Assembly: GCA_965226745.1 (NCBI GenBank)
Contig: CBDDDS010000005.1
Location: 850,389 to 914,388 of the forward strand
Length of the DNA: 64,000 nt
Direction of reading: 5' to 3'
DNA from: Dehalococcoidia bacterium
GTDB taxonomy: Bacteria > Chloroflexota > Dehalococcoidia > Lucifugimonadales > SAR202-VII-2
Under the pieces are notes generated by a model, which saw only the letters and a list, made by a program, of their open reading frames with translations, made no database searches and was not told where the DNA came from. Positions within the stretch are counted from its first letter, which is position 1, and each line of letters begins with the position of its first letter. This document shows positions 1-64,000 of this stretch, one piece after another. Position numbers and translations under genes: made by a program.

Positions 1-44
1 AACGGGGGGCCTGAGCAGCAGGCCCAAGGGAGGAGAAGTACAAC

Positions 45-1220
45 GTGACAATCAACCTCAGCGGCAAATACGCCATCGTGGGCGTGGGACAGAGCCCCAT
101 TGGCCAGGTGGGGGGCGTTAGCAGCACAAACCTCCTGGCCATCGCCATGAAGAACGCTATCGAGGACGCCGGGCTCACCAACAAGGACATCGATGGCCTG
201 GTATCCCGAGGCACCGACGAGATCTACTGCCACCACCAGAAGATGGGTGAGTTGCTGGGCATCGACGTGTCCTACAGCAACTCCCTGGACAGCGGCGGGG
301 CATCGCAGATCATGGCCATCATGCTGGCGTGCCAGGCCATCGAAACCGGCCTGTGCAACACCGTGGTGTGCGGGTACGGGCGCGACACATGGTCCCGCAC
401 CCGGTCGCCCCGGTCCAAGATGGCCGTGGACATGGTCTCTCAGGCCCAGTTGGGGCTGGAGTTCGGGCCCGAGTTCGGGATGATTGGCGCTCCCGTCGAC
501 TACGCGTTCGCCCTGAGCCGGCACCAGGCCATGTACGGCACAACCAAGGAGCAGCTAGGACACATCGCCATTACGCTGCGGGACCATGCCTCCCGGAACC
601 CCCTTGCTCAGATGCAGCAGCCCATCACTATGGACGACTACGCAAACGCCCGTTGGATTGTGGAGCCGCTGAACCTGCTGGATTGCAGCCTCCTGAGCGA
701 CGGTGCCGGCGCGGTGGTGGTGACCACCGCCGAACGCGCCCGAGACCTGAAGCAGCCTCCCGTCTACATCCTGGGCTTCGGGGCCCAGAACAACCTCCGC
801 GGCTGGTACGACGGCGACCACATGACCAACACCGCCGCCATCCAGAGCGCTCAGGCAGCGTACAAAATGGCCGGCCTGGGCCCCAAGGACGTCGACACGG
901 CCCAACTTTACGACTGCTTCACCTACATGCTGATGGCCGAACTCGAGGACTACGGCTTCTGCAAGAAGGGCGAGGGCGGCCCATTCGTCGCCTCGGGGGC
1001 TCTTGCGTTGGACGGGGAGATTCCCACGAACACGTCGGGGGGCCAGCTCTCCGAGGCGCACGTGGAGGGCATGCTGCAGATCCTGGAGGGGGCCCGCCAG
1101 CTCAGACGCCAGTATCCCGCCGAGCGGCAGGTCCCCAACGCCGAGGTTGCGCTCATAAGCGGCCACGGCGGGCGCACCGTCTGTCATTCCACCCTCATTC
1201 TGGGGAGGCACCCGTCATGA
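45..1220 (+). CDS. thiolase-like protein (SCP2/lipid-transfer-type thiolase fold), partner of the downstream DUF35 protein
   Basis: 391-aa ORF with GTG start preceded by GGGAGGAG. Thiolase-family length and C-terminal Gly-rich motifs (NTSGGQLSEAH, ISGHGG). Stop overlaps the next start (ATGA). Confidence 0.8.
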   Translation: MTINLSGKYAIVGVGQSPIGQVGGVSSTNLLAIAMKNAIEDAGLTNKDIDGLVSRGTDEIYCHHQKMGELLGIDVSYSNSLDSGGASQIMAIMLACQAIETGLCNTVVCGYGRDTWSRTRSPRSKMAVDMVSQAQLGLEFGPEFGMIGAPVDYAFALSRHQAMYGTTKEQLGHIAITLRDHASRNPLAQMQQPITMDDYANARWIVEPLNLLDCSLLSDGAGAVVVTTAERARDLKQPPVYILGFGAQNNLRGWYDGDHMTNTAAIQSAQAAYKMAGLGPKDVDTAQLYDCFTYMLMAELEDYGFCKKGEGGPFVASGALALDGEIPTNTSGGQLSEAHVEGMLQILEGARQLRRQYPAERQVPNAEVALISGHGGRTVCHSTLILGRHPS

Positions 1221-1633
1221 CCGAAGCCAGCGCCTACAACAAACCCCTACCCGTACCCTCCCCCGAAACCGAGCCCTTTTGGGAGGGCTGCAAGCGCCAC
1301 GAGTTGCTGATTCCCCGGTGCAACCAGTGCGGTTCGCACTGGTTCCCTCCCAGCATCCTTTGCCCGGAGTGCCTGAGCACCGAATGGGAGTGGGCGCAGG
1401 CCAGCGGGAGAGGCAAGGTCTTCGCCTTCGGCGTGTACCACCGGGTTTACCACCAGGGGTTCAAGGAAGAGGTCCCCTACACGGTGGCTGTGGTGGAGTT
1501 GGAAGAGGGCCCCCGCATGATCAGCAACATCATCGAGATCCCTCCGGCTGACGTAAAGGTGGACATGCCTGTTGAGGTCTATTTCGACGACGTCACTCCG
1601 GACGCCACGATCTACAAGTTCCGGCCTGCCTAG
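1217..1633 (+). CDS. DUF35 OB-fold / rubredoxin-like zinc-ribbon protein
   Basis: ATG at 1217 in the frame of ORF 329..1633. Has a CNQCGS...CPEC zinc-ribbon followed by an OB-fold-like C-terminus. Shows the classic translationally coupled pairing with a thiolase-like gene. Confidence 0.8.
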   Translation: MTEASAYNKPLPVPSPETEPFWEGCKRHELLIPRCNQCGSHWFPPSILCPECLSTEWEWAQASGRGKVFAFGVYHRVYHQGFKEEVPYTVAVVELEEGPRMISNIIEIPPADVKVDMPVEVYFDDVTPDATIYKFRPA

Positions 1634-1653
1634 GTTCTAGGCTCCAGATGAGC

Positions 1654-1685
1654 AAGTGGCCCCAGCGCATGCGCTGGGGCCACTT
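1654..1685. terminator. perfect GC-rich palindromic hairpin downstream of the DUF35 gene
   Basis: AAGTGGCCCCAGCGC-AT-GCGCTGGGGCCACTT, followed by GGTGTTTCC. Confidence 0.6.
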
Positions 1686-1713
1686 GGTGTTTCCCTTGGG
1701 TTTCGCCGCTGCG

Positions 1714-1992
1714 CTATTTTACCTTGGGCGGCCTGCGCGGGCTGAACGCGTCCGCCAGGGTGGCCGGTGCGCCGAGGTAGATGCTCAGGCCGGCGTGAGG
1801 AAAGCAGACCTCGAGCGTTCCCGCCAAGTCTCTATCTACGGTCTGGCCGTAGGGGACATGGCCTGGACTGCCTGGGGGGAGGTGGTGGGGACACTCCTCT
1901 CCCCGGTCTGCCTGCGGGCAGATGTGGCGGCCCCCGGCCTGGGCGTCCCAATAGGCCACCAGACGAAGGGGATGAAAGAGCGCCTCAGCCAC
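1714..1992 (-). CDS. hypothetical small protein (weakly supported)
   Basis: Lower part of ORF 1714..2235. High GC3 in this frame. First plausible start is GTG at 1992, because the upstream part of the ORF overlaps the tRNA. No family recognised. Confidence 0.25.
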   Translation of the reverse strand: MAEALFHPLRLVAYWDAQAGGRHICPQADRGEECPHHLPPGSPGHVPYGQTVDRDLAGTLEVCFPHAGLSIYLGAPATLADAFSPRRPPKVK

Positions 1993-2091
1993 GTTCCGCA
2001 GGTCAGCGACGATCTCGCTGGCGCGAGACGCCCCGTCGCTGTCGAGGCTAACGGTTATACGCTCAATGGCGATAAACGCTCGAAGAGGTAT

Positions 2092-2190
2092 TGGCGGGAG
2101 CGGGAGGGAGTCGAACCCACCACAGACTGCGCAGGCAGCCCGCCAGCCGGGTTTGAAGCCCGTGAGGCCCACCGGGACCCATCCGCCCCC
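2092..2190 (-). tRNA. selC: tRNA-Sec (anticodon UCA), CCA encoded
   Basis: 99-nt reverse-complement sequence GGGGGCGGAT...GGGTTCGACTCCCTCCCGCTCCCGCCA. Folds with an 8-bp acceptor stem (one G-U), a 6-bp D stem with a 4-nt loop, the anticodon loop CUUCAAA, a long variable arm, and a 5-bp T stem with loop TTCGACT. This is the bacterial 8/5 tRNA-Sec architecture. Confidence 0.85.
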
Positions 2191-2269
2191 AAAATGCGCG
2201 TTGCGAGAATAGGCCCCCCCGAAGCTGCATAACAACCGTCAGGGGGCCATTCGTGGGCGATGTCGCTGG

Positions 2270-2599
2270 CTAGTTGGCCAGTGCCGCCTCCAGTCGCTTC
2301 TTGATCTCTGCCTTAGGCACCGCGCCGATGACCTGGTCAACGGGCTTGCCGCCCTTGAATACCAGGAGGGTTGGAATGCTGCGGATGCCGAAGGTTGTAG
2401 CCACCGTCGGGTTGAAGTCCACGTTCAGCTTGGTGAAGTCCACCTTCCCTTCGTATTCACTAGCCAGTTCCTCAACGATGGGAGCAACCATGCGACAAGG
2501 CCCGCACCACTCGGCCCAGAAGTCCACGAGAACAGGCTTATCCGCCTCAATCACCTTCTCTGTGAAATCCTGGTCGGACACGTCGACAGGCTTAGTCAT
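2270..2599 (-). CDS. trxA: thioredoxin
   Basis: 109 aa with the canonical WAEWCGPCR active site and thioredoxin-fold length. Confidence 0.95.
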   Translation of the reverse strand: MTKPVDVSDQDFTEKVIEADKPVLVDFWAEWCGPCRMVAPIVEELASEYEGKVDFTKLNVDFNPTVATTFGIRSIPTLLVFKGGKPVDQVIGAVPKAEIKKRLEAALAN

Positions 2600-2716
2600 C
2601 CTTCCTCCTTGCTGGCTCCGTCCAATCTTCCCAGGCGCCGGCCACTGTTGAGATGCCGGGGGTGGGAAATCGGTGCGGGCGCGTTAGCTCGCATCCCAAT
2701 TGTACGCCCCGGAAGG

Positions 2717-3340
2717 TCACTGAATCAACAACCACGTAAGCGACATCGCTGTGGCTGCGGCCAGGGGAATCCACACGTTGTCATCGATCGGCAGGGGGAT
2801 GAGTTCCGCTAGGGCCGCCGATCCGGCGCCGGCAACGCTCAACCAGGGACTCGCCAGACGCCCGGCCCAGAAGAGCGCCAGCCCGAGCAATAACGCTGAC
2901 GCGAAGAAGGCCAGCGTTCCCTCGATCGACTTGGCGCCCAGTCTCCGCCTGCCAAGGCGCTGCCCCACCAGCCCTGCAATCGGGTCTCCCACGGCCAGGA
3001 AGAGGATGGCGGCGGCGGCCACCTCCGCCTCGAAGAGCAGGAGGCAAAGCGCAACGGCAAGCAGCATGTACGTTGCGCCGGTAACCTTCATCGTCTGCTC
3101 TTCCGTCTTGAGGATCGGGCGCAGCCAGGGCCGGAGACGCCGGTTGAACCCGGGGTAGGCCAAGCGCAGGGCGTCGAGAAGTGCGAAACCGAGCGCGAAG
3201 GTCACGGCGGCGATGCGGATCCACAGAATGGGGGCCATCAGAGCAGCGAGGGCGAAGGTGGCGCCTGCCCCCACGTGGACGAGACGCCGCGCCGTAAGGT
3301 TGGGCGTCGCCTCGCCGGGCGTTGGCGGCGCCCCGGTCAT
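2717..3340 (-). CDS. polytopic membrane protein, CTP-transferase/polyprenol (phytol/dolichol) kinase-like family
   Basis: 207 aa and hydrophobic throughout. Has the KSIEGTLAFF motif typical of the CdsA/dolichol-kinase superfamily C-terminus. Confidence 0.6.
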   Translation of the reverse strand: MTGAPPTPGEATPNLTARRLVHVGAGATFALAALMAPILWIRIAAVTFALGFALLDALRLAYPGFNRRLRPWLRPILKTEEQTMKVTGATYMLLAVALCLLLFEAEVAAAAILFLAVGDPIAGLVGQRLGRRRLGAKSIEGTLAFFASALLLGLALFWAGRLASPWLSVAGAGSAALAELIPLPIDDNVWIPLAAATAMSLTWLLIQ

Positions 3341-3365
3341 GACAAGACGCGGGGGTAGTTGTATG

Positions 3366-4565
3366 TCACCGGGCGAAGGAGGGAGAGGACAGAGCTCTGA
3401 GTCGTGCGATGAGGCCGGGAAGCACGGAGAGGACGTGGTCCACCTCTTCCTCGGTGTTGCCCTTGCCCAGGGTCAAACGCAGGCTGGAGCGGGCCTGATC
3501 GGCGGTGAGACCCAAAGCCAGGAGAACGTGGGAAGGCTCCAAGGATGCACTGGTGCAGGCGCTGCCGCTCGATGCTGCGATTCCTTCCAGGTCAAGACCG
3601 AGCAGCACGGGCTCCGCCTCCACGCCGGCGAAGCTGAAGTTGACGTTGTTGGCGAGCCGCTGCGTGGGATGGCCGTTGAGACGAGCCCCTAGCGCCCGTT
3701 CCTGAATCCCCGCTATAAGCCTGTCCCTGAGGCGCAGAGAGCGCTGCGCGGTTTCTTCCCGGTCTGCTTCGGCCAGCGCCAGCGCCAGCGCTGCTCCAAC
3801 GATGCCAGGCACGTTCTCGGTGCCCGCCCGGCGCTGGCGCTCCTGCCCCCCACCAAGATGCTGAGGGTCGAAGGGCGTTCCCCTCCGGAGATAAAGAATG
3901 CCGACGCCCTTGGGGCCGTAGAACTTGTGGGCGGAAAGGCTGAGAAGGTCTACGCCCAGCCTGTCTACGTTTACGTCCATCAGCCCTGGCGCCTGCACAG
4001 CGTCGGTGTGGACGACAATGCTGCGCCTCAGCTCTTGGGCTTTTTCTCTAACCCGCTGGGCTATGTCGGCCAGCGGCTGCACTACGCCGATCTCGTTGTT
4101 GGCCAGCATCACACTGACAACGATCGTCTGGCCGGTGATGGCCTCCACCAATCCGTCCACGTCCACAAGACCTTGGGAGTCCACCGGCAGATAGGTGATC
4201 TGGAATCCTAGCCCTTCGAGCCAGTGGCAGGCGTGAAGGACAGCGTGATGCTCAATGCTGGTGGTGATGATGTGATTGCCGCTCTGCCTCAGAGCGAGAG
4301 CCGCCCCTCTCAGAGCGGTGTTGTCCGACTCCGTTCCGCCACTGGTGAAGATGATTTCGCTGGGTCTGCAGCCCAGAACCCTCGCCACGCGGTCCCTGGC
4401 GTCGTCCATGGCCATGCGGGACCGCTGTGCCAATGTATAGAGGCTGGACGGGTTGCCGAAACGCTCCGTGAAATATGGCAGCATCGCCTGGAGGACATCG
4501 GGGTCCAACGGCGTCGTTGCAGCATGGTCCAGATAGACCAGCGCTTGGGGCGAAAAGGAAGTCAA
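3366..4565 (-). CDS. cysteine desulfurase (NifS/IscS class V aminotransferase)
   Basis: 399 aa with TTG start after GGAGATGG. Has the PLP-lysine motif [10 protein letters not shown] and the active-site loop SSGSACTS. Confidence 0.9.
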
Positions 4566-4771
4566 GGACCATCTCCGGTGGCAGAAAGTCAGCTAGTGGT
4601 ATCTTACCACCAACGACGGCTGCTCCTCCGTTCGCGGGTCCGCAGTAGCGCGTCCGGCCTTCGTCCGTCCGGCGAAATGACGGGGCGACCAGGCGCCAGA
4701 GGAGAGGCTCTGCGAAGGACGGCGATAGTCACCCATGCCAGCACTGGGAGATTGAATATTGAACAAGAAAG

Positions 4772-4802
4772 AAGAGCGCCGCCCGACGGGCGGCGCTCTT
4801 CT
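4772..4802 (-). terminator. intrinsic terminator after the hyuB-like gene
   Basis: On the minus strand, GAAGAGCGCCGCCCG-TC-GGGCGGCGCTCTTC is followed by TTTCTTGTT. Confidence 0.7.
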
Positions 4803-4820
4803 CAACCGCTTCTCGTTACG

Positions 4821-7016
4821 CTACCGGGGCGCCGCCGCCAACTCCCGTTTCGGCGCCACCGCCGGTTGAACCTCCGACTGGAGGCGCTCCAGCACGTCAA
4901 AGACCACCCCGCAGGATGGGCACAGATATTCGACGAGCAGGAAGTTGGGACTGTTGCCTCCCCAACGCTCAGCCAGCCAGGGGCCTGCCTTCCTCAGTGG
5001 GCTGTGGCGCACCGCGGCAAACCGTCGCGGCTCTTCAGACGCCGAACAGTAGACGTGATGGCACTCGGTGCACCGAACAAATCCGTCGCTGCCGTCCCCA
5101 ACCTGCTCCACGTATTCGATTATCAGACGGACCGGCCGCTCTGCGGCGCCATTGCTCAGCGTTGCCGCAGCGCCGTTGCGGACGACGGCTTCGGATTTTC
5201 GCTTTTCGACAAGGCGCAGGCGCTCCTGCCGCGTGCCCTCAACTTCGACGGCGAGGTCTGCGGTCAGAACGACGCCATAGGCCAGCGTGGCCATTTCGAT
5301 GGTAACGGCTCCCCTGAGGACGTCCTGCCGGACCCGTTCCGGGTCGCGGTGAAAGGGATCGCCAACGCCGCCGCCGCCTGGGGCGTGGTAGATGTAGAGG
5401 TCGCGGCTTTCCAGGAAGCCATCGGACTTGGATGAGAGGTGCTGCAGAGCGCCTCCGAAGCCCTCGTAGCGTTCGGGGATGGACCAGGTGCCCAGGATTC
5501 GCTCTAGGTCGGCGTTTCGCACCACCGACGCCTGAGACCCGGCGCCGGGGTAGCCCCCGCCTATGCCAAGCGCGTTGGACTGGTCGGCCCCCGACGTGTT
5601 CTGGGACTTCCACATGAGCCGTTCGGTGCGGTGTGGGGTGACCGCGGATACGGCGGTAAGACCGCCCCGGAACTTGCCCGGCCCGCCGGAGTCGGGCAGT
5701 TGCTTGCGGTAAAGATAGAGCACCGGCAGCTTCCACTCCTGGTTCTCCACGTCGGCCATGAGGCTGACGGGACAGAGGGCAAAGCCGCCGTGATCGAAAC
5801 CGTCGCCGAAGGTGCGGGCGCCGGCGCCACCGCCACGGTGGTCGGACAGGACGTTGCCGACGTACTTGCCTCGCCTGCCGACGCCGAAAATGTTGACGGC
5901 GTTGATGGAGTTGGCCCAAGAGGGGCACACTAGGTCGCGGTACTTTTCCGAACCCGACATCATCTGGGACATCACATGCATTGATGCGGCGTTGGTCAGC
6001 GATGAACAGACGATGACGCCGACGCTTACCGGCGCGGGAGGCCGGCAGTTCAACACCGACCCTTCGGGAACAACTACGGTGGCAACCCGCTTCACGCTGC
6101 TATTCCAGTCGATCTCGCCGCGGCAAAGGAGGGCATGGATGGGCGCGGTGGTGCCGGCGTTGGTCACGTTCTCGGTGGTGTTGATACAGGCCGCCACCTG
6201 GGGGTCGGTCCCGGTATAGTCGAAGTAGAGGTGGTCCCCCTTCTTTTCCAGCTTCAGGCAGATCCGTACGATGCGGTCTGAGCCAACCCGGTCGCCGTCG
6301 ATGTAGACCTGCGTCGTCCACTCGCCATCCGGCAGTTCCGAAATGCGCTCCCGGAGCTTCTGCTCGGCCCAGTCGATGCTTTGGTAAGCGACGGCGGTCA
6401 CTGTGTCCACGCCGTGCTCATCCAGGACCTCGCGGAGGCGCTTCCTGGCCACGTGAATGGCCCCCACCTGGGCGCGCACGTCCAGGGCGACCATGTCGGG
6501 CAAGCGGGAATTGGTGACGATAGTGCGTTCGACCTCACTGGAGAACTTACCCCGGTCGACGATCTTCAAGAAGTAGCGCGGCGCCTCCTGATACAGGTTG
6601 TCTGCGTTGATGCAGAAAGAGCCTTCGTCCATGCCTGCGACATCGGCGTAGTGCATGACGTTGCCAACCCACATGATGTGCTCACCTTCGTAGAAGAAGG
6701 GGCTCACGACCGCCACGTCGTTTTGGTGACAGGCGCCAAGGAAGGGATCGTTGGTGAGGAAGACGTCGCCGTCGTTGATCTCACTGGCGATGGCCATCAC
6801 GTTTCTGATGATGGTGTCCATCGTTGTAACGTGGATCAGCATATAGGCGCCGGGGCTGATGATCTCGGCGTCTTTGGTGAACAGGCCGGTGCCGAAGTCG
6901 TTGCCCTCCACTACGATGGGAGACACAGACATGGTGCGAATGGCATTGGCCTGTTCGTCGTTGATCTGCCACAGGCGGTGCTTGACAACCTCGAACGTTA
7001 TCGGATCGACTCTCAT
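4821..7016 (-). CDS. hydantoinase B/oxoprolinase-family subunit (acetone/acetophenone-carboxylase alpha-like) with a fused C-terminal Cys4 zinc-ribbon resembling the carboxylase gamma subunit
   Basis: 731 aa. The HyuB-type core ends with the PGGGGVGDP...YGV motif. An extra tail of about 100 aa carries RCTECHH...YLCPSCGVVFDV. The start overlaps the hyuA stop (ATGA). Confidence 0.8.
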   Translation of the reverse strand: MRVDPITFEVVKHRLWQINDEQANAIRTMSVSPIVVEGNDFGTGLFTKDAEIISPGAYMLIHVTTMDTIIRNVMAIASEINDGDVFLTNDPFLGACHQNDVAVVSPFFYEGEHIMWVGNVMHYADVAGMDEGSFCINADNLYQEAPRYFLKIVDRGKFSSEVERTIVTNSRLPDMVALDVRAQVGAIHVARKRLREVLDEHGVDTVTAVAYQSIDWAEQKLRERISELPDGEWTTQVYIDGDRVGSDRIVRICLKLEKKGDHLYFDYTGTDPQVAACINTTENVTNAGTTAPIHALLCRGEIDWNSSVKRVATVVVPEGSVLNCRPPAPVSVGVIVCSSLTNAASMHVMSQMMSGSEKYRDLVCPSWANSINAVNIFGVGRRGKYVGNVLSDHRGGGAGARTFGDGFDHGGFALCPVSLMADVENQEWKLPVLYLYRKQLPDSGGPGKFRGGLTAVSAVTPHRTERLMWKSQNTSGADQSNALGIGGGYPGAGSQASVVRNADLERILGTWSIPERYEGFGGALQHLSSKSDGFLESRDLYIYHAPGGGGVGDPFHRDPERVRQDVLRGAVTIEMATLAYGVVLTADLAVEVEGTRQERLRLVEKRKSEAVVRNGAAATLSNGAAERPVRLIIEYVEQVGDGSDGFVRCTECHHVYCSASEEPRRFAAVRHSPLRKAGPWLAERWGGNSPNFLLVEYLCPSCGVVFDVLERLQSEVQPAVAPKRELAAAPR

Positions 7017-9130
7017 CGCTCCTCCTGCCTCGCCGTGATGCGCGTGTTCCTATGGCCGTCGATGTTTGCCTCGTAGCCGGGCGGTACGACTATCAGTGTA
7101 TCATGCCGTTGAATAATGGCCGGGCCTTCCAGCGCGTGCCCGGGCAACAGGTGATCGTAGTCGTAGACCGAGGCATCCAACTGTCCGTACCGGCGCAGAT
7201 AGACGGGACGGCGCCCCACCCTGGCGTGCTCCAGCCCATCGTTGTTCCTGACTGCATCGACCTGCGCCAGGGCGGGCTTATCGGTGGCCCTGATGGCCTC
7301 CAGCCTGAAGGTGATCACCTCCAGCGGGTGAATGGTGCGGCTGGTCCCCTGCCCGAACCTGGCTTCGTAGCGCTCCTCGAACTCTTGGCGGATCCGGCCC
7401 ATAGTATCGAAGGTCAGAGGCTCGGCGCGCCAAGGAATGGTGAATTCGTTGAACTGGCCTTCGTAGCGGACCTCGAGTCTTCGCACCAGAAAGATCTCAT
7501 TCTCGCCGATGCCGGAGGCCGCGACGTCGGCGAGCACCCGCCGCTCCAGATCCTCGAAGGCGGCGTTGAACGCATTGACGAATTCCTGGGTCTCCTCCAC
7601 GTACAGGGGGTCCGAGTGTTCGTAGATGAACTTGACGTCCGAAAGCACACAGCCCAGGGCGGAGAAAACAGCGCTGGAGTGGGGCACGATCATCTCCCTG
7701 ACGCCCAGGGCGGCGCCATATTGGACGACATGCGCAGGACTGGCTCCCCCATAGGCGAACAGGGCGAACTCGCGAGGGTCGTAGCCGCTTTCCACCGTGA
7801 CCTTGCGGATGAGGTCCGCCATCTTTGCCGTGACGATGTCGTAGATGCCTGCGGCGGCTTCTAGGACTGTCATGTTCAGGGGCCCTGCAACCCGCTCTTG
7901 GATGGCTGCCGCGGCGGCAGCCTTGTCCAGCTTCATCCGGCCGCCGAAGAAGTTGTCCGGGTCCAGGATGCCCAGGACGACCAGGGCGTCGGTGACGGTC
8001 GGCTCAGCGCCTCCCTGGCCGTAGCACACTGGCCCCGGCGACGCGCCGGCGCTCTGGGGACCAACCATGAGACGCTGCCCCTCCGTCCAGGCGATGCTGC
8101 CGCCGCCGGCGCCGATGCCCACCTCGCGCACCCGCGGGGCGCGCACCGGCAGGCCTTTGTCAACGAAGGGCATCTTCTCCTCCGCAGGCTCGCCCCGGTA
8201 GATGACGCCCACGTCGAAGCTGGTGCCGCCCATGTCCGTGGCCAGCACATTGTCGTAGCCCAGGATGCTGCCGAAGTATTGGGAAGCCACGAGTCCAGCC
8301 ACGGGCCCCGAATCGATAACCGAGACCGCCTCGCGGTCTATGCGCGACGGCAGGCAGGCGCCGCCGGAGTTTTTCATCACCTGAAGGGGCCACTCGAAAC
8401 CTTGTGCGGCCAGCCTCTCCTGAAGGTCGTTGATGTAGGAGGACAGGCGAGGCGCCACGTAGGCATTGACCACAGTCGTGTTGGCCCGCTCGAACTCTCC
8501 GATCACCGGCGCCACCTCTGACGAGAGGCTCACGTGGGCGCCGTTGCCCATCGCTCTGATGGCCGCCATGATGATTTCTTCATGGCGGCGGTTGCGAAAG
8601 GACCACATGAGGCACACGGCGATGCTATCGACGCCGGCGCCCAGCAACTCTCTTACCACACGCTCGATGTCGTCCTCGTTGATGGGGGCAATAACGTCGC
8701 CCTCCAGGTCCACGCGCTCTCGAACGCCCCGAATGAGGGCCTTGGGGACCAAGGGCTCCGCGCGCTCCGTATAGATGTAGTCCAGGGTTTGCTCGATGGG
8801 GACACCCATCGTGCGCCCCATCGGGCCGCGAGCGATGATGGTGGTGTCCTCGAAGCCGGCGGTGGTGATCAGGCCAACCCTGGCCCCCTTGCGAGTGATG
8901 AGGGCGTTGGTGGCCACGGTGGTGCCATGGGCAAAGCGGGTGGCGTTGGTCAAGACGCTGGCTACGTCGGTTCCCAGCAGGGCTGCGGCGTTGGCCAATG
9001 CATTCATCACTCCTCGGGCGGGGTTGTCCGGAGTGGACAGAGCCTTGTCAAACGTCATTGTGCCCTGTTCGTCTAGGATGACAACGTCAGTGAACGTGCC
9101 GCCAGTGTCTACGCCGATGTAGTAGGTCAT
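7013..9130 (-). CDS. hydantoinase A/oxoprolinase-family subunit (carboxylase beta-like)
   Basis: Start chosen at MTYYIGVDTGGTFTD, where an ATG at 9130 follows AGGAG. About 705 aa with a typical HyuA N-terminal ATPase motif. Confidence 0.85.
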   Translation of the reverse strand: MTYYIGVDTGGTFTDVVILDEQGTMTFDKALSTPDNPARGVMNALANAAALLGTDVASVLTNATRFAHGTTVATNALITRKGARVGLITTAGFEDTTIIARGPMGRTMGVPIEQTLDYIYTERAEPLVPKALIRGVRERVDLEGDVIAPINEDDIERVVRELLGAGVDSIAVCLMWSFRNRRHEEIIMAAIRAMGNGAHVSLSSEVAPVIGEFERANTTVVNAYVAPRLSSYINDLQERLAAQGFEWPLQVMKNSGGACLPSRIDREAVSVIDSGPVAGLVASQYFGSILGYDNVLATDMGGTSFDVGVIYRGEPAEEKMPFVDKGLPVRAPRVREVGIGAGGGSIAWTEGQRLMVGPQSAGASPGPVCYGQGGAEPTVTDALVVLGILDPDNFFGGRMKLDKAAAAAAIQERVAGPLNMTVLEAAAGIYDIVTAKMADLIRKVTVESGYDPREFALFAYGGASPAHVVQYGAALGVREMIVPHSSAVFSALGCVLSDVKFIYEHSDPLYVEETQEFVNAFNAAFEDLERRVLADVAASGIGENEIFLVRRLEVRYEGQFNEFTIPWRAEPLTFDTMGRIRQEFEERYEARFGQGTSRTIHPLEVITFRLEAIRATDKPALAQVDAVRNNDGLEHARVGRRPVYLRRYGQLDASVYDYDHLLPGHALEGPAIIQRHDTLIVVPPGYEANIDGHRNTRITARQEER

Positions 9131-9250
9131 GGGACTCCTAGCCCTCCGAGCGCTGAGCCGCGGGCCGCCCGGGAGAGCCGGCGAAGGGTCTCGCACGCGC
9201 CCTGCCCGACTCCTCAGGCGATGTGAAAAACGAGGGCGGCCAACGGATTG

Positions 9251-10243
9251 TTAGTACGGCTCTATGGCCGGAAGCTGGTCGAGAATTCCAGTGTAGTCGG
9301 GAATGGCCAGTTCCAATGGGTAGGCGGGCTCATAGCCCAGCTCGCTGCGGGCGCGGCTGATGTCCAGCCTGCTATAGCCCACCATACCAAGCTGCATGGG
9401 GTCCAGGCCCGGGCCTATCTCGACGTCCGCGTTGGGCATCAACTCGTTGATAGTGTCGACGACCTGCCGGTAGGACTTCAACTCTCCCGAGCTAATGTGA
9501 AAGGTCTTGTGCTCAGGCGTGGCGGCATGGCTAGCGAGGATGCAACTGCGGGCCACGTCCTTCAGATAGACCATTTCGTCTTTCTGGTCACCGCCCTGGG
9601 CCACGCGAACGGGGCGCCCGTAATAGGCCTCTTCGATCCACTTGCCCACCAACTGGCGATTGCCATGGCGAATTCTGCCGGGACCGTAGATCGTGGCGAA
9701 GCGGAGCATCACGACATCCAGCCCCCACATGTCCATGCACTTGTGGAGGTAGTGCTCGCAGAAGACCTTAGTGTCGTTGTAGAGGGTGTGGGTATTGCGG
9801 GGCGGGATTACCGGGGCGTCTTCATCAAGCGGCTTGTAGTCGGGGTGTGCGTGTTCTCCGGTTGGATCGGCCAGAATGCCCTTGGTGCTCGTGAACACAA
9901 GCCGGGGCACGTCGAAGGCCCGCAGAACCTGGACGATGTTGTCCGTGCCTATGATGTTGACCTTCAGCGCCTGGGACGGATTGCCCCGCGCCAGGTCGGG
10001 AAGCATGGCCGCGGTGTGAATGATCCGGTCTACCTTGGTCCGCTTCACGACGTCCATCAGCAGGGACTGGTCGAGCAGGTCCCCGCGGACGTACTCGAAC
10101 TGGCCCTTGATATCCGGCAGAAAGGTGAAGTCGTTGGATACGTCCAGCCCAACGGGGTCCTCGCCCTGCTGGAGCAGCAGGCGGACGACCATTCCTCCCA
10201 TTGAACCGGCTGCACCGGTTACGAGCGCTCGTGAACCTGCCAC
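9251..10243 (-). CDS. NAD-dependent epimerase/dehydratase (extended SDR)
   Basis: 330 aa with GTG start after AGGAGG. Has the Rossmann motif VTGAAGSMGG and the catalytic YNDTK. Confidence 0.85.
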   Translation of the reverse strand: MAGSRALVTGAAGSMGGMVVRLLLQQGEDPVGLDVSNDFTFLPDIKGQFEYVRGDLLDQSLLMDVVKRTKVDRIIHTAAMLPDLARGNPSQALKVNIIGTDNIVQVLRAFDVPRLVFTSTKGILADPTGEHAHPDYKPLDEDAPVIPPRNTHTLYNDTKVFCEHYLHKCMDMWGLDVVMLRFATIYGPGRIRHGNRQLVGKWIEEAYYGRPVRVAQGGDQKDEMVYLKDVARSCILASHAATPEHKTFHISSGELKSYRQVVDTINELMPNADVEIGPGLDPMQLGMVGYSRLDISRARSELGYEPAYPLELAIPDYTGILDQLPAIEPY

Positions 10244-10358
10244 GTTGCCTCCTGTGGGTCCGGCGTTGTCCGGGTAGCCGGCCCATTATACACAAAGCAT
10301 CGCCGCAACCCCGATGGTGCGGGATTGCGGCGATGCTCTTAGCCGGTGTTGGAGCGGA

Positions 10359-11606
10359 TTAGCCGCGCGCTGGCTTGGGGCACGGCAGGCTGGCGCCGTC
10401 GAACTCTTCGACGTGCGTCGTGGCGGGCTTACCGTCCACGAGCTTCACTTCCTTCAGGTAGATCTTCATTATGGAGTCGTTACAGGCGTCGACGCTGAAT
10501 GTTCCGGTCGGCATCTCGAAGGGCTGCTTCATGGCCTGGATAAAGGCATCCGAGTCCTCGACGTTGCCGTCAATGCTCTCGATGGCGGACTTCAAGCGGT
10601 TGACGACTGTGAGCCCGCGCCAGCCGTAGCCCGGCCAGACGTTGAACTTTTCGCGGTATTCCGCCGCCCACTGTTGGAAGGCGGGAGAGGAATGGTTGAT
10701 GGGCGGCAGGTCGAACCAGTTCAGCGAGCCAACGTAGGCTTCGCCAAGTTCAGCCAAGCCGAAGTCGTCCAGCACGAAGGCGTGGCCGAAGGCCATCCGC
10801 AGGTCGTCGGTCAGGCCGAACTCGTGAAGCTGGTTGACCATCCGGATAGCAGGCCCGCCAAACATGGCGCCGGTCAGGAGTTGGGCCTCGTCCGTGTTCA
10901 TCTGGCTGATGTAGGGACCAAAGTCCTGCACAGACAGGGGCACGTAGAACTCCTGGATGACCTCGATGTTGCCACCAGCCAGGATAGTCTTCGTCGCATC
11001 GACAATGTCATGACCGGCCGCGTAGTCTAGGGCCATGATGATGGCCTTCTGAACGCCAAACTTCTCGGCGATGACCTCTCCGATCCTGGGCAGGGCGAAG
11101 TGGTGGCTTGTGGCCGATGTCCTGATGGCATTGGCCGGGGGATAGAAGCTCACCGCCCCCGCCTCTGGAGCCTGCCAGGGGATGCCGGTGGTGCCGATGT
11201 ACTCCTCAATTCCGACCGCCACGCCGCTGTGCACGGGGCCAACGATGACATGAACTTCATCCAACTCAATCAGGCGCTTGGCCTTGTTGAGGGCCACGTC
11301 CAGCTTGCCCTCGGAGTCGACCCAGATGGTCTCCACGGGGCGGCCGGCCATGGTCCTGCCTATTTTGTCCAGCTCGAACTCCAAGGCCTTCTGGTAGACC
11401 TCCATCGTGCCGGCGAAGGGCCCGGTGAGCACGCCCATGATACCGACTTTAATGGGCTCCATGGCCTCCATGGCCTCCATTTGGGGCTGAGTCGCCGTGG
11501 GTTCGGCGTCCCCGTTGTCACCACCTCCGCAGGCCGCCAGGACCAGCATGCCGGCCACCAGCGCAACAAGCAGAAGATGAAATCGTCGAGACAGACGTGC
11601 AATCAT
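10359..11606 (-). CDS. ABC transporter substrate-binding lipoprotein (Leu/Ile/Val-binding, type 1 PBP family)
   Basis: Start set at MIARLSRRF (ATG 11606 after GGAGGGGAG). Signal peptide with lipobox LAAC. Lies in an operon with livHMGF-type genes. Confidence 0.8.
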   Translation of the reverse strand: MIARLSRRFHLLLVALVAGMLVLAACGGGDNGDAEPTATQPQMEAMEAMEPIKVGIMGVLTGPFAGTMEVYQKALEFELDKIGRTMAGRPVETIWVDSEGKLDVALNKAKRLIELDEVHVIVGPVHSGVAVGIEEYIGTTGIPWQAPEAGAVSFYPPANAIRTSATSHHFALPRIGEVIAEKFGVQKAIIMALDYAAGHDIVDATKTILAGGNIEVIQEFYVPLSVQDFGPYISQMNTDEAQLLTGAMFGGPAIRMVNQLHEFGLTDDLRMAFGHAFVLDDFGLAELGEAYVGSLNWFDLPPINHSSPAFQQWAAEYREKFNVWPGYGWRGLTVVNRLKSAIESIDGNVEDSDAFIQAMKQPFEMPTGTFSVDACNDSIMKIYLKEVKLVDGKPATTHVEEFDGASLPCPKPARG

Positions 11607-11760
11607 GCTCCCCTCCAGGAACCGTCTTGACAGGGTGATCCCCGCCCAACTGAAACTAGCGGCATCATAGCAGGCGACAGATAGGCGGTCAATGCAATGC
11701 GAACGAGGCAGCGGGCGACCGATGCCTACTCGCTGTAGTTCCCGTAGAGGCTGCTTCGCG

Positions 11761-11905
11761 TCCCCCATCCTAACCTTGCCCCGGCTACGGGGGAAGGGTT
11801 TTGGTCGCACAACGCCAGGTTGATGGGGGTTATCGTCGGAAGGATATGGAGCCATTCGCGCTTGGCGCCGGTTGCGCAACGGTCACCGGCTACGGGGGAA
11901 GGGCC
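11761..11905. repeat. two dispersed REP-like GC hairpins (CCCC-GGCTAC-GGGG, with the CATCCTAACCTT core in inverted orientation)
   Basis: tcccccatcctaaccttgccccggctacgggggaaggg at 11761 and caccggctacgggggaagggcc at 11884. Same core as the arrays at 16478-16803 and 19925-20765. Confidence 0.7.
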
Positions 11906-11955
11906 GGGACGCTGCTCCCGCCTGGCGCCTGGAGCAGCGTCCCTAGGGAATATAG

Positions 11956-12657
11956 CTAGACACCCAGATACGTCTTCTTAACCTCTTCGTTCTCCCACAA
12001 CTCAGCGGGTTTGCTGTCGTGGACGATCTGGCCCCGGGCCATGACGTAGATGTGGTCGGCCACCCTGAGGGCGAAGCCGAATCGCTGCTCGGTGAGCAGA
12101 ATGGTTACGCCGGTCTGCTTCAGCTCCAACAGGAGGTTCTCTACCTCTTTGACGATAATAGGCGCCAAGCCTTCCGTGGGCTCGTCCATCAACAGAAGGG
12201 TTGGATTGCCCGCCAGAGCCCTGCCGGTGGCCAGCATCTGCTGCTCTCCACCGCTGAGCTTGTTTCCCGCGTGGCCGGCCCGTTCGCCCAGCCTTGGAAA
12301 GAAGTCAATGATGCGTTTCACGTCCCAAATTGGGCCATTGCCCTTGTTCCGGCGAAGGGCAACCTCCAGGTTTTCCCGGACATTCAGGGATGCAAAGATC
12401 CGCCGACCCTGCGGCACCAGAGCGATACCCTGCTTTGCTATCTCGTGGACCGGCTTGTGGGTTATCTCCTGGTCGTTGTAGAAGATGTGCCCCCGCCTGG
12501 GCGGCACGAAGCCGTTGATTGTGTGGAGCAGCGTTGTCTTACCCACCCCATTTCGGCCCAGGAGGGCAGCCACGCTTCCTTCCGGCACCTGAAGGGATAC
12601 GCCCTGGAGAATATAACTGTCACCGTAGTAGGTATGGACGTCCTGAATATCAAGCAT
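11956..12657 (-). CDS. livF: branched-chain amino acid ABC transporter ATP-binding protein (LivF type)
   Basis: 233 aa with Walker A GRNGVGKTT, signature LSGGEQQML and Walker B LLLMDEP. Confidence 0.9.
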   Translation of the reverse strand: MLDIQDVHTYYGDSYILQGVSLQVPEGSVAALLGRNGVGKTTLLHTINGFVPPRRGHIFYNDQEITHKPVHEIAKQGIALVPQGRRIFASLNVRENLEVALRRNKGNGPIWDVKRIIDFFPRLGERAGHAGNKLSGGEQQMLATGRALAGNPTLLLMDEPTEGLAPIIVKEVENLLLELKQTGVTILLTEQRFGFALRVADHIYVMARGQIVHDSKPAELWENEEVKKTYLGV

Positions 12658-13402
12658 CGGTCATCTCATCGCCCAGGTAGATCTGCATGACTCGGGGATC
12701 CTCCCTGATCGCAGCCGGGGTTCCTTCCACTAGGAGTTCACCCAGGTGCAGAACACTGATGAAGTCGGCAACGGCAAAGGCCACGTCGATGTCGTGGGAC
12801 ACCAACAGCATGGCCACGTCTCCCTTGAGCCTTTGAAAGAGAGCAGCCATCGTTGTCCTCTCCGCCTCCGAAAGGCCGGCGGTGGGCTCATCCAAAAGCA
12901 GCACGTGAGGGTTTCCAGCCAGCGCCAGCATGACTTCAAGCTGCCGCTGCTCTCCGTGGGAAAGCTTGCCAACCGGGACGGAATGCTTCTCCCACAGTCC
13001 CCCTTCCTCGAGAATCTCCCGCGCCCGGTCCATCACGGTGTTGAAGGAGGTGGCGGGCCGGTAAATGGCAAACTTGCGGCCCTCCCACGGCTGAAGGGCC
13101 AGCATAACGTTCTGCTCGATGGTCAGGGATGAAAAGAGGCTGGTGATCTGAAACGTGCGTCCGAGGCCCTTCATGGTGCGGGAGTAGGGCGGCGTCTTCG
13201 TGATGTCCTGCCCCTCGAGGAATATCTTCCCCGTCGTTACCGGCAGGGTGCCGCTCAACAAATGAAGGAACGTGGTCTTTCCGGCGCCATTGGGCCCGAT
13301 GATAGCCCGGCACTCCCCCGCCTCCACGCCGATGGTCACGTCGTTCACGGCCTGGAGGCCGCCGAAGATTTTGCCTACGTTCCGGGTCTCCAACGCTTTC
13401 AT
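12650..13402 (-). CDS. livG: branched-chain amino acid ABC transporter ATP-binding protein (LivG type)
   Basis: Start at MKALETRNVGK (ATG 13402 after GGAGG, overlapping the livM stop as ATGA). Has GPNGAGKTT, LSHGEQRQLE and LLLLDEPTAG. An alternative ATG lies at 13414. Confidence 0.85.
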   Translation of the reverse strand: MKALETRNVGKIFGGLQAVNDVTIGVEAGECRAIIGPNGAGKTTFLHLLSGTLPVTTGKIFLEGQDITKTPPYSRTMKGLGRTFQITSLFSSLTIEQNVMLALQPWEGRKFAIYRPATSFNTVMDRAREILEEGGLWEKHSVPVGKLSHGEQRQLEVMLALAGNPHVLLLDEPTAGLSEAERTTMAALFQRLKGDVAMLLVSHDIDVAFAVADFISVLHLGELLVEGTPAAIREDPRVMQIYLGDEMTDA

Positions 13403-14379
13403 GCCGGCCTCCATCGGGCCGCCAACCGGCGCAGACGGCCCACAATCCCATCGCGGGCAAAGAGCATCAGGATGATGTACGTGCCGCCCAGAACCATGAC
13501 CCATCGCTCTGTGTAGATGTTGGCGATCTCCGAGAGAGGGATGATGACGCCCGCTCCCACCAACGGTCCTATGATAGTGCCGGGACCTCCCAAGATTACC
13601 ATCAACAGGACCTCGGCGGAGGGTAACACCTCGGCCCACTGAGCGGACACGGCGCCCACTGAGTAAGCGTTGAGAACCCCGGCCAGCCCGGCAAACACGC
13701 CGGCAATGATGAAGGCGATGTACATATAGAGCCAGGTGTTGTAGCCAAGGGACCGCATGCGCTGTTCGTTCTCTCTGATCCCCTGAAGCGCCAGCCCGAA
13801 CGGCGAGCGGACAATGACAACGAAGGCAACAATGGAAATGACAAGGAAGAACAGCGTGAAATAGTAGTAGTTGATGCCGTCGGTGAGCGACCAGGGAAGG
13901 AATCCAGGCCGCGTCACTCCGGGGAATCCGTCTTCGCCTCCCGTCACGGAACGCCAGGTAAATGCGATGGCCCAGGTGGCCTGGGTCAAGGCCATGGTGA
14001 TCAGGAGGAAGTACGATCCTCGAGCCCTCAACGCCACCAATCCATAGAGAGCGGCCAGCAACCCGGCAATGATGATCGCTCCGAAGATGGCGATGGGGTG
14101 CGGAACATTGTAGGTAACGGTCAGAATCCCAACGGCAAACGCCCCTGTCCCGAAGTATGCCCCCTGCCCGAGCGATGGCAGGCCCGTGTATCCCATGAGC
14201 AGATTCAGGCCTACGGCGAATACAGCGAAGATGATAACCCGCGTCAGCACGCTGACGTAGTATAGGGGGACAAGGTGCGGCAGGATGATGGCCAGAAGGA
14301 GCACGCCCAGCATGGCCAGGGTTGCCTTGCCCAGGACACTGGTAAGACTTCTGTTGCCGACCTGCAGCGTCGCGCTCAA
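13399..14379 (-). CDS. livM: branched-chain amino acid ABC transporter permease (LivM type)
   Basis: Hydrophobic permease. The proposed TTG start at 14379 overlaps the livH stop (TTGA) after AGGGAGAGGGG. The longer ORF reaching 14451 would overlap livH by 76 nt. Confidence 0.75.
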   Translation of the reverse strand: MSATLQVGNRSLTSVLGKATLAMLGVLLLAIILPHLVPLYYVSVLTRVIIFAVFAVGLNLLMGYTGLPSLGQGAYFGTGAFAVGILTVTYNVPHPIAIFGAIIIAGLLAALYGLVALRARGSYFLLITMALTQATWAIAFTWRSVTGGEDGFPGVTRPGFLPWSLTDGINYYYFTLFFLVISIVAFVVIVRSPFGLALQGIRENEQRMRSLGYNTWLYMYIAFIIAGVFAGLAGVLNAYSVGAVSAQWAEVLPSAEVLLMVILGGPGTIIGPLVGAGVIIPLSEIANIYTERWVMVLGGTYIILMLFARDGIVGRLRRLAARWRPA

Positions 14380-15239
14380 GCCCCTCTCCCTAGCAGCCCC
14401 TTGGGCCGCAGCGCTAGGATCACGGCCATGGGAACGTAAATGCTGAACCATGCCAGCTCGGGCACATAGGTCTTCGTCGTCGTGTCGATGAGGGCTACGA
14501 CGATGGCCCCGACAAAGGCGCCCTCGATGCTACCGACACCCCCAACGATAACCACCACGAAGGCCAGGATCAGAACCTCGAAGTCCAAACCGGGGTTGAT
14601 GCCCAGGAAGGGCGCCCCCATGATACCGGCGAATCCGGCCAGGAAGGAGCCCAGCATGAACACGGCGAGGAACACCCGCGGGGTGTTGACGCCGAGGGCC
14701 TGGACCATATCTTTATCGTCGACGCCTGCCCTTACCAGCGCTCCAATCTTCGTCTTGGCGACGAATAGCCAGAGGGACAGGGCCAGCGCCAGCCCGACGC
14801 CCATCAGGAAGAAGCGGTACTTGGGATAGCCGATACCTCCGGGCAGTTCGAACGCGCCTCGCAGGAAGGCGGGGCCGGGAAGGCGGAAGAAGTCGGCGCC
14901 CCAGCTCAGCATGGTGAAGTCGGCTATCAGGAGCAGCGCGCCGAACGTCAGCAGGGCTTGGGGCATCTCATTCGTCACCGAGAAGCGCTTCAGGAAGCCC
15001 CAGTACATGACCCCGCCCGCCACAGCCGCAACGACGGACGACGCGAGGAGGGCAAGCAGCGTGTTGCCCGTTGCGCGCCAGACCGTCAGACCAACGTAGG
15101 CCCCCAGGAGATAGAAGGACCCGTGGGTCATGTTCAGCACGCGCATGAGCCCGAAGGTCAGCGACAGCCCAGCGGCCACCAGGAACAACAGGCTGGCCAG
15201 CGAGGCTGTATTGAGCAACACTTGAGCGAACGTTGTCAT
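14376..15239 (-). CDS. livH: branched-chain amino acid ABC transporter permease (LivH type)
   Basis: 287 aa polytopic protein with the typical LivH N-terminus (LSLTFGLMRVLNMTHGSFY). Confidence 0.9.
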   Translation of the reverse strand: MTTFAQVLLNTASLASLLFLVAAGLSLTFGLMRVLNMTHGSFYLLGAYVGLTVWRATGNTLLALLASSVVAAVAGGVMYWGFLKRFSVTNEMPQALLTFGALLLIADFTMLSWGADFFRLPGPAFLRGAFELPGGIGYPKYRFFLMGVGLALALSLWLFVAKTKIGALVRAGVDDKDMVQALGVNTPRVFLAVFMLGSFLAGFAGIMGAPFLGINPGLDFEVLILAFVVVIVGGVGSIEGAFVGAIVVALIDTTTKTYVPELAWFSIYVPMAVILALRPKGLLGRGA

Positions 15240-15514
15240 AACGTTTCCGGCCCTCGCCTGTTCTCAGTGGCCGCAGGACGCCCAAAGGCACCTGCGAGCG
15301 GGATTCACGGAAGCCAACGAAAGAACGGAGCCTCGGACGCCAAATCTAGGTTGGCATTATAATGATGCCGCCATAGGCTGGCAATACCTGGCGCCCTTAC
15401 CAGCGGCGGCGCGACGGTTTTCGCTCGAAAAGGTTTCTCGCAAACCATCTTTCGCCGCTGGGCAGGCGCTCCGGAGCGGAGCGTCCCCACCCAAGCCAAT
15501 GAGGAGAAAGGTCC

Positions 15515-16330
15515 ATGCCGGAGTTCACCGGCCTTGAGGTCATCCGCCGGGGAGAGACCGTGCGAGTCAACTGCCCCAGGCTCGATTCCGAGCTGGTCCA
15601 GGAGCTGCTCGGGGTCGGATGCCACTCGGTGTCGTGGGGCGCCGACAGCGTCTCCTTTGTCCTGGGCGCCGAGGATTTGGAGCGGTTTAGGAAGATCTAC
15701 GAAGGCGGCGGTCACGCGGCCATCGACCTGCCGTTTCTCGTCCTGGCATACTACGACTTCATCTCCCCCTTCGCCTACGTCGCCACCGAGCTGGTCAAGC
15801 CCGTGGAGGCCGAGTTCAACGTCCACGTTGAGTGGCGCGCCTTCGAGCTGCGGCCCCGCTGGCGCCAGTATCCGGACGTTACCGCCGACTCGGCGCGCTC
15901 CCAGGCGCGTTGGGCCATGCAGAAAGACGCGGCCCGGCGCTATGGGTTGCCCATCGCCGAGGACCGCCCTCCCTTCCGCCTCCGGACGCGCCCCGCATTG
16001 ATGGCCGCTGAGTACGCCAGGGAACATGGGCGCTTCCGGGAGTTCCAACGGGCCATGTTCAATGCCTTCTACGTCACCCATGAGGACATTCGGAATCTCT
16101 CGGTAATTGCAGAGATCGCCGGGGGCCTTGGCTTGGATGGACAAGCGTTGGCGGCCGCGGTAATGGAGCGCCGCTACGAGGCCCGGATAGAGCAGTGGCG
16201 CCGCGAGGCGCTGGCGGACCTAGTCTTCGGGGTGCCGACATTCAAGATAGGCCCAACGGTCATCTGGGGACGAGAGCCCGTCGAGGACATACGAAAGGCC
16301 CTGGAGGAAGCGGGCGCATCCAGGAGATAG
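15515..16330 (+). CDS. DsbA-like thioredoxin-fold protein (2-hydroxychromene-2-carboxylate isomerase/FrnE-like) with an N-terminal extension
   Basis: 271 aa with ATG after GAGGAG. Has the YYDFISPFAY motif (Ser in place of CxxC, as in HCCA isomerases) and the GVPTF...WG C-terminal motif. Confidence 0.7.
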   Translation: MPEFTGLEVIRRGETVRVNCPRLDSELVQELLGVGCHSVSWGADSVSFVLGAEDLERFRKIYEGGGHAAIDLPFLVLAYYDFISPFAYVATELVKPVEAEFNVHVEWRAFELRPRWRQYPDVTADSARSQARWAMQKDAARRYGLPIAEDRPPFRLRTRPALMAAEYAREHGRFREFQRAMFNAFYVTHEDIRNLSVIAEIAGGLGLDGQALAAAVMERRYEARIEQWRREALADLVFGVPTFKIGPTVIWGREPVEDIRKALEEAGASRR

Positions 16331-16477
16331 GCATAGGGAACGCCTGAACAACTCCCTGTAGGCCGGACTGAGTTGACTGTGGGGGTCTTACGGAGACGTT
16401 CAGCCGCTCCACGGCGCTGCGACAGGGGTTGTTGGGGCCGGTTGAAGGCCCCAGCCCGGGCGATTCCCCACCTCCCA

Positions 16478-16803
16478 TCCCCGCCCCGTACTCAGGGGCG
16501 GCCTAGCAATCGTCCCCCTCTGCAATGAGCAAGGTCAGGATGCGCTCCCCCTCCGTTCCCCAAGCAGGGCGCAGGGGGCTGCTCTGTCCCTTCCCCTGTA
16601 CTCGGGGGAAGGTTAGGATGGGGGTCCCCGGCCCGCCAAGGTAAGCAAACGACGCCCCCCTCCTTTCCCCCAGCAGGGTGCAGGGGGCGCAGCCCCCGCC
16701 GGGGGTACAGCGAGTCCCCCTGTTTCTAAAAACGTTGGAGGGTGGGACGGTGGGACAACGGCGCACGCCAAGCCAGACCCTTCGCTGATGGAGGGCGCAG
16801 GCC
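16478..16803 (+). repeat. REP-like array upstream of the methyltransferase: about 2 'A' units plus 1 'B' module
   Basis: A units carry the hairpin CCCC-TGTACTC-GGGG followed by GAAGGTTAGGATGGGGG. The B module (16671-16803) is cagcagggtgcaggg...aaaaacgttggagggtggg...ggagggcgcaggcc. The same modules, in the same orientation, recur at 19925-20765. Confidence 0.85.
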
Positions 16804-16984
16804 AAAACGAAATCCTTCCTCCCATCCCTCCCCGCCCCCTGCCTGAGTGAACGCCGCCGCGGATGGGGAGCGTCAGGCGGCGGTTGTCCAATCGAGGGTG
16901 GGCCAACTAGACTGCGGGTATGGTGCAACGCAGCCTGAGCTTCGACCGCGGATTTGACGATTGCCCCTATATTGACCGGTTGAG

Positions 16985-19891
16985 TTGTTGAACGACGTGC
17001 CCCACCAGACCGAACCCAACGCCAACAACGCCCTGGGAGACCTGCTCCGCGGCATGATGCCCGGCTGCGAGGTCCGCTCCGAGAATACGCAGACCTTCCC
17101 TGACCATCCGGGGCGCCATGCCGACGTGCTGATCACGGCCCCGGGGCGCTCGCCGGTTGCCGTTGAGGCGGAGTATGAGCCGGCCCCCGAGGCGGAAGAG
17201 GACGCCCATGCGCGGCTGGGCCTGACCGTTGCAGGGGCGCTGCGGACCATCGAGGCGGCCATTGCCGTGCGCTACCCGGAGGCAGTGGAAGACGCCTACG
17301 ACGTGCGCCAGGCCCTGGCGGAAGCGCGCCTTTCCTACTGCGTACTCTACGAGGACGGCAGCCGCTTCCCCGAATCGGGGGGGCTGAACGGTTCGGCGAG
17401 CGACCTTGCCGACCTGGTGCGCCTGGTGTCGGTGCCGCAGAAGGCGGTGGACGAGGCGGCCGCGGTGCTCGAACACGGAATCGGGCAGGCGGCAAGCGTA
17501 CTCGATGACCTGGCGAAGCAGCGGCCTGCCATCATCACGGCGATAGCCCGCCTGCTGGGCATGGCCAACGTGCCCCAGACGCGCCGCATGGCCTGCGCCA
17601 TCGTCGCCAACGCCATGGTGTTCCACGAGCGGATTGCGGGGATGCACGACGAGGTCAAGCCGCTGGGGTTGGTGTTCGGCCCCAACGTTGGGAACCCGCA
17701 GGCCGAGGTGGAGAAAGCCTGGTCCGCCATCCTGAAGATCAACTACTGGCCCATATTCGCCATTGCCAAGGACATCTTGGGGCAGTTGCCGCCGGACAGC
17801 GCCGCCCAGGTGCTGCGGGGCCTGAGGGACACCGCTCAGACGGTGAACACCACCGGCGTGGACAATGCCCACAACCTGACCGGGCGCATCTTCCAGCGGC
17901 TGATCGCCGACCGGAAGTACCTGGCGACGTTCTACACCCTACCGGCGTCGGCGGCGCTGCTCGCGCGGCTGGCCGTCGCCAAGATGGACGGCGTGGACTG
18001 GTCGGATGCCGAGGCCATCGGGAAGCTGCGGGTTGCCGACTTCGCCTGCGGCACCGGCGCGTTGCTGTCTGCGGTGTACGAGCAGATTGCGGCCAGGCGC
18101 GAGCGGGCCGGGGGCAATCCGGCCGAGCTGCACCGGGCGATGATGGAGGAAGTGCTCTACGGCTGCGACGTGATGCCGTCGGCCATCCACATCACGGGGT
18201 CGACGCTTTCGGGAGTGGAGCCATCGGTGGGTTTTGAAAACTCCCGCCTGTACACCATGCCCTACGGCCGGCAGCGCGACGGGACGGTGAAGATTGGGTC
18301 GTTGGAGCTGCTGCAATCCTCGACGGCGCTGACGCTGTTCAACACGAGCGATCCGGCGATGCGCACGGGCAGCGCCGGGGAGGAGACGGCGGCGCAGGTC
18401 ACCGCGGAGATGCCCGACGAGGGTTTTGACCTGGTGATCATGAACCCGCCGTTTACCAGGAACGTGACTCGCGAAGGCGCATACGCTGACACAGTAGCCG
18501 CTGCCTTTGCGGCTTTTGGGGCAAGTGACGCAGACCAGAGGCAGATGGCAAAGCGAATGGAGGGCTTGAAGAAGGACACCTGCTATCACGGCAACGCCGG
18601 CATAGCTTCCGCGTTCGCGGCGTTGGCCAACCGAAAGCTCAAGCCCGGCGGCGTTCTTGCCCTGGTGCTGCCTCTGTCAGTGGCTAACGGCCTGTCATGG
18701 CAGGGTTTTCGGGAGATGCTGACGCGTAAGTATACGGATATAACGGTCTTGAGTATCGCAGCAAACGGTCGAGACATGTCCTTCTCGGCCGATACGGGCA
18801 TGGCGGAGTGCCTCGTAATCGCCCGCAAACTCAAGCCGGACGAACCGCCCTACGACCGGACGCACTTCACATCGCTTCGGCACAGACCGCAAGGGTTTGT
18901 TGATGCCGACGCTACCTTCAAAGGCATAGATACCGGTAACCACGTTAGGCGGGTCGAGGATGGGCCATACGGCGGCACGCCCCTGAACATAGGGAGTAGC
19001 CTGGCCGGTGAAACGATAACCGCCCCATGCGACCCAGGCGGGGGAAACTGGGGCGCGGTGCGCTTGGCCGACCATTCTTTGGCTCAAACCGCCTATGCCC
19101 TGTCCCAATCCGGGTTGTGGCTTCCCGGCAGCGGATCCTCAGTTGAGTTGAAGGTGGGGTTGCTAGGTGGCATAGGCAAACTCGGCACTTACGATCTTGA
19201 TATTATTGGACCACTTCCCCGTGGACCTTTCGACAAAGTAGCTCCCAGCCCGACGGCCACATACCCCGCCCTTTGGAACCACGACGCCAAAAATGAGACC
19301 TGGATGGTCTGTAAGCCTGACTCGCAGCTACAGGTTCGGCAGGGGATGGAAGCGAAAGCGGCCACGGTATGGGACACCGCCAGCCGCGCCCACATCAACC
19401 GTGACTTTACGTTCGGTTCCCAACCACTCGCGGTTGCATTCACAGACCAGGAATCAGTGGGTGGTAGGGTGTGGCCCAACGTGACCTTCGGTGACAAGCG
19501 GTTTAACTATGCCTTCACGGTCTGGGGCAACAGCACTCTGGGCTTGTTGTCGTATTGGTGGCACTCCAGCCGTCAGCAATCGAGCAAGGCAAGCATGACT
19601 ATCCGCTCCGCCGAAACCATCCCCGTACTGGACTTCCGCGCCCTCACTGACGAGCAGTTGCTGATGGCTGAGTCGATCTTCAACGAGTTCCGGGACAAGG
19701 AGCTCAAGCCCGCCTACCTCGCGGACGCCGACGCCAACCGGGCGCTGCTGGACCGCCGGGTCATCTGTGACCTGCTGGGGTTCGACGAGGATACTTACCT
19801 GGGCGTGCGCCGGTTGGCGGCCAAGTGGTGCGCCGAACCGTCGGTGCACGGAGGGAAGCCGCGACCGCCGGGCAGCGCGCTGGTCAGCTAG
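16985..19891 (+). CDS. large gamma-class N6-adenine DNA methyltransferase with extra N- and C-terminal domains (possible type IIG/IIL restriction-modification fusion or orphan MTase)
   Basis: 968 aa. Has the AdoMet motif I VADFACGTGALL, the catalytic motif IV DLVIMNPPF, and an FYT-type motif (ATFYTLPASAALLA) upstream. The N-terminal HADVLI-x11-EAEYE is only loosely PD-(D/E)xK-like. The start is uncertain (TTG 16985 or ATG 17054). Confidence 0.8.
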   Translation: MLNDVPHQTEPNANNALGDLLRGMMPGCEVRSENTQTFPDHPGRHADVLITAPGRSPVAVEAEYEPAPEAEEDAHARLGLTVAGALRTIEAAIAVRYPEAVEDAYDVRQALAEARLSYCVLYEDGSRFPESGGLNGSASDLADLVRLVSVPQKAVDEAAAVLEHGIGQAASVLDDLAKQRPAIITAIARLLGMANVPQTRRMACAIVANAMVFHERIAGMHDEVKPLGLVFGPNVGNPQAEVEKAWSAILKINYWPIFAIAKDILGQLPPDSAAQVLRGLRDTAQTVNTTGVDNAHNLTGRIFQRLIADRKYLATFYTLPASAALLARLAVAKMDGVDWSDAEAIGKLRVADFACGTGALLSAVYEQIAARRERAGGNPAELHRAMMEEVLYGCDVMPSAIHITGSTLSGVEPSVGFENSRLYTMPYGRQRDGTVKIGSLELLQSSTALTLFNTSDPAMRTGSAGEETAAQVTAEMPDEGFDLVIMNPPFTRNVTREGAYADTVAAAFAAFGASDADQRQMAKRMEGLKKDTCYHGNAGIASAFAALANRKLKPGGVLALVLPLSVANGLSWQGFREMLTRKYTDITVLSIAANGRDMSFSADTGMAECLVIARKLKPDEPPYDRTHFTSLRHRPQGFVDADATFKGIDTGNHVRRVEDGPYGGTPLNIGSSLAGETITAPCDPGGGNWGAVRLADHSLAQTAYALSQSGLWLPGSGSSVELKVGLLGGIGKLGTYDLDIIGPLPRGPFDKVAPSPTATYPALWNHDAKNETWMVCKPDSQLQVRQGMEAKAATVWDTASRAHINRDFTFGSQPLAVAFTDQESVGGRVWPNVTFGDKRFNYAFTVWGNSTLGLLSYWWHSSRQQSSKASMTIRSAETIPVLDFRALTDEQLLMAESIFNEFRDKELKPAYLADADANRALLDRRVICDLLGFDEDTYLGVRRLAAKWCAEPSVHGGKPRPPGSALVS

Positions 19892-19924
19892 GGATCCTCT
19901 GAACAAGCCCCCGCCCCCGGGGAA

Positions 19925-20765
19925 CCTCCCACCCCTGCCCCCGCCTACGGGGGCAGCCTCTCTTCCTTCCCTCATACTCGGGGGAAGGCTAGGAAGCGTC
20001 CCCGCCAGGTCAAGCAAACCACGCCCCCTCCATCCCCCAAGCGAGGTGCAGGGGGCTGCTCTGTTCCTGCCCCTGTACTCGGGGGAAGGCTAGGAAGCGT
20101 CCCCGCCAGGTCAGCAAACCACGCCCCTTCCCTCCCCCAAGCGAGGCGCAGGGGGCTGCCCTGTCCCTGCCCCTGTACTCGGGGGAAGGCTAGGAAGCGT
20201 CCCCGCCAGGTCAGCAAACCACGCCCCTTCCCTCCCCCAAGCGAGGTGCAGGGGGTTGCTCTGTCCCTGCCCCTGTACTCGGGGGAAGGTTAGGATGGGG
20301 GTCCCCGCCAGGTCAGCAAACCACACCCCTTCCCTCCCCCAAGCGAGGTGCAGGGGGTTGCTCTGTCCCTGCCCCTGTACTCGGGGGAAGGCTAGGAAGG
20401 GGGTCCCTGCCCCCGTCCCCCAGCAGGGTGCAGGGAGCGCAGCCCCCGCCGGGGGTACAGGGGGAGTCCCCCTGTACCCAAAAACGTTGGAGGGCGGTGC
20501 GGGCGGGATAGCGGCGCACGCCACCATACCCCCCCTCTCTCCTTCCCCTCAGCCCCTGCCCCCGAGTACGGGGGCAGCCTAGGAAGCCTCTCGACGCGCC
20601 AAGGTGAGCAAACCACGCCCCCGCCATCCCCAAGCAGGGTGCAGGGGGTGCAGCCCCCGCCGGGGGGACAGGGGGAGTCCCCCTGTCCCCAAAAACGTTG
20701 GAGGGTGGGCCGGTGGGACAGCGGCGCACGCCAAGCCAAACCCTTCGCTGAAGGAGGGCGCAAGC
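19925..20765 (+). repeat. REP-like array downstream of the methyltransferase: about 5 tandem 'A' units of about 100 bp, then B'(truncated)-A-B modules
   Basis: TACTCGGGGGAAGG cores at 19975, 20076, 20176, 20276 and 20378 (spacing 100-102 bp). B modules at 20421-20523 (truncated) and 20632-20765. Units abut one another with no unique spacers. Confidence 0.9.
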
Positions 20766-20797
20766 CACAGCAAGACCATCCGTCCAGGGAGAGTCCC

Positions 20798-21215
20798 TGC
20801 CATCCCCCTATTGCAAAATACGAACAAGTGTGCTATAGTACCCCCATGAAGTCGGCCACCGGCCCCCTTCTCTTTCTCGGAGCCTGCCGCATACGTTGAG
20901 CACTGTGGGCTAACCATAGAGAATCCCCCTGTGGCAGGGGCGCTGAGGGAACAACCCAAGGGGCAAGACCCTCCGAGGAAGGCTGGGGCCGGAGCGAATG
21001 CCGTTGTAGGGCATAGGCTCTTGGGAGCCGCTTAGGCTCCCCGCGGTTTCGCTAAGGCTCGCGACGGCTCCGTCTCAGATCTGTCCCGGCTCCGTCACGG
21101 CTCCCTTCGAGAGCCGGCTGGTAAACGTCGCGAAGTGTCGCCAACTGTCCCACAGTCGTGACATCTGTCCCCTGGAGTGCTATGGATTACCGCTCTCGCT
21201 CCCGCCGCCTACCGC
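20798..21215 (+). repeat. element A of a 3-member promoter/leader element family (unknown function)
   Basis: Alignable by eye with 28126-28585: high identity over the first 250 nt or so, weaker in the middle, and shared again at gtgctatggattaccgctc. Contains a conserved hairpin GGGAGCC-GCTTA-GGCTCCC, GGCTCC motifs at multiples of about 11 nt, and the tail GGCTCCGTCACGG...GCCGGCTGG. Confidence 0.8.
20811..20839 (+). promoter_or_regulatory. sigma70-type promoter of element A
   Basis: TTGCAA-17 nt-TATAGT with spacer AATACGAACAAGTGTGC. An ATG lies 6 nt after the -10 box. Confidence 0.6.
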
Positions 21216-21489
21216 GCAAACCACGCAGGGCGCGACGCCTACAGGCAGAAGCGCGGTGGGTTCCGGGGCGGGACGGCTATCCGGACGGTGAAGCGGCCCC
21301 GGTCTTGGCCTCGCCGGGCTCGCATCGGCGGCAGGCTGAAGGCGCTCTCCTCAGCCTCGCAGACAAAGCCATCGAGGCGGAGCTGGCCCGGGGGCGGGTG
21401 AGGGGGCAGGCTAGGAAGGGCGCCTTCTCCTGGCAGGCGCTCGAATCGCAGTGCGTCTCTCACAGCTTCTTCAGAGGTTCTCGGGCAGC

Positions 21490-22326
21490 CTAGGCGTCGA
21501 TGGTCTGGCCGCCGTCCACGGCCAACGCGTGGCCGGTGACGAACGAGGCCTCGTCTGAGGCTAGGAAAAGCATCCCATAGGCGATCTCCTCAGGGTTCGC
21601 CAAACGCTGGAGACAACGATTGCGATTCGCGGAGGCCTGAAGAGCCGCCTGGCCCTCTTCCGGAGTCCTCCCCTCGGTGAGGTTCCTCAGCAGGCGCGGC
21701 GTCGCTGTGCCGCCGGGGCAGACGCAGTTCACGCGAATGCCCATCGGGCCGTAGTCGATGGCCATGCTCCGGGTCAGCAAAACGACGCCTCCCTTGGATG
21801 CGCTGTAGGCCGCGTAGTCGTTGGTTCCCAGGAGTCCATGGGTCGATGCGGTGTTCACGATGCTCCCCCTGCCCTGCGCCATCAAATGGGGCAAGCCAGC
21901 CTTGGAGCACAGGAACATCGAGGTCAGGTTGATGTTGATGAGGCGCTTCCATTCTGCTTCCGTGAGCTGGTCGACCCGGCCTCTGATGCCGGTCCCGGCG
22001 TTGTTGAGCAGGATGTCCAGACCTCCGAAGCGCTCCAGGGCCAGCGCCATCATCCCCTGGCAGCTTTCGGCGGACGTAACGTCAGCCTGAAAGAAGACTG
22101 CCTCGCCGCCTTCGCTCTGGATGAGCGCATCAATGCGGGGCGCGATGACCTCCACGAGGTCCACGCAGACCACCTTGGCCCCTTCGCGGGCGAACAGTCT
22201 GGCCGCCGCCCGCCCGATGCCGCTGTTGGCCCCGGTGATGACGGCGACTTTTCCCGCCAGCCGGCCCCGGCCGGAGCCCATCATCGGGTGTTCGTCAGTG
22301 CCCGGCGAGGTTGTTGTTGATGTCAT
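21490..22326 (-). CDS. classical short-chain dehydrogenase/reductase, tandem paralog 1 of 6
   Basis: 278 aa with TGANSGIGRA, NNAG and catalytic S...YSASK. Shares the N-terminal DEHPMMGSGRGRL extension with all the paralogs. Confidence 0.9.
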   Translation of the reverse strand: MTSTTTSPGTDEHPMMGSGRGRLAGKVAVITGANSGIGRAAARLFAREGAKVVCVDLVEVIAPRIDALIQSEGGEAVFFQADVTSAESCQGMMALALERFGGLDILLNNAGTGIRGRVDQLTEAEWKRLININLTSMFLCSKAGLPHLMAQGRGSIVNTASTHGLLGTNDYAAYSASKGGVVLLTRSMAIDYGPMGIRVNCVCPGGTATPRLLRNLTEGRTPEEGQAALQASANRNRCLQRLANPEEIAYGMLFLASDEASFVTGHALAVDGGQTIDA

Positions 22327-22359
22327 GGCAACTCCTTTTTCCAGCGTTGCGCCGCTGTC

Positions 22360-23180
22360 CTAAGCGTCGATGGTCTGGCCGCCGTCCACGGCGAGGGCGT
22401 GGCCGGTGACGAACGAGGCCTCGTCCGAGGCCAGGAAGAGCATAGCGTAGGCGATCTCTCCTCCGGGCTTGCTGGTCGTTGAAGGCAACGGTTCATCTTC
22501 GCTGCCTCCTGGATGGGAACCTGCCGCCGCGCCAGGTTTCCCAGCAGCAGGGGCGTCGCAGTCAGGCCGGGACAAACGCAATTCACCCGTATGCCCATCG
22601 GGCCGCAGTCGATGGCCATGCTTCGCGTCAGCATGACCACCCCGGCCTTGGAAGCACAGTAGGCGGGATTGTTCTCCGTCGCCAGCAGGCCGTACGTGGA
22701 CGCGGTGTTGACGATGCTCCCCCTGCCCTGCGCCATCATGTGGGGCAGGGCCGCTTTGGAGCAAAGAAACACCGAGGTCAGGTTGACGTCGATGAGGCGT
22801 TCCCAGTCTCCCAGCGGGAGAACGTCCACCCGCCCGCGAGCCGTTGTCCCGGCGTTGTTCAGGAGAATGTCCAACCCCCCAAAGCGCTCCAGGGCCAGCG
22901 CCATCATCTCCTGGCAGCTTTCGGCGGACGTGACATCCGCCTGGAAGAAGACCGCCTCGCCGCCGTCACCTTGGATAAGCGCGTCGATGCGCGGGGTAAT
23001 GACCTCCGCGAGGTCCACACAAACGACCTTAGCGCCCTCGCGGGCGAATAGCCTGGCCGCTGCCCGACCGATGCCGCTGTTGGCGCCGGTGATGACGGCA
23101 ACCTTGCCCGCCAGCCGTCCCCTCCCGGGGCCCATCATCGGGTGCTCGTTGGCGCCCTGTGCAGCTGTTGCAGAAGTCAT
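22360..23180 (-). pseudogene. SDR tandem paralog 2, apparently frameshifted near 22458
   Basis: The 5' part is in the frame of ORF 22323..23180. The conserved C-terminus (EIAYAMLFLASDEASFVTGHALAVDGGQTIDA) sits in the frame of ORF 22360..22764. An extra dinucleotide in GGAGGAGAGATCGCC, relative to the paralogs, explains the shift. It also has a shorter loop before NRCLQR. Confidence 0.7.
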
Positions 23181-23224
23181 GGCTGGTCCAAGGGTCTAGC
23201 GCAGTCCCCAGAGGGGGTGTTGCG

Positions 23225-23290
23225 CGGCCCCCATCCTAACCTTCCCCCGGGTACGAGGAGAGGGACGGAAGGAGGGGGAATGGACGGGGG
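23225..23290. repeat. dispersed REP-like core (inverted orientation) between SDR paralogs 2 and 3
   Basis: cccccatcctaaccttcccccgggtacgagg matches the reverse complement of the A-unit core. Confidence 0.7.
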
Positions 23291-23335
23291 GATTCTCCCG
23301 TCTCGCGCCTGTAACAACATCCCTGGGAAGTGCAG

Positions 23336-24172
23336 CTAAGCGTCGATGGTCTGGCCGCCGTCCACGGCCAACGCGTGGCCGGTGACGAACGAGGCCTCAT
23401 CGGAGGCCAGGAACAGCATGCCGTAGGCGATCTCCTCTGGGTTGGCGAGGCGCGACAGGCATCGGTTGATGTTGGCCGCGGCCTGAATGGAAGCCTCAGC
23501 GTCCTCGGGGCTTTTGCCCTGCGTCAGATTGCGCAGCAGCCGGGGCGTCGCCGTGGCGCCGGGGCAAACACAGTTCACGCGGATGCCCATGGGCCCGTAG
23601 TCGATAGCCATGCTTCGGGTCAGTAGGACCACGCCACCCTTGGAAGCGCAGTAGGCGGAGTAGCTCTCCGTGGCCAACAGCCCAAAGGTGGACGCTGTGT
23701 TGATGATGCTGCCGCGGCCCTGCGCCATCATGTGAGGCAGCGCCGCCTTGGATCCCAGGAAGACGGAGTTGAGGTTGATGTCCAGGAGGCGTTTCCAGTC
23801 CGTCTCTTCGAGCTGGTCGACTCGGCCTCTGATGCCGGTCCCGGCGTTGTTGACCAGAACGTCGAGACCTCCAAAGCGCTCCAACGCCAGGTTCACCATG
23901 CCCTGGCAGCTCTCGGCGGACGTGACGTCGGCCTGAAAGAAGACGGCCTCGCCGCCGTCGCCCTGGATCAGTGCGTCGATGCGCGGGGTAATGACCTCCG
24001 CCACGTCCACACAAACGACCCTAGCCCCCTCGCGGGAGAAGAGCCTGGCCGCCGCCCGCCCAATGCCGCTGTTGGCGCCGGTGATGACGGCGACCTTGCC
24101 TTCCAGGCGGCCCCTGCCGGGGCCTAGTCCGGGATGCTCGTCGGCGCCGGGTGAAGATGTTGCCGATGTCAT
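23336..24172 (-). CDS. classical SDR, tandem paralog 3
   Basis: Start at MTSATSSPGADEHPGLG (ATG 24172 after GGAGGG). Same motifs as paralog 1. Confidence 0.9.
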   Translation of the reverse strand: MTSATSSPGADEHPGLGPGRGRLEGKVAVITGANSGIGRAAARLFSREGARVVCVDVAEVITPRIDALIQGDGGEAVFFQADVTSAESCQGMVNLALERFGGLDVLVNNAGTGIRGRVDQLEETDWKRLLDINLNSVFLGSKAALPHMMAQGRGSIINTASTFGLLATESYSAYCASKGGVVLLTRSMAIDYGPMGIRVNCVCPGATATPRLLRNLTQGKSPEDAEASIQAAANINRCLSRLANPEEIAYGMLFLASDEASFVTGHALAVDGGQTIDA

Positions 24173-24204
24173 TGAATGCCCTCCAGGGTGCGAATGAAGG
24201 CGTC

Positions 24205-25041
24205 CTACGCCTTGATGGTCTGCCCCCCATCCACGCACAGCGCGTGGCCGGTGACGAACGAAGCCTCGTCGGAAGCTAGAAACACCATGCCGTAGGCGAT
24301 TTCCTCGGGGTTGGCGAGTCGCTTGAGGGCGTGGTTGGTGTCAGCGACGGCGTCGAGGGCGGCCTGACCTTCTTCAGGGCTCTTGCCCTGTGTCAGGCCC
24401 CGTATCAGCCTTGGCGTGGCGGTGCCCCCGGGGCAAAGACAGTTCACCCGGATGCCCATGGGCCCGTAGTCGATGGCCATGCTCCGGGTCAAGAGGATTA
24501 CCGCCCCCTTCGATGCGCAATAAGCAGCGTACCGGCTCACCGCTAACAGCCCGAACGTCGAGGCAGTGTTGATGATGCTGCCTTGGCCCCGTTCCATCAT
24601 GTGGGGCAGCGCGGCCTTCGATCCCAAGAACACGGAGTTGAGGTTGATGTCGAGGAGGCCGCTCCAGTCTGCGAACGTGAGCTCGTCGACCCGGCCAAAC
24701 ACGCCAGTGCCGGCATTGTTCACCAGAACGTCGAGACCTCCAAAGCGCTCTAGCGCCAATGCAACCATGCCCTGGCAGCTCTCAGGGGAGGTGACGTCCG
24801 CCTGGAAAAAGACGGCCTCTCCGCCATCGCTTTCAATCAATGCGTCGATGCGGGGCGTAATGACCTCCGCCACGTCCACGCAAACGACCTTGGCGCCCTC
24901 GCGGGCGAAGAGACGAGCCGCGGCGCGGCCAATGCCGCTGTTGGCGCCAGTGATAACGGCAACCTTACCTTCCAGCCGCCCGCGGCCGGGGCCCATCATG
25001 GAATGTTCGTCAGCGCTTGGCGCGGCCGATGCGGACGTCAT
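24205..25041 (-). CDS. classical SDR, tandem paralog 4
   Basis: 278 aa with the same motifs. Exactly 885 bp from the equivalent point in paralog 5. Confidence 0.9.
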   Translation of the reverse strand: MTSASAAPSADEHSMMGPGRGRLEGKVAVITGANSGIGRAAARLFAREGAKVVCVDVAEVITPRIDALIESDGGEAVFFQADVTSPESCQGMVALALERFGGLDVLVNNAGTGVFGRVDELTFADWSGLLDINLNSVFLGSKAALPHMMERGQGSIINTASTFGLLAVSRYAAYCASKGAVILLTRSMAIDYGPMGIRVNCLCPGGTATPRLIRGLTQGKSPEEGQAALDAVADTNHALKRLANPEEIAYGMVFLASDEASFVTGHALCVDGGQTIKA

Positions 25042-25089
25042 GGCTCCTCCTCGGCTAGCCGCTTCGGGCTATGGCTGGTTTCGAGAATG

Positions 25090-25926
25090 TTAGGCGTCCG
25101 TGGTCTGGCCGCCGTCCACGGCGAGGGCGTGGCCGGTGACGAACGAAGCCTCGTCCGAGGCCAGGAAGAGCATCCCGTAGGCGATCTCCTCCGGCTGCGC
25201 CAATCGTTGGATGGCCCGATTGATGGCGGCGGCGGCGGCCACAGAGGCCTCGGCCTCCGCCGGGCTCTTGCCTTCCGTCAGAATCCTCAATAGCCGGGGC
25301 GTCGCCGTCCCGCCGGGGCAGATGCAGTTGACCCGAATGCCCATCGGCCCGTAGTCGATGGCCATGCTCCGAGTCAGCAGCACGACGCCGCCCTTGGAGG
25401 CGCTGTAGACGGCATAGCTGGCCGTGCCCAACAGACCGAAGGTGGAAGCAGTGTTGACAATGCTCCCCTTACCTTTGGACATCATGTGCGGCAACGCCGC
25501 CTTCGACCCAAGGAACACGCCGGTCAGGTTGAGGTCCACAATCCTCTTCCAGTCCCCTTCTGATAGCTGGTCGACGCGGCCCCACACGCCCGCGCCGGCG
25601 TTGTTGACGAGGATATCCAGGTCTCCGAATCGCTCTAGGGCCAGGTTCACCATGCCCTGGCAGCTCTCGGCAGAGGTAACGTCTCCCAGGAAGAAAGCCG
25701 CCTCGCCCCCCTCACCTTGAATGAGAGCGTCAACGCGGGGCGCGATATCCTCAACAAGGTCAACGCAGACCACTTTGGCGCCCTCTCGGGCGAAGAGACG
25801 GGCCGTAGCGCGGCCGATGCCGCTGTTGGCGCCGGTGACGACGGCAACCTTGCCCTCCAGCCGCCCCCTCCCGGAACCCATCATGGGATGTTCGTCAGCG
25901 CCTGACGAGGCTGCTTGGGACGTCAT
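25090..25926 (-). CDS. classical SDR, tandem paralog 5
   Basis: 278 aa with the same motifs. The 48-nt spacer is homologous to the spacer after paralog 4. Confidence 0.9.
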   Translation of the reverse strand: MTSQAASSGADEHPMMGSGRGRLEGKVAVVTGANSGIGRATARLFAREGAKVVCVDLVEDIAPRVDALIQGEGGEAAFFLGDVTSAESCQGMVNLALERFGDLDILVNNAGAGVWGRVDQLSEGDWKRIVDLNLTGVFLGSKAALPHMMSKGKGSIVNTASTFGLLGTASYAVYSASKGGVVLLTRSMAIDYGPMGIRVNCICPGGTATPRLLRILTEGKSPAEAEASVAAAAAINRAIQRLAQPEEIAYGMLFLASDEASFVTGHALAVDGGQTTDA

Positions 25927-25974
25927 GGCTCCTCCTTGGGTAACCGCTTCGGGCTGTAATTGATTTCGGGGATG

Positions 25975-26793
25975 CTAAGCGTCGATGGTCTGGCCGCCGT
26001 CCACGGCGAGGGCGTGGCCGGTGACGAACGATGCCTCGTCCGACGCCAGGAAGAGCATACCGTAGGCGATCTCCTCCGGGTGCGCCAATCGTTGGATGGC
26101 CCGGTTGATCTTGGCGGCCTCTGCTATGGCAGCCTCGGGGTCGGGCTGCGAGTTGAAGAAGCGGAGCAACCTTGGCGTAGCCGTAGCGCCGGGGCACACG
26201 CAGTTCACCCTGATTCCCATAGGGCCGTAGTCGATGGCCATGCTCCGGGTCAGCAGCACCACGCCTCCCTTCGAAGCACAGTAGGCAGCGTAGTCCTCCG
26301 ACGCCAGCAAACCGAACGTTGAAGCGGTATTGATGATGCTCCCGCGCCCCTTTTCCATCATGTGCGGCAGGGCGGCCTGAGAGCCGTTGAACACGCTGTT
26401 CAGGTTCGTATCGATCACGGAGCCCCATTGCTCGGCGGTTAGCTGGTCCACCCTGCCGCGGATGCCCGTGCCCGCGTTATTCACCAGGATATGCAGATCG
26501 CCGTAGGTGTTCAGCGCCGTGGCCACCATTCGGTCGCAGTCGGCGCGATTGGTCACATTCACGTTGACGAAGGTGCACTCGCCTCCCTGGCTCTTGATGA
26601 GATCGTCGATACGAGGCTGAATGTCCTCCACGAAGTCTACCCCAACGACCTTGGCGCCCTCTCTGGCGAAGAGGTCCGCAGTCGCTCTTCCGATGCCGCT
26701 GTTGGCGCCGGTGACGATGGCGACCTTGCCCTCGAGCCGCCCCCTGCCTGGGCCCAATCCCGGATGCTCTTGCACTGAAGCCTGCGTGGTCAC
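25975..26793 (-). CDS. classical SDR, tandem paralog 6 (most divergent)
   Basis: 272 aa with TGANSGIGRA, NNAG and YCASK. Confidence 0.9.
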   Translation of the reverse strand: MTTQASVQEHPGLGPGRGRLEGKVAIVTGANSGIGRATADLFAREGAKVVGVDFVEDIQPRIDDLIKSQGGECTFVNVNVTNRADCDRMVATALNTYGDLHILVNNAGTGIRGRVDQLTAEQWGSVIDTNLNSVFNGSQAALPHMMEKGRGSIINTASTFGLLASEDYAAYCASKGGVVLLTRSMAIDYGPMGIRVNCVCPGATATPRLLRFFNSQPDPEAAIAEAAKINRAIQRLAHPEEIAYGMLFLASDEASFVTGHALAVDGGQTIDA

Positions 26794-26828
26794 GATGATC
26801 CTCCTATCAGCCGGGTGTAATGCAACAT

Positions 26829-26861
26829 GGGACTGCCCCGCCTCGCTTGGGGGACAGTCCC
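26829..26861 (-). other. intra-operon GC hairpin between the amidohydrolase and SDR paralog 6
   Basis: GGGACTGCCCC-loop-GGGGGACAGTCCC, with one bulge. Confidence 0.35.
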
Positions 26862-26880
26862 CGCAATGGCTACGCAGTGA

Positions 26881-28005
26881 CTATGCGCCGTTGATCCCGT
26901 AGAGCGCCCGCGGGTTGTCGATGAGAATCTTGTTCTTGACCTCTTCGGACAAATCGGGCCGGCGCTTCAGGTCGGGCACAATCCCGTCTTCCCTGGACTG
27001 GTCCTGGTGCCCGTAATCGGAGCCGATGATGATGTTGTCCTCGCCGATGAAGTTCAGCAAGTAGCCAATGTCCTCGTCGACCTCGGTGGCAACGTAGAGG
27101 CGATAGTCGCGGAACAGTTGCGGCCCCCACCAATCGCCCCAGTTGGGCCCGGTGGCCGTGACCTGGAAGCCGGCCTTCGACGACCGCCGCAGCAGGTGCA
27201 TGACGTAGGGGACCCAGGACGACGCGGCCTCCACAAAAGCGAACCGGAGATCGGGGAACCGCTCGGGGATTTTGTTCGCGACGATGTCTCGAAAGGCGAA
27301 GAGGGGCATCACCCGGACGTGAGGGAACACGTGGCTGTACTGGATGTCTATGAGCTTGGTCAGAGCCGGAACTCCGCCCCCGGTGTGGAAACAGATGGGT
27401 AGGCCGGCCCGCTGCGCCGCCTCGTAAATGGGGAAGAAATAGGGCTCCGCCACCGAGCGGGTGCCCTCGATGCCCCGGAACAGCAGTCCCACGGCGCCGT
27501 TCTCTTTCACGACGTTGATCTCCTCTATGGTGGCCTCAACCGAGCGCAGCGGAACGGGGGCCACCCAGCGGATGCGGTTCCCGCCCTTGGCCCAAACGTC
27601 CGCCATGTAGCGGTTGTAGGCGCGGCACAGAGCGATCTCCAAGTCCACGTCGTCCGTCAGGTACATGATGAACATGGTGGGGTAGACGACTTCAATGTCA
27701 ACGTCTCGTTCGTCCATCGCCTTGATGCGGCCGGGTACATCGGAGATGCCGCGCACCCCTGCTGCAACGTCGGTGCGGGACTCCTCCTTGATGCCGCCGG
27801 GCACGTGCAGGCCGAAGCTTCCCTTCCCTTTGGGCCGGGGGAATATCTCCCCGTCTATGAGCCAGAACGCGTTGAACTCGCCGTACCACGTATCGGGAGG
27901 AGCGATGAGCCGGACGGGGCGTCGCTCGTACCACTCCCTGTCCATGTGTTCCCAGATACCGGGATGCTCGATGATGTGGGTGTCGGCGTCGACGATGCCC
28001 GCCAT
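26881..28005 (-). CDS. amidohydrolase_2 family metal-dependent hydrolase/decarboxylase (ACMSD-like TIM barrel)
   Basis: Start at MAGIVDADTHIIEHP (ATG 28005 after GGGAGGTGG). The N-terminal D-x-H-x-H-type metal motif and the length of about 374 aa fit the family. Confidence 0.8.
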   Translation of the reverse strand: MAGIVDADTHIIEHPGIWEHMDREWYERRPVRLIAPPDTWYGEFNAFWLIDGEIFPRPKGKGSFGLHVPGGIKEESRTDVAAGVRGISDVPGRIKAMDERDVDIEVVYPTMFIMYLTDDVDLEIALCRAYNRYMADVWAKGGNRIRWVAPVPLRSVEATIEEINVVKENGAVGLLFRGIEGTRSVAEPYFFPIYEAAQRAGLPICFHTGGGVPALTKLIDIQYSHVFPHVRVMPLFAFRDIVANKIPERFPDLRFAFVEAASSWVPYVMHLLRRSSKAGFQVTATGPNWGDWWGPQLFRDYRLYVATEVDEDIGYLLNFIGEDNIIIGSDYGHQDQSREDGIVPDLKRRPDLSEEVKNKILIDNPRALYGINGA

Positions 28006-28078
28006 AGTAACCACCTCCCGTCGAATTGCGTCGCGATTCCACCAGCGGCCAGTCGGACGCGGCCAAGGGACACGGTAT

Positions 28079-28107
28079 GTTATGGCAGCGCTGGGGCAGG
28101 CTGTCAA
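28079..28107 (-). promoter_or_regulatory. candidate promoter of the amidohydrolase-SDR operon
   Basis: On the minus strand, TTGACA-17 nt-CATAAC lies about 75 nt upstream of the start. It sits back-to-back with the element B promoter. Confidence 0.45.
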
Positions 28108-28125
28108 GGGAACGGCGCGCTGCGC

Positions 28126-28585
28126 CTGCCTCTCCCTATTGCATAATACGAACTTTTGTACTATAGTATCGCCATGAAGTCGGCCGCCAGCCCGCTTCTC
28201 TTCCTTGGAACCTGCCGCATACGTCTTGTACTGGGGAATCCATAGAGAATGCCCCGGTGGCAGCGCTTGGGGAACATCCCCCAGGCCCACAACCCTCCGA
28301 GGAAGCGTGGGACCAGAGCGAATCCCGTTTCGAGACAAGCTCTTTGGAGCCATAAGGCTCCGCCACAGTTCATGACGATTCGCTACGACATCACTACGGT
28401 TCTTCACAACTCTCTTATGACTTCATTGCGCCTCTGATGCGCCTCTGTGGCGGCTCCGTGCCTGCAAACCCCGAAATCCGGCTGATACGCGTAACGAATC
28501 CTCGCTCACCGTCTCGAACTCTTAACTGTTGGCGCGTGGACGTGCCATAAATTACCGCTCGCGGTCCCGCCAGTCGGCGCCAGGA
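28126..28585 (+). repeat. element B of the promoter/leader element family
   Basis: Homologous to 20798-21215. Has the hairpin GGAGCC-ATAA-GGCTCC, a degenerate run of about 11-nt periodicity at about 28375-28470, and a tail GGCTCCGTGCCTGCA...TCCGGCTGA (28452-28485) nearly identical to element C. Confidence 0.8.
28139..28167 (+). promoter_or_regulatory. sigma70-type promoter of element B
   Basis: TTGCAT-17 nt-TATAGT with spacer AATACGAACTTTTGTAC. An ATG lies 6 nt after the -10 box. Confidence 0.6.
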
Positions 28586-28633
28586 CGGACAGGTCTGAAA
28601 GGGCGTCCAGCAACCGGCAGGCTTGGCCCAGCC

Positions 28634-29542
28634 TCACCGCGCCACCAGGCCAACCGTACCGGCGACGATCATGGCGATGGCCGCGAGCTTGACGGCCAGC
28701 ACTCGCGGCGTGAGGGATTCATGGATGAAGCGGGGCGCCAGCCAACTCACCAGCACCGCATACGCGAATACGAAGAGCGGCCTGGTCGCGTTCAGGGCTG
28801 AGGCCCCGGACACCGGGCCAACACTGAATGAGGCGAACAGCAGGTATGTCGCCAGCAGCGCCAGCAACGTGTCCGCCGCGAACAAGGGCACGCGCCGCGG
28901 CCGGTGGCGCACGATCTCCCAGGCCTCTTTGACGGCGGCTCGATTGGCGGAAACGGCCAGGATAGCCACTCCCACTATGAAGAAGTTGATGGTGAATACC
29001 TGAACGGTCGAGAGCTCCGACAGGGCGTCCTTCCCCAGAAGATTCGAAACGCCCGTCGCAAAGCTCGCCAGGAGCAGCAGGAAGAAGGAGGATCCGAGTC
29101 GAAATCCGCCTGAAGCTCCCCCGGCGCGACGGACCGACAACAGGATCGCCCCGGCAACAATCACCACAATGGCACCCCAGTCCAACGGGTCGATCTGTTC
29201 GCCCAGGAAAAGGGCGGCAAGCACTGCAACGAAGATTGGGTACGTCTGGGTGACCGGCAGCGCCCGGGACACCTCCTCTCTGCGGAGCACCCCGAAGAGG
29301 ACGGCCAGCGCGAGGCCGCGGAGCAACCCCGAGGCCAGGGCAGCGCCTATCGACCTGATGGAGTACGACGAGTAGGAAGGGTCCGCTAGAAGGAAGGGAA
29401 TGGAGGTCAGGAGGCTGAGAACGCCCAGGATGAAGAGGATGGCGCGGACGTTCCGCGCCATCCTCTCAACGATGAATTTGTCAAGGATGCTGACTAGGCC
29501 AAAGATGGCCGCGCTGAGAAGCGCCAGAGTAGCCCAGTCCAT
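28634..29542 (-). CDS. DMT superfamily (EamA-like) transporter
   Basis: 302 aa with about 10 hydrophobic segments and a two-repeat organisation typical of EamA proteins. Confidence 0.75.
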   Translation of the reverse strand: MDWATLALLSAAIFGLVSILDKFIVERMARNVRAILFILGVLSLLTSIPFLLADPSYSSYSIRSIGAALASGLLRGLALAVLFGVLRREEVSRALPVTQTYPIFVAVLAALFLGEQIDPLDWGAIVVIVAGAILLSVRRAGGASGGFRLGSSFFLLLLASFATGVSNLLGKDALSELSTVQVFTINFFIVGVAILAVSANRAAVKEAWEIVRHRPRRVPLFAADTLLALLATYLLFASFSVGPVSGASALNATRPLFVFAYAVLVSWLAPRFIHESLTPRVLAVKLAAIAMIVAGTVGLVAR

Positions 29543-29554
29543 CGCCGGGGGCCG

Positions 29555-30733
29555 CTAGTCCACGGGATCCGGCAACCAGCCCCACGGACGGGGACCCCAG
29601 TCCGGGGCAATCACCTCTCCCCGCTTCACCGTCACGAACGGGATCACAGCCCGGTCCACGGTCTGGCGCTGTCCCGTTGAGTCGGCGACAATCCATTTGC
29701 CCTGTTGGACGTCCAGAACGGAGACGTCGCCCTGATAGCCCGGCTTCAGGGTGCCCAACCGGTCGGCGGCGCCCAGGGCCAGGGCAGGCTTGATGGTGGC
29801 CATCTCTATGGTCTGCTCCAGCGTGAAGCCCAAGGCCATGGACCGAGTCATCGTCTCGGCCATGCTATGGACAACCTCCGTGCCGGGAAGCGTCAAGTCG
29901 GTGCTGAGGCAGTCCGGCGCCATGCCCTGGTCCAGCAAACGCCGTCCAACGTCGAAGCTGAAGTTGAAGCGGCCGTGGCCCGTGTCGAAGACCACGCCGC
30001 GCTCCAGAGCGGCTTTGACCTGTGGGTACAGCCTCCCGTTGGCGTCCAGTACGCCACCGTGATGGGAGGTGAACAGGTGCGTCAGGACGTCGCCCTCGTC
30101 GAGGATGTCCATCAGCTCCGTCAGCACGGATTTCTGGCCTACCTTGGCATGGGGGTCGCCTATGTGGACCATCAGCCGGAGCCCGGTCTGCCTGGCAATG
30201 TCCTTGGCGATGCGGGCAAGGTCCATCCCCATGTTCTCCAGGGCTGGGTTTACCATGCGCACCTTGAGGCCGTGGATCTGGTCCTTATACAGGCCGGCGA
30301 TCTTGATGGCCTCGTCGGGGTCTATGTCGTCCGGGCCTCGGACCTCCGGCAGGCTCACGAGGCCGTGGCGGGCGACGTGCATGAACGCCACAACCTCCGT
30401 CTTGCAGTTGGGCAGCACGTACTTGGGAAAACCGCGGAAGTTGTACGGCCCGGCGCTCCCCGCATCCACCACAGTGGTCACGCCAGCCCGAACCCCAGCG
30501 ACATCCGGGTTCAACGCCCTGGGATTCACCGCTTCGTAGACGTGAACGTGAAAGTCTATGAGGCCCGGGGCAACGGTCTTGCCGGGAACGCGGATGCTGC
30601 GCACCGCCTCCGCCTCGGGAATGTCGGGCGCCAGCCGGTCGATGCGGCCACCGGTAATGGCGACGTCCAAGTCGGCATTCAGCCCCTGAGCGGGGTCGAC
30701 GACGCGACCGCCCTTGATCACGAGGTCGTACAT
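29555..30733 (-). CDS. amidohydrolase-superfamily metallohydrolase (dihydroorotase/deacetylase-like)
   Basis: 392 aa. The N-terminal beta-sandwich (DLVIKGGRVVDP) is followed by the GLIDFHVHV metal motif. Confidence 0.8.
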   Translation of the reverse strand: MYDLVIKGGRVVDPAQGLNADLDVAITGGRIDRLAPDIPEAEAVRSIRVPGKTVAPGLIDFHVHVYEAVNPRALNPDVAGVRAGVTTVVDAGSAGPYNFRGFPKYVLPNCKTEVVAFMHVARHGLVSLPEVRGPDDIDPDEAIKIAGLYKDQIHGLKVRMVNPALENMGMDLARIAKDIARQTGLRLMVHIGDPHAKVGQKSVLTELMDILDEGDVLTHLFTSHHGGVLDANGRLYPQVKAALERGVVFDTGHGRFNFSFDVGRRLLDQGMAPDCLSTDLTLPGTEVVHSMAETMTRSMALGFTLEQTIEMATIKPALALGAADRLGTLKPGYQGDVSVLDVQQGKWIVADSTGQRQTVDRAVIPFVTVKRGEVIAPDWGPRPWGWLPDPVD

Positions 30734-30997
30734 GGGGCCTCCTTACGACTGCGCTGAAGCGGCAACATTGTGGCATGGACGCGATTTCGAGGCAAGGAAT
30801 CGTCGCGGCCGGCGTCCTATGGAAGGCTGGCGGTTGCCTCTCCGTTACGGCCCCCACCCTGGCCCGCCCGATGGCGAGGCGCCCATTCGCGCAGCAACGG
30901 CACTGCGTTGGGCAAAGCCTATTTTGAGGCAACGCGTCGCCTTGACAGGCGTTGCCGGCTAGGACTAGAGTTCGGTGCTACCTTCCAGAGGGATCCC

Positions 30998-31141
30998 ATG
31001 GAGCCTGGGCGCCTGAAAATGACCGTGGAAGCGCTCCCCAACGGGGGCTTCCGCGTCACCAACGCTGACATTCCAGCTCTCTATGTCCAGGACGACACGA
31101 TTGCAGGCGCGTTGCAGGCAGCGCACAGGGGCAGGCCCTAG
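30998..31141 (+). CDS. possible small HicB/DUF1902-like protein (weak)
   Basis: The 47-aa tail of ORF 30770..31141 (MTVEALPNGGFRVTNADIPALYVQDDTIAGAL) resembles antitoxin-like N-terminal domains. No clear RBS. Confidence 0.25.
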   Translation: MEPGRLKMTVEALPNGGFRVTNADIPALYVQDDTIAGALQAAHRGRP

Positions 31142-31327
31142 CCCGCGAGTCGAACAGCGAGCGGTTGCCCCTATTGGACGCAGCCAAAAACTCCCTCCTG
31201 ACCCTCAGAGTCAAGGTCGTGGATGCCTGAACGCGGCATCTGGTTCGGGTATAGTGATCCCTCCCACCCCCCTGGCGACGCATCCCTTTATATTTGGAGT
31301 GCGCCCGCGTCTGACTGGAGTGCGCGC

Positions 31328-32116
31328 ATGGACCTGCTTCTGACCGACCGCGTCGCCATCGTGACAGGCGGCGCCTCGAACATAGGCCGTCAGGTGGCCC
31401 TCACGCTGGCCGGAGAAGGCGCCAGCGTGGCCATCCTTGACCTGGACGAGGCCGGGGCGCAGCGCGTGGCGCAGGAGGCAAGGACTTCCGGAGGACGGGT
31501 CTCCGTCTACAGAACGGACATAACTGACCCCGCCAACGCCGAGGTTTCCGTCCGCCGGGTCGCCGAGGACCTTGGGAAGGTGGATATCCTGGCCAACGTT
31601 GCTGGGTGGATGTACGACGAGCTGTTCCTGGATGAGACCGCCGAGAAGCAGGAAAAGTTGGTGAACGTCAACCTATGGGGGCCCATGAACATGATCAGGG
31701 CCGCGCTGCCGTACATGGTCGCCAATGAATACGGGCGAGTGGTTTCCGTGGCCTCGGACGCCGGGCGCATGGGAGAATACAAGGAAGCGGTCTACTCGGC
31801 GTGCAAGGCGGGAGTCATAGCCTTGTCGAAGGCGCTGGCGCGGGAGGTGGGACGCTACAACGTCACGCTGAACTGCGTCTGCCCCGGCCTGACGATCCCC
31901 GAGGCGCCCGAGACCATGAGCGCCGACAGTTTCTGGCATGAGAACCTGGACTTCTGGACTGAGGAACGCCAACAGAAAGCCGCCCGGGCCTACCCGCTGC
32001 GTCGCCTTGGCAAACCAGACGACGTGGCCAGCATGGTGGCATGGCTTGCCTCTGACCGGTGCTCCTACGTGACCGGCCAGACGATCAGCGTTAGCGGCGG
32101 CTACACGATGATGTAG
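31328..32116 (+). CDS. short-chain dehydrogenase/reductase (FabG-like)
   Basis: Start at MDLLLTDRVAIVTGGASNIG. Has the catalytic YSACK and ends in GGYTMM. Confidence 0.85.
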   Translation: MDLLLTDRVAIVTGGASNIGRQVALTLAGEGASVAILDLDEAGAQRVAQEARTSGGRVSVYRTDITDPANAEVSVRRVAEDLGKVDILANVAGWMYDELFLDETAEKQEKLVNVNLWGPMNMIRAALPYMVANEYGRVVSVASDAGRMGEYKEAVYSACKAGVIALSKALAREVGRYNVTLNCVCPGLTIPEAPETMSADSFWHENLDFWTEERQQKAARAYPLRRLGKPDDVASMVAWLASDRCSYVTGQTISVSGGYTMM

Positions 32117-32203
32117 GCGCGTTGGTGAATCCCCCTGCCACCGCTGCACATCCATAGACTCAGCGGGGACGGTTCGGGAATGGGTCGGACGCAGAGGAGT
32201 TAT

Positions 32204-33814
32204 ATGCCTTTCAAGCAGCGGCGACTTGCATTTGCTCTCCCGGCGCTATTGGTCGTAGTTGCGGCGTGCTCCAGCGGCGGCGCCCCCACCGAGGCTCCCA
32301 CAGACGCGTCGGCGCCCAGCCCTTCGGCGACGGCAGCGCCTGCCCCCGGCGCCTCGGCGACGGCAACACCGATGCCAGCGCCGGAAGAGCCAACACCTTC
32401 CTCTGCTCCCACACGCGCCGGTGGGACCGACGCCCGCGCCACACCCACCGCTACCCCAGACCAGCAAATTCCGGAACCCCCGGTTTTAGAAGGCCGGGGC
32501 AAGCTGATGCTCACCGCGCTCGAAGAGATCATCTTCAGATCGGAGACCGCTGCGCTGCGGGAGATACGGATGGGCGGGGACCCGTCCTATATCCCGGCGC
32601 TCGTGGAGTTGCTCCGGTTCGGGCCTTTCTTCAGGCAGGAACTGGTCGACAGCCTTCTCTACACGCTGGACACGCTGGCGGCGCCCATTGACGGCAGTGA
32701 GTTCTCCACGAAGTTCACCTGGTCTGACTGGGTCATGTGGCTGGCCAGCTACGACGTGGAGCCCCCGGAGGGCTTCGCGGCGTGGAAGGGGTATCTGTAT
32801 ACCCTAGTAGACCCGTCCTGGGCGGTTTTCTTCTATGCCGACTTGCCGACCCGCATCAACATCGGTGAGGTCGTCTGGGGAGGCGTGTTGAAGGACGGCA
32901 TCCCTGATCTCATAGACCCACCCGTCGTCTCCCCGGACGAGGCGACCTATCTGAACCCCGACGACCGGGTGTTCGGTGTCTCTATCAACGGGGAGCACCG
33001 GGCGTACCCCCACCGCATTATGAATCCCCATGAGATGGCCAACGACGTGGTTGGAGGGGCGCCCATCGCTTTAGCGTACTGAACGCTCTGTGGATCGGGA
33101 ATCGTGTATTCCCGCATAGTCAACGGAGAGGTCACCGAGTTCGGCACATCCGGCTTCCTCTACCGAAGCAACAAGCTGATGTACGACCGGGCCACCAATA
33201 CGCTATGGCGCCAGTTCATAGGCGAACCGGTGGTTGGCGAGCTGGCCCACAGCGGCATCGAGCTTGAGACGTTCCCCGTGGTCGTCACCACCTGGCAAGA
33301 GTGGCTCGCCGAGCATCCGGACACAACAGTCCTAGCAATAGAAACGGGTGTCTACAGCCCGGAAAGATACCTCCCGGAATCGAACTCGGGATCCATCTAT
33401 CACCTCTATCGAACGTCGCCGGGGACCATGTTCCCCGTGCCGCTGGAGAGTGACCAACTCATCACCAAGGCGCAAGTCTTGGGCCTTCGGTTCGGCGGAG
33501 AAGCAAGGGCATACGCCCTGGACCGCCTGGCGGAGGCCCCTGTGGTCAACGACACCCTCGGCGGAACGGACTTCGCCATCGTCACGGACTCGGAAGCCCG
33601 GGCCGCTCGCGCCTACGAGCGCGGGGCGCGGACCTTCTCGTTAGGAGAGAACGGCGCCGTGGTGGACGAGAGCGGGAACAGGTGGGCCGCCGGAGAAGAG
33701 GCCCTGGTGCAGGAAGACGAGCCAACTCAGCGGTTGCCCCGGCTACAGGCCCGCAACGCCTACTGGTTCGGATGGTTCTCCAACTATCCCGACACTTCCG
33801 TCTACGAGGGCTAG
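32204..33814 (+). CDS. DUF3179 family lipoprotein, candidate selenoprotein (in-frame UGA at 33080-33082 read as Sec)
   Basis: ORFs 32180..33082 and 33104..33814 are in the same frame, separated only by TGA. The read-through gives PIALAY-U-TLCGSGIVY...FGTSGFLYRSNKLMYDRATNTLW, which matches the DUF3179 signature TYCPLCGSG...SGLLY.SNLVMYDR.T.SLW with U at the first Cys. ATG 32204 follows GAGGAG. Signal peptide with lipobox VAAC. Confidence 0.7.
33096..33114 (+). promoter_or_regulatory. SECIS-like hairpin downstream of the UGA
   Basis: CGGGAAT-CGTGT-ATTCCCG is a perfect 7-bp stem. It starts 14 nt after the UGA, with the apical loop 21 nt after it and a G in the loop. Confidence 0.55.
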
Positions 33815-33866
33815 CGCGCCGCCGCGGCTCACCAACGGCTCGGTCCTCATCGCGTTGGGAGTGGCT

Positions 33867-35018
33867 CTAGGGTTGTCTGGGCGGCCGATGAATGCCCATG
33901 CCTCCCAGAAAGTCCCGCATCGTTGAAACCACCCCGTTCTTCTCACACTCCCGCTCGTAGAGCTCCAGAATGCGGTGGTCCTCGTCGTGGTACTCCACCT
34001 GGATTCCGCCCTTCTTGATATCCATGTCCGCCGCCTGCACCACAGCCTTCCGCTTGTCGAACACGGGGTAGCGGCGGCTGCCGAACCCGAGAACGTAGTA
34101 GCGCGACTGTCCTTCGGCGATGTTGAAATGTTGGTGGTACGTCGGCCCGTCGGGCGGCGCGAAGAGGACGCCGGGCCACCAGTCGACCCGAACGGTATCG
34201 GTAGGGTCCTGTCCTTCCAGCCAGAGCAGCGAGTAACCCTTGCCCGTGACGCAGAAGATGTGGGCGCCGGCGTCATGGCGATGGGCCTTCTTGTACGTGC
34301 CTGGAGGGAACTCTGAGATGTGGGCGCTGAGGGTGCTCTCGGCAAAGATGAAGTTGATCATACTGCCGCCGGCGCCGCGTTCGCGCCACTGGGGCAACTC
34401 GAAGTTGATGAGGTCTGGGACGAGGTTGGTTTCCCACATGTGCTGGCCCGCCTTCACCTCGCGGAACTTCCCCTCGCCGGTGAAGTAGCTGGCCTCGCCG
34501 GTGCGTTCGGGGAACTGGTAGGGGTTATCGAAGATGAAGCCCTCATTGTGAAAGATGTTCAGAATCACCGGCAGGTCGGTCACCGCGGCAAACCTAGCGG
34601 GCTCGGAGCCAGAGCCGTTGAAGTGCTGATGCTTCGCGTTGAGCGGGATGCCGATGGAGCTGCCTTCCTGCCATTCGAAGGTGTGCCGGGCGCCGCCGGG
34701 CAGCTCGATGGATGTTGCCCCCCTGCCCTTCACCACGTAGATGGACTCGTCGTAGAGGTGCTGCTCCACGTTCAACTGGCCACCGGGGGGAATCTCCGAG
34801 ACGTAGGTGCTAAGAAACTCTCCGCGGCCCGCCAAATGGACGTAGGCGCCAAGCCCACCCATCCGCGGCCAAGGCTCCAGGGGCATGTTGACGCAGTCGA
34901 CGCTGTACTCTTCGACGACCGGAATGCCCTCCCGCGCCAGAAACTCTCTATAGGGGTCCCTCATGTAGTACTGCTTGATCAATTCCGGGTCTGGGGAACC
35001 GGTGACTTGGATTGCCAT
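33867..35018 (-). CDS. bicupin protein (gentisate 1,2-dioxygenase-like)
   Basis: Start at MAIQVTGSP (ATG 35018 after GAGGAGGG). Has two cupin modules, the second with an HRHDAGAH metal motif. Confidence 0.65.
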   Translation of the reverse strand: MAIQVTGSPDPELIKQYYMRDPYREFLAREGIPVVEEYSVDCVNMPLEPWPRMGGLGAYVHLAGRGEFLSTYVSEIPPGGQLNVEQHLYDESIYVVKGRGATSIELPGGARHTFEWQEGSSIGIPLNAKHQHFNGSGSEPARFAAVTDLPVILNIFHNEGFIFDNPYQFPERTGEASYFTGEGKFREVKAGQHMWETNLVPDLINFELPQWRERGAGGSMINFIFAESTLSAHISEFPPGTYKKAHRHDAGAHIFCVTGKGYSLLWLEGQDPTDTVRVDWWPGVLFAPPDGPTYHQHFNIAEGQSRYYVLGFGSRRYPVFDKRKAVVQAADMDIKKGGIQVEYHDEDHRILELYERECEKNGVVSTMRDFLGGMGIHRPPRQP

Positions 35019-35284
35019 AATGCCCTCCTCGTTCTCGCGGACTCGCTGGCGCTTGCCAAGCCGACGATAGGGCTCGCGCCACCGCGATGTCAATTTGGCC
35101 TGAGGGCGCTAGGCGCGGCCTCCATCTCCGGCCGCGTTGGGCGTTTGAAAGCGAGGCCGGCTGGCCTCCATCTTCCGGCCTGCGCCGGAAAAGACGGAAG
35201 CCGGGGCGCGCCCGCAATCCCCTCCCGGCGCCGGTGGTGTTATCCTGTGGGGCAGCAACGCCAGCACACCAATGGAGGCCCTTC

Positions 35285-36250
35285 ATGGAACCGTTGCCGC
35301 GTGGAGCTCAGTTCGTTCGTTCGAGGATGCTTTGGGAAATAGCCCTGGGTATGGCGGGGGACCAGTCCATCCCCTACTACGGGAACCGGGACATTGCCAT
35401 CTACATCGGCAACGGGTCCGGCGAGGAGTTCAAGCCATCCCTTCGCATGGCCCCGGGATCTCCCATTCTGTCCAAAGGAATTGTCCGCGGCGACCTCGAC
35501 GCCGCGTTCGTGAACCCATCCGCTCTGCTGACGCAGGCCTACCGCGGCACAGGTCTCTATAAGGGAGCGGCTCTGCCGGTGCGCGTCATCGCTTCCTTTC
35601 CCTCTTGGGACAGGTTTGTCGTTGGGGTGAAGGCGGGATTGGGCATAACCTCCCTCGCAGACGTCAAGGAACAGCGCATGCCCCTGCGCATCTCCATCCG
35701 GGAGGACACAACGCACTCGACCCGGGTGTTGTTGGACCAACTGCTGCCGATGTACGGGTTCACCGTGGCCGACGTGGAAGCCTGGGGCGGCAGCATCCAA
35801 CTCAACGGCCCGCCCAATGACCCCCGCCGCATGACGGAGATCCGCGACGGAACGCTGGACATCGTTTTCGACGAGGGGATACCGGTCTGGCTGGACACTG
35901 CTGTCGAGCACGGCTACATGCCCCTGGAGCTGGAAGACGGCATCATGAAGCAGATGGAAGACATCGGCTGGCGCAAGGTGGTGCTGCCCAAGTCCGTCTT
36001 CAAGGGGCTGGACAGGGACTACGAGACAATCGACTACAGCGGATGGCCCCTGTACACGCGAGAGTCCCTCCCCGACGACGTGGCCTACAGCATGTGCGCC
36101 GCCATCGGGGCACGGGTGGATGAGATCAAGTGGGAGGACGGCGCGTACACCGGGCTCGACCAGATCGGCAGAGATACAGAGTCCACGCCCCTGGACGTGC
36201 CTCTCCACCCCGGCGCAGAGAAGTGGTACCGGGAGCAGGGGCACCTATAG
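35285..36250 (+). CDS. TAXI-family TRAP solute-receptor-like protein with no recognisable signal peptide
   Basis: ATG 35285 follows GGAGG. The C-terminal PLHPGAEKWYREQG motif is typical of TAXI receptors. No TRAP permease gene is nearby. Confidence 0.6.
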   Translation: MEPLPRGAQFVRSRMLWEIALGMAGDQSIPYYGNRDIAIYIGNGSGEEFKPSLRMAPGSPILSKGIVRGDLDAAFVNPSALLTQAYRGTGLYKGAALPVRVIASFPSWDRFVVGVKAGLGITSLADVKEQRMPLRISIREDTTHSTRVLLDQLLPMYGFTVADVEAWGGSIQLNGPPNDPRRMTEIRDGTLDIVFDEGIPVWLDTAVEHGYMPLELEDGIMKQMEDIGWRKVVLPKSVFKGLDRDYETIDYSGWPLYTRESLPDDVAYSMCAAIGARVDEIKWEDGAYTGLDQIGRDTESTPLDVPLHPGAEKWYREQGHL

Positions 36251-36399
36251 GCCGCGCCAGGCAGCCGTGGTCCGTTGGAGCATGCGGGATTCAGCCGGGG
36301 TAAGCGAGATTCAATGGTCGTCACTCCGGTGTAGGTCAGACCGACAAGTGGGCACTGGCCCCACAGCCCGCAGCGTCGCTGAGCATAGGCAACGTCCAT

Positions 36400-36428
36400 C
36401 ATGCGCCTGCTCAGATAACAGGCGCATG
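36400..36428 (-). terminator. hairpin immediately downstream of dinB
   Basis: CATGCGCCTG-9 nt-CAGGCGCATG. No clear U tract. Confidence 0.4.
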
Positions 36429-36431
36429 ACG

Positions 36432-37508
36432 TCAGAGCAGCCGGGGCGCCCTTTCGGGCTGCTCGGCCAGGCTCAGCTTGTCGGCCTTGACGCCGAGGAG
36501 CCGCACCGGCCGCAGGGGTTCCCACGCGCGTTCAAACAGCACGGCCGCTTCCTCATAGATGGCAGCGGCCGCGTCCGTGGGCTCGGGACGGGTGTGGGAT
36601 CGGGTGAGCGTCGTGAAGTCCGAGTACCGGAGCTTGATACCGATGGCGCGGGCGGTGACTCCCTCCTTCCGGAGCTGGCCCGCAACGTCCTCGCTCATAT
36701 GGCGAATACTCTCCAGCAGCGCCTCGGCGGCAGCGACGTCGCGGCTGAAGGTCCGCTCCACACTGCGAGACTTGGCCTCTCGTTGGACCACGACGGGACT
36801 CCCGTCGACGCCCCCGGCGCGCTGGCGCATCTCTGGCCCGCGTTTGCCGAAGAGCCGCGCCAGGAAGTCATCGGATGCGGCGGTGAGCTGACCCAGCGTC
36901 TCCAGGCCGTGCTCATGGAGCGTGGCGCCCGCCCTGGGGCCAATGCCCGGCAGCCGGCGAACCGGCAGCGGCGCCAGAAACTCGGCTTCCTGGCCCGGTG
37001 GAACGGCAAGGAAGCCCTGGGGCTTGGACATCTCGCAAGCAATCTTGGCCACGACCTTGCTGGTCGCCACACCCACCGAGCTGGGCAGGTCGATGTCCCC
37101 CCGAATCCGGCGCTGAACGTCCCGGCCAATCTCTCCGGCCCTGTAGAAGGGGATGCCGGCGGGAAGCTCAACGTATGCCTCGTCAATGGAAACCTGCTCC
37201 ACCAAGGGCGAGTACTCCGCCAGCAGGGCCATGACCATCCGAGACGTCTCGCTGTAGTCGCCCCTGGAAGACGGCAGAATGATGAGGTGCGGGCAGAGCT
37301 TGACGGCGGCGCGCATGGGCATGGCGGAATGAACGCCATACTCCCTGGCGGCATAGGATGCCGCGGCCACCACGCCCCTGCCCTCGGGGCTGCCGCCGAC
37401 CACCACTGGCTTGCCTCTCAGGGAGGGGTCGCGCAGCTCTTCCACCGAAACGAAGAAAGCGTCCAGGTCAAGGAGGATCACGCGCCGGTCAAGAAGCTCC
37501 ACAGCCAT
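36432..37508 (-). CDS. dinB: DNA polymerase IV (Y-family)
   Basis: Start at MAVELLDRRVILLDLDAFFVSVE, about 358 aa. Has the Y-family motifs LDLDAFF and SIDEAY. Confidence 0.9.
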   Translation of the reverse strand: MAVELLDRRVILLDLDAFFVSVEELRDPSLRGKPVVVGGSPEGRGVVAAASYAAREYGVHSAMPMRAAVKLCPHLIILPSSRGDYSETSRMVMALLAEYSPLVEQVSIDEAYVELPAGIPFYRAGEIGRDVQRRIRGDIDLPSSVGVATSKVVAKIACEMSKPQGFLAVPPGQEAEFLAPLPVRRLPGIGPRAGATLHEHGLETLGQLTAASDDFLARLFGKRGPEMRQRAGGVDGSPVVVQREAKSRSVERTFSRDVAAAEALLESIRHMSEDVAGQLRKEGVTARAIGIKLRYSDFTTLTRSHTRPEPTDAAAAIYEEAAVLFERAWEPLRPVRLLGVKADKLSLAEQPERAPRLL

Positions 37509-37796
37509 GCACCTCTCAAGGAAACAGATCAAGAACACACCGGGAACAGTGGCTCTGCGGAGCCCCGTTGACGCCTGCGTCCGCCGCCTCGACTGTTTGA
37601 CAAGCCTACCACCTGCTGCTACATTAGCGGACGCTACGCAGGGGCGTAGCGCTATGACAATCTCTTTCAGCAGGGACATCCTCCAGCGCCCGAATATACT
37701 TCGGTATGTAGTACGCTGATAAAGCTCTGAGACCCCTAGACGGAGCAACCCGGGTGGTGGGAATCCCTCCCAGTCCTGATTTCACGGAGGATCAAG

Positions 37797-39497
37797 TTGG
37801 AACGCCGTGACTTCGTTGTCCGATTCGCAGGAGAAGGCGGCCAGGGTGTCGTAACGGCCGCGGAGTTCTTGGCAAGGGCTGCCGCTACCGTCGGCTATCA
37901 CGTGATGACCTTTGCCACCTTCCCCTCCCAGATCAAGGGAGGGCCCACGTACACCCAGGTCCGCATAGCGACATCACAGGTCCTGAGTTCCGGGGACGAG
38001 ATTGACGTGCTCGTCGCGCTGAACCCGGAAGCCTACGATAACCACAAGTCCGATGTCCGCAGCGACGGCGTGGTTATGTACGACAGCGTCTTCGAAATTG
38101 CCGCTGAGACCAGGGTGCTGGGCGTGCCCATTGAAGCGTTGGCCAAGCAGGCCGGGGAGGCCCGGTCCGCCAACATGGTCATCCTAGGAGCGCTGGCGCA
38201 CCTGGTGGCTATGCCGGAGGAGTACTTTCGGGACTTTATCACCGAGCGGTTCAAGGGGCGCGACAGGATCGTCTCGTCCAACATAACGGCTCTGGGGCTG
38301 GGACGGGAACACGCGGCCGCCAGTGGATTCCAGTTGGGAAGCCTGATGCCACCGGAGAGGCCGGAAGGACGTCAGGTGCTGATCAAGGGAAATGAGGCTC
38401 TCGCTATTGGCGCTGTCCAGGCGGGCGTCGACTTCTACGTGGGTTACCCTATCTCCCCGGCGACGCCCATCTTCATCTTCATGGAGAAGAACCTGGTGGG
38501 CCCCGGCAGATTCGCCTACCAGGCATCGTCCGAAATCGAATCGATCACGGCGATCATCGGGGCTGGGTACGCCGGCCAAAAAGCCATGACCGCCACCGCC
38601 GGCCCGGGCTTCACGCTGATGGGCGAGGGCTTAGGCTTGGCGTGGATGGCCGAGATTCCAATCGTCGTCGTTGACGTCCAGCGAGGCGGACCGGCCACCG
38701 GACTGCCGACCAAGACCGAGCAGTCCGACCTCCAGACCGCCCTCCACCCCGCCCACGGGGACTCCAAGCTGCCCGTCATAGCTCCGGGAACCGTGGAGGA
38801 GTGCTTCTACGCCGCCATTCACGCCTTCAACTGGGCGGAGCGATACCAGGGACCCGTCATCGTGCTCAGCGAGCACATGATGGCGGAGCGGTCTCAGAAC
38901 ATCCCCTTGCCCAATCTGGACCTTTACCCGTCGGAGCGGCGGCAGATCTACACCGGCGACAACGGCTACCTGCGCTACGATAGCTGGGAGCTGTCTCCCA
39001 TGCCGATTCCGGGGTCTCCTGGCTCCTACGTGGCCAATGGTTCGGAGCACGACTCCTACGGCGACACGACCCATCTGCCGGACCGCCACGTCCAGATGAC
39101 GGAACGGCGCTTTGGCAAGCTGAAGCTGCTGGAAGACGGCTACTACGAGGCGGAGAATATGGACGCGGCCATCGCCATCATGCCCTGGGGCGGGTCGAAG
39201 GGCCCAGGCCGCGAGGCTTGGGAGATCCTGAATGCCAATGGGCAGAGCATCGCCTGGCGCTACACGATGTTCCTCCATCCCCTGCCGCCGAACCTCCTGG
39301 AAGACCTGTTGCAGAAGGACCTGGTCATCGTTCCTGAATTGAACTACCTGGGCCAGTTCTCGGCCTACCTGCGGACATACGGCATACGAGCGGAATCCAT
39401 CACTCAGTACACGGGCCTTCCCTTCAAGGTCAGCGACCTTGCGGAACGCATAACGAAGCGCGTTGAGGCCCTAGGAAGGGGGGGTGTTCGAGTATGA
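37797..39497 (+). CDS. korA: 2-oxoacid:ferredoxin oxidoreductase, fused gamma-alpha subunit
   Basis: 566 aa with TTG start after GGAGGA. A gamma-type N-terminal domain is followed by the alpha domain (GYPISPATP). Overlaps the beta-subunit gene. Confidence 0.85.
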   Translation: MERRDFVVRFAGEGGQGVVTAAEFLARAAATVGYHVMTFATFPSQIKGGPTYTQVRIATSQVLSSGDEIDVLVALNPEAYDNHKSDVRSDGVVMYDSVFEIAAETRVLGVPIEALAKQAGEARSANMVILGALAHLVAMPEEYFRDFITERFKGRDRIVSSNITALGLGREHAAASGFQLGSLMPPERPEGRQVLIKGNEALAIGAVQAGVDFYVGYPISPATPIFIFMEKNLVGPGRFAYQASSEIESITAIIGAGYAGQKAMTATAGPGFTLMGEGLGLAWMAEIPIVVVDVQRGGPATGLPTKTEQSDLQTALHPAHGDSKLPVIAPGTVEECFYAAIHAFNWAERYQGPVIVLSEHMMAERSQNIPLPNLDLYPSERRQIYTGDNGYLRYDSWELSPMPIPGSPGSYVANGSEHDSYGDTTHLPDRHVQMTERRFGKLKLLEDGYYEAENMDAAIAIMPWGGSKGPGREAWEILNANGQSIAWRYTMFLHPLPPNLLEDLLQKDLVIVPELNYLGQFSAYLRTYGIRAESITQYTGLPFKVSDLAERITKRVEALGRGGVRV

Positions 39498-40363
39498 GCG
39501 CAAAGAACCCGGAATACGATTTCAAATGGTGCCCGGGCTGCGGCGACTTCGGCGTCCGCCGGGCTTTGGAGTTTGCCATTGAGGAGCGCGGCGAGCGCAC
39601 CGGCGAAGCAATCTATAACAACGTCATCGTGGCGGGGATCGGTTGCTCAGGCAATCTTGTTCACCTGTACGAAGGCGAGCAGCCCTACGGGCTTCACGGC
39701 ATACACGGCCGCACCCTTCCGCTGGCCTTCGGCGTCAAGATGGGCCGGCCTGACCTGAACGTCGTTGTGGTGGCCGGCGACGGGGACTTCCTGAGCATCG
39801 GTCAGGAGCACATTGCTCCTCAGGCGGCCCGCAACCTGGACATCACCTGCGTCATCATGGACAATGGCGTCTATGGGCTGACCAAGGGCCAGAGCTCCCC
39901 TACCGCTGAGATCGAGATGGTGACCAACTCGACGCCCTATGGGAAGCTGGAAGTGGCCCTCAATCCCCTTCAGTTCTTCCTGAGCATCGGCGTCTCCTTC
40001 GTGGCCGCCGCCTTCTCTGGGAAGCCGAAGGATCTGGCGAAGATCATTGGGAAGGCGATGGACCACCCCGGCTTCGCCATCGTCAACGTTCAGTCGCCAT
40101 GCACGACCTACAACGACACGTTCGAAGCCCTCAAGGGCAGCGCGAAAAAGGGCATTGAGCCCGCTCTCTATGATGTGCCTGAAGACCACGACCCAACGGA
40201 CTGGAACGCCGCGATGGAGATCGCCCGGGCGGACGGTGTGCCGGCTGGCATCCTGTACCAGCAGCCATACTCGCAACCGCTCCATCAGAAGGTAGCGGAC
40301 ATCATCCATCCGCAGGCCAGAATGAAGAGCGTCGAGGAGATGCTGGAGGCCTTCGCCCTATAG
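39494..40363 (+). CDS. korB: 2-oxoacid:ferredoxin oxidoreductase, beta (TPP-binding) subunit
   Basis: 289 aa with WCPGCGDFG and GDGD TPP motifs. Confidence 0.9.
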   Translation: MSAKNPEYDFKWCPGCGDFGVRRALEFAIEERGERTGEAIYNNVIVAGIGCSGNLVHLYEGEQPYGLHGIHGRTLPLAFGVKMGRPDLNVVVVAGDGDFLSIGQEHIAPQAARNLDITCVIMDNGVYGLTKGQSSPTAEIEMVTNSTPYGKLEVALNPLQFFLSIGVSFVAAAFSGKPKDLAKIIGKAMDHPGFAIVNVQSPCTTYNDTFEALKGSAKKGIEPALYDVPEDHDPTDWNAAMEIARADGVPAGILYQQPYSQPLHQKVADIIHPQARMKSVEEMLEAFAL

Positions 40364-40390
40364 CACCGGCCAATCGAGACGTGGAGCGAA

Positions 40391-40426
40391 GAGAGAGCGC
40401 CCCGGTGATAGTCGGGGCGCTCTCTC
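40391..40426 (+). terminator. intrinsic terminator after korB
   Basis: GAGAGAGCGCCCCG-8 nt-CGGGGCGCTCTCTC followed by TTTC. Confidence 0.7.
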
Positions 40427-40535
40427 TTTCACTCTTCATTGGCTGTCAAGGCTTGGCCTAGGAGCAGCGGGCGGGCGGTGGAGACGGGGCTTGGAGGCGA
40501 AGCGTCCCGCGCCACAGGAAGCGGTCACCTGAAAA

Positions 40536-40570
40536 AGCCAACGACCCGGCCAAAGGCCGGGTCGTTGGCT
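40536..40570 (-). terminator. intrinsic terminator after ccmE
   Basis: AGCCAACGACCCGGCC-loop-GGCCGGGTCGTTGGCT, followed on the minus strand by TTTTTC. Confidence 0.75.
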
Positions 40571-40591
40571 GTAGTTCGCGGGACGCTCGGC

Positions 40592-41077
40592 TCAGGCCTG
40601 GTAGTCGGGCGCTTGCTCTCCCTGGGCATCCAACTCCTGGAACTTCGTGGGACACTTGATCAACGGGTCGCCCAGAGTCGTCAGGACGCCGTCCTGGTCG
40701 TAGGCGCCCTGAAGAATGATCTCCGAGTGCGGGTTGAAGAAAAGACTGGGCACCACGCCGGCATGGGCCACGTTAAGGTGGTCCCCGTTCTCATCCACGA
40801 GAATGAATTCAGCGCCCCCGTCGCCGGGATCCCGCTCGAACGAGCCTTGCAACAGCTTCCCCCGGACTCGCAGTGTCTCCCCAGCCAGGGATTCGCCCTG
40901 GGCCTGCAACTCCTGCACGGAGTAGAAGTACTCCGCCGCACCCTGAAACGCCTGAAAAGCGAAGTAGGACATAGCCAGGGCCACGACCGCTATGCCGATG
41001 ACCAGCTTCTTGCGGCCGGTAAGCCAAGGCTCAGGCAGGGCCGTTGAGTTGGGTGGAATCTGAGGATCGATGGCCAT
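40592..41077 (-). CDS. ccmE: CcmE-like heme chaperone, cysteine-type variant
   Basis: N-terminal TM anchor plus an OB domain. The C-terminal LIKCPTKF aligns with the canonical LAKHDENY. ATG at 41077 (an alternative TTG lies at 41089). Confidence 0.7.
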   Translation of the reverse strand: MAIDPQIPPNSTALPEPWLTGRKKLVIGIAVVALAMSYFAFQAFQGAAEYFYSVQELQAQGESLAGETLRVRGKLLQGSFERDPGDGGAEFILVDENGDHLNVAHAGVVPSLFFNPHSEIILQGAYDQDGVLTTLGDPLIKCPTKFQELDAQGEQAPDYQA

Positions 41078-41224
41078 TGTTTGGTGCAAGCCGAGACGCG
41101 TTTCCAGAATATCCCATTGCCCTTACTTTCACAATGCACCGCTCAGGGCCCTTCCACTTGCCCGGCGCCCTTTGACCTGGGTATAATTCCGTCTACGGTC
41201 AGCTTGACCAGAAGGAGTTCCCGA

Positions 41225-42163
41225 ATGGTGCCTCAACCCCTGTCTTTTTTCCGTGGGCAGTTCTTACCCTTGGCGGATGCCAAGGTGGGAATCGCCACGC
41301 ATGCCCTGCACTACGGAACCGCCGTCTTCGAGGGCATCAGGGCCAATTGGAACGAGGACGACTCCACCATCTACATCTTCCGTCCCCGCGAGCATTATGA
41401 GCGGCTGCTTCGCGGTTGCCGCATCCTCCGCATGGAGGTTCCCTACTCCGTGGACGACCTCTGCAAGCTGTCGGCGGAGTTGGTGGAGCGGAGCGGCTAC
41501 CAGGTCGACCTCTACGTTCGGCCGCTGGTGTTCAAGAGTTCGGAAGTTGTGGCCAACCTCAAGCTCCACGAGCTTGACGCAGAGTTGGCCATTATAACCG
41601 TGCCCCTGGGCAACTATCTAGGTGGGGAGTCCATGGCCCGCTGCTGCACGTCAAGCTGGCGCCGCATGGAAGACACCATGATTCCACCGCGGGTGAAGAT
41701 TAGCGGCCTGTATGTCAACAGCATCCTGGCAAAGACCGAGGCTGTGCTTGCCGGGTTCGATGAAGCAATCCTGTTGAACCAGGATGGCTACGTGTCCGAG
41801 GGTTCGGGCGAGAACATCTTCATGGTCCAGGACGGACGGCTGTTCACACCGCCCATCACGGACAACGTGCTTCCCGGCGTGACCAGGGACACCATCATCC
41901 AGATCGCCAAAAACGAGTTGGCCATAGAGACCGAGGAGCGCCGCATCCGGCGCAGTGAACTCTACCTGGCCGACGAAGTCTTCCTAACAGGCACCGCGGC
42001 CCACCTGACTCCTGTCGGTGAGATCGACAACATCAAGGTGGGGGAGGGAAGCTGGGGGCCGATCGCGACCGCGCTCCGGGCCCTCTATTTCGACGTGATC
42101 CGCGGCCGCAACCCCAAGTACCTCCACTGGAGTTTACCGGTCCGCTCAAAGGTAAGCGCCTAG
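41225..42163 (+). CDS. ilvE: branched-chain amino acid aminotransferase (fold type IV)
   Basis: ATG 41225 follows AAGGAG, about 312 aa. Has the motifs HYGTAVFEGIRA and EGSGENIF. Confidence 0.9.
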   Translation: MVPQPLSFFRGQFLPLADAKVGIATHALHYGTAVFEGIRANWNEDDSTIYIFRPREHYERLLRGCRILRMEVPYSVDDLCKLSAELVERSGYQVDLYVRPLVFKSSEVVANLKLHELDAELAIITVPLGNYLGGESMARCCTSSWRRMEDTMIPPRVKISGLYVNSILAKTEAVLAGFDEAILLNQDGYVSEGSGENIFMVQDGRLFTPPITDNVLPGVTRDTIIQIAKNELAIETEERRIRRSELYLADEVFLTGTAAHLTPVGEIDNIKVGEGSWGPIATALRALYFDVIRGRNPKYLHWSLPVRSKVSA

Positions 42164-42180
42164 TCTTCCCCCACGCGGAC

Positions 42181-42588
42181 ATGAGCTTGTTCGCCATCGA
42201 GTATTTGGCCTTCTCCTTCGTTGCCTGCTGCGGCGCCCTCCAGGTGGCCGCCTGGCACAACCATCTGAATGGCTTGTCGTTCCTGCCCCGCCGCCACCTT
42301 GGCGGCCTGCTGGGCGCGGCCCTCGCCGTTGGGGCGTTCCTCTGGTTCTTCCTCAGCCGCGAACGCAACGTGCCGGATACCGACGAGGGCCTTGGGGGAA
42401 CCCTGATGTTCGCCCTCTTTCTGCTTGCAGCAGGAGCGGCCACGGCGTTCACTCTGGCTCTGTCGTCGTTGGCCAATTGGAAGCGATTCCAGCCTCCACC
42501 GGCCGATGCCGACGGCCTGGAGGCGCTCAGGCAGTCAAGCTACGTCAGCGCTCTACTGGCCAGCTTCCGCAAGGACAGACTGCCATGA
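42181..42588 (+). CDS. hypothetical membrane protein
   Basis: 135 aa with about 3 hydrophobic helices. Stop overlaps the next start (ATGA). Confidence 0.5.
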   Translation: MSLFAIEYLAFSFVACCGALQVAAWHNHLNGLSFLPRRHLGGLLGAALAVGAFLWFFLSRERNVPDTDEGLGGTLMFALFLLAAGAATAFTLALSSLANWKRFQPPPADADGLEALRQSSYVSALLASFRKDRLP

Positions 42589-43166
42589 CACAGACGGACG
42601 AGGCGATACTGCTCTGGTTGAACCAGTGGGTAGGCTTCCTGCCCTGGGTAGACGCCGCTGTCGAGGTGTTGATCAGCGACTACTTCATCCCGGTGTTGTT
42701 TTCCATCATCTTGTTGGGGCTCTGGTTCACCGGGATCGCCAGGCAGGCGCGCGAAATGAATCAACGGGCGGTGGGGATTGCCGCAGCCTCCATTGGGCTT
42801 GTGAACGCCTGGGTCACGGTCATCAACGCCCACATCTTCCGCTTCCGGCCCTTCGTGGACCACGACCTGACGCTGCTATTCTACCGCCCCACCGACTCGG
42901 CCTTCCCCGCCAACCCCGCGGCCCTTGCCTTCGCCGCGGCTTCGGGGGTGTGGCTGGCAAACAAGAGGGTGGGGGGGTTCCTCTTCGCGATGGGCGCTCT
43001 CTCCTCGGCGGGGAGGGTCTACGCGGGGGTGTTCTATCCTACCGACGTCATTGCCGGCGCCCTTTTGGGGATCGCCTCGGCGGGCTTCATGGTCCTCGTA
43101 TTCCGGCTGGGGGAACCCATTCCCACGATCGTCCTACAGGTCATGCGGAAGATCCGGCTGGCCTGA
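42585..43166 (+). CDS. PAP2-superfamily membrane protein with substituted catalytic residues
   Basis: Start at MTQTDEAILLWLN. The PAP2-like motifs are present but altered: FRFRP, FPANP (for PSGH) and GRVYAGVFYPTD (for SRxxxxxHxxxD). Confidence 0.65.
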   Translation: MTQTDEAILLWLNQWVGFLPWVDAAVEVLISDYFIPVLFSIILLGLWFTGIARQAREMNQRAVGIAAASIGLVNAWVTVINAHIFRFRPFVDHDLTLLFYRPTDSAFPANPAALAFAAASGVWLANKRVGGFLFAMGALSSAGRVYAGVFYPTDVIAGALLGIASAGFMVLVFRLGEPIPTIVLQVMRKIRLA

Positions 43167-43171
43167 CAGCC

Positions 43172-43504
43172 CTATGCGTGCTCGCCGTTGCCATTCTCGG
43201 CGAAGTCGTTCTTGCTCCAAACGCCAATGTCCCGCCCCTGGTGGACGTGGATGATGAACTCCTCCCTGGAGATGCCAACCGCGTCCACGATCTCCTCGTC
43301 AAGAGCGTCAATGAGGTCCTGAATCCCCTCTTGGGTCAGACTCTCGCCAATGGTCAACGTGCCATGCACCATGCCAGGCACGTAGTGCAGGTCGATTCTC
43401 CCTATCGCCGCCTCGTCCTCCAGGATGGTGTACACCTCTGAGTACGGCGTGCGGACCTCTCGCTCGAAGTAAAACGCGCCCATCGGTCGATTCCTCCAAT
43501 CCAA
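43172..43504 (-). CDS. hypothetical acidic cytoplasmic protein
   Basis: 110-aa ORF with a compact intergenic fit. No family recognised. The start could instead be the internal M at 43483. Confidence 0.4.
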   Translation of the reverse strand: MDWRNRPMGAFYFEREVRTPYSEVYTILEDEAAIGRIDLHYVPGMVHGTLTIGESLTQEGIQDLIDALDEEIVDAVGISREEFIIHVHQGRDIGVWSKNDFAENGNGEHA

Positions 43505-43676
43505 TGTTCAAAGCAGGATCCGGCGCTAGTGAGGCGCTCATTAACCATCTTGACCGCTCTCTGCCTATGTCCTCCCAACCGTGCGCTGGCTGGTTCTCAA
43601 ACGCTCCAATGCTGAGGACCGGGAGAGCGCGGTGTGGGATTCGACTGTCTCTGCGCGCTCAACGCTCTATCGAGGG

Positions 43677-44951
43677 CTATTCCCGCACCTGGCCGTCCCC
43701 CATGATGGTCCATTTGTAGGACGTCAGCTCCCGGAGGCCCATGGGGCCGCGGGCGTGAAACTTGTTGGTGCTGATGGCCACCTCGGCGCCCAGTCCAAAC
43801 TGGGCGCCGTCGGTGAAACGGGTGGAGGCGTTGACGAACACGGCCGCGGCATCCACTTCGTCCAGGAATCGCATCGCAGCCGAGTAGTCCTCGGTGATAA
43901 TGGCCTCCGAATGGCCGGAGCCGTAGCGGTAGATGTGTTCCAGGGCGTCGTCCACCGAGTCCACGACGGCGACCGCAGCCACTAGGGACAAGAACTCCTT
44001 GCCCCAGTCGTCATCGGCGGCGGGGACCACGTTCAATCCATGACTGGGCCCTAGGATCGAGAGTGCGCGGTGGTCACACCGCATCTCCACGCCGGCCTCC
44101 GCCCACGCCCGGGCGACCAGGGGCAACACCTCCGGCGCCACTCCGGCGTGGACCAGCAGGGTATCCAGCGCGTTGCACACCGTGGGACGTTGCACCTTGG
44201 CGTTCTGCGCAATGGCGACGGCCCTCGCGATGTCAGCGGACGCATCGATGTAAGTGTGACACACCCCGATGCCACCGGTAACCACCGGCATCGCGGCCCG
44301 GTCTGCCACCAGGCGTATGAGGTCCGAGCCCCCGCGAGGGATGAGGAGGTCGATGTATTGGTTCAAGGACAGCATCTGGTCTACGAGCGCGCGGTCCGTC
44401 GACTCGACGAGCTGGACCGCCTCGGGAGTCATACCGGCGTCCGCTAGGGCGGCGCGCACCAGGCCGGCAAGCGCTGTGTTGGAGCGGATGGCCTCCTTGC
44501 CGCCCCGGAGGAGCGCCGCGTTGCCCGATTTGAGGCATAGGGCTGAGATGTCGACCGTCACGTCGGGGCGGCTCTCATAGATGGCCCCAATGACGCCCAA
44601 CGGCGTCCGCCGCTTTGCGATGCGCAAGCCGTTGGGCAGAGTGCGCGCATCAAACGCCTCGCCGACGGGGTCGGGTAGCCCGGCAATGTTGCGGACGGCG
44701 GCGGCCAGGGTTGCGAGACGCTCGGATGTCAGGAGCAGGCGGTCCAGCATTGCCTCTGCCATGCCATCCTGTTGGGCAGCCGCGTAGTCCAGGCGATTGG
44801 CCTCCAAAACGGCGTCCTGCTGGGTCTCCAGGGCGCAGGCGACAAGCACCAGCGCCCGGTTCTTGACGGTGGTGGAAAGACGGGCCACCTCGCGAGATGC
44901 CTCGCGGGCGGTTTGAGCCTTGGTCAGCAACTCATCAGCGACCGTTGTCAT
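43677..44951 (-). CDS. proA: glutamate-5-semialdehyde dehydrogenase (gamma-glutamyl phosphate reductase)
   Basis: 424 aa with an ALDH-like ProA pattern (VCNALDTLLVH, GLGAEVAISTNKFHARGPMG). Adjacent to proB. Confidence 0.9.
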   Translation of the reverse strand: MTTVADELLTKAQTAREASREVARLSTTVKNRALVLVACALETQQDAVLEANRLDYAAAQQDGMAEAMLDRLLLTSERLATLAAAVRNIAGLPDPVGEAFDARTLPNGLRIAKRRTPLGVIGAIYESRPDVTVDISALCLKSGNAALLRGGKEAIRSNTALAGLVRAALADAGMTPEAVQLVESTDRALVDQMLSLNQYIDLLIPRGGSDLIRLVADRAAMPVVTGGIGVCHTYIDASADIARAVAIAQNAKVQRPTVCNALDTLLVHAGVAPEVLPLVARAWAEAGVEMRCDHRALSILGPSHGLNVVPAADDDWGKEFLSLVAAVAVVDSVDDALEHIYRYGSGHSEAIITEDYSAAMRFLDEVDAAAVFVNASTRFTDGAQFGLGAEVAISTNKFHARGPMGLRELTSYKWTIMGDGQVRE

Positions 44952-45005
44952 GGTCCATTCCCCTGCTGCGCCGTCATCGAACTACAATGCTCCTCCGCAT
45001 CCAGA

Positions 45006-46175
45006 CTACAGAACCACAAGGTTGTTCCGGTGCACCACCTCGTCGCCGTAGGTGATGCCCAGGGCCTCGCCGATCCGATCCGACCTCAAGCCACTGATGC
45101 GCTCTATATCTTCCGATGCGTAGTTCACGATACCGCAGGCCAGGCGTTCGCCCTGAGGGCCGACAATGGGCACGATGTCGCCTCGGCCAAACTTACCCCA
45201 CACTCCCGTCACGCCCGCCGGCAGCAGGCTGCGGCGCTTGTGGAGCACAGCTTCTACGGCGCCTGCGTCAACGGCGACGGACCCGGTGCGGAGGGCGGCG
45301 CCCAGCATCCAGCGCTTACGGCTTTCCAGCTTGCTCACCGAGGTGGGGAACCAGGTGCCAATCTCCTCCCCCGCCACCAGCCGAGTCACCACCTCCGGCT
45401 CGGCGCCGTTGGCAATGCATACGGCGACGCCAGCGGCGGTCGCCAGGCGGGCCGCCTCCAGCTTGGTCGTCATGCCGCCCCGGCCCCTGCTTTCGCCGCC
45501 CCGGTCGGCCAGCGCCTCCACCTTGGCGTCGACGCGCTCAACCCTGCGAATCAGTTCAGCGCCGGGGAAGGTGTGGGGATCGGCCGTGAACAGGCCGTCA
45601 ATGTCGCTCAACAGCACCAGGAGGTCGGCGTCGACGAGGCTGGCCACCAGCGACGACAGATGGTCGTTATCCCCGATGGTCTCTCCCGTCAGCTCCTCGA
45701 CCCCAACGACATCGTTCTCATTCACGATAGGCACAACGCCCAGTTCCAGCAGGGCGTTGATGGTGTTCCGAGCGTTGAGATAGCCCAGTCTGCCGGCGAG
45801 GTCGCTGCGGGTGAGGAGAACCTGGGCTGTGGTCACTCCATGCTGGGAGAACAGTTCTTCGTAGGCATGCATCAGCCGGCTCTGGCCGACGGCGGCCTGG
45901 GTCTGTCTCAGGGGAATGCCGCGCTGATTGAGGCCTGAGGCCAGCACCTCCCTACCCGCCGCCACCGCCCCAGACGTGACGAGCAGAACCTCCAGGCCGT
46001 CTTTGCGCAACCGGGCCATCTGGCTGGCCAGCGAGGCCAACACGGCCTTGTCCAGCCGGTCGGCGCCATTGGTGAGCACGTTGGTCCCGGCCTTAATGAT
46101 GACGCGCTTGTAGCGCCGGGCGGAAGACCTGCCGGAGGAAGGCGTGGCGATGGTGGAGGTCTGGTTGATAGCCAT
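45006..46175 (-). CDS. proB: glutamate 5-kinase with C-terminal PUA domain
   Basis: Start at MAINQTS (ATG 46175). Has the AAK-fold motifs IIKAGTNVL and VTSGAVAAG. Confidence 0.9.
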   Translation of the reverse strand: MAINQTSTIATPSSGRSSARRYKRVIIKAGTNVLTNGADRLDKAVLASLASQMARLRKDGLEVLLVTSGAVAAGREVLASGLNQRGIPLRQTQAAVGQSRLMHAYEELFSQHGVTTAQVLLTRSDLAGRLGYLNARNTINALLELGVVPIVNENDVVGVEELTGETIGDNDHLSSLVASLVDADLLVLLSDIDGLFTADPHTFPGAELIRRVERVDAKVEALADRGGESRGRGGMTTKLEAARLATAAGVAVCIANGAEPEVVTRLVAGEEIGTWFPTSVSKLESRKRWMLGAALRTGSVAVDAGAVEAVLHKRRSLLPAGVTGVWGKFGRGDIVPIVGPQGERLACGIVNYASEDIERISGLRSDRIGEALGITYGDEVVHRNNLVVL

Positions 46176-46307
46176 GGTCACGTGAGGCGGCGAGTGCGAG
46201 GAGACTGCTCCCCACAGTATAGCAACGCCGCAAGGCTGAGGACAAAGCGAGCGCTCTTTGCCGGGCACCGCCCCGCGCTATTGATCGGACAGCGCCGGAG
46301 CGCGAGC

Positions 46308-46616
46308 ATGGGAGATACCCCTACCCAGGGGGTAGGGGCTGGAGGGGCGATGCTCGGAAACACCAAGCAAGACTGCGTGAAGCGCCTGAATTATGTCGAG
46401 GGGCACCTTCAGGGAATCCGCCGCATGATTGAGGATGACAAGTATTGCGTCGACATGCTCAAGCAGACGTACGCTCTGCGGCGGGCCATCGAGAAGCTCG
46501 AACAGATCATGCTGCGCGGCCACCTCCATTCCTGCGTCATCGAGGGCGTCAGGGAGGGCCGGGAGGACCAGGTGATGGACGAACTGTTGGAGCTTTACTC
46601 GCTCAGTCAGAAGTAG
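46308..46616 (+). CDS. csoR: CsoR/RcnR-family metal-sensing repressor
   Basis: Has the [23 protein letters not shown]...HLHSC pattern (Cys-His-Cys ligands). Lies immediately upstream of copA. The start may be 46308 or 46347. Confidence 0.85.
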
Positions 46617-46623
46617 GCCCGCT

Positions 46624-49116
46624 GTGACCACCAGAGAACTGAAACGCGTCACGCTGCCGGTGGAGGGGATGACCTGCGCCTCCTGCGTCCACACAGTCGA
46701 ACAGGCGCTCAAGAGCGTGCCCGGAGTCGGCGAGGCGACGGTCAACCTAGCCACGGAGCAGGCAAGCGTAGCCTACGACGAGGGCGAGGCCACGGTTGAG
46801 GCAATGGCCAAGGCCGTGGCCGATACCGGGTATCGGGTGACGATGTTCAAGCTGGACCTGATCATTGGAGGTATGACCTGCGCCGCCTGTGTGAGCACCG
46901 TCGAGGGCGCTCTGCGAGGGGCGCCGGGTGTTAGCGCGGCCAACGTCAACCTCGCCACCGAGCAGGCCCGCGTGGAGTACCTTCCCACGTCGGTAACCCT
47001 GCAGGACCTCAGAGATGCCGTGTCGGCGGCGGGCTATTCGGTGGAAGGCATTGCCGGGGAGGACACCGGGACCAAGGACGAGGAGCGGCTGGCGCGGACC
47101 CGCGAGATCCGAATCCTGCGGCGCAAGGTCATCGTCTCAGCGACCATGGCGGCCCTGATATTCGTGGGCAGCATGGAGGGCCTGTTCCCCTGGGCGCCGT
47201 CCTTCTGGCAGAACTGGTATGTGCTCTGGGCCCTAGCGACGCCGGTGCAGTTCTGGGCCGGTTGGCACTTCTACACAACGGCTTGGGCCGCCGGCCGGCA
47301 CCTGTCCGCCAACATGAACACCCTCATCGCCGTGGGCACAAGCACGGCCTACGGCTACAGCGCCGCCGCCACTCTGTTTGCCGGCTTCTTCGAGTCGGCC
47401 GGGCTTGTGACCAAGGTCTACTTCGACACTGCCGCGATGATTGTCACCCTCATCCTGCTAGGGCGGTTCCTTGAGGCCCGGGCCAAGGGCCAGACCTCCG
47501 AGGCGATTCGCAGGCTCCTGCGCCTCCAGCCCCCAACCGCCCATCTCGTCCGCGATGGCGAACTGATCGAGGTGGCAGTGGAGGACCTTCAGGTGGGCGA
47601 CGTGGTCTTGGTCCGCCCCGGCGAGCGGCTGCCGGTCGACGGGACGGTCGTTCAGGGGACGTCCAGCGTAGACGAGTCGATGCTGACCGGCGAGAGCATT
47701 CCATCGGAGAAGCAGGTGGGTGCCCCGGTCTTCGGGGCCACGGTGAACAGGCTGGGCAGCTTCCATCTCCGGGCCACCAAGGTTGGGAAAGACACAGTCC
47801 TCGCTCAGATCATCCGGCTTGTGCAAGAAGCCCAAGGTTCCAAGGCGCCCATCCAGCGCCTAGCAGACGTGGTGGCAAGCTACTTCACGCCCGCGGTTAT
47901 CGTGGTTGCGCTGGCCACTTTCACGCTGTGGATGATCATCGGGCCCTCGCCCGCCCTGACGTTTGCGTTGTTGAATATGGTGGCAGTCCTCATCATCGCC
48001 TGCCCGTGCGCCCTTGGGTTGGCGACGCCAACAGCCATAATCGTCGCCGCCGGCAAGGGCGCGGAACACGGCATCCTCATTCGCAGCGCCGAGGCGCTGG
48101 AGACGGCCCACAAGGTCACGGCCGTGGTGCTGGACAAGACCGGCACGCTCACAACCGGGATGCCTGTAGTCACCGACGTCATAGCGCCAGGCGGGCGGGG
48201 AGACATGGTCCTAGCGCTGGCTGCGTCCGCCGAACAAGGTTCCGAGCATCCTCTGGGCGAAGCCATCGCCAGGGCGGCGGAGGACCGCGGGCTCTCTCTA
48301 GAGCCCACCTCAGCATTCAGGGCCATCCCCGGCTTCGGCATAGAGGCGACGGTCGGCGGGCGGCAGCTTCTCCTAGGCAACGAGGCATTGATGTCCGAGC
48401 GGAGGCTCGGACTGAGCGGCCTGGCCTCGGACGCGGCCCGACTGGCCGAGGAAGGCAAGACGCCCATGTTCGTGGCCCTGAACGGGCAGATTGAGGGGGT
48501 CATTGCCGTGGCAGACGCGTTGAAACCGGAGTCCCAGGAGGCCGTCGCCCGGCTTCACAGCCTCGGATTGGAAGTTGTGATGCTCACAGGCGACCTGCCG
48601 GCTACAGCCAACGCCATCGCCAGGCAGCTTGACATCAAGCGCGTGCTGGCTCAGGTCCTTCCCCAGGACAAGGCCGCCCAGGTCAAGCAGCTCCAGGAAG
48701 AGGGGCGCGTGGTGGCCATGGTGGGCGACGGCATCAACGACGCCCCCGCCCTGGCGCAGGCCAACGTGGGCATCGCCATGGGTACGGGAACGGACATCGC
48801 CATGGAGGCCGCCGACATTACGCTCATGCGGGGGGACCTGCGCGGGGTGGGAGGGGCCATCGCTCTGTCCCGCCAGACCATCCGCACGATCAAGCAGAAC
48901 CTGTTCTGGGCCTTCTTCTACAACACGGCGCTCATTCCCATCGCGGCGGGCGCGCTGTACCCGGTGGCCGTTACCTGGGGCATACCAGGTTTCCTGGAGC
49001 CGGTTCTGGGAGAAAGCGGCTTCCTGAACCCTGTCCTAGCGGCGGCAGCCATGGCCATCAGTTCGGTGACTGTTGTATCGAACTCGCTGAGGTTGCGGCG
49101 GTTCCGGGGCGCGTGA
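46624..49116 (+). CDS. copA: copper-translocating P1B-type ATPase
   Basis: 830 aa with two HMA domains (GMTCASC, GMTCAAC), a CPC motif (ACPCALG), DKTGTLT and GDGINDAP. Confidence 0.95.
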
Positions 49117-49131
49117 CCCCTGAGGGCGGAG

Positions 49132-50334
<1,203 letters not shown>

Positions 50335-50570
50335 CTGTCAACTCCCTGTTCCGGTGTTCACCGTCGCCCCAGCCGCGCGGCGCGGCAAACCGGGGCAGGG
50401 CCAGCCCTATTGGACCAAGCCGCCGCCCCATCCAACGCCAGGGATAGCTTGCACCAGTCCGTGGAGCGCGGCATGGCCGGATAGGGAAGATAGCGGCGGG
50501 GAAGGCGCAGCCTTTGATTGTATGTTGGTTGCGCTTGTCAGCCGGACCCCGGAGGGTGCAGGCACGGAGC

Positions 50571-50664
50571 CATCGCAGAGGCGTCGCGTATCCGTCGCGA
50601 GCCGTCGCGGAGGCGTCGCGTACCCGTCGCGTACCCGTCGCGCATCCGTCGCGGAGCCGTCGCC
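50571..50664. repeat. 11-bp tandem repeat, 9 units (core CGTCGCG on the plus strand, CGCGACG on the minus strand)
   Basis: Cores start at 50571 (CATCGCA), 50582, 50593, 50603, 50614, 50625, 50636, 50647 and 50658 (CGTCGCC). Spacing is 11, 11, 10, 11, 11, 11, 11, 11. Confidence 0.9.
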
Positions 50665-50726
50665 CGGCGCCGAACGAGGAGTGGACGGGGGTCCGCTTCT
50701 TGGAGATACTTTAGCATCTTGACGAT

Positions 50727-50755
50727 ATCATAGCACAGATGTTCTTATCCTGCAA
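50727..50755 (-). promoter_or_regulatory. sigma70-type promoter of element C / argG
   Basis: On the minus strand, TTGCAG-17 nt-TATGAT with spacer GATAAGAACATCTGTGC. Confidence 0.6.
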
Positions 50756-50825
50756 GTAGGAGGGCCGGGGGCAGAGATTCCCTAGCTAGGCCCCAAGGAA
50801 GCCAGGGGGCGTCCGTGATTGCAAC

Positions 50826-52025
50826 CTACCCCGTCTGACGCTTCCGGGCCGTCACAAGCCCACGCTCCAGACGGCGCAGACCTTCTTCGATCTCCTCGGG
50901 GGAAATCGTCAGGGGCGGCGTGAACCGGAGAATGTTGGGGCGGACCGGGTTTGAGAGCAAGCCCTCTTCATTGCAGGCGGCTACGGCCGCGGGAGCCATG
51001 TCGTCGACGAACTCCAGAGCAAGCAGGAGTCCCTTGCCCCGCACGCCGGCGACGAATTCGAGCCTGTCCCTGATGCCCTCGAGCCCCTGCCTGAGAAGGT
51101 CTCCCGCCACGGATGCCTGGCTGGGCACGTCATTATCGACAATGTATTCCACTACAGCGGCAGCCGCGGCGCACGTGAGGGCGTTGCCACCAAAGGTCGA
51201 GCCGTGGTCACCGGGCGAGAGGACGGCGGCATGCTCCTTCATCAGGAAGGCGCCGATGGGCACTCCTCCGCCCAAGCCCTTGGCCAGGGTCATGACATCC
51301 GGCTCCACGCCAAAAGCCTCGTAGCCCCAGAGTGCGCCGAGGCGACCCATCCCCACCTGGACTTCGTCGAATACCAGAAGCAGGTTATTGGCATCGCACC
51401 AGGCGCGCACGTCCTTCAGATAGTCGTCGTCGGGAACGTTGACTCCGCCCTCGCCCTGAACGGGCTCCAGCATCACTGCGCAAGTCTTATCGGTGGTGGC
51501 CTTGCGAATGGCCTCAACGTCGTTGTAGGGCACATGGACGAAGCCGGGCAGCAGCGGCTGCCAGGCCTCTTGATAGTGGGGCTGGCCCGTAGCTGCGACT
51601 CCAGCAAAGGTCCTGCCGTGGAACGAGTCCAAGGCCGTGATGATTTCGTAGGCGCCGTTCCTATTGAGTCTGCCGTACTTGCGGGCGGTCTTGATGGCGC
51701 CTTCCACTGCTTCCGCGCCGCTGTTGCACACGAAAACCCGGTCCATACAACTGTTCTCGACAAGAAGCTGAGCCAATTTGACCTGGGGCCCGGTAAAGAA
51801 CTGGTTGGACGTCTGCATCAGAGTCCCCGCCTGCTCTGCCACGGCCTGGACAACCACCGGATGGCAATGGCCCAGGTTGTTCACGGCCCAGCCTGCGGTG
51901 AAGTCCAGATACTCCCTGCCATCCTCGTCCCAAACCCGCGTGCCTTCGCCCCGCACAATGACGATAGGCTGCCTCCGCACGACTTGTAGGTAGTATTGGG
52001 CCTCCATGTCCCGCGTCTGGCTCAT
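50826..52025 (-). CDS. argD: acetylornithine aminotransferase (class III)
   Basis: 399 aa with the PLP-lysine context TLAKGLGGG. The start overlaps the UPF0182 stop (ATGA). Confidence 0.9.
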   Translation of the reverse strand: MSQTRDMEAQYYLQVVRRQPIVIVRGEGTRVWDEDGREYLDFTAGWAVNNLGHCHPVVVQAVAEQAGTLMQTSNQFFTGPQVKLAQLLVENSCMDRVFVCNSGAEAVEGAIKTARKYGRLNRNGAYEIITALDSFHGRTFAGVAATGQPHYQEAWQPLLPGFVHVPYNDVEAIRKATTDKTCAVMLEPVQGEGGVNVPDDDYLKDVRAWCDANNLLLVFDEVQVGMGRLGALWGYEAFGVEPDVMTLAKGLGGGVPIGAFLMKEHAAVLSPGDHGSTFGGNALTCAAAAAVVEYIVDNDVPSQASVAGDLLRQGLEGIRDRLEFVAGVRGKGLLLALEFVDDMAPAAVAACNEEGLLSNPVRPNILRFTPPLTISPEEIEEGLRRLERGLVTARKRQTG

Positions 52026-54763
52026 GGAGCTGTCTCTTGAGCCAACTGTTGAAGCCTGGCCAACGCTTCCTCAATGTCGGAGAGCGTCCCCCTCATGCCG
52101 GCGACGGACTCGGCCAGCTTCTGCAATTCTTCCGACAACTCAGTGGGAATGCCCGGAGGCTCACCCCCATCCGGAGGATCAACCGGCGGCGGCGTTACAC
52201 CGCCAAACAGGTCTCTGAGGGCCTCTTCGAGGGTGGGTTGCATCGTCACGCGAGTGGCGTCGGCCACGATGATGCGCCGCAGCTCCGGGAAAGCCAGGTT
52301 CTCAGCCTGGAGGTAGATGGGCTCAACGTACAGGATGGACTCTTCAATGGGGATGACGAGGAGGTTCCCCCTGATGACCGTGGAACCCACCTGGCCCCAC
52401 AGCGTGAACTGCTCCGAGATGGCCGCGTCGTTGTCAATGCGGGCTTCCACTTGAGCCGGGCCATCAATCTGGCGCTCCCGCGGGAAGTTGTACAGGATGA
52501 GCTCACCGTAATTGGGCACGTCGTTGCGGGCGGCCAGCCAAGCCACCATGTTGGGCCGGTTGACGGGAGTGAACGGCTGGATGAGCAAGAACTCGTCGAT
52601 CTCCGAGTCCAGCAATTGCGAGATGACGTAGTAGGGCTCCACAGGTTGCCTTGACCCTTCCACAACTTCTTGAGGGATGCTCCATTGGTCTTCCCGGTTA
52701 TAGAAGACCCCGGAATCGGTCATGTGAAACGTCAAGTACGTTTGCGACTGAATGGTAAACAGGTCCAGCGGATACCGGACATGCTCCTGGAGCGACGCGG
52801 GCATCTCCCCCAGCGGCGCGAAGAGCTCCGGGAAGATGCTCTGATAGGTGGCCACGATTGGATCAAACTGGTCCACGACGTAGAAGTCAACCGTTCCGTC
52901 GTAGGCGCTGACGACCACCTTCACGCTGTTCCGGATGTAGTTGAAGTCGCCTCCCTCGAAGGGTTGGGAGTAGGGGTACTGGTCCGAGGTGGTGTAGGCG
53001 TCCTGAATCCAGAACAATTGGCTATCGGCGATAACCAGGTAAGGGTCGCGGTCAAGTGACAGGAAGGGCGCCAGGGTCAGGATGCGCTCTTGAATCTCCC
53101 GGCGGAACTGAATCCGGCTCTCGTTGGTTACCTGGCTGCTGATGAGCAGGTTCAGGTCCCTGAAGTGCCATGCGAAAGCTAGCCGGTCGATGAACGAGTC
53201 TATGGGCACGCCGCCCTGGCCCTGGTACTGCGTGTAGACGGGCCCCTCGTCCGTGGGGAAGTCGACCTCTTCTTCCTTGGAGTTGACGACCACGAAGTTC
53301 CGGCTCTGCTCTCCGTAATAGATCTCCGGCCGGCCCAACTCAAACGAGCCCTGGGGCGGAACGTCCTGCAGGAAGTAGTTGGGCAGACCCTCGGGAGTGA
53401 ACTCGTTAACCGGGCTCATGGCGGCGCCGTACCCGTGGGTCCACTGGAGGCGTTGGTTGACCCATCCCTGGGCCTCATCAGGTAGTTTATCCGGCGACAA
53501 CTCGCGCGCGCCCAACAGCACCTGCCTATATTCTCCGTCCACCACGTACCTGTCCACGTCGACGTCAAGGAAGTCGTAGTACGGGCGAATGAACTGCCGC
53601 TGGTTGTAGAGCGAGCGGAGGGGGCCGGTGCCCCAAACGCGAATGTTATTGATGATGCCGGGGTGGTTGTCGATGGTCTCAGCTGTGATTTCCTCTGTCG
53701 CTGGGAACGGCTGGACCTGGATGTCCGTGAGCCCGTAGGCGTGGCGAGTGGCTTCAATGGTGCGCTCGATGTATTGCCGCTCCAGGGTCAGCTCGTTGGG
53801 CTCCACCTGGAACCGCTGTATCGCAGCGGGGTAGATTGTCCCGACCAGGATCACGGCGCCTATCCACAGGGCGACCGCCGCAAGGGCTAGGCGGAATCCA
53901 GGGATGAAGATGTTGCCGACGAGCAGCACGGCTCCCGCCGCCGTGACGGCCATGAGCACTCGCAGGGCCGGCACGCGGGCGTGCACGTCCGTGTAGCCCG
54001 CGCCAAACGCTGCTCCTCCCGGCGAGTACAGCAACTCGTAGAGGTCCACCCAGTAGCTCCAGGCAATGACGACGAAAAGCACGGCGGCGATGGTGGAGAG
54101 GTGCGCCTTGACCGGGAAGGTCATTGGGAACGACAGGCCCCGCAGGCTGAAGAGCAAGAAGTAGAGACCCCCCGTTCCCATCAGTGTGATCACCAGGCTG
54201 CCAAGGAGCCATCCCTGAATGGTGGTGACCATGGGCAGGGTGAACACATAGAAACCAATGTCCCGGTTGTACAGCGGGTCTGTCACGCCGAAGGCCTGGG
54301 AGTTGAAGAAGCGGAGGAAGGTCTCCCATTGCCCGCTGATCACGGCGCCGAAAATGGCGCTGAGGACCAGAACTGCGAAGACCGCGACCCAGATCAGGGA
54401 TCTGCGCATCCACTGCGCCACGGCCGGAGGGAGGCTGGGGTGTAACTCCCCCTGCGAGAATCGGAAGGCCAGCACCACGCTTGGCGTCGCTATCAGTGCG
54501 TAGACGACGGCGCCCGCAAGGAAGAGCCACAGCCGGGTGGTAATGATCGTGACGTACACGGACGACAGGTCCACGCTGCGGAACCACTGCCAGTCGATGT
54601 AGATGCCCCGGCCCACCGAAACAGCAATCAGGAGAAGCACAACCAGAACACCCGCGGCGGCGAGCTTGAGCCAAGTGCCGGCATTGGGGGGAATGGTCAG
54701 GTTCTCGAGGTCTATAGGGGCATTGGAACCCCCGCCAAGATTGCCGCGAAAGTCAAATCGCAT
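52022..54763 (-). CDS. UPF0182-family large membrane protein
   Basis: 913 aa with about 7 N-terminal TM helices and then a large soluble domain. The architecture and several motifs recalled for UPF0182 fit, but this is a memory-based call. Confidence 0.6.
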   Translation of the reverse strand: MRFDFRGNLGGGSNAPIDLENLTIPPNAGTWLKLAAAGVLVVLLLIAVSVGRGIYIDWQWFRSVDLSSVYVTIITTRLWLFLAGAVVYALIATPSVVLAFRFSQGELHPSLPPAVAQWMRRSLIWVAVFAVLVLSAIFGAVISGQWETFLRFFNSQAFGVTDPLYNRDIGFYVFTLPMVTTIQGWLLGSLVITLMGTGGLYFLLFSLRGLSFPMTFPVKAHLSTIAAVLFVVIAWSYWVDLYELLYSPGGAAFGAGYTDVHARVPALRVLMAVTAAGAVLLVGNIFIPGFRLALAAVALWIGAVILVGTIYPAAIQRFQVEPNELTLERQYIERTIEATRHAYGLTDIQVQPFPATEEITAETIDNHPGIINNIRVWGTGPLRSLYNQRQFIRPYYDFLDVDVDRYVVDGEYRQVLLGARELSPDKLPDEAQGWVNQRLQWTHGYGAAMSPVNEFTPEGLPNYFLQDVPPQGSFELGRPEIYYGEQSRNFVVVNSKEEEVDFPTDEGPVYTQYQGQGGVPIDSFIDRLAFAWHFRDLNLLISSQVTNESRIQFRREIQERILTLAPFLSLDRDPYLVIADSQLFWIQDAYTTSDQYPYSQPFEGGDFNYIRNSVKVVVSAYDGTVDFYVVDQFDPIVATYQSIFPELFAPLGEMPASLQEHVRYPLDLFTIQSQTYLTFHMTDSGVFYNREDQWSIPQEVVEGSRQPVEPYYVISQLLDSEIDEFLLIQPFTPVNRPNMVAWLAARNDVPNYGELILYNFPRERQIDGPAQVEARIDNDAAISEQFTLWGQVGSTVIRGNLLVIPIEESILYVEPIYLQAENLAFPELRRIIVADATRVTMQPTLEEALRDLFGGVTPPPVDPPDGGEPPGIPTELSEELQKLAESVAGMRGTLSDIEEALARLQQLAQETAP

Positions 54764-54772
54764 GATGTTCCA

Positions 54773-55561
54773 CTATTCGATCCTTGTGCCAATTTTCCGG
54801 TCTTCCATTGCTTCCAGCAGCGCCCCCGGGCGCCGCCCATCGATGATCTGCGTACTGGCCACGCCATCCAAAGCGCGAAGGCAGGCATCCAGCTTTGGTA
54901 TCATACCCCCTGCGGCCACTCCAGAGCCAATAAGCCGCCGCGCCTGCGTTGGGCCGAGCCTAGGAATCAACCGTTTTGATCCGTCCAGGACGCCCTCGAC
55001 GTCGGTGAGGAATATCAGCCGTTCCGCCCCCAGGGCCCTGGCCAGTTCACCGGCGGCGGTGTCGGCGTTCACATTCAGCACGGGCAGGGACCGGCCGGCT
55101 TCCGCCGAGCAGTGGAGGCTCACTGGGGCCACGAAAGGGATGAAGCCCGCCTCCAAGAGAACCAGCACCGGCGCTGTGTTGACCTTCACGATACTACCCA
55201 CCCAGCCAAGGTCGGGATCAGTGACCTCGGCCTGGAACAGGCCGTCGTCGGCGCCATTGAGGCCGGCCGCCCGGCCCCCCAGCTTCATTACCTGAGCCAC
55301 CAGACTCGTGTTGACGAGGCCCCCCAACACCGCAGTAACAACCTCCAACCCGGCGTCGTCCGTGACCCGCAGGCCTCGCACGAAGCGGGGCATGAACCCC
55401 CTCCGCTCCAGCCAGGAGCTGATCACGCTCCCCCCGCCGTGGACTACGACGGGCGATATACCCTGACGAGTCAATTCAATCAGGTCATGGAGAGATGTGT
55501 CGCGGCTCCCCAGGGTGCTTCCGCCTATCTTCACTACGACGCTAGGCACGATGTGCGGCAC
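54773..55561 (-). CDS. argB: acetylglutamate kinase
   Basis: 262 aa with GTG start. Has VVKIGGS and VVHGGG motifs. Confidence 0.9.
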   Translation of the reverse strand: MPHIVPSVVVKIGGSTLGSRDTSLHDLIELTRQGISPVVVHGGGSVISSWLERRGFMPRFVRGLRVTDDAGLEVVTAVLGGLVNTSLVAQVMKLGGRAAGLNGADDGLFQAEVTDPDLGWVGSIVKVNTAPVLVLLEAGFIPFVAPVSLHCSAEAGRSLPVLNVNADTAAGELARALGAERLIFLTDVEGVLDGSKRLIPRLGPTQARRLIGSGVAAGGMIPKLDACLRALDGVASTQIIDGRRPGALLEAMEDRKIGTRIE

Positions 55562-55669
55562 CGGTTTGCTGGTGATGCTGTGCAGGTTGAACCTAAAGAA
55601 ACTCGGCGGAGAAGGAGCGGGGTTTGCGCGCGGTCTCCAGGGCCTTCGCCGGCGCGGTGTTTCGCTTGG

Positions 55670-56887
55670 TTACGTTGTGTAGGCCGAATTGATGGTCACG
55701 TATTCGTTGGTCAGATCACATCCCCAGGCCTGCGCCGACGCGTCTCCCAGGCCCAGGGAAAGCCGGAAGACGACATCTTGCTCCGCCATGATGGCCACGA
55801 CGGCGTCCTTGAAGAAGGGAATGGGGCGTCCGTCCTCCATAATGCACACGTCGTTGATATAGAGGGCGATCTTTTCCTCCACCACCTCGGCGCCCGAAGC
55901 GCCAAGGCTGGCCAGAATCCGTCCCCAGTTGGGGTCGTTGCCGGTCACCGCCGTCTTCACGAGGCTGGAAGCCGCCACCGTCCGCGCCGCCCTCCGAGCG
56001 TCGCTCAGGGAGCGGGCGCCCTCCACGATGACTGTGATCACCTTTGTGGCGCCCTCCCCATCCCTGGCGATTTCGCGGGCGAGATGGGCGCACACCTGGG
56101 TCAACGCATTCTGAAAGACTTCCGCGTCGTCGCTGTCCCAGCTCATGACCTCGCCGCCGGCGGCGCCGTTGGCGAGAATGATGACCGAGTCGTTGGTGCT
56201 CATGTCGCCATCGACGGACACCATGTTGAGCGTCGAGTCCACGGCTTCGCGCAGGGCCTCCTTGAGAAAGGCCGGCTCAACGGCGGCATCGGTGGTGAGA
56301 AAGGTTAGGGTGGTTGCCATGTTGGGGTGGATCATGCCCGACCCCTTGGTAATGCCGCCGATGGTTACTGTCCGTCCGTCGTGGGGAAAGGAGACCGCGT
56401 ACTCCTTGGGCCTGAGGTCGGTTGTGAGAATGGCCCTCGCCAGAGGACGCCCCCCATCACTCGTCAGGTTGACCCTGGGGATGGCGCCCTTGAGCAACGC
56501 CACAGGCAACTCAACGCCGATCAGACCCGTGCTGCAGAAGAGCACGTCCTCCTGGGGAACGCCCAAGTGCACAGCCGCCAGCGCGGTGCACTCCTTCGCA
56601 TCCTTGTAGCCCTGCTCCCCAACACAAGCGTTGGCTATGCCGCTGTTAATGACGATGACCTGCGCCACGCCGTTGCTGATGTGCTCTTCCGTCACCACCA
56701 CCGAGGGGGACCGTATGAGGTTGGTGGTGAACATGCCCGCAGCGACGCTGGGCGTCTCGGACATCAGCATGCCGAAGTCGACCTTGTCCTCGCTGTAGGT
56801 CCTGATACCGGCATACGTAGCGCCGGCCAGGAAACCCTGAGGGCTGGTGACCGTGCCCTGGGGCACTTCTGTTATGTCGGCTGGCAC
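55670..56887 (-). CDS. argJ: bifunctional ornithine acetyltransferase / N-acetylglutamate synthase
   Basis: Autoprocessing-site context HPNMATTLTFLTTDA. The start is uncertain: GTG 56887 is preferred, and the ORF extends to TTG 56983. Confidence 0.85.
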   Translation of the reverse strand: MPADITEVPQGTVTSPQGFLAGATYAGIRTYSEDKVDFGMLMSETPSVAAGMFTTNLIRSPSVVVTEEHISNGVAQVIVINSGIANACVGEQGYKDAKECTALAAVHLGVPQEDVLFCSTGLIGVELPVALLKGAIPRVNLTSDGGRPLARAILTTDLRPKEYAVSFPHDGRTVTIGGITKGSGMIHPNMATTLTFLTTDAAVEPAFLKEALREAVDSTLNMVSVDGDMSTNDSVIILANGAAGGEVMSWDSDDAEVFQNALTQVCAHLAREIARDGEGATKVITVIVEGARSLSDARRAARTVAASSLVKTAVTGNDPNWGRILASLGASGAEVVEEKIALYINDVCIMEDGRPIPFFKDAVVAIMAEQDVVFRLSLGLGDASAQAWGCDLTNEYVTINSAYTT

Positions 56888-56997
56888 GCTGATTCCACTT
56901 GGGGACTGTAACGAATTCAGGAAGTGAGTATAGCATAGGGGCAGGGGGCTCACAACGAACGCGTGGGCGACGGAATGACTCAAACAGGAGGGAGAAC

Positions 56998-57867
56998 GTG
57001 GACATCGTAGGCATCATCAGCCCAGGGGACATGGGGTCGGCCATCGGCAGGGTGCTGCGGGAAGACGGCGTTGACATCGTGACCTGTCTGGAGGGCCGCA
57101 GCGGCCTCACTCGGCTGCGGGCGGAGGAGGGTGGGTTTCGCATACTCTCCACGCTCGAAGACGTCGTCAGGGCGGCCTCGCTCGTCCTCTGCGTGGCCCC
57201 ACCGTCGGAGGCATTCGGCATAGCTGAAAGAGCGGCGGCGGCAATGAAGGCGGCCGGGGCTACCCCCGTCTACGCGGACTGCAACGCCGTCTCGCCGGGC
57301 GCGGCGCGGCGCATGGAGAGCGTCATTGCCGAGGCGGGGGCCACGTTCATCGACGCCGGCATTATCGGTCCGCCTCCTGGCCCCGGGAGGCACACTCGGT
57401 TCTCCTGTTCCGGTCCAGACACCGGGGCCTTTGAGGAGCTTGGCAGACGCGGCCTCGATGTACGGGTGGTGGGCAGAGAGGCCGGGCAAGCGTCTGCGCT
57501 GAAGATGACCTACGCCGCCTCCACCAAGGGCGCCGCGGCGCTCTGGACCGAGCTGATGGTGGCGGCCAAGGCTCTGGGCGTTGGCGAGGAGCTAGCCTAC
57601 GAATTCTCGCTGGGCCGGGCCGAGCTTGCCCAGCACTACATGGGCGAGATTACGTCCATGCCCCACCGGGCCCGCCGATGGATTGGCGAGATGGAGGAAA
57701 TTGCCGCCACGTTCGAGGACGTGGGCCTGACCCCCCGCATCTTCCAGGGCGTGGCCGACGTGTTCCGGTTGGTCAGCGAGACACCACTGGCCGATCAGAC
57801 GTCTCGAGAGCCGGACCCATCGCTGGAAACGGTGCTGGAAACGCTGGTGAGTAGGCTCACGCGCTGA
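56998..57867 (+). CDS. NAD(P)-binding oxidoreductase (6-phosphogluconate-dehydrogenase-like N-domain + DUF1932-like C-domain)
   Basis: GTG 56998 follows AGGAGGGAG. Has the Rossmann start VGIISPGDMGSAIG. Confidence 0.65.
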   Translation: MDIVGIISPGDMGSAIGRVLREDGVDIVTCLEGRSGLTRLRAEEGGFRILSTLEDVVRAASLVLCVAPPSEAFGIAERAAAAMKAAGATPVYADCNAVSPGAARRMESVIAEAGATFIDAGIIGPPPGPGRHTRFSCSGPDTGAFEELGRRGLDVRVVGREAGQASALKMTYAASTKGAAALWTELMVAAKALGVGEELAYEFSLGRAELAQHYMGEITSMPHRARRWIGEMEEIAATFEDVGLTPRIFQGVADVFRLVSETPLADQTSREPDPSLETVLETLVSRLTR

Positions 57868-57961
57868 CCCGGGAGCCCGGTCCCGCTGGGGATGGGCCGG
57901 GGTCAACCCCCGCGCGCTGAGATGCTACAATTCGAGGCACGACCAATCAGGAGGTTCCTTC

Positions 57962-59125
57962 GTGACGCTCGACCAGCAGGCCAGGGAAGAAGCCCGCTCG
58001 CAGATTGTGAGCGCGGTGCGGGAGTTCGTACAGAGAGATGTCGTCCCGACAGCCATGCGATGCGAAAACGACGACATCTATCCCGCCGAACTCGTCGAGC
58101 AGATGAAGGAGATGGGACTGTTCGGCATCACGATCCCCGAGGAGTACGGTGGCCTGGGCCTGGACTTCACCACCTTCGCCATTATCTTCGAGGAGCTGTC
58201 CAAGGGGTGGATGAGCATCAGCGGCCCCATCGGGACGCACCACATCATGGCCGAGGTCGTTGCCAAGTACGGCACCCCCGAGCAGAAGCGGCGCTGGCTC
58301 CCTCGAATGGCCACCGGCGAGCGGCGGGGCGGACTGGCCCTGACCGAGCCCGACGCTGGCTCCGACGTTCAGGCCATGGAGACCACGGCGGTCAGGGACG
58401 GCGAGGAGTATGTGCTGAACGGCTCGAAGATGTTCATCACCAACGCCGAGCACGGCAACACGTTCCTGATCCTTGCCAAGACCGACCGCAACGCCGAGCC
58501 ACGCCACCGGGGGATCACTGCCTTCCTCGCTGAAAAGGGTCCCGGCTTCAAGGTGGGCCGCCACCTCGACAAGTTGGGCTACCGCGGCCTGGACACCTGC
58601 GAGATCACGTTTCAGGACTTCCGGGCGCCCGCCGAGAGCGTTATCGGCGGGGAGGAGGGCAAGGGCTTCGTCCAGGTGATGGACGGACTGGAGAGCGGGC
58701 GCATCAACGTGGCGGCCCGAGCCGTGGGCGTGGCGGCCGCCGCTTTCGAGGCCGCTGTGAAGTACGCTCAGCAACGCAAGACCTTTGGCAAGCCCATTGC
58801 CCAACACCAGGCCATTCAGCTCATGCTGGCCGACATGGCGACCAAGGTGCAGGCCTCCCGGCTCCTCGTCCACGACGCCGCGGCCAAGAAGGACCGCGGA
58901 GAGCGGTGCGACCTCGAGGCGGGCATGGCCAAGCTGTTCGCCTCCGAGGCCTGCGGGCAAGTCACGCTGGACGCAATGCGCATCCACGGGGGCTACGGCT
59001 ACATCAAGGAATATCCCCTGGAGCGCTACTACCGGGACGCTCCGCTGATGATCATCGGCGAGGGCACCAACGAGATTCAGAAGCTGGTCATCGCTCGCAA
59101 CCTCCTCAAGCGGTACGCGATCTAG
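57962..59125 (+). CDS. acyl-CoA dehydrogenase (paralog 1)
   Basis: 387 aa with GTG after AGGAGG. Has typical ACAD motifs (ALTEPDAGSD, catalytic IGEGTNEIQ). Confidence 0.9.
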   Translation: MTLDQQAREEARSQIVSAVREFVQRDVVPTAMRCENDDIYPAELVEQMKEMGLFGITIPEEYGGLGLDFTTFAIIFEELSKGWMSISGPIGTHHIMAEVVAKYGTPEQKRRWLPRMATGERRGGLALTEPDAGSDVQAMETTAVRDGEEYVLNGSKMFITNAEHGNTFLILAKTDRNAEPRHRGITAFLAEKGPGFKVGRHLDKLGYRGLDTCEITFQDFRAPAESVIGGEEGKGFVQVMDGLESGRINVAARAVGVAAAAFEAAVKYAQQRKTFGKPIAQHQAIQLMLADMATKVQASRLLVHDAAAKKDRGERCDLEAGMAKLFASEACGQVTLDAMRIHGGYGYIKEYPLERYYRDAPLMIIGEGTNEIQKLVIARNLLKRYAI

Positions 59126-59133
59126 GAGGAGCC

Positions 59134-60291
59134 GTGGCAGTCGAGGCCAACCCGGAGCTGCGCAGTCAGGTCCTACGGACGGTGCGGGAGTTCGTCCAAC
59201 GAGACGTAGCCCCCATCGCCGACCGCTACGACAACGACGATATCTACCCTCATGAGCTCGTGGCCCTTATGAAGGACATGGGCCTCTTCGGCTGCATCGT
59301 GCCGGAGGAGCACGGAGGGCTAGGCCTCGACTTCACGACCTATGCCATGATCATTGAGGAGATTTGCAAGGGCTGGATGAGCGTCTCCGGCATCCTCAAC
59401 AGCCATCTCATCATGGCCTACGCCGTCGCCACGAAGGGAACAGAGGAGCAGAAGCGCACCTGGCTGCCCCTGATGGCGAGCGGGGAGAAGCGGGGCGGTT
59501 TGTGCCTCACTGAGGCCAACGCCGGCTCGGACGTTCAGGCCATCGAGATGACCGCTGTGCGCGATGGCGAAGAATACGTCATCAACGGCGCGAAGATGTT
59601 CGTGAGCAACGGCGAGCAGGGCAACACCTTCCTGCTCCTCGCCAAGACGGACCGGGAGGCCCAGCCGCCACACCGAGGCATCAGTGGCTTCATCGTGGAA
59701 AAGGGGCCTGGCCTGGAGGTTGGTCGCCACCTAGACAAGCTGGGCTATCGCGGCCTCGATACCTCAGAGCTGGTGTTCCGGGACTTCCGGACGCCTGCCG
59801 AAAACCTCCTCGGCGGCGAGGAAGGCCAGGGGTTCTATGCCGTGATGAGCGCCCTAGAGGTGGGCCGCATCAACGTTGCGGCCAGAGCAGTGGGGGTAGC
59901 CACCGCGGCCCTGGAGACGGCGGTGAAATACGCCCAGCAGCGCAGGACCTTCGGCAAGCCCATCGCCCAGCATCAAGCCATCCAGATCATGCTCGCCGAC
60001 ATGGCAACCAAGGTGCAGGCGGCGCGCCTCCTCACCTACGACGCCGCCGCCAAGAAGGACCGGGGCGAACGATGCGACCTGGAAGCGGGAATGGCAAAGC
60101 TCTACGCCTCCGAGATATGCCAGCAGGTCGCCATGGACGCGATGCGCATCCACGGCGGCTACGGATACATCAAGGAGTTTCCCCTGGAGCGCTACTACCG
60201 GGACGCACCGCTGATGATCATCGGCGAGGGCACCAACGAGATTCAGAAGCTGGTCATTGCCAGGAGCCTGCTGAAGCGTTACGCGGTCTAG
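59134..60291 (+). CDS. acyl-CoA dehydrogenase (paralog 2)
   Basis: GTG 59134 follows GGAGGAG, about 385 aa. Closely similar to paralog 1 along its whole length. Confidence 0.9.
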   Translation: MAVEANPELRSQVLRTVREFVQRDVAPIADRYDNDDIYPHELVALMKDMGLFGCIVPEEHGGLGLDFTTYAMIIEEICKGWMSVSGILNSHLIMAYAVATKGTEEQKRTWLPLMASGEKRGGLCLTEANAGSDVQAIEMTAVRDGEEYVINGAKMFVSNGEQGNTFLLLAKTDREAQPPHRGISGFIVEKGPGLEVGRHLDKLGYRGLDTSELVFRDFRTPAENLLGGEEGQGFYAVMSALEVGRINVAARAVGVATAALETAVKYAQQRRTFGKPIAQHQAIQIMLADMATKVQAARLLTYDAAAKKDRGERCDLEAGMAKLYASEICQQVAMDAMRIHGGYGYIKEFPLERYYRDAPLMIIGEGTNEIQKLVIARSLLKRYAV

Positions 60292-60517
60292 CCGTAGCGC
60301 CCGGAGAGGCTGTTGACAAGCTGGGAACCTCTCTATAGCTGGTGTGGTGTACAAAACCCCACAGTGACAGGGGGCTCCTCATGGCCCATGCTAACGCGCT
60401 TGACCCCACGGCCCGAGCCGAACTGGCCAGCGGGATCCTGGACAAGCTGCCGGCCAGGCCTCGCGGGGAAGGACTCTCGAAGGTGAAAGCTATAGCGGAC
60501 CGAGGGGAGGGCTAGGA

Positions 60518-60988
60518 ATGGCAACCATCGACAAGCGCGCGACCTACGGGGCGCCGTATGAAGACTTTCACGTGGGCGACTTCATCAAGCACTGGCCCGG
60601 CAAGACCATCAGCGAGTCGGACAACAACCTCTTCTGCGCCATTACCCGCAACGAGAACCCGTTGCACCTCGACGCCGAGTACATGAAAGGCCACCAGCAC
60701 GGGCAGTTGCTGGTGGTGGGAACGCTGGTGCTCAGTCTGATTGTCGGGATGACGGTGCGGGACATCAGCGGGCAAGCAGTCGCCAACCTGGAGTACGAGT
60801 CCATCCGCCACGACGGCCCGGTCTTCATAGGCGACACGCTCTACGCGGAGACGGAGATCCTGGACAAGTGGGAAACCAGCAAGGGCAACCGGGGCATCGT
60901 TTACGTGGAGACCTTGGGCTACAATCAGAGAAGAGAGAAGATTCTGACCGTGCGGCGGAGGTTCCTCTGCCAGAAGCGGGGAACCTAG
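60518..60988 (+). CDS. MaoC-like (R)-specific enoyl-CoA hydratase/dehydratase (hot-dog fold)
   Basis: 156 aa with ATG after GGGGAGGG. Shows the MaoC pattern (NPLHLD, hot-dog length). Confidence 0.8.
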   Translation: MATIDKRATYGAPYEDFHVGDFIKHWPGKTISESDNNLFCAITRNENPLHLDAEYMKGHQHGQLLVVGTLVLSLIVGMTVRDISGQAVANLEYESIRHDGPVFIGDTLYAETEILDKWETSKGNRGIVYVETLGYNQRREKILTVRRRFLCQKRGT

Positions 60989-60999
60989 CGGGCATCTGA

Positions 61000-62340
61000 A
61001 TGTCGCAGCAGACCTACACCGTATCCATCCACTACGACCGCCGTCTCTACCGGCAGGACATCGCCGGGTCGGTGGCCCACGCCCGCATGCTGGCGAAGCA
61101 GGGCATCGTCCCCGACAAGGAGGCAGCCAGGATCATTGGCGGGCTGTTGGCCATCCAGGCGGAGATAGCAGAGGAGCGCTTCCCCTGGAAGCCGGAGCTT
61201 GAAGACATCCACATGAACATCGAGGCCCGCCTCCACGACCTCATCGGGCCGGTGGCGGGCAAGCTCCACACCGCCCGCTCCCGCAACGACCAGGTGGCCA
61301 CCGACCTGCGCCTCTACGTCAAGGAGGCCATCGAGCAGACCATCGCCGGTCTGCGAAGACTACAGGAGGCCATCGTCGGAGTCGCCGAGGCAAACAGCGA
61401 GACCTTCTTGCCGGGCTATACGCACCTTCAGCGGGCACAGCCGGTGCTTCTGGCGCATCATCTGCTCGCCTACTTCGAGATGCTTCAGCGGGATGTCGCC
61501 CGGTTCCAGGACTGTCGCGGCCGCACCGACGTTTTGCCGCTGGGATCGGGCGCGCTGGCCGGGGTCCCCTACCCCATCGACCGCGATGCTGTTGCCAAAG
61601 AGTTGGGCTTCAGCCGGGTGTCCGCCAACAGCATGGACGCCGTATCGGACCGGGACTTCGCCGTGGAGTTCCTGTCGGCGGCGGCGCTGTGCATGGCGCA
61701 CCTCTCGCGGCTGGCCGAGGAGTTGGTGTTGTGGTCGTCCCAGGAGTTCGGCTACGTCACCTTGAGCGATGCCTATACCACGGGCAGCAGCATCATGCCG
61801 CAGAAGCGCAACCCGGACCTCGCCGAGCTGGCGCGAGGAAAGACGGGCCGGGTCTATGGCAACCTGGTGTCCATCCTGACCATCCTCAAAGGCCTGCCTC
61901 TCACCTATAACCGGGACCTCCAGGAAGACAAGGAACCGCTGTTCGACACAGCCGACACCCTTCTGGCCACCCTAGATGCCTTCCACGGGATGGTTTCCAC
62001 CATGCGGGTCAACGCCGAACGCATGGGAGCAGCAGTGGCCGAAGAGTCGCTGCTGCTGGCAACGGACCTCGCCGACTACCTAGTGGGCAGGGGGCTGCCC
62101 TTCAGGGAAGCTCACGGAATCGTCGCCAAGCTATCCAGACGCGTCGCTGAGAGCGGGAAAAGCCTGCGGAACCTCTCTCTCGACGAGTACCGGGCCTTCT
62201 CCGAAACCTTCGATGAGGGCGTCTACGACATCACCCCGCAGAGCTCGATGAAGGCGCGGAACGTTCCTGGAGGGACGGCGCCGCAGCAGGTTGCCGTCGC
62301 CCTGACTGAAGCCCGGCGTTCACTGGAGGAGGGGCAGTGA
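61000..62340 (+). CDS. argH: argininosuccinate lyase
   Basis: 446 aa with the fumarate-lyase signature GSSIMPQKRNPD. The N-terminus is shorter than usual (no WGGRF segment). Confidence 0.9.
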   Translation: MSQQTYTVSIHYDRRLYRQDIAGSVAHARMLAKQGIVPDKEAARIIGGLLAIQAEIAEERFPWKPELEDIHMNIEARLHDLIGPVAGKLHTARSRNDQVATDLRLYVKEAIEQTIAGLRRLQEAIVGVAEANSETFLPGYTHLQRAQPVLLAHHLLAYFEMLQRDVARFQDCRGRTDVLPLGSGALAGVPYPIDRDAVAKELGFSRVSANSMDAVSDRDFAVEFLSAAALCMAHLSRLAEELVLWSSQEFGYVTLSDAYTTGSSIMPQKRNPDLAELARGKTGRVYGNLVSILTILKGLPLTYNRDLQEDKEPLFDTADTLLATLDAFHGMVSTMRVNAERMGAAVAEESLLLATDLADYLVGRGLPFREAHGIVAKLSRRVAESGKSLRNLSLDEYRAFSETFDEGVYDITPQSSMKARNVPGGTAPQQVAVALTEARRSLEEGQ

Positions 62341-63035
62341 CAGACCGGTATTCAGCCAACCCGGCGCCCGTCAAGTTGGCTCCCTCAATCCTCTCCGCCG
62401 ATATGGCCCGCCTGGGGGAGCAGATCGCTGAGGCCGGGCGGGCGGGCGGTGACTACATTCACGTGGACGTGATGGACGGCCGTTTTGTGCCCAACCTGAC
62501 CATTGGGCCCGTCGTCGTAGAGTGGGCGCGGTCGTGGACTCCGTTGCCCCTGGACGTTCACCTGATGGTAGTGGAGCCAGAGCGTTTGATCCCGGCTTTC
62601 GCCAGCGCCGGAGCCGACTTGCTGACCGTTCACGCGGAAGCCTGTCCTCACCTGCACCGCGTTGTCTGGGAGATCAAGGAACTGGGCGTCCGCGCCGGGG
62701 TGGCCGTGAATCCGGCTACCCCGCTCTCCGCGGTCGAAGAAGTGCTCCCCGACTTGGACCTACTCCTCGTCATGTCGGTCAACCCCGGCTTCCCGGCCCA
62801 GAAGTTCATTCCCGGAACCCTCGGCAAGCTGGCGCGAGCCCGGCGCATGCTGGACGACGGCGGCTACGCAACGGAACTGGAGGTTGACGGCGGCGTGAAC
62901 GCGGACACTGCGGCAAGCGTTGTGGAGGCGGGAGCGACGGTGCTGGTGGCCGGCTCCGCAGTCTTTAACCCGCGACAGACTGTCGCTGAAGCAATGGAGC
63001 GGCTACGCCAGAGCGTAGGAGCGGGAGCGCGCTAG
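62337..63035 (+). CDS. rpe: ribulose-phosphate 3-epimerase
   Basis: 232 aa with the pattern PSILSAD...HVDVMDG...VDGG. The start overlaps the argH stop. Confidence 0.9.
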   Translation: MTDRYSANPAPVKLAPSILSADMARLGEQIAEAGRAGGDYIHVDVMDGRFVPNLTIGPVVVEWARSWTPLPLDVHLMVVEPERLIPAFASAGADLLTVHAEACPHLHRVVWEIKELGVRAGVAVNPATPLSAVEEVLPDLDLLLVMSVNPGFPAQKFIPGTLGKLARARRMLDDGGYATELEVDGGVNADTAASVVEAGATVLVAGSAVFNPRQTVAEAMERLRQSVGAGAR

Positions 63036-63072
63036 GCGCGCCAGAGAGGCTTGGCAGGTTTACCGGACAGTG

Positions 63073-63255
63073 CTAGCGAGCTGCCTTGTGGTAAGTTCGC
63101 AGGCAGCGGGTGCACAGCTTGAACTGGGCGGCGACCCCATTCACCACCAGAGTGGCCCTGCGCACGTTCGGCTTGAACCAACGCTTGGTGTGGCGGTTGG
63201 AGTGGCTGACGGTGGAGCCCGAGTAGGGCCGCTTGTGGCAAATCTCACACTTCAT
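63073..63255 (-). CDS. rpmB: 50S ribosomal protein L28
   Basis: 60 aa: MKCEICHKRPYSGSTVSHSNRHTKRWFKPNV. Confidence 0.9.
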   Translation of the reverse strand: MKCEICHKRPYSGSTVSHSNRHTKRWFKPNVRRATLVVNGVAAQFKLCTRCLRTYHKAAR

Positions 63256-63335
63256 AAGTGATTCCCTAGGAGGGGCCGCCCTTGACCGGCGGGGGCGAGC
63301 CTGAATACAATCGCCGCAAGCACCAAGGGTAGCAA

Positions 63336-64000
63336 ATGACGACGCACCGCGCAAGCAACAACGAAGCGGGGGAAGCGTGCGCCTATCTGACGGGCACAGA
63401 CCTCCGGGGCATGGCCCACTCCTTTCATGTGGCCCTTGAGCAGAACTATGAGATCCTCAATGCCTTGAACGTTTTCCCCGTCCCAGACGGCGACACCGGC
63501 GCCAATATGCGGCTCACGGTGCGAAGCGTCTGGCAGGACGTGGAGCCCCGGGATGGCACCACCGTGAGCGGCATCGCCGCCGCCATGGCCCGCAGCGCCC
63601 TGTTGGGCGCACGCGGGAACAGCGGCGTCATCCTTTCCCAGTTCTTCGCCGGCCTTGCGAGGGGGCTTGGCGAGCTTGATGCAGCCGGCGGTGCCGACGT
63701 TGCAAGGGCATTCCATGAAGCAACGGGGGCGGCCTATAAGGCCGTTGGCAACCCCACCGAAGGCACCATGCTCACCGTAATCCGCGAGGCCGCGGAGGCT
63801 GCCCAGAAGGCCGCAGACGCAGGCGGTGCCGACGCGCTCTCGGTCTGGCGGGCCGCCAGCGACGAGGCGGCGGCCTCCGTCCTACGTACGCCCAGCCTGC
63901 TGCCGGTGCTTAGAGAGGCAGGGGTTGTAGACGCCGGCGGCCAGGGGCTGGCCCTGATGCTGGAGGCTGGGTTACGCCATCTCCAAGGCGAGACACTCGA
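63336..64000 (+). CDS. DAK2-domain protein (YloV-like), 5' partial at the window edge
   Basis: My own translation from ATG 63336 stays open to the end of the window. It contains LNVFPVPDGDTGANM and ARGNSGVILSQ DAK2 motifs. Lies divergent from rpmB, as in many genomes. Confidence 0.8.
   Translation, partial: MTTHRASNNEAGEACAYLTGTDLRGMAHSFHVALEQNYEILNALNVFPVPDGDTGANMRLTVRSVWQDVEPRDGTTVSGIAAAMARSALLGARGNSGVILSQFFAGLARGLGELDAAGGADVARAFHEATGAAYKAVGNPTEGTMLTVIREAAEAAQKAADAGGADALSVWRAASDEAAASVLRTPSLLPVLREAGVVDAGGQGLALMLEAGLRHLQGETL

What the first reader, a model, noticed from the sequence alone, without database searches (positions are those of the whole stretch)
20798..21215. Unannotatable family of promoter-plus-leader elements present three times (A 20798-21215 +, B 28126-28585 +, C 50335-50755 -)
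All three loci begin with a near-consensus promoter of the same build: TTGCAn, a 17-nt spacer, then TATnnT. Runs of short motifs with about 11-nt periodicity follow. In A the motif is GGCTCC. In B it is a degenerate TCTnnnGCGCC-type unit. In C there are 9 units ending in CGCGAC. The tail is shared: GGCTCCGT, about 18 nt, then CCGGCTG(A/G).

A and B additionally share a head domain of about 200 nt at high identity, with a hairpin whose stem is kept while its loop differs (GGGAGCC-GCTTA-GGCTCCC versus GGAGCC-ATAA-GGCTCC). C looks like a head-deleted version and runs directly into argG. A and B are not followed by any credible same-strand gene.

The modular head / variable-repeat / tail layout resembles BOX-type modular repeats or a structured leader or sRNA family, but I recognise no known RNA family or mobile element in it.
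Basis: seen in the sequence. Interest (0 to 1): 0.75.

Follow-up and report, generated by a model that had tools for sequence, protein, structure and literature searches.

The report
Dispersed SOS-promoter, terminase-leader repeat family
The three look-alike loci are real members of a repeat family with about 50 or more copies per genome, derived from the DNA-damage-type promoter and long leader (probably the DNA-packaging recognition site) of a decaying phage terminase gene pair, and such a module spread across a bacterial chromosome has, to my knowledge, not been described before.

Summary
A, B and C share a 26-nt promoter pattern (chance expectation 0.01) and a tail. A and B also share a ~200-nt head.

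They belong to a large family. A sister genome (Dehalococcoidia MAG OZ253584.1, ~96% identical) holds at least 49 copies, and 57 of 60 copies examined keep the promoter.

The promoter is TTGCAA-17-TGnTATAGT with GAAC-N4-GTGC in the spacer. This is the LexA/Cheo-box layout found upstream of uvrA and a Y-family polymerase in other Chloroflexota.

Complete units continue into a 153-164-aa zinc-ribbon ORF with a good SD. That ORF overlaps a phage large-terminase gene, so it sits in the small-terminase position.

The "variable repeats" are direct 10/11-nt units (mean 10.58 nt, the B-DNA helical repeat), usually 9-11 per array. This is the geometry expected for DNA wrapped on a small-terminase ring. 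I therefore read the leader as a pac-like site transcribed from an SOS promoter.

- A keeps a zinc-ribbon-deleted ORF remnant.
- B keeps a dead remnant.
- C is a head-deleted solo copy aimed at argG.

There is no Rfam, phage, plasmid or metagenome match. RNA covariation is not significant. There are no terminal inverted repeats or target duplications. The function of the solo copies is unknown.

The parts
20400..20795 (+). 'U module': a hairpin-rich repeat that precedes many copies and flanks the terminase cassette on both sides. It is not part of the core element, because B lacks it.
   Evidence: BLAST coverage profile. Other copies lie at window 16589-16843 and, partially, at 19950-20255. 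In L026 it follows terL about four times.
20796..20845 (+). Copy A, left boundary and promoter. Features: -35 TTGCAA 20811-20816; CGAAC-N4-GTGC box 20821-20833; extended -10 TG 20831-20832; TATAGT 20834-20839; predicted start about 20846.
   Evidence: Conservation across 55 copies: the hexamers and both half-sites are near-invariant, while the first three spacer bases of N4 vary freely.
20846..21046 (+). Copy A head: 5' hairpin P1, long-range helix UCUUUCUCGGAG/CUCCGAGGAAG, helix CUGCCGCA/UGUGGCAG, and terminal hairpin 21023-21041.
   Evidence: nhmmer head profile, E 1.9e-78. The + strand folds with z -3.54 and the - strand with z -1.07. Covariation is not significant.
21053..21175 (+). Copy A phased array. 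GTCNC-type units every 10-11 nt lie on both sides of a central hairpin GGCTCCC-TTCG-AGAGCC (21100-21116). TCGCGACG (21059-21066) is complementary to CGTCGCGA (21126-21133). The array runs up to the SD GGAG (21174-21177).
   Evidence: Sequence; TRF, period 11; family-wide spacing statistics.
21183..21493 (+). Copy A remnant of the terS-position ORF (103 aa). The zinc ribbon is deleted. The C-terminal part is homologous to the family protein.
   Evidence: Translation. It is homologous to P0021 and P0022 and to the intact 153-164-aa proteins.
28126..28173 (+). Copy B, left boundary and promoter. Features: TTGCAT 28139-28144; GAAC-TTTT-GTAC 28150-28161; TATAGT 28162-28167.
   Evidence: The coverage boundary is sharp at about 28126.
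28174..28361 (+). Copy B head (variant II), ending in hairpin GGAGCC-ATAA-GGCTCC (28346-28361).
   Evidence: nhmmer E 3.8e-64. Fold z -2.50. It differs from its own ortholog L006 by a gene-conversion tract of about 180 nt.
28362..28451 (+). Copy B array: about 9 degenerate 10-11-nt units (ACRR + YUC-rich).
   Evidence: best period 11. It is 94.5% identical to the ortholog.
28452..28500 (+). Copy B tail (GGCTCCGTGCCTGCAAACCCCGAAATCCGGCTGA) plus anti-repeat CGCGTAAC (28488-28495).
28501..28600 (+). Copy B dead remnant of the terS-position ORF (ATA in place of ATG at 28547, early stops).
   Evidence: The coverage profile fades out at about 28575.
50727..50770 (-). Copy C promoter. Features: TTGCAG 50755-50750; GAAC-ATCT-GTGC 50744-50733; TATGAT 50732-50727.
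50664..50726 (-). Copy C duplicated -10-like segment plus a degenerate P1 hairpin (about 50699-50677). The remaining ~170 nt of head are missing.
   Evidence: The head profile matches positions 1-72 only. The same duplication is present in L016 and L018.
50572..50663 (-). Copy C array: 9 units of 10-11 nt ending in CGCGAC.
   Evidence: TRF: period 11, 7.5 copies, 84% matches.
50511..50571 (-). Copy C tail and type-2 3' end (…CCGGCTGACAAGCGCAACCAACATACAATCAAAGG).
   Evidence: In other copies the type-2 boundary falls directly after AATCAAAGG.
49132..50334 (-). argG (argininosuccinate synthase), co-oriented with C and 176 nt downstream of it. It is context, not part of the element.
   Evidence: Pfam Arginosuc_synth and Arginosuc_syn_C. 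No terminator-like site on this strand between C and argG.

Best explanation
A, B and C are three dispersed, ORF-less or ORF-decayed copies of the 5' control region of a prophage-derived DNA-packaging operon. The family is specific to this Dehalococcoidia lineage.

**The complete unit (about 2.2 kb), in order:**
1. A strong sigma-70-type promoter (TTGCAA, 17 nt, extended -10 TGnTATAGT). Its spacer carries a Gram-positive-type LexA box (CGAAC-N4-GTGC), so transcription is probably induced by DNA damage.
2. A transcribed leader of about 380 nt. It contains a conserved head that folds stably on the sense strand. An array of direct 10/11-nt units, usually 9-11 of them, follows. Then comes a conserved ~35-nt tail, and after it an inverted copy of the unit or a second phased array.
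3. A 153-164-aa protein with an N-terminal treble-clef-like zinc ribbon and a helical C-terminal part.
4. An overlapping large terminase gene (TerL).

**Proposed mechanism (inferred, not shown).** The zinc-ribbon protein is the small terminase. The phased repeats are its binding array, with one unit per subunit of a ring and DNA wrapped one helical turn per subunit. The repeats plus the tail would then be the pac (packaging-initiation) site. It lies, as in SPP1, between the promoter and terS.

**The short forms.** These run from promoter to tail, about 370-400 bp. They have multiplied to about 50 or more copies and exchange segments by gene conversion.

**In this window.**
- A retains a zinc-ribbon-deleted ORF remnant.
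- B retains a dead remnant and points into the 3' end of a convergent gene.
- C has lost the head and is positioned to read into argG.

Whether the solo copies still act (as packaging sites, as SOS promoters or as LexA sinks) or are relics is open.
For: **Family and copy number.**
- 41 exact promoter-pattern hits carrying the head in OZ253584.1, from a truncated scan.
- 49 head-profile hits in the loci held from that genome.
- 60 hits in all loci held, 57 of them with the promoter motif.

**Selection on the promoter and operator.** The -35, ATA[CA]GAAC and TGTGCTATAGT are near-invariant in 55 copies. The first three bases of N4 vary freely.

**SOS character.** In other Chloroflexota the same pattern precedes uvrA (L071, also with a GTGC half-site) and an IMS/Y-family polymerase gene (L047). 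In Firmicutes the hits carry GAAC-N4-GTTC, which is the B. subtilis SOS box (PMC4234289).

**Link to terminase.**
- L135 9478-11666, L137 8257-10437 and L026 58-2265 are collinear.
- L026 917-2203 is TerL: Terminase_6N 1.8e-29, Terminase_6C 4e-15, PHROG terminase large subunit 1e-38.
- The zinc-ribbon ORF (L026 562-1014) overlaps its start and has a GAGGTG SD.
- The window's own genome has the cassette at contig position ~3.316 Mb (L138).
- In a Thermaerobacter prophage with 70% identical TerL, a 152-aa gene sits in the same position and portal, protease and capsid genes follow.

**Repeat geometry.** Spacings are 164 x 11 nt and 103 x 10 nt, mean 10.58. GTAAC-type arrays alternate 10/11 exactly. 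The stretch from head to tail anchor is 114-116 nt in about 15 copies spanning different repeat types.

**Joint gain.** The relative L141/L142 has the promoter, the P1 hairpin, a 117-aa homologue of residues 44-153 (41% identity, E 2e-18), terL and portal. It has no zinc ribbon, no head and no repeats.

**Precedents.**
- The SPP1 pac site has direct repeats spanning the promoters and the start of terS. TerS ring DNA-binding domains sit about one B-DNA turn apart (PMC4737164).
- The SaPI packaging operon containing terS is LexA-controlled (PMC5052747).

**Gene conversion.** B and its ortholog L006 are 97-98% identical in the flanks. They are 80-87% identical across the promoter and head, where the differences cluster in one tract of about 180 nt.
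Against: - The small-terminase assignment rests on position and predicted helical architecture only. There is no Pfam, NCBIfam, PADLOC, PHROG-function or PDB match. There is no similarity to the Thermaerobacter gene in the same position. The AlphaFold model has low confidence, pLDDT 55.
- No portal or capsid genes lie next to the cassette in L026, L135 or L138.
- TerL carries an internal ~54-aa deletion in the window's genome and is frameshifted in L135 and L137. The packaging system may therefore be dead. Long-read assembly errors could also cause the frameshifts.
- The LexA half-site is GTGC, not GTTC. The change also creates the extended -10 TG. No canonical SOS gene of this lineage was available for comparison, and the 436 kb scanned held no convincing box.
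- A pac site needs neither the promoter nor the ~200-nt head, yet both are the best-conserved parts of the solo copies. The model does not explain this.
- In SF6 and SPP1 the direct repeats contributed little to binding by the isolated DNA-binding domain (PMC4737164).
- The mechanism of spread is unknown. There are no terminal inverted repeats and no target duplications.
Confidence: 0.55

Rival explanations
1. The leader works as RNA. The head and repeats form a cis-acting regulatory leader of the terS-terL operon, for example a processive antiterminator, an attenuator, or a translational operator bound by the zinc-ribbon protein. The solo copies then express an SOS-induced ~350-400-nt non-coding RNA whose repeated ACGR/pyrimidine units sequester a protein or RNA.
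For: - The promoter is conserved in 57 of 60 copies.
- Sense-strand folding is much better than shuffles (z -3.5 and -2.5). The antisense strand is not (z -1.1).
- One-sided changes in helix 2 are all C-G to U-G: 20 and 15 of 42 sequences, with no breaks at those columns.
- The last repeat and the segment after the tail are complementary and differ together between subfamilies: GTAAC with GTTAC, GTTAC or TTGCG with CGTAAC, TCGCGACG with CGTCGCGA. G-U pairs occur in some copies.
- P1 shows an A-U to G-C exchange relative to L141.
Against: - Covariation over the head is no better than in shuffled controls: 1 pair with double changes, and 53/500 shuffles reach the score.
- About a third of standard-tail copies lack any complement to their repeat, namely the CGAC and GTGAC types with the CAAACTTAACAAC segment.
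- A mean spacing of 10.58 with strict 10/11 alternation has no obvious RNA rationale.
- No Rfam match, even at E up to 10.
- No homologues outside one narrow lineage, so structural conservation cannot be tested.
Confidence: 0.2
2. The solo copies are functionless relics of a selfish, non-autonomous repeat (MITE- or BOX-like 'mobile promoter'). It spread and is now homogenised by gene conversion. The 10/11-nt units are a slippage-generated minisatellite without function. Any effect on neighbours, such as C on argG, is incidental.
For: - Boundaries are sharp: about 18 nt upstream of -35, and directly after AATCAAAGG.
- Both orientations relative to neighbouring genes occur at roughly equal frequency.
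- Tandem pairs and promoter-deleted or head-deleted copies exist.
- ORFs have decayed in most type-1 copies.
- There is gene conversion between copies.
- The number and sequence of units vary between copies.
- TerL is damaged in several genomes.
Against: - There are no terminal inverted repeats and no target-site duplications. No transposase is associated with the element.
- Constrained and free positions contrast strongly within the promoter.
- The head-to-tail distance is 114-116 nt across subfamilies with different unit sequences. Free slippage would not give this.
- The head, the repeats and the zinc ribbon were gained together, which suggests the array arose with a function.
Confidence: 0.2

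Closest known systems
pac (packaging-initiation) regions of headful phages, e.g. SPP1/SF6 pacL-pacC-pacR
   Same: - It lies between a promoter and the start of the gene in the terS position, directly upstream of terL.
- It contains sets of direct repeats.
- Its ~100-bp length and one-turn spacing fit DNA wrapped on a small-terminase ring (PMC4737164).
   Different: - There are 9-11 nearly identical short units, rather than a few boxes.
- The presumed DNA-binding domain is a zinc ribbon, not a helix-turn-helix.
- A ~200-nt conserved structured segment sits between the promoter and the repeats.
- The region exists in about 50 extra copies without terminase genes.
- Binding and cleavage are untested.
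SaPI/PICI packaging module (operon I) under LexA control
   Same: It is a terS-containing packaging operon repressed by the SOS repressor (PMC5052747). Here a LexA-type box sits in the promoter of a chromosomal terS-terL cassette that lacks capsid genes.
   Different: - No integrase, replication module, capsid-remodelling genes or att sites are seen around the cassette.
- The cassette also carries terL.
- The control region is amplified genome-wide.
BOX elements of Streptococcus pneumoniae and promoter-bearing MITEs (e.g. Correia elements); own knowledge
   Same: It is an interspersed intergenic repeat of a few hundred bp. It has a modular head / variable-number internal unit / tail layout. 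It can place a promoter next to host genes (copy C and argG).
   Different: - The internal units are 10-11 nt, against 45 nt for boxB.
- There are no terminal inverted repeats or target duplications.
- Each copy carries a complete regulated promoter.
- The origin can be traced to a phage operon.
REP13E12 repeat family of Mycobacterium tuberculosis (own knowledge: several copies carry SOS boxes and are DNA-damage inducible)
   Same: It is a chromosomal multi-copy family whose members carry LexA-type operators.
   Different: - REP13E12 has only about 7 copies of ~1.4 kb, which are protein-coding.
- It has no phased short repeats and no terminase link.
- There is no sequence relationship.
Iteron-type centromeres bound by ring or helical protein assemblies (R1 parC, ten 11-bp iterons for ParR; own knowledge)
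   Same: About ten direct repeats spaced at one helical turn serve as a cooperative protein-binding array next to a promoter.
   Different: There are no partition genes. Here the array lies inside a transcribed leader upstream of terminase genes.

Membership tests
Any Rfam RNA family | Covariance-model match at the gathering score | tested here: not met
   The whole window at gathering score gives only tRNA-Sec. Region A at E up to 10 gives only chance miRNA/lncRNA hits.
Structured non-coding RNA (generic) | Compensatory base changes supporting a conserved secondary structure | tested here: inconclusive
   94.6% of cells are paired, but only 1 pair has changes on both sides, and the score is reached by 53/500 shuffles. 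Strand-specific stability is z -3.5 against -1.1. The sequences are too similar (81% mean column identity) for a real test.
LexA-regulated (SOS) promoter, Gram-positive/Cheo-box type | GAAC-N4-GTTC operator overlapping the promoter | tested here: inconclusive
   CGAAC-N4-GTGC (7 of 8 core bases) lies between -35 and -10 in A, C and almost all copies. B has GTAC. The same variant precedes uvrA in an Anaerolineaceae MAG. The consensus is from PMC4234289.
LexA-regulated (SOS) promoter, Gram-positive/Cheo-box type | LexA binding and DNA-damage induction | not testable with these tools
   This needs EMSA or transcriptomics. No lexA, recA or uvrA promoter of this lineage was in the 436 kb held.
Phage pac site | Located at or next to terS-terL | tested here: met
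   In complete units the leader is immediately upstream of the ORF that overlaps terL. This does not hold for A, B and C themselves, which are solo or decayed copies.
Phage pac site | Bound by the small terminase and cut by the large terminase; packaging starts there | not testable with these tools
   Only the geometry argues for it: 10.58-nt spacing and 9-11 units.
Small terminase (TerS) | Sequence or structural homology to known TerS families | tested here: not met
   - No Pfam, NCBIfam, PHROG-packaging or PDB hit.
- BLASTP against the Thermaerobacter gene in the same position is negative.
- The AF2 model has pLDDT 55.
- Position, size (~150 aa), an N-terminal nucleic-acid-binding-type zinc ribbon and a helical remainder are compatible with TerS but not diagnostic.
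MITE / IS-derived non-autonomous transposon | Terminal inverted repeats and target-site duplication | tested here: not met
   End-to-end inverted-repeat scores equal the shuffled controls in 10 copies. No duplicated flank was found.
Type III toxin-antitoxin (ToxIN-like) | Tandem ~34-40-nt RNA repeats, then a terminator, then a ToxN/AbiQ-type endoribonuclease | tested here: not met
   The units are 10-11 nt. The ORF has no PADLOC or Pfam match. The next gene is terL.
Gene transfer agent / phage satellite | Capsid or other morphogenesis genes, or satellite hallmarks (integrase, replication module), linked to the packaging genes | tested here: not met
   The neighbours of the cassette in L026, L135, L137 and L138 are host genes or unknowns without PHROG hits. 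Only the more distant L141 keeps a portal gene. The rest of the genome could not be searched.

The most novel reading that the evidence does not exclude
The ~50 solo copies are working packaging-initiation sites. On DNA damage the LexA-controlled terS-terL cassette is expressed. Its zinc-ribbon small terminase assembles on the phased arrays scattered over the chromosome. Headful packaging of host DNA then starts from each of them into capsids supplied by a prophage or by unlinked genes. This would be a chromosome-wide, site-directed, SOS-triggered gene-transfer system (a pac-seeded GTA or lateral-transduction analogue). Local transcription from each copy's own promoter might help to open or mark the site.
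Probability: 0.12. Interest if true: 0.9.

Novelty: new variant of a known kind. Interest (0 to 1): 0.64.

Why it matters
**If the reading is right**
- The small-terminase recognition array is written out with unusual clarity: one short direct repeat per helical turn, about one per ring subunit, and co-acquired with a zinc-ribbon DNA-binding domain. That makes the debated 'DNA wraps around the TerS ring' model directly testable with a defined sequence.
- As far as I know, this would be the first case in which a phage operon's promoter-plus-pac region has been amplified into an interspersed repeat family.

**Consequences for the host, in any case**
- About 50 extra LexA-type operators could buffer the SOS repressor.
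- About 50 strong damage-inducible promoters fire into neighbouring genes, such as argG in this window.

**For annotation**
These 0.4-1.6-kb 'empty' intergenic regions in Dehalococcoidia MAGs can now be labelled.

Tried and rejected
- **Small leaderless peptide (MKSATGPLLFLGACRIR) at the transcript start.** Rejected. The ATG is replaced by CAGG or AAG in several copies, and the segment forms a hairpin.
- **Known RNA family.** Rfam is negative at gathering score and at E up to 10.
- **Phage or plasmid DNA similarity.** None.
- **Wider distribution.** A metagenome scan with a degenerate three-block head pattern gave 36 loci. None matched the head profile, so all are chance.
- **Leader of host genes.** Rejected as a general role. 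The downstream gene is convergent about as often as co-oriented.
- **IS200/IS605-type or MITE-type element.** No end hairpin pair, no TIR, no TSD. The TTAC/TCAA resemblance to IS608 cleavage sites was judged coincidental.
- **Type III TA, CsrB-like sponge, retron/DRT template.** The defining features are absent.
- **Ortholog of C in the sister genome.** L029 looked like one but shares only another repeat module, not argD-argG.
- **Structure-based function for the zinc-ribbon protein.** The AlphaFold model was too poor (pLDDT 55), so no fold search was run.
- **Profile search of 1.8 billion proteins.** The full-length family is confined to a handful of clusters. Beyond those, only the zinc-ribbon motif matches: DUF2116 or Phage_zn_bind_8-type proteins, some fused to HNH or a methylase.
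- **Canonical SOS boxes (GAAC-N4-GTTC) in 436 kb of lineage DNA.** Only intragenic chance matches.
Full report
**1.

The three loci were read directly. The pattern TTGCA-N2-ATA-N-GAAC-N4-GT-N-CTAT occurs exactly three times in 64 kb: 20811-20836 (+), 28139-28164 (+) and 50730-50755 (-). Shuffles give 0.01 matches. All three have a 17-nt spacer. The shared tail GGCTCCGT-N18-CCGGCTG is present in all three.

A and B align along a ~200-nt head. A head profile built later finds only these two full copies in the window, plus C. C matches profile positions 1-72 only.

Tandem Repeats Finder reports period-11 arrays at 21064-21104, 28427-28447 and 50582-50663.

Rfam finds nothing in these regions. The window's only hit is a tRNA-Sec at 2096-2190.

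**2. It is a large, lineage-restricted family.**

The window is part of ENA ERZ28763718 ctg125183, a 3.33-Mb contig.

A scan of one genome per species with the promoter pattern returned two kinds of hit.
- Ordinary promoters with GAAC-N4-GTTC in Firmicutes and various Chloroflexota.
- 41 hits in a single Dehalococcoidia MAG chromosome, OZ253584.1 (3.09 Mb). All of them continue into the A/B-type head.

That genome is about 96% identical to the window over 8 kb (L006 corresponds to window 21230-29216).

With a head profile, the loci held from that genome contain 49 copies. They include tandem pairs 550-700 nt apart and copies that have lost the promoter. Across all loci held there are 60 hits, and 57 keep the promoter motif.

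Nothing similar exists in the phage or plasmid collections. A metagenome scan with a degenerate head pattern produced only chance matches.

**3. Anatomy of a copy.**

The core begins about 18 nt upstream of the -35 and has sharp boundaries.

*Promoter.* In 55 aligned copies the -35 TTGCAA, the block ATA[CA]GAAC and the block TGTGCTATAGT are nearly invariant. The first three bases between GAAC and GTGC vary freely. This is the signature of selection on a promoter with an operator, not of recent copying alone. TGnTATAGT is an extended -10.

*5' end of the transcript.* The ATG that follows the -10 is not conserved (CAGGAAG or AAGAAG in some copies). It lies in a hairpin, P1, so it does not start a peptide.

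*Head.* It folds far better than shuffles on the sense strand (z -3.54 for A, -2.50 for B) but not on the antisense strand (z -1.07). The consensus contains a 12-bp long-range helix and an 8-9-bp helix. The copies are too alike for a covariation test. 94.6% of cells pair, but only one pair shows double changes, no better than shuffles. RNA structure is therefore plausible but unproven.

*Repeats.* Between copies the unit differs: GTAAC-, GTTAC-, GTGAC/GTCAC-, CGAC- and CTAC-types. The spacing is constant: 164 intervals of 11 nt and 103 of 10 nt, mean 10.58. GTAAC-type arrays alternate 10 and 11 strictly. In about 15 copies with different unit types, the stretch from the end of the head to the tail anchor measures 114-116 nt.

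*After the tail.* Many copies carry an inverted copy of their own unit, for example TTTGTAACG…CGTTACAAA. Others carry GTTAC paired with CGTAAC, or TCGCGACG paired with CGTCGCGA as in A. About a third carry no such complement. In A-type leaders a second phased array continues up to the ribosome-binding site.

*3' ends.* There are two kinds.
- Type 1 continues into an ORF or its remnant. A and B are of this type.
- Type 2 ends right after ACAATCAAAGG. C is of this type.

There are no terminal inverted repeats or target duplications.

**4. What the leader leads to.**

In type-1 copies the sequence after the tail starts, behind a GAGGTG or GGAG Shine-Dalgarno, an ORF beginning MDYR…. Most copies are decayed, with cysteine codons mutated, frameshifts or deletions.

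Intact versions of 153-164 aa exist in several related assemblies. They have an N-terminal CxxC…YCSxRC zinc ribbon and a helical remainder. They match no curated family or solved structure. The zinc motif resembles DUF2116 / Phage_zn_bind_8-type fingers, which occur in phage proteins.

Collinear comparison of three complete units shows that the unit is about 2.2 kb. The ORF is overlapped by a 428-aa gene that is a phage large terminase: Terminase_6N 1.8e-29, Terminase_6C 4e-15, PHROG 'terminase large subunit' 1e-38.

The window's own genome carries this cassette about 1.76 Mb away on the contig (L138). There the 153-aa ORF is intact, and terL has an internal deletion of about 54 aa. terL is intact in OZ253584.1 and frameshifted in two other assemblies, which could be decay or long-read error.

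The TerL family is ordinary phage TerL. A 70% identical homologue in a Thermaerobacter prophage is preceded by a 152-aa gene and followed by portal, protease and capsid genes. The zinc-ribbon ORF thus occupies the small-terminase position. This is an inference from position, since there is no sequence similarity.

No morphogenesis genes flank the cassette in this lineage.

**5. An informative relative.**

In L141/L142 (TerL 79% identical) the operon reads as follows.
1. Promoter TTGCGA…GAGAACATTTGTGCTATACT.
2. A perfect P1 hairpin followed by a U-run.
3. Directly after that, a 117-aa ORF homologous to residues 44-153 of the zinc-ribbon protein (41% identity, E 2e-18).
4. terL, a 158-aa ORF, and portal.

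It has no zinc ribbon, no head and no repeats. The promoter, P1 and the C-terminal part of the protein are therefore ancestral. The head, the phased repeats and the zinc ribbon were gained together in the window's lineage. This is the expected pattern if the zinc ribbon is the domain that reads the repeats.

P1 differs from the family by an A-U to G-C exchange, one genuine compensatory change.

**6. SOS character of the promoter.**

GAAC-N4-GTTC is the B. subtilis-type LexA operator (PMC4234289). In other Chloroflexota the very same promoter pattern precedes three kinds of gene.
- uvrA in an Anaerolineaceae MAG, which has the same GTGC half-site.
- An IMS/Y-family polymerase gene.
- A TnpB gene.

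LexA control is therefore likely, though the GTGC variant and the lack of this lineage's own SOS promoters leave it unproven. A LexA-controlled packaging operon has a precedent in SaPI operon I (PMC5052747).

**7. Proposed mechanism.**

[quoted passage not shown] About 100 bp of DNA is thought to wrap around the ring (PMC4737164).

Here, an array of 9-11 direct units at 10.58-bp spacing covers about 100-115 bp. It sits between a promoter and the gene in the terS position. It was acquired together with a zinc-ribbon domain. It fits that geometry closely.

I therefore read the repeats plus tail as a pac-like site, and the element family as amplified copies of 'SOS promoter + pac-like leader'.

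Steps shown:
- family membership;
- conservation pattern of the promoter;
- repeat spacing;
- physical linkage to terL.

Steps inferred:
- LexA control;
- TerS identity of the zinc-ribbon protein;
- binding of the array;
- any activity of the solo copies.

The model does not explain why the head and the promoter are the best-conserved parts of the solo copies. This keeps an RNA-level role alive as a rival.

**8. Evolutionary dynamics.**

B and its ortholog L006 are 97-98% identical in the flanks. Across the promoter and head they are only 80-87% identical, and the differences cluster in one tract of about 180 nt. There the two genomes carry different head variants. This indicates gene conversion between copies.

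Solo copies face the downstream gene or converge with it about equally often. The family is therefore not a dedicated leader of host genes.

C is co-oriented with argG, 176 nt upstream, with no terminator-like site between them. It could place argG under this promoter.

**9. The three window copies.**

- **A (20796-21493, +).** It is preceded by a 'U module' and by a 100-nt tandem repeat. It has the promoter, head, a short phased array around a central hairpin, and a 103-aa ORF remnant lacking the zinc ribbon. It converges on an SDR gene.
- **B (28126-~28600, +).** It has the promoter (GTAC half-site), a variant head, about 9 degenerate units, the tail, and a dead ORF remnant. It lies between the 5' end of an amidohydrolase gene and the 3' end of an EamA transporter gene.
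- **C (50770-50511, -).** It has the promoter, a duplicated -10 segment and a degenerate P1, no head, 9 CGCGAC units, the tail and a type-2 end. argG follows.

**10. Verdict.**

The feature is real and non-random, and as far as I can find it is undescribed.

The element is best filed as a new interspersed repeat family, derived from the SOS-type promoter and pac-like leader of a decaying prophage terminase operon. Function of the solo copies is unresolved.

Noticed in passing
window 19975-20399: A 100-nt unit is repeated 4.2 times in tandem (93-94% matches). It is made of a REP-like hairpin (…TCCCTGCCCCTGTACTCGGGGGAAGGCTAGGAAGCGTCCC…) plus part of the U module. It fills much of the 1.6-kb gene-free stretch upstream of A.
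   Followed up: partly
window 16589-16843, 20400-20795; L026 2293-3011: The 'U module' is a second abundant repeat of about 150-250 nt. It has G/C hairpins and a terminator-like ACAGGGGGAGTCCCCCTGT-TTCC. It precedes many element copies, also occurs alone, and flanks the terS-terL cassette on both sides. Its role is unknown; boundary, insulator and recombination substrate are possibilities.
   Followed up: partly
window 50430-50495 (- strand, between C and argG): Another shared module (TATCCGGCCATGCCGCGC…GGACTNGTGCA…CTATCCCT) recurs downstream of several type-2 copies in the sister genome, in L029, L046 and L072. It first misled me into taking L029 for C's ortholog.
   Followed up: partly
window 2092-2190 (-): A tRNA-Sec gene (anticodon TCA; Rfam 60.5 bits), so the organism uses selenocysteine.
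   Followed up: no
window 21490-26793 (-): Six consecutive paralogous short-chain dehydrogenase genes (272-300 aa, 72-79% identical at the DNA level) lie between copies A and B.
   Followed up: no
window 16985-19891 (+); L138 1-1196; L135 1-1362: An Eco57I-like type IIG restriction-modification gene sits just upstream of copy A's region. A paralogous Eco57I/N6_Mtase gene lies next to another element copy near the master cassette, in two genomes. This may be coincidence or linkage.
   Followed up: no
L010 2463-2489 (Chloroflexota MAG JACAEO010000015.1): A perfect LexA-box promoter (TTGCAAAATACGAACAAATGTTCTATAAT) lies directly upstream of a TnpB (OrfB_IS605 / Cas12f-like) gene. This suggests SOS control of a TnpB in another Chloroflexota.
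   Followed up: partly
L138 9935-10999 (window's genome, contig position ~3.316 Mb): The large terminase of the window's own master cassette has an in-frame internal deletion of about 54 aa (residues ~201-254 of the OZ253584.1 protein). The adjacent 153-aa zinc-ribbon ORF is intact.
   Followed up: partly

Follow-up and report, generated by a model that had tools for sequence, protein, structure and literature searches.

SAR202 bacteria are considered to draw on large paralog families to oxidise the recalcitrant dissolved organic matter of the ocean, and to our knowledge almost no enzyme of these families has a known substrate. In the passages available to us from the SAR202 paralog papers, the expanded oxidative enzymes include short-chain dehydrogenases (SDRs), and group VII is marked by expansions of Rieske dioxygenases (Landry et al. 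2017, PMC5395668; Saw et al. 2020, PMC6946804; Lim et al. 2023, PMC10444878); the first of these assigns alicyclic alcohol oxidation to the SDR paralogs among its hypotheses. The genome examined here comes from the same clade, one of our comparison assemblies (G002) being the published MAG SAR202-VII-2, and it carries 47 SDR loci. The enzyme family (COG1028/SDR) is the same, and so is the idea that diverged paralogs widen the range of oxidisable dissolved organic compounds. However, paralogs are counted genome-wide in those passages, whereas here we describe one tandem array. No six-gene array was found described in those passages of the three papers, where "tandem" does not occur in two of the papers and in the third refers to flaB only, and no mention of PF04909 or COG2159 in connection with SAR202 was found in the literature searched.

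Other closely related systems are the amidohydrolase-related dinuclear oxygenases (AROs) PtmU3, DitZ, SfbO and AibH2 (PMC10811679, PMC10401708, PMC13154177), which have the same PF04909 fold as the protein encoded in front of the array. They share with it D-x-H at the N-terminus, His and Glu in the centre, and Asp/His/Asp on one loop at the C-terminus, and among solved structures it is AROs that match the protein best, both by sequence and by profile. On the other hand, the cluster protein, a putative member of the class, differs from them in its D-Y-G-H-Q-D segment and in the absence of a neighbouring Rieske ferredoxin.

Anatomy of the array and its neighbourhood

In the window, which is the whole stretch of 64,000 nt that was analysed, six SDR genes lie head-to-tail on the minus strand (21490-26793) and are preceded by a PF04909 (Amidohydro_2) gene. 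The features, starting from the first gene of the conserved cluster, are as follows:

29555-30733, minus strand: Amidohydro_1 metallohydrolase, 392 aa, Pfam PF01979; first gene of the conserved cluster
28634-29542, minus strand: EamA/DMT-family permease, 302 aa, Pfam PF00892
28126-28585, no strand: copy of a dispersed intergenic repeat, between the EamA and PF04909 genes; not part of the ancestral operon
26881-28005, minus strand: PF04909 protein, 374 aa, Pfam Amidohydro_2 at E 8.5e-28; putative ARO-type dinuclear oxygenase
25975-26793, minus strand: SDR copy S6, 272 aa, GTG start; the most divergent copy
25090-25926, minus strand: SDR copy S5, 278 aa
24205-25041, minus strand: SDR copy S4, 278 aa
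23336-24172, minus strand: SDR copy S3, 278 aa counted from the ATG at 24172, with GGAGG 7 nt upstream
23181-23335, no strand: S3-S2 spacer, 155 nt, including a fragment of a genomic repeat of about 100 nt
22323-23180, minus strand: SDR copy S2, frameshifted in this assembly
21490-22326, minus strand: SDR copy S1, 278 aa; last gene of the array

All six ORFs of the array matched Pfam adh_short and adh_short_C2 (E 1e-54 to 1e-66), and with the PF04909 match of the gene in front, the tandem set of six SDR genes behind an amidohydrolase_2 family gene that an earlier note had described is real. The distance between the successive stop codons of S6, S5 and S4 is exactly 885 nt (a period seen twice), and the 48-nt spacers at 25927-25974 and 25042-25089 are identical at 38 of 48 positions by manual count, just as expected from the two 885-bp units with homologous spacers reported before. 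The spacers are short, and a Shine-Dalgarno motif was found upstream of every cluster gene but S2.

The anatomy of the six genes was confirmed, with the correction that in this assembly (G000) the GAGAGA run at 22455-22460 contains two surplus bases, which put S2 out of frame. The frameshift lies downstream of the cofactor motifs and catalytic residues; the normal C-terminus is found in another frame, ending at 22360, and the intact reading would give 272 aa. Among the comparison assemblies, S2 is intact in G001, G002 and L065, while in L074 it is without the two extra bases, yet disrupted by a different indel. The S5 ortholog of G001 carries a +1 frameshift. In this assembly S2 is thereby inactivated, either through a mistake of assembly or because the copy under the weakest constraint has begun to decay.

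The Amidohydro_1 gene, whose product is PRK09237-like (369 bits in NCBIfam against a cut-off of 371), was found at the same position in G001, G002, L065 and L074, and the EamA gene lies between it and the PF04909 gene in five of the five assemblies. The spacer between the EamA and PF04909 genes is 628 nt here versus about 115 nt in G002 and L065, and the S3-S2 spacer is likewise shorter in G002 (30 nt) and L065 (12 nt). The flanking repeat is a dispersed element, with 104 blastn matches in the genome.

Age, selection and divergence of the six copies

Four further assemblies from this SAR202 group-VII-like genus have the six copies in identical order; one of the five independent assemblies is a closed chromosome. 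Pairwise identities among the six copies range from 68 to 83% for protein and from 68 to 80% for nucleotides. The array genes are each other's closest relatives within the genome, the next SDR (S7, an unlinked paralog) being 53-57% identical and all others at most 46%. Ortholog dN/dS is 0.03-0.13 for every copy; thus, each SDR copy is under purifying selection. The duplications are ancient, because synonymous sites are close to saturation and the array is common to genomes whose orthologs have diverged (dS 1.0-2.2 between G000 and G002).

The phylogeny, which included the SDRs of relatives, groups the array genes by position. Positional orthologs form clades for S1, S2, S4, S5 and S6, whereas the free tree divides S3 in two, with E4_S3 outside the clade of the other three S3 sequences. 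S6 and S7 group with an outside single-copy family; monophyly of all 24 array genes was not rejected by the AU test (p = 0.127).

A recent dosage amplification, or the mis-assembly of fewer copies, could have been suspected from the exact 885-nt period and the homologous 48-nt spacers, but it is hardly credible given nucleotide identities of only 68-80% between copies, the finding of six identically ordered copies in all five assemblies, and the clustering of orthologs by position; recent tandem amplification is thus contradicted. Unequal crossing-over, proposed in the earlier note as the origin of the array, agrees with the gene-plus-spacer period, which fits tandem duplication and is the sole surviving trace of the mechanism, but not as a recent event. 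In our reading, a gene-plus-spacer unit was duplicated serially in tandem in an ancestor of the sampled species of the genus, and the copies have evolved independently ever since, with gene conversion at micro-scale at most.

The divergence between copies lies mainly in the substrate-loop region, as had been claimed. In 20-codon windows, protein identity is lowest in the lid (0.44, codons 211-240) and remains at 0.7-0.95 over most of the remaining sequence, with the N-terminus and codons 111-140 also low (0.55-0.58). Twenty-four columns are copy-specific yet conserved between orthologs; 12 of these fall in lid residues 215-239, and the remaining ones include 114-115, 125-132 and 163-170. Copy-specific residues are hence concentrated in the substrate lid and in two other pocket loops. 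Divergence in the lid, together with conservation of the lid residues between orthologs, is the pattern that specialisation predicts.

The catalytic apparatus is retained. In an alignment of 37 sequences (A2), the cofactor motif T31-G32...G36-I-G38 (TGxxxGIG) is invariant and is present in all six copies, which also keep NNAG (N108-N109-A110-G111, with A110 nearly invariant and the rest invariant). Of the catalytic Asn-Ser-Tyr-Lys tetrad, S161, Y174 and K178 are invariant as well, and N133 is conserved at 90% or more; the six copies have all four residues. Asp56 (VVCVD), at the end of beta-2, is also invariant; an acidic residue closing beta-2 confers preference for NAD over NADP under the established SDR rules, which indicates that the six SDRs are predicted to be NAD-preferring. 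The only NCBIfam SDR matches above threshold were to PRK07231, the broad "glucose 1-dehydrogenase" subfamily.

Another way to see the conserved set is that the six SDRs act in series on several hydroxyls of one polyhydroxylated or alicyclic substrate, or form hetero-tetramers. SDRs are normally tetramers, and the PDB matches include heteromeric ones such as BbsCD (7pcs); the helices of the dimer and tetramer interfaces show high conservation from copy to copy, and the copies are strictly co-retained in the same order across the genus. We nevertheless consider this improbable, as the catalytic tetrad is complete in all six, leaving no obvious structural-only subunit, and as G000 and G001 each have one frameshifted copy, a hint that the copies are individually dispensable, as would be unexpected for an obligate series or complex.

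The N-terminal extension, previously regarded as an unusual feature of the array, turned out to characterise a wide SDR subfamily of single-copy genes: it occurs in 112 of the 120 best homologs, which come from many phyla. Within the array its motif varies by copy: DEHPMMG in S1 and S5, NEHPMMG in S2, DEHSMMG in S4, DEHPGLG in S3 and QEHPGLG in S6. The single-copy members (DEHP..G.G.GRL), with which S6 and S7 group in the tree, are from Deltaproteobacteria, Binatia, Zixibacteria, Acidoferrales and soil metagenomes; they are 57-70% identical to the array copies and equal to them in length (about 270-275 aa), with generic annotations as SDR or 3-oxoacyl-ACP reductase. They stand alone, with no conserved neighbours, whereas the array copies belong to a conserved tandem cluster.

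The PF04909 protein in front of the array

Family membership of the gene in front was confirmed, but the hydrolase or decarboxylase role attributed to it was not supported: the protein has the D-x-H and the ligand set of a dinuclear oxygenase, and lacks the motifs of characterised hydrolases and decarboxylases such as ACMSD, LigW, gamma-resorcylate decarboxylase and the LigI and COG3618 lactonases. Its putative metal ligands are D8-T-H10, H207, E259 and D330-Y-G-H333-Q-D335. The corresponding columns (D-x-H, H207, E259 and D-x-G-H-x-D) are invariant in 31 homologs, and the six primary ligands are invariant or nearly so across 80 genomic PF04909 paralogs, with single exceptions in two columns. 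D8-T9-H10, whose D-x-H is also invariant in the 80 paralogs, lies on the first beta strand (residues 5-10) of the structural model, and in a profile alignment it corresponds to DDH of DitZ and DSH of PtmU3. H207 and E259, the counterparts of the central His and bridging Glu of site 1, align with His in VSIHIG / LCVHFG and with Glu in IAEAG / FIEHD (PtmU3, SfbO), and we infer their role as ARO ligands from the three His and three carboxylates given in the papers.

Profile matches in the PDB point in the same direction, with E values of 4e-20 to 4e-18 for PtmU3, 8SM8, SfbO and DitZ versus 2e-12 for ACMSD; ACMSD and LigW were 6-10 orders of magnitude worse than the AROs. The fold search did not separate AROs from ACMSD-type decarboxylases. 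When compared with the published ARO motifs (PMC13154177, PMC10811679), the C-terminal segment has Gly in place of Pro in D-x-P-H-x-[DE], with the three functional residues present. With DYGHQD at this position, the protein and its clade (113 of 120 homologs) would be missed by the published motif filter; DYPH replaces DYGH in 3 of 120 clade members. Two of the three published features of the diiron-dependent ARO class were found, namely the polar Thr inside D-x-H and the non-aromatic Gln after His, gamma-2 being the third.

Neither a Rieske ferredoxin nor a reductase was detected in the window, the nearest Rieske locus being about 30 kb away; the genome has 27 Rieske loci and one small ferredoxin (C4:31789-32040). 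Neighbouring Rieske genes helped in the discovery of many AROs, but they are not universal. The protein is most likely a diiron-type ARO, and we refer to it as putative.

It is possible, though rather unlikely, that the PF04909 protein truly is a hydrolase, a lactonase or a decarboxylase. The SDRs would then act before or after it as dehydrogenases of sugars, lactols or hydroxy acids, on the pattern of the non-phosphorylative sugar pathways that have been proposed for cultured SAR202 group I. The passages available from Lim et al. 2023 (PMC10444878) do assign paralogous COG1028 SDRs and lactonases of the amidohydrolase fold (COG3618) to sugar pathways that run in parallel, and PRK07231 as the sole SDR match above threshold would suit a sugar substrate. 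The closest homologs of the PF04909 protein outside the genus adjoin nitrile hydratase genes, as does the nearest one (P0122), or an ABC transporter; the former context is sensible for an amide hydrolase. However, the PDB matches with E up to 0.001 include no lactonase (LigI / COG3618 type), nor do the profile matches with E up to 1e-8, and no enolase-superfamily dehydratase or aldolase was found in the cluster. Moreover, the protein has the His and Asp of the second metal site, and its N-terminal D-x-H is reported in no characterised PF04909 hydrolase or decarboxylase (PMC13154177). Should the module fan out to many substrates, its first step would more likely be hydroxylation than hydrolysis or decarboxylation.

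A putative hydroxylase followed by six dehydrogenases

With little more than even confidence, we propose that in this old cluster a hydroxylase precedes six NAD-dependent dehydrogenases that differ in specificity; its anatomy and age, the selection on the copies and the place of their divergence are observed, whereas the oxygenase assignment, the functional coupling and the substrates are the deduced parts of this proposal. The cluster, in the order Amidohydro_1, EamA permease, PF04909 protein and six classical NAD-type SDR paralogs, is inherited vertically in a SAR202 group-VII-like genus of Dehalococcoidia. The putative ARO would hydroxylate C-H bonds of imported organic compounds, and the dehydrogenases would oxidise the resulting or related secondary alcohols to ketones with NAD+. 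Each SDR may prefer a different regio- or stereo-isomer or substrate class, with purifying selection acting on every copy and the differences lying mainly in the three loop segments that line the SDR substrate pocket.

A PF04909 gene adjoins a same-strand SDR 5 times in the genome versus 1.2 expected. The closest homologs of the PF04909 protein outside the genus do not lie next to SDRs and the single-copy SDRs have no conserved partner, so the link between oxygenase and SDRs comes down to synteny within one genus and this modest genome-wide enrichment. A comparable arrangement may be that of platensimycin biosynthesis, in which PtmU3 reportedly acts with the SDR pair PtmO8/PtmO1 (Dong et al., JACS 2019), that is, an ARO hydroxylase whose newly made hydroxyl is then oxidised or reduced by SDRs. 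The structural relatives of S1 include PtmO8 (PDB 5F1P; E 4e-46). The resemblance is no more than a lead, and that system is biosynthetic, from Streptomyces, with two unrelated SDRs, whereas here six tandem paralogs form a presumably catabolic cluster.

The proposed hydroxylase with six dehydrogenases fits the published SAR202 paralog-expansion idea. More speculatively, the PF04909 genes of the genus, about 80 loci per 3.2-Mb genome, of which about 30 have the D-x-G/S/T/A-H-x-D variant missed by the published motif filter, may constitute an unrecognised arsenal of dinuclear oxygenases; the cluster would then be a compact "one hydroxylase, six dehydrogenases" module, in which an oxygenase of loose specificity would turn alicyclic dissolved organic matter into several isomeric alcohols, with one SDR paralog for each. 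We hold this as a tentative and rather doubtful extension.

Selection has demonstrably held six diverged dehydrogenases beside one putative oxygenase, and the seven-gene cluster offers a small, well-defined test bed for paralog expansion as substrate fan-out. If the roughly 80 PF04909 genes, which look like dinuclear oxygenases and not hydrolases, are truly so, the reading of "amidohydrolase" annotations in SAR202 and elsewhere would change, and a new oxygenase class would be added to the model of recalcitrant-carbon oxidation by SAR202.

Organization and surroundings of the SDR array

Seven consecutive minus-strand genes span positions 21490-28005, with the PF04909 gene first and six SDR genes (S6 to S1) after it. 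The earlier note had described six head-to-tail SDRs behind an amidohydrolase_2 gene, and both the ORFs and the Pfam matches (adh_short/adh_short_C2, E = 1e-54 to 1e-66 for all six SDR genes) bear this out.

Features of the cluster and of the neighboring 5-kb insertion (positions in the window)
29555-30733, minus strand: Amidohydro_1 metallohydrolase, directly upstream of the cluster
28634-29542, minus strand: EamA permease, directly upstream of the cluster
26881-28005, minus strand: PF04909 (Amidohydro_2) gene (Pfam)
25975-26793, minus strand: SDR S6 (Pfam adh_short and adh_short_C2)
25090-25926, minus strand: SDR S5 (Pfam adh_short and adh_short_C2)
24205-25041, minus strand: SDR S4 (Pfam adh_short and adh_short_C2)
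23336-24172, minus strand: SDR S3 (Pfam adh_short and adh_short_C2)
22323-23180, minus strand: SDR S2, ORF as read, frameshifted (Pfam adh_short and adh_short_C2)
21490-22326, minus strand: SDR S1 (Pfam adh_short and adh_short_C2)
about 20780-21450: dispersed element of 0.4-0.65 kb, in the insertion
19958-20415: tandem repeat of ~100 nt, four to six copies, in the insertion
16985-19891: Eco57I-like methylase/restriction gene, 968 aa, in the insertion

The stop-to-stop distance is 885 nt twice, from S6 to S5 and from S5 to S4, and the two 48-nt spacers are homologous, just as the earlier note had it; they agree at 38 of 48 positions. The other inter-SDR spacers are 32, 155 and 33 nt long, the last when the S2 frameshift is disregarded. 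An Rfam scan of 19500-28600 matched nothing, a promoter and terminator scan gave counts equal to the shuffled-control level, and NCBIfam yielded neither a specific equivalog for the SDRs nor any match for the PF04909 protein.

Direct repeats of ~200 nt flank the cluster (20803-21005 and 28131-28329). A role as the ends of a mobile cassette was considered and rejected, since both belong to a dispersed element that has more than 100 copies, and the upstream one is missing in the congener genome G002 and in contig L065; in the latter, S1 and the DSBA gene are also just 20 nt apart. The EamA-PF04909 spacer (28006-28633) is 628 nt long here, whereas G002 and L065 have ~115 nt at this place; a dispersed repeat copy with 104 blastn matches genome-wide makes up the extra length, and within it a sigma-70-like motif (TTGCAT-17-TATAGT) was seen by eye on the plus strand, antisense into EamA. 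On the other side, a ~5-kb lineage-specific block (16400-21450), inserted by comparison with G002 and L065, separates the DSBA gene (15515-16327) from S1. Further downstream, on the strand of the SDR array, 9254-15239 holds a conserved ABC transporter of the branched-chain-amino-acid type (Peripla_BP_6, with two permeases and two ATPases), together with an extended SDR from the 3-beta-HSD/epimerase family; these names were carried over from the syntenic annotation of L065, in which a hydantoinase A-type gene comes next after the block. DUF3179 is divided between two adjoining ORFs (32180-33082 and 33104-33814), and the division is probably no error because L065 has the same two genes.

Age of the array and divergence of its copies

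The cluster Amidohydro_1-EamA-PF04909-six SDRs was found with the same order and the same copy lengths in the congener genomes G001 and G002 and in contigs L065 (300 kb) and L074, so that the copy number, over which the earlier note had worried as a possible assembly artefact, is six in each of these other assemblies. No array was detected in 38 genomes, each from another family of the same order (S1 as query, E <= 1e-80); the sole match was a single copy in one of them (G033), resembling S7, the unlinked SDR paralog of the source genome. In the maximum-likelihood tree, the four positional orthologs of each of S1, S2, S4, S5 and S6 group together as a clade and those of S3 nearly do so; the branching order among S1-S5 is left unresolved. 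S6 came out as sister of an outside single-copy family, yet monophyly of the 24 array genes was not rejected (AU p = 0.127).

An identity matrix, one of the checks proposed earlier, gave 68-83% protein and 68-80% DNA identity between paralogs. Between the source genome and G002, orthologs showed dS of 1.0-2.2 with dN/dS of 0.03-0.09 (0.07-0.13 against G001), and because dN/dS is low at such synonymous distances, every copy has been under purifying selection over a long time. Paralog dS within the source genome (0.7-1.4) is below that in G002 because of its stronger GC3 bias (0.82 vs 0.70). Large-scale gene conversion was rejected, since a GENECONV-like permutation test reached nominal significance only for runs of 20-45 nt and GC3 explains the low dS; the array shows no notable concerted evolution. 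Shared gene order, ortholog clades, paralog divergence and purifying selection together rule out both an assembly artefact and a recent amplification. Duplication of a gene-plus-spacer unit left the 885-nt period as its fossil; the amplification by unequal crossing-over suggested earlier keeps this periodic trace in its favor, but it was not recent, as the copies are only 68-80% identical at the DNA level and are shared across the genus.

The divergence between copies, profiled in 20-codon windows, lies mostly in the substrate-loop region, as had been claimed. Paralog protein identity reaches its minimum of 0.44 in codons 211-240, is 0.55-0.58 in codons 111-140, and is at least 0.9 across the Rossmann core, catalytic region and C-terminus, whereas ortholog nucleotide identity is flat along the gene (0.74-0.85). 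Copy-specific columns, defined as invariant in at least 5 of the 6 ortholog groups with at least 3 states between groups, number 24 (80-81, 114-115, 125, 129, 132, 150, 163, 168-170, 202 and twelve within 215-239). The two lid helices of the AlphaFold model of S1 comprise residues 210-235, and the remaining hot spots fall in the loops that follow NNAG and the catalytic Ser and that line the substrate pocket in SDRs. All copies retain TGxxxGIG, NNAG, N133, S161, Y174, K178 and Asp56, the last of which predicts an NAD preference throughout. Divergence in pocket loops with the catalytic set kept is the pattern that functional specialization predicts.

The N-terminal extension, which the earlier note regarded as unusual, is indeed shared by all six copies as [DNQ]EH[PS]..G.GRGRL, with variation, and it has low confidence in the S1 model. 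The motif marks a broad SDR subfamily: of the 120 best database homologs, which come from several phyla, 112 carry it, and so do the G033 homolog and S7 (C5:282039-282860; 53-57% identical). Single-copy members stand alone, with no conserved partner gene near the relatives or S7. On three of three unrelated contigs (L071, L072 and L073), Haem_oxygenas_2 (PF14518) genes lie a few kb from a single-copy SDR with the motif, never adjacent to it.

The S2 ORF ends at 22323 with an aberrant C-terminus, and the conserved C-terminus EIAYAMLFLASDEASFVTGHALAVDGGQTIDA is in another frame ending at 22360. In its GAGAGA run (22455-22460) the source genome has two more bases than G001 and L074, close relatives that are 96.5-97% identical to it. 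S2 is intact in G001, where S5 is frameshifted by a single inserted C outside any homopolymer (L013 7296-8168; closed chromosome), and several indels affect S6, S3 and S2 of L074 (6286-10268), perhaps as long-read errors; in the more distant G002 and L065 all six genes are intact. The S2 frameshift is either a real mutation or an assembly error, and the finding of different frameshifted copies in different close relatives could mean that redundant copies are decaying by mutation or that long-read assembly introduced errors. The frameshift aside, S2 is the least constrained copy, since it has the highest ortholog dN of the six, a lid six residues shorter than those of S1 and S3-S5 in every genome, the weakest Shine-Dalgarno sequence (absent in the source genome) and, in the source genome, two substitutions of its own (L183M and Y192C) in columns that do not vary elsewhere.

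The PF04909 protein as a predicted oxygenase

The best sequence matches of the PF04909 protein among solved structures were 8SM6-8SM9, with AibH1H2, PtmU3 and DitZ matched as well. A 31-sequence profile placed PtmU3, 8SM8, SfbO and DitZ at E values of 4e-20 to 4e-18, ahead of ACMSD (2e-12) and LigW (1e-10). Amidohydrolase-related dinuclear oxygenases (AROs) are defined by an N-terminal D-x-H, a C-terminal D-x-P-H-x-[D/E] and further His and Glu residues, a set that is reported as absent from characterized PF04909 hydrolases and decarboxylases (PMC10811679, PMC13154177). The protein has D8-T-H10, H207, E259 and D330-Y-G-H333-Q-D335, invariant in its clade, and D8/H10, H207, E259 and D330/H333/D335 align with the ARO ligands; the non-ligand Pro of the motif is Gly here, being Pro in 3 of 120 clade members. 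The ligand set and the profile ranking argue against the hydrolase or decarboxylase assignment of the earlier note, and we predict, with moderate confidence, that the protein is a dinuclear oxygenase. Of the three published criteria for the diiron class, to which the terpenoid hydroxylases PtmU3 and DitZ belong, two fit the protein (a polar residue inside D-x-H and a non-aromatic residue after the His); the third concerns position gamma-2. The fold search does not discriminate, because AROs and ACMSD scored alike (TM 0.65-0.72). No Rieske ferredoxin was found in the window; such neighbors are absent for most predicted AROs, 3,307 of ~17,000 having been found through them (PMC13154177).

The nearest PF04909 homologs outside the genus have as neighbors either nitrile hydratase genes or genes of an ABC transporter. 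The closest of them (72% identity; L075 8001-11052) directly precedes the genes for the beta and alpha subunits of nitrile hydratase, and this gene context hints that this clade member may have a different, possibly amide-related role.

Genomic background and coupling to the SDRs

The source genome (3.17 Mb in five contigs, with the window at C5:850389-914388) has among its congeners the closed chromosome of a MAG labelled Dehalococcoidia (OZ253584.1) and the published MAG SAR202-VII-2 (QEVV01000001). It contains 47 SDR loci and 27 Rieske loci. SAR202 is known for paralog expansions, among them SDRs proposed to oxidize alicyclic alcohols before Baeyer-Villiger oxygenases (PMC5395668) or, alternatively, sugars in parallel non-phosphorylative pathways (PMC10444878), and group VII is marked by Rieske dioxygenase expansions (PMC6946804). 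No paper connecting SAR202 with the PF04909 family was found in the literature searched. In the source genome phmmer identifies 80 PF04909 ORFs (tblastn gives 72 merged loci), with D-x-H, H207 and H333 kept in all 80 and E259 and D330 in all but one; their C-terminal motif is D-x-P-H-x-[DE] in 23 and D-x-[GSTA]-H-x-D in 30, most of the remainder having D-x-P-H-E. Several are in tandem arrays, e.g. C4:20469-25226, C3:258079-262148, C2:172980-178275 and C5:250692-253187. A first look gave 95-99 candidates in each of the three congeners. Outside them, one family reached 85 and the others stayed below 50, with fewer than 30 in most other families of the order.

PF04909-SDR synteny is conserved across genomes with saturated synonymous sites, and the spacers of the cluster are short, with ribosome-binding sites. 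Same-strand PF04909-SDR neighbors in the source genome are modestly enriched, with 5 observed against 1.2 expected and no more than 6 in any of 1000 permutations. A pairing of Amidohydro_2 with an SDR gene, seen in soil contigs L068 and L069, was discarded as a parallel, since the PF04909 protein there is just 32% identical and hence not an ortholog. In the PtmU3 pathway, the hydroxylase step is followed by the SDRs PtmO8 and PtmO1, and the structural relatives of S1 include PtmO8. We infer for this cluster a scheme in which the putative oxygenase would hydroxylate a substrate first and six differently tuned dehydrogenases would then oxidize the product with NAD.

The array is a real and well-supported finding, an ancient and selected tandem array, and its pattern in itself is not surprising because the lineage is already famous for paralog expansion. 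What it adds is that every copy is conserved with a pocket of its own, that one copy is broken, and that the lead gene moves to the predicted dinuclear-oxygenase group.

Follow-up and report, generated by a model that had tools for sequence, protein, structure and literature searches.

Does a TGA codon in the middle of a DUF3179 gene end translation, or is it decoded as selenocysteine (Sec)? The question is posed by positions 32204-33814 (+) of the 64-kb stretch of DNA that was analysed (the window). As the earlier note had pointed out, two open reading frames here (32180/32204..33082 and 33104..33814) are in the same frame, with nothing but a TGA separating their coding sense. The ORF listing and the translation give this codon (33080-33082) as the sole internal TGA of the whole reading frame. 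We consider it about 90% probable that the locus is one genuine Sec-decoded DUF3179 gene. The UGA was read as Sec because it occupies the best conserved Cys column of the family, is retained as TGA in relatives, lies in a gene whose two halves are under purifying selection, precedes a hairpin specific to the TGA forms and is accompanied by a tRNA-Sec gene.

Read through the UGA, the coding sequence is complete at 32204..33814 (+ strand, as are all the features of this gene given below) and comprises 536 residues followed by a TAG stop, with Sec as residue 293. The start at 32204 was preferred to an in-frame ATG at 32180 because GAGGAG is present at 32194-32199. The GC content at third codon positions (GC3) is 0.76 in the upstream half and 0.79 in the downstream half, and matches that of real genes in that frame. 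When the entire 64-kb window was screened for in-frame TGA codons having a coding signal on both sides, the one at 33080 was the only codon that qualified. TGA serves as the ordinary stop for many genes of the window, and therefore a genome-wide reassignment of this codon does not apply. The Sec codon opens the motif U293-T-L-C296, the second position of which is a TGT codon (33089..33091) for a Cys that is conserved among homologs.

The earlier note had also claimed that read-through restores the DUF3179 signature, and had proposed an alignment to the family profile as a check. Residues 230-531 (32891..33796) matched the Pfam model PF11376 with a score of 261.5 bits (cutoff 27; E = 1.3e-77). 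The match covers the full profile (1-292 of 292) and crosses the TGA, in the context ...VVGGAPIALAY-U-TLCGSGIVYS..., and the UGA column is Cys in the close homologs. The signature given in the earlier note, TYCPLCGSG, was only approximate; in close homologs of the Cys form it is AYCTLCG[AS]G.

This continuity bears directly on the way the locus is annotated at present, that is, as two separate genes, the first coding for an N-terminal protein up to 33082 and the second for an independent 236-residue protein from a GTG at 33104. The current calls do conform to such an arrangement, as P0001, P0002, P0008 and P0009 are all 236 amino acids long and their upstream halves are called separately. However, a single Pfam domain model is continuous over the junction, the Cys-form homologs are single polypeptides, and the supposed spacer of 21 nt encodes the conserved TLCGSGI in frame. 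The GTG at 33104 moreover falls within the loop of the hairpin described below, and no ribosome-binding site was seen in the 21 nt preceding it. The likelihood of two independent genes is close to negligible.

The identity of the codon in relatives was then decisive for whether the TGA could be a real stop. Among the 80 closest GTDB species-representative loci, 78 have TGA at the Sec codon (76 genomes) and two, L082 and L085, have TGC when aligned codon for codon. All of these loci come from Dehalococcoidia/Chloroflexota, SAR202 included, and some genomes carry two copies. TGA was also observed in five metagenome loci (L001-L005), TGC in the sequenced Cys homologs P0004, P0006, P0007 and P0010, and TGG in one relative, L006. 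Both TGA-containing and Cys-containing orthologs, which the earlier note had suggested looking for, are thus available. Its expectation that the UGA column corresponds to a conserved Cys held as well: at least 90% of the close homologs (alignments A2/A3) have Cys there, as do 138 of 142 diverse representatives (97%) of a family that numbers 8,785 representatives at 50% identity.

A pseudogene, or a sequencing or assembly error for TGC or TGT, would be in keeping with the public gene callers, which end one ORF at the TGA and call a second one after it, and with the TGG of L006. Against this, the same TGA recurs in 78 independent species-level genome loci and five metagenome contigs, and assemblies from different projects and sequencing platforms can hardly all share one systematic base-calling artefact. 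The gene has no other disruptions, and independent disruptions in relatives, which the earlier note had named as the mark of a pseudogene, were found in none of the 80 species-level loci. Both halves of the gene are under strong purifying selection (dN/dS 0.04-0.25), with synonymous sites near saturation, and the codon is followed by a conserved RNA hairpin specific to the TGA forms. In our view the comparative data have already refuted the reading of this TGA as a stop, a pseudogene or an error, and we leave it a vanishing share of the probability.

In bacterial selenoprotein genes such as E. coli fdhF, the SECIS element is a stem-loop that closely follows the UGA, inside the coding region, and has guanosines in its apical loop. 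The perfect 7-bp hairpin that the earlier note placed 14 nt past the UGA is indeed present as CGGGAAT-CGTGT-ATTCCCG at 33096..33114 (stem 33096-33102/33108-33114, loop CGUGU at 33103-33107). It is separated from the UGA by 13 nt, spans +14 to +32, and overlaps the codons for S-G-I-V-Y-S-R. Taken by itself the hairpin is only suggestive, because 1.8% of the TGA trinucleotides in the window have a perfect 7-bp hairpin starting 9-21 nt past them and because its fold is unexceptional (z = -1.64 for 60 nt, not exceptional alone; -0.5 to -3 for folding energy in most of the single sequences). It is the comparative data that decide.

In the alignment of the TGA forms (A1, n = 78), the core GGAAU-CGUGU-AUUCC is frozen, third codon positions included. 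Within the hairpin, no fewer than 75 of the 78 sequences agree at the synonymous third positions, while the neighbouring third positions vary freely, and some of the fixed codons end in A or U although the genome GC3 is ~0.8. Accordingly, pS is 0.11 over the hairpin codons compared to 0.6-0.7 elsewhere. The closing pair (18-34) is U-A in 44 sequences, C-G in 24 and G-C in 3, and L071 has one compensatory double change in the core. The covariation score was 0.139 as against 0.069 in shuffled alignments (none of 500 shuffles reached 0.139) and at most 0.065 in slid controls, a signal that comes mainly from one pair and in which subfamily phylogeny may have a part. The TGC forms L082 and L085 lack the hairpin, and the Cys forms encode G-I-A-Y-S with different codons. 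No Rfam SECIS family was detected in the hairpin region, even at permissive thresholds. The conservation and covariation support the identification of this hairpin as a predicted SECIS element.

The window also contains the tRNA-Sec gene (selC, anticodon TCA) that the earlier note had reported, located at 2092..2190 on the - strand. It was identified by both ARAGORN and Rfam (RF01852), the latter scoring 60.5 bits (gathering score 47) over the full-length model (1-91 of 91). On the other hand, searches of the 64-kb window and of the adjoining 8 kb on the left turned up no selA, selB or selD. A Pfam match named 'SelA' was obtained for an adjoining gene in three relatives; the one that was scanned, L060, proved to be DgaE-like and was discarded.

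The absence of these three genes from the region searched, together with the TGG (Trp) codon of L006, a sequence that keeps most of the hairpin, is what could be cited for read-through of the UGA by something other than Sec-tRNA, namely a near-cognate Trp-tRNA or Cys-tRNA or a suppressor, placing Trp or Cys at residue 293. The presence of a tRNA-Sec gene in the window and of a conserved downstream hairpin, a hallmark of SelB-dependent decoding, both argue against it, and Trp would be unlikely to function at a position where Cys is conserved to 97%. L006 is a single contig, 'ctg350188_2x_l', whose name we read as indicating low coverage, and its TGG is likely an error or a recent loss. Insertion of an amino acid other than Sec is accordingly very improbable.

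For the Sec-decoded gene, we propose the following course of events, of which the decoding step follows the mechanism established in bacteria. SelB-GTP, loaded with Sec-tRNA(Sec), would bind the hairpin on the mRNA under translation and deliver Sec to the UGA. The precursor would then be exported, cleaved and lipidated at Cys22, which would leave the helical and DUF3179 domains at the outer side of the membrane, separated from the lipidated Cys by a flexible Ala/Pro/Thr linker.

The N-terminus of the protein reads as a signal peptide with a lipobox (32204..32269; MPFKQRRLAFALPALLVVVAA-C22), in which V-A-A-C agrees with the pattern expected of a signal peptidase II substrate. The lipoprotein assignment is a match to the pattern [LVI][ASTVI][GAS]C at the end of the signal peptide, and by it the mature protein would begin with a lipidated Cys22. 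Among the homologs, conservation of the lipobox Cys is 90% or more, its equivalent in P0006 being C26 ('...VAACGS'). Export by the twin-arginine route, which the string 'QRRLAF' could bring to mind, was rejected, as the N-termini of the homologs have no conserved RR and the lipobox is conserved.

Residues 23-95 (32270..32488) form a low-complexity linker rich in Ala, Pro, Thr and Ser, as read from the sequence. The structure of the remaining parts was modelled on P0006, a Cys homolog 57% identical to the window protein, whose AlphaFold2 model has a pLDDT of 88.5. In this model the region corresponding to the linker is predicted to be disordered (pLDDT <50), and helices are found at residues 60-164 (pLDDT 80-97), from which an alpha-helical N-terminal domain is predicted at residues 96-229 of the window protein (32489..32890). 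The Pfam scan assigned no family to this helical domain and gave no match outside residues 230-531; its dN/dS against L001/L003 is 0.10-0.17. The DUF3179 domain is mostly beta in the secondary structure of the P0006 model, and contains an internal repeat, G..GE.RAY...ND.LGG (BLASTP, E = 6e-7).

A sequence search of the PDB with the family profile returned only noise (E at least 0.3), and Foldseek of the P0006 model against the PDB gave nothing at E <=1e-3. Weak Foldseek matches to Rieske, NirD, fascin and OspA structures were rejected as noise. For a Rieske/NirD-like fold the values were E = 0.27-0.97, probability <=0.16 and TM ~0.1, and the Rieske ligand pattern CxH...CxxH is absent from the protein sequence. 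A thioredoxin-fold oxidoreductase was likewise rejected, there being no thioredoxin-type match in Pfam or NCBIfam and none among those listed by Foldseek. As modelled, the DUF3179 protein fold would have no solved analogue in the PDB.

What the Sec residue might do was approached through the motif and the pattern of its conservation, which together form the whole basis of the functional reading that follows. The protein is put forward as a putative extracytoplasmic selenol/thiol oxidoreductase, in which Sec293 would act as reactive nucleophile within a U-x-x-C redox centre, cycling through a selenenylsulfide with Cys296. The second motif Cys is invariant among the close homologs (C200 of A2); in the 142 diverse representatives it is kept in 129 (91%), with Ser or Thr in 9. 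The better conservation of the Sec column (97% vs 91%) speaks for Sec as a redox nucleophile at the outer side of the membrane, and this pattern, with Ser/Thr substitutes, would be expected for a nucleophile accompanied by a dispensable resolving residue. Neither a thioredoxin fold or PDB analogue nor a conserved redox partner nearby was seen in support of a redox function. A redox-catalytic role of Sec-DUF3179 would seem to us an even bet.

The same U-x-x-C could instead constitute a metal or chalcogen site, for Cu(I), Hg(II) or Zn or as a selenide/sulfide carrier, and the selenoprotein would then be an extracytoplasmic binder or chaperone. Several catalogued selenoproteins (HMA-type UxxU, MerT/MerP-like proteins and P-type ATPases among them) use CxxC or UxxC motifs to bind soft metals, the DUF3179 protein is extracytoplasmic as judged from its sequence, and His59, Glu60 and Asp64 (query numbering), situated shortly before the motif and conserved in 134-141 of the 142 representatives, could complete a metal site. 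However, 9 of the 142 representatives keep the first Cys but have Ser or Thr in place of the second, which a site built on two thiolates should not tolerate. Nor was any metal transporter or resistance gene a conserved neighbour; a CopA gene is present in the window, but it is 13 kb away and is unlinked in the relatives. We regard a metal- or chalcogen-binding function as unlikely, though worth bearing in mind.

The gene neighbourhoods of the 80 loci gave no clue to the function of DUF3179. The neighbours (an SDR, a cupin, an acyl-CoA dehydrogenase, a CoA ligase, an HbpS-like protein, an NHL propeller, DUF1800 and luciferase-like proteins, and others) are conserved within sub-clades only, and no thiol-redox or metal partner was a conserved neighbour in this survey.

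On the question raised in the earlier note, whether Sec forms of DUF3179 have been catalogued, the answer is that they are not new. They are included, with the motif UxxC/T, in the list of Zhang et al. 2022 (PMC9312934), and a 2026 review (PMC13188914) lists DUF3179, again with UxxC/T, as a selenoprotein family 'predicted with high confidence' rather than as a verified one; the U293-T-L-C296 of the window protein matches the motif of both. Both reviews trace the Sec form back to Zhang & Gladyshev 2007 (PMC1976440). Comparing the tables in print and proceeding by elimination, we take it to be most likely the family that the 2007 paper named OS_HP1. Because Sec forms have been catalogued since 2007, the window gene is not new as a kind. 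It shares with the catalogued members the Pfam family, the position of Sec, the U-x-x-C motif and a predicted SECIS just downstream. The original members were three genes of the delta-1 deltaproteobacterial symbiont of Olavius, whereas the present gene comes from Dehalococcoidia (SAR202-related). Also, the GOS ocean survey had one Sec homolog versus 69 Cys homologs, while among the relatives of the window gene Sec is the rule (78/80). The hairpin resembles the SECIS of fdhF and those predicted by Zhang & Gladyshev (2007) in its placement within the coding sequence and in the guanosines of its loop, but differs in being short, with an invariant core of 5 bp, 1-4 variable pairs, a 5-nt loop CGUGU and a sequence of its own.

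Further close counterparts are the Cys-containing DUF3179 lipoproteins of Dehalococcoidia (for example P0006, P0007, P0010, L082 and L085), which have the same lipobox-linker-helical-DUF3179 architecture, are 55-60% identical to the window protein, and align AYCTLCG[AS]G to its AY-U-TLCGSG. They differ in having TGC for TGA, followed mostly by G-I-A-Y-S in codons that do not form the hairpin. Extracytoplasmic or lipoprotein UxxC selenoproteins are also known from the DsbA-like and DsbG-like families and the Rcas_1661 thioredoxin-like (seleno)lipoprotein (NF041057), some of them in Chloroflexota. The likely chemistry, selenenylsulfide exchange, would be the same as in these exported thioredoxin-fold proteins, and the window DUF3179 protein may work as they do, but it belongs to another family, with a predicted helical domain and a beta-rich repeat domain. 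A DsbA-like ORF of the window itself (15515-16330) weakly matches a (seleno)lipoprotein model; as it has neither a CxxC nor an in-frame TGA, it was rejected as a selenoprotein.

The window gene is thus a sound and ordinary new member of the Sec-DUF3179 proteins, and would not surprise a selenoprotein specialist. Its practical consequence is for annotation. The gene and its orthologs, present in at least 76 Dehalococcoidia genomes, appear as two hypothetical ORFs wherever the public calls were inspected, and automated annotation has no means of rescuing the read-through because no NCBIfam model matched the read-through protein. Corrected calls would return an exported selenoprotein of ~535 residues to the Dehalococcoidia genomes.

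DUF3179, of which a few symbiont genes and one ocean read had earlier represented the Sec form, occurs mainly in that form within a large marine clade of Chloroflexota, which is a useful data point on selenium use beyond the classical anaerobes. Biochemical work on DUF3179 gains a clear target from the Sec/Cys pair, by which residue 293 is marked out as the functional centre of the family. A broader proposal, which we put forward tentatively and think rather doubtful, is that Sec-DUF3179 is a core, clade-wide extracytoplasmic selenoenzyme of marine Dehalococcoidia/SAR202, with an unsolved fold and a selenoprotein chemistry not described before. If true, it would mean an unrecognised selenium dependence in a dominant bacterial lineage of the deep ocean.

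The DUF3179 lipoprotein gene runs in a single frame of 537 codons at window positions 32204–33814 (+), with one internal stop, the TGA at 33080–33082 (codon 293). The ORF list has one piece ending at 33082 and another starting at a GTG at 33104, and public gene calls split the gene in two in every set inspected. GC3 of the two pieces (0.76 and 0.79; window G+C 64%) is as in real genes, and a screen of the whole window gave no other in-frame TGA with genuine coding patterns both before and after it. Many genes of the window use TGA as an ordinary stop, and therefore the genetic code is not reassigned. From the sequence alone, the earlier note had described two ORFs in one frame separated only by this TGA, a perfect 7-bp hairpin shortly after it and a tRNA-Sec gene in the same window; these observations were right in all details.

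When the TGA was read as Cys, the 536-residue product matched Pfam DUF3179 with 261.5 bits (E 1.3e-77), residues 230–531 covering profile positions 1–292 of 292 continuously across the TGA. The NCBIfam scan of this read-through protein matched no model. Close full-length homologs have AYCTLCG[AS]G where the window encodes AY-UGA-TLCGSG. The family has 8,785 members at E <= 1e-3 in a library of 50%-identity representatives, and we aligned the best 150 of these matches, 142 of which cover the motif. The UGA column, which the earlier note proposed to check, is indeed the conserved Cys, present in 138/142 sequences; at the second position, 129 sequences have Cys and 9 have Ser or Thr. Judged from this alignment, the Sec site is thus better conserved than its partner. 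His59, Glu60 and Asp64 of an upstream HE..ND motif are conserved in 134–141 of the same 142 sequences.

Full-length Cys forms aside, the four closest database proteins are 236-residue fragments that correspond exactly to the ORF downstream of the TGA. On their contigs, too, DUF3179 is called as two ORFs with a gap of 21 nt; the gene neighbourhood is shared, and the codon in question is again TGA. When each GTDB species was represented by a single genome, the scan gave 80 loci. Every one comes from a metagenome-assembled genome of the Dehalococcoidia/Chloroflexota; they include one labelled SAR202-VII-2 and the same-species chromosome OZ253584.1 (98% identical). Both UGA- and Cys-containing orthologs were found among these species-level loci, the codon being TGA in 78 and TGC in 2. 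OZ253584.1 (loci L007 and L080) and the genome CBDFJU01 (L046 and L076) have two TGA-form copies each, about 57% identical to each other, indicating that the Sec form was duplicated and maintained.

Against relatives that are ~75% identical at the protein level, synonymous sites are near saturation (pS 0.6–0.7), and dN/dS was 0.04–0.17 upstream and 0.12–0.14 downstream of the TGA. More distant comparisons gave 0.05–0.26 for the two DUF3179 segments. The conserved TGA and these purifying-range values on either side rule out a pseudogene. A sequencing error is likewise excluded by the same TGA in 78 of the 80 species loci together with dN/dS, and two unrelated genes by the TGA conservation and the dN/dS across both segments.

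The hairpin CGGGAAT-CGTGT-ATTCCCG lies at 33096–33114, 13 nt past the TGA. As 1.8% of the TGA trinucleotides in the window have a perfect 7-bp hairpin at such a distance, and the folding energy is unremarkable (z = -1.64), the hairpin taken alone is only suggestive. Its core GGAAU-CGUGU-AUUCC hardly varies across 78 distinct TGA-form sequences. Even at the third positions of the core's Gly, Ile, Val, Tyr and Ser codons, the base is in each case the same in at least 75 of the 78, and some of these codons end in A/U though the genome strongly prefers G/C; those of the three codons just upstream of the core (Thr, Leu and Gly) vary freely. The 11 codons that follow the TGA have a pS of 0.11, compared to 0.6–0.7 elsewhere. 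The core-closing pair covaries (U-A 44, C-G 24 and G-C 3), its 5' partner being a four-fold degenerate third position, and locus L071 has a compensatory double change within the core (GGCAU/AUGCC). The covariation score of 0.139 comes mainly from one pair and may partially track subfamily structure; shuffles score 0.069 (0/500 reach the observed value) and slid controls no more than 0.065. Both TGC forms encode G-I-A-Y-S by GGC AUC GCA UAC AGC without such a hairpin. The hairpin is, therefore, a property of the TGA forms, where it also fixes the peptide G-I-V-Y-S. Rfam SECIS families gave no match over the hairpin region, which we consider uninformative because these models are specific to other genes.

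A few relatives depart from this picture. In L006 (6571–6616), a metagenome relative (65% identical), the Sec codon is TGG (Trp) and a 6-bp version of the hairpin is kept; this is either a recent Sec loss or a base error, the contig name being read as low coverage. Two TGA forms, L029 (3214–3261; stem kept with a different loop, GGAAU-ACACG-AUUCC, peptide GIHDS and Asn for Tyr before Sec) and L084 (3214–3261; motif U-T-L-C-F-S-G), could represent natural variation of the SECIS or active site, or copies in decay.

Both ARAGORN and Rfam placed the tRNA-Sec gene at 2092–2190 on the minus strand (Rfam tRNA-Sec model 60.5 bits, gathering score 47). Neither the window nor the adjoining 8 kb on its left, on the 3.33 Mb ENA contig ctg125183, yielded selA, selB or selD; the literature records Chloroflexi as Sec-decoding, with a few selenoproteins (PMC1794560). 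On the same strand, a thioredoxin (2270–2599) adjoins the tRNA-Sec, and nearby are a 207-residue protein that matches nothing in Pfam or NCBIfam (2717–3340) and a NifS-type cysteine desulfurase (3366–4565; TIGR03402 514.8 bits, just below the cutoff of 530.75). Lying beside selC, the desulfurase could release the selenium of selenocysteine for use. A DsbA-like protein of the HCCA-isomerase type at 15515–16330 (+), weakly matching a (seleno)lipoprotein NCBIfam model, was rejected as a selenoprotein: it has YYDFISPFAY at the CxxC place and no in-frame TGA.

The N-terminus, MPFKQRRLAFALPALLVVVAAC, has a predicted signal peptide ending in the lipobox V-A-A-C22, and the equivalent Cys is kept in homologs. 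An Ala/Pro/Thr-rich linker and a ~130-residue domain follow. In an AlphaFold2 model of P0006, a Cys-form homolog 57% identical to the window protein (mean pLDDT 88.5, pTM 0.85), the latter domain is helical and the DUF3179 domain mostly beta. An internal repeat with the motif G..GE.RAY...ND.LGG (33470–33600 versus 32960–33079; BLASTP E 6e-7, 31% identity over 45 ungapped residues) suggests that the DUF3179 domain arose by duplication; the UxxC comes after the first copy only. PDB searches found no solved structure resembling the model or the family, and thioredoxin-fold membership was rejected.

The established elements are thus a Sec codon at the key cysteine of the family, a dedicated SECIS, a tRNA-Sec and an export/lipidation signal. 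In the standard bacterial mechanism, SelB with Sec-tRNA(Sec) binds the SECIS hairpin and inserts Sec at the UGA. By this mechanism, Sec would be inserted at codon 293, and the protein would then undergo export in an unfolded state and lipidation at Cys22, and be exposed on the outer side of the membrane. A nearly invariant first position with C, S or T at the second is the pattern expected where a nucleophile can do without its resolving residue. We therefore favour, with a probability of about one half, an extracytoplasmic selenol/thiol oxidoreductase that would cycle via a U293-C296 selenenylsulfide. The main alternative, binding of a metal or chalcogen, appears less likely; a two-thiolate structural metal site would not show such a pattern.

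Gene neighbourhoods of the relatives are catabolic, conserved within sub-clades only, and contain no redox or metal partner. In one large sub-clade (32 loci), an acyl-CoA dehydrogenase gene overlaps the start of the Sec-DUF3179 gene by 4 nt (L017, 1178–2353, for example), with a phenylacetate-CoA-ligase-like gene ahead and HbpS-like, NHL-repeat propeller and DUF1800 genes behind. This arrangement looks like an operon; the link was not seen in other clades. The window itself has a striking local expansion of short-chain dehydrogenase paralogs, six in tandem (adh_short; 21490–26793 (-)) and a seventh directly upstream of the DUF3179 gene (31223–32116 (+)). It also encodes a CopA-type copper-exporting P-type ATPase (46624–49116 (+)), which has two heavy-metal-associated domains at its N-terminus and is unlinked to the DUF3179 gene in relatives. 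A 968-residue ORF (16985–19891 (+)) weakly matches an Eco57I-type restriction-modification methylase (E 4e-7); flanked by short ORFs of poorer coding quality, this region may be a mobile or defence island.

The earlier note had asked whether Sec forms of DUF3179 are catalogued, and they are. A table of prokaryotic selenoprotein families has 'DUF3179 domain-containing protein, pfam11376, UxxC/T' (Zhang et al. 2022, PMC9312934), and a 2026 review lists the same entry under 'Predicted with high confidence' (PMC13188914). Both trace it to the 2007 study of the Olavius symbiont metagenome by Zhang & Gladyshev, whose new families include OS_HP1 and OS_HP2 (PMC1976440). In the 2008 GOS paper (PMC2398784), OS_HP2 is identified as pfam07610, and OS_HP1 is given the motif UxxC, 1 Sec sequence against 69 Cys homologs, and no Pfam model. 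By elimination, we infer that OS_HP1 is today's DUF3179, an identity not stated in those papers. The candidate-selenoprotein call was, therefore, right and well reasoned, and the window gene is a genuine selenoprotein gene that has been mis-annotated, a new member of a selenoprotein family catalogued before. What the window adds is a new host lineage, in which Sec forms predominate instead of being rare. Its clade-wide prevalence in marine Dehalococcoidia is useful but incremental, the biology being what specialists would expect, and locating the active residue of a large, functionally uncharacterised family is a useful, likewise incremental, step.
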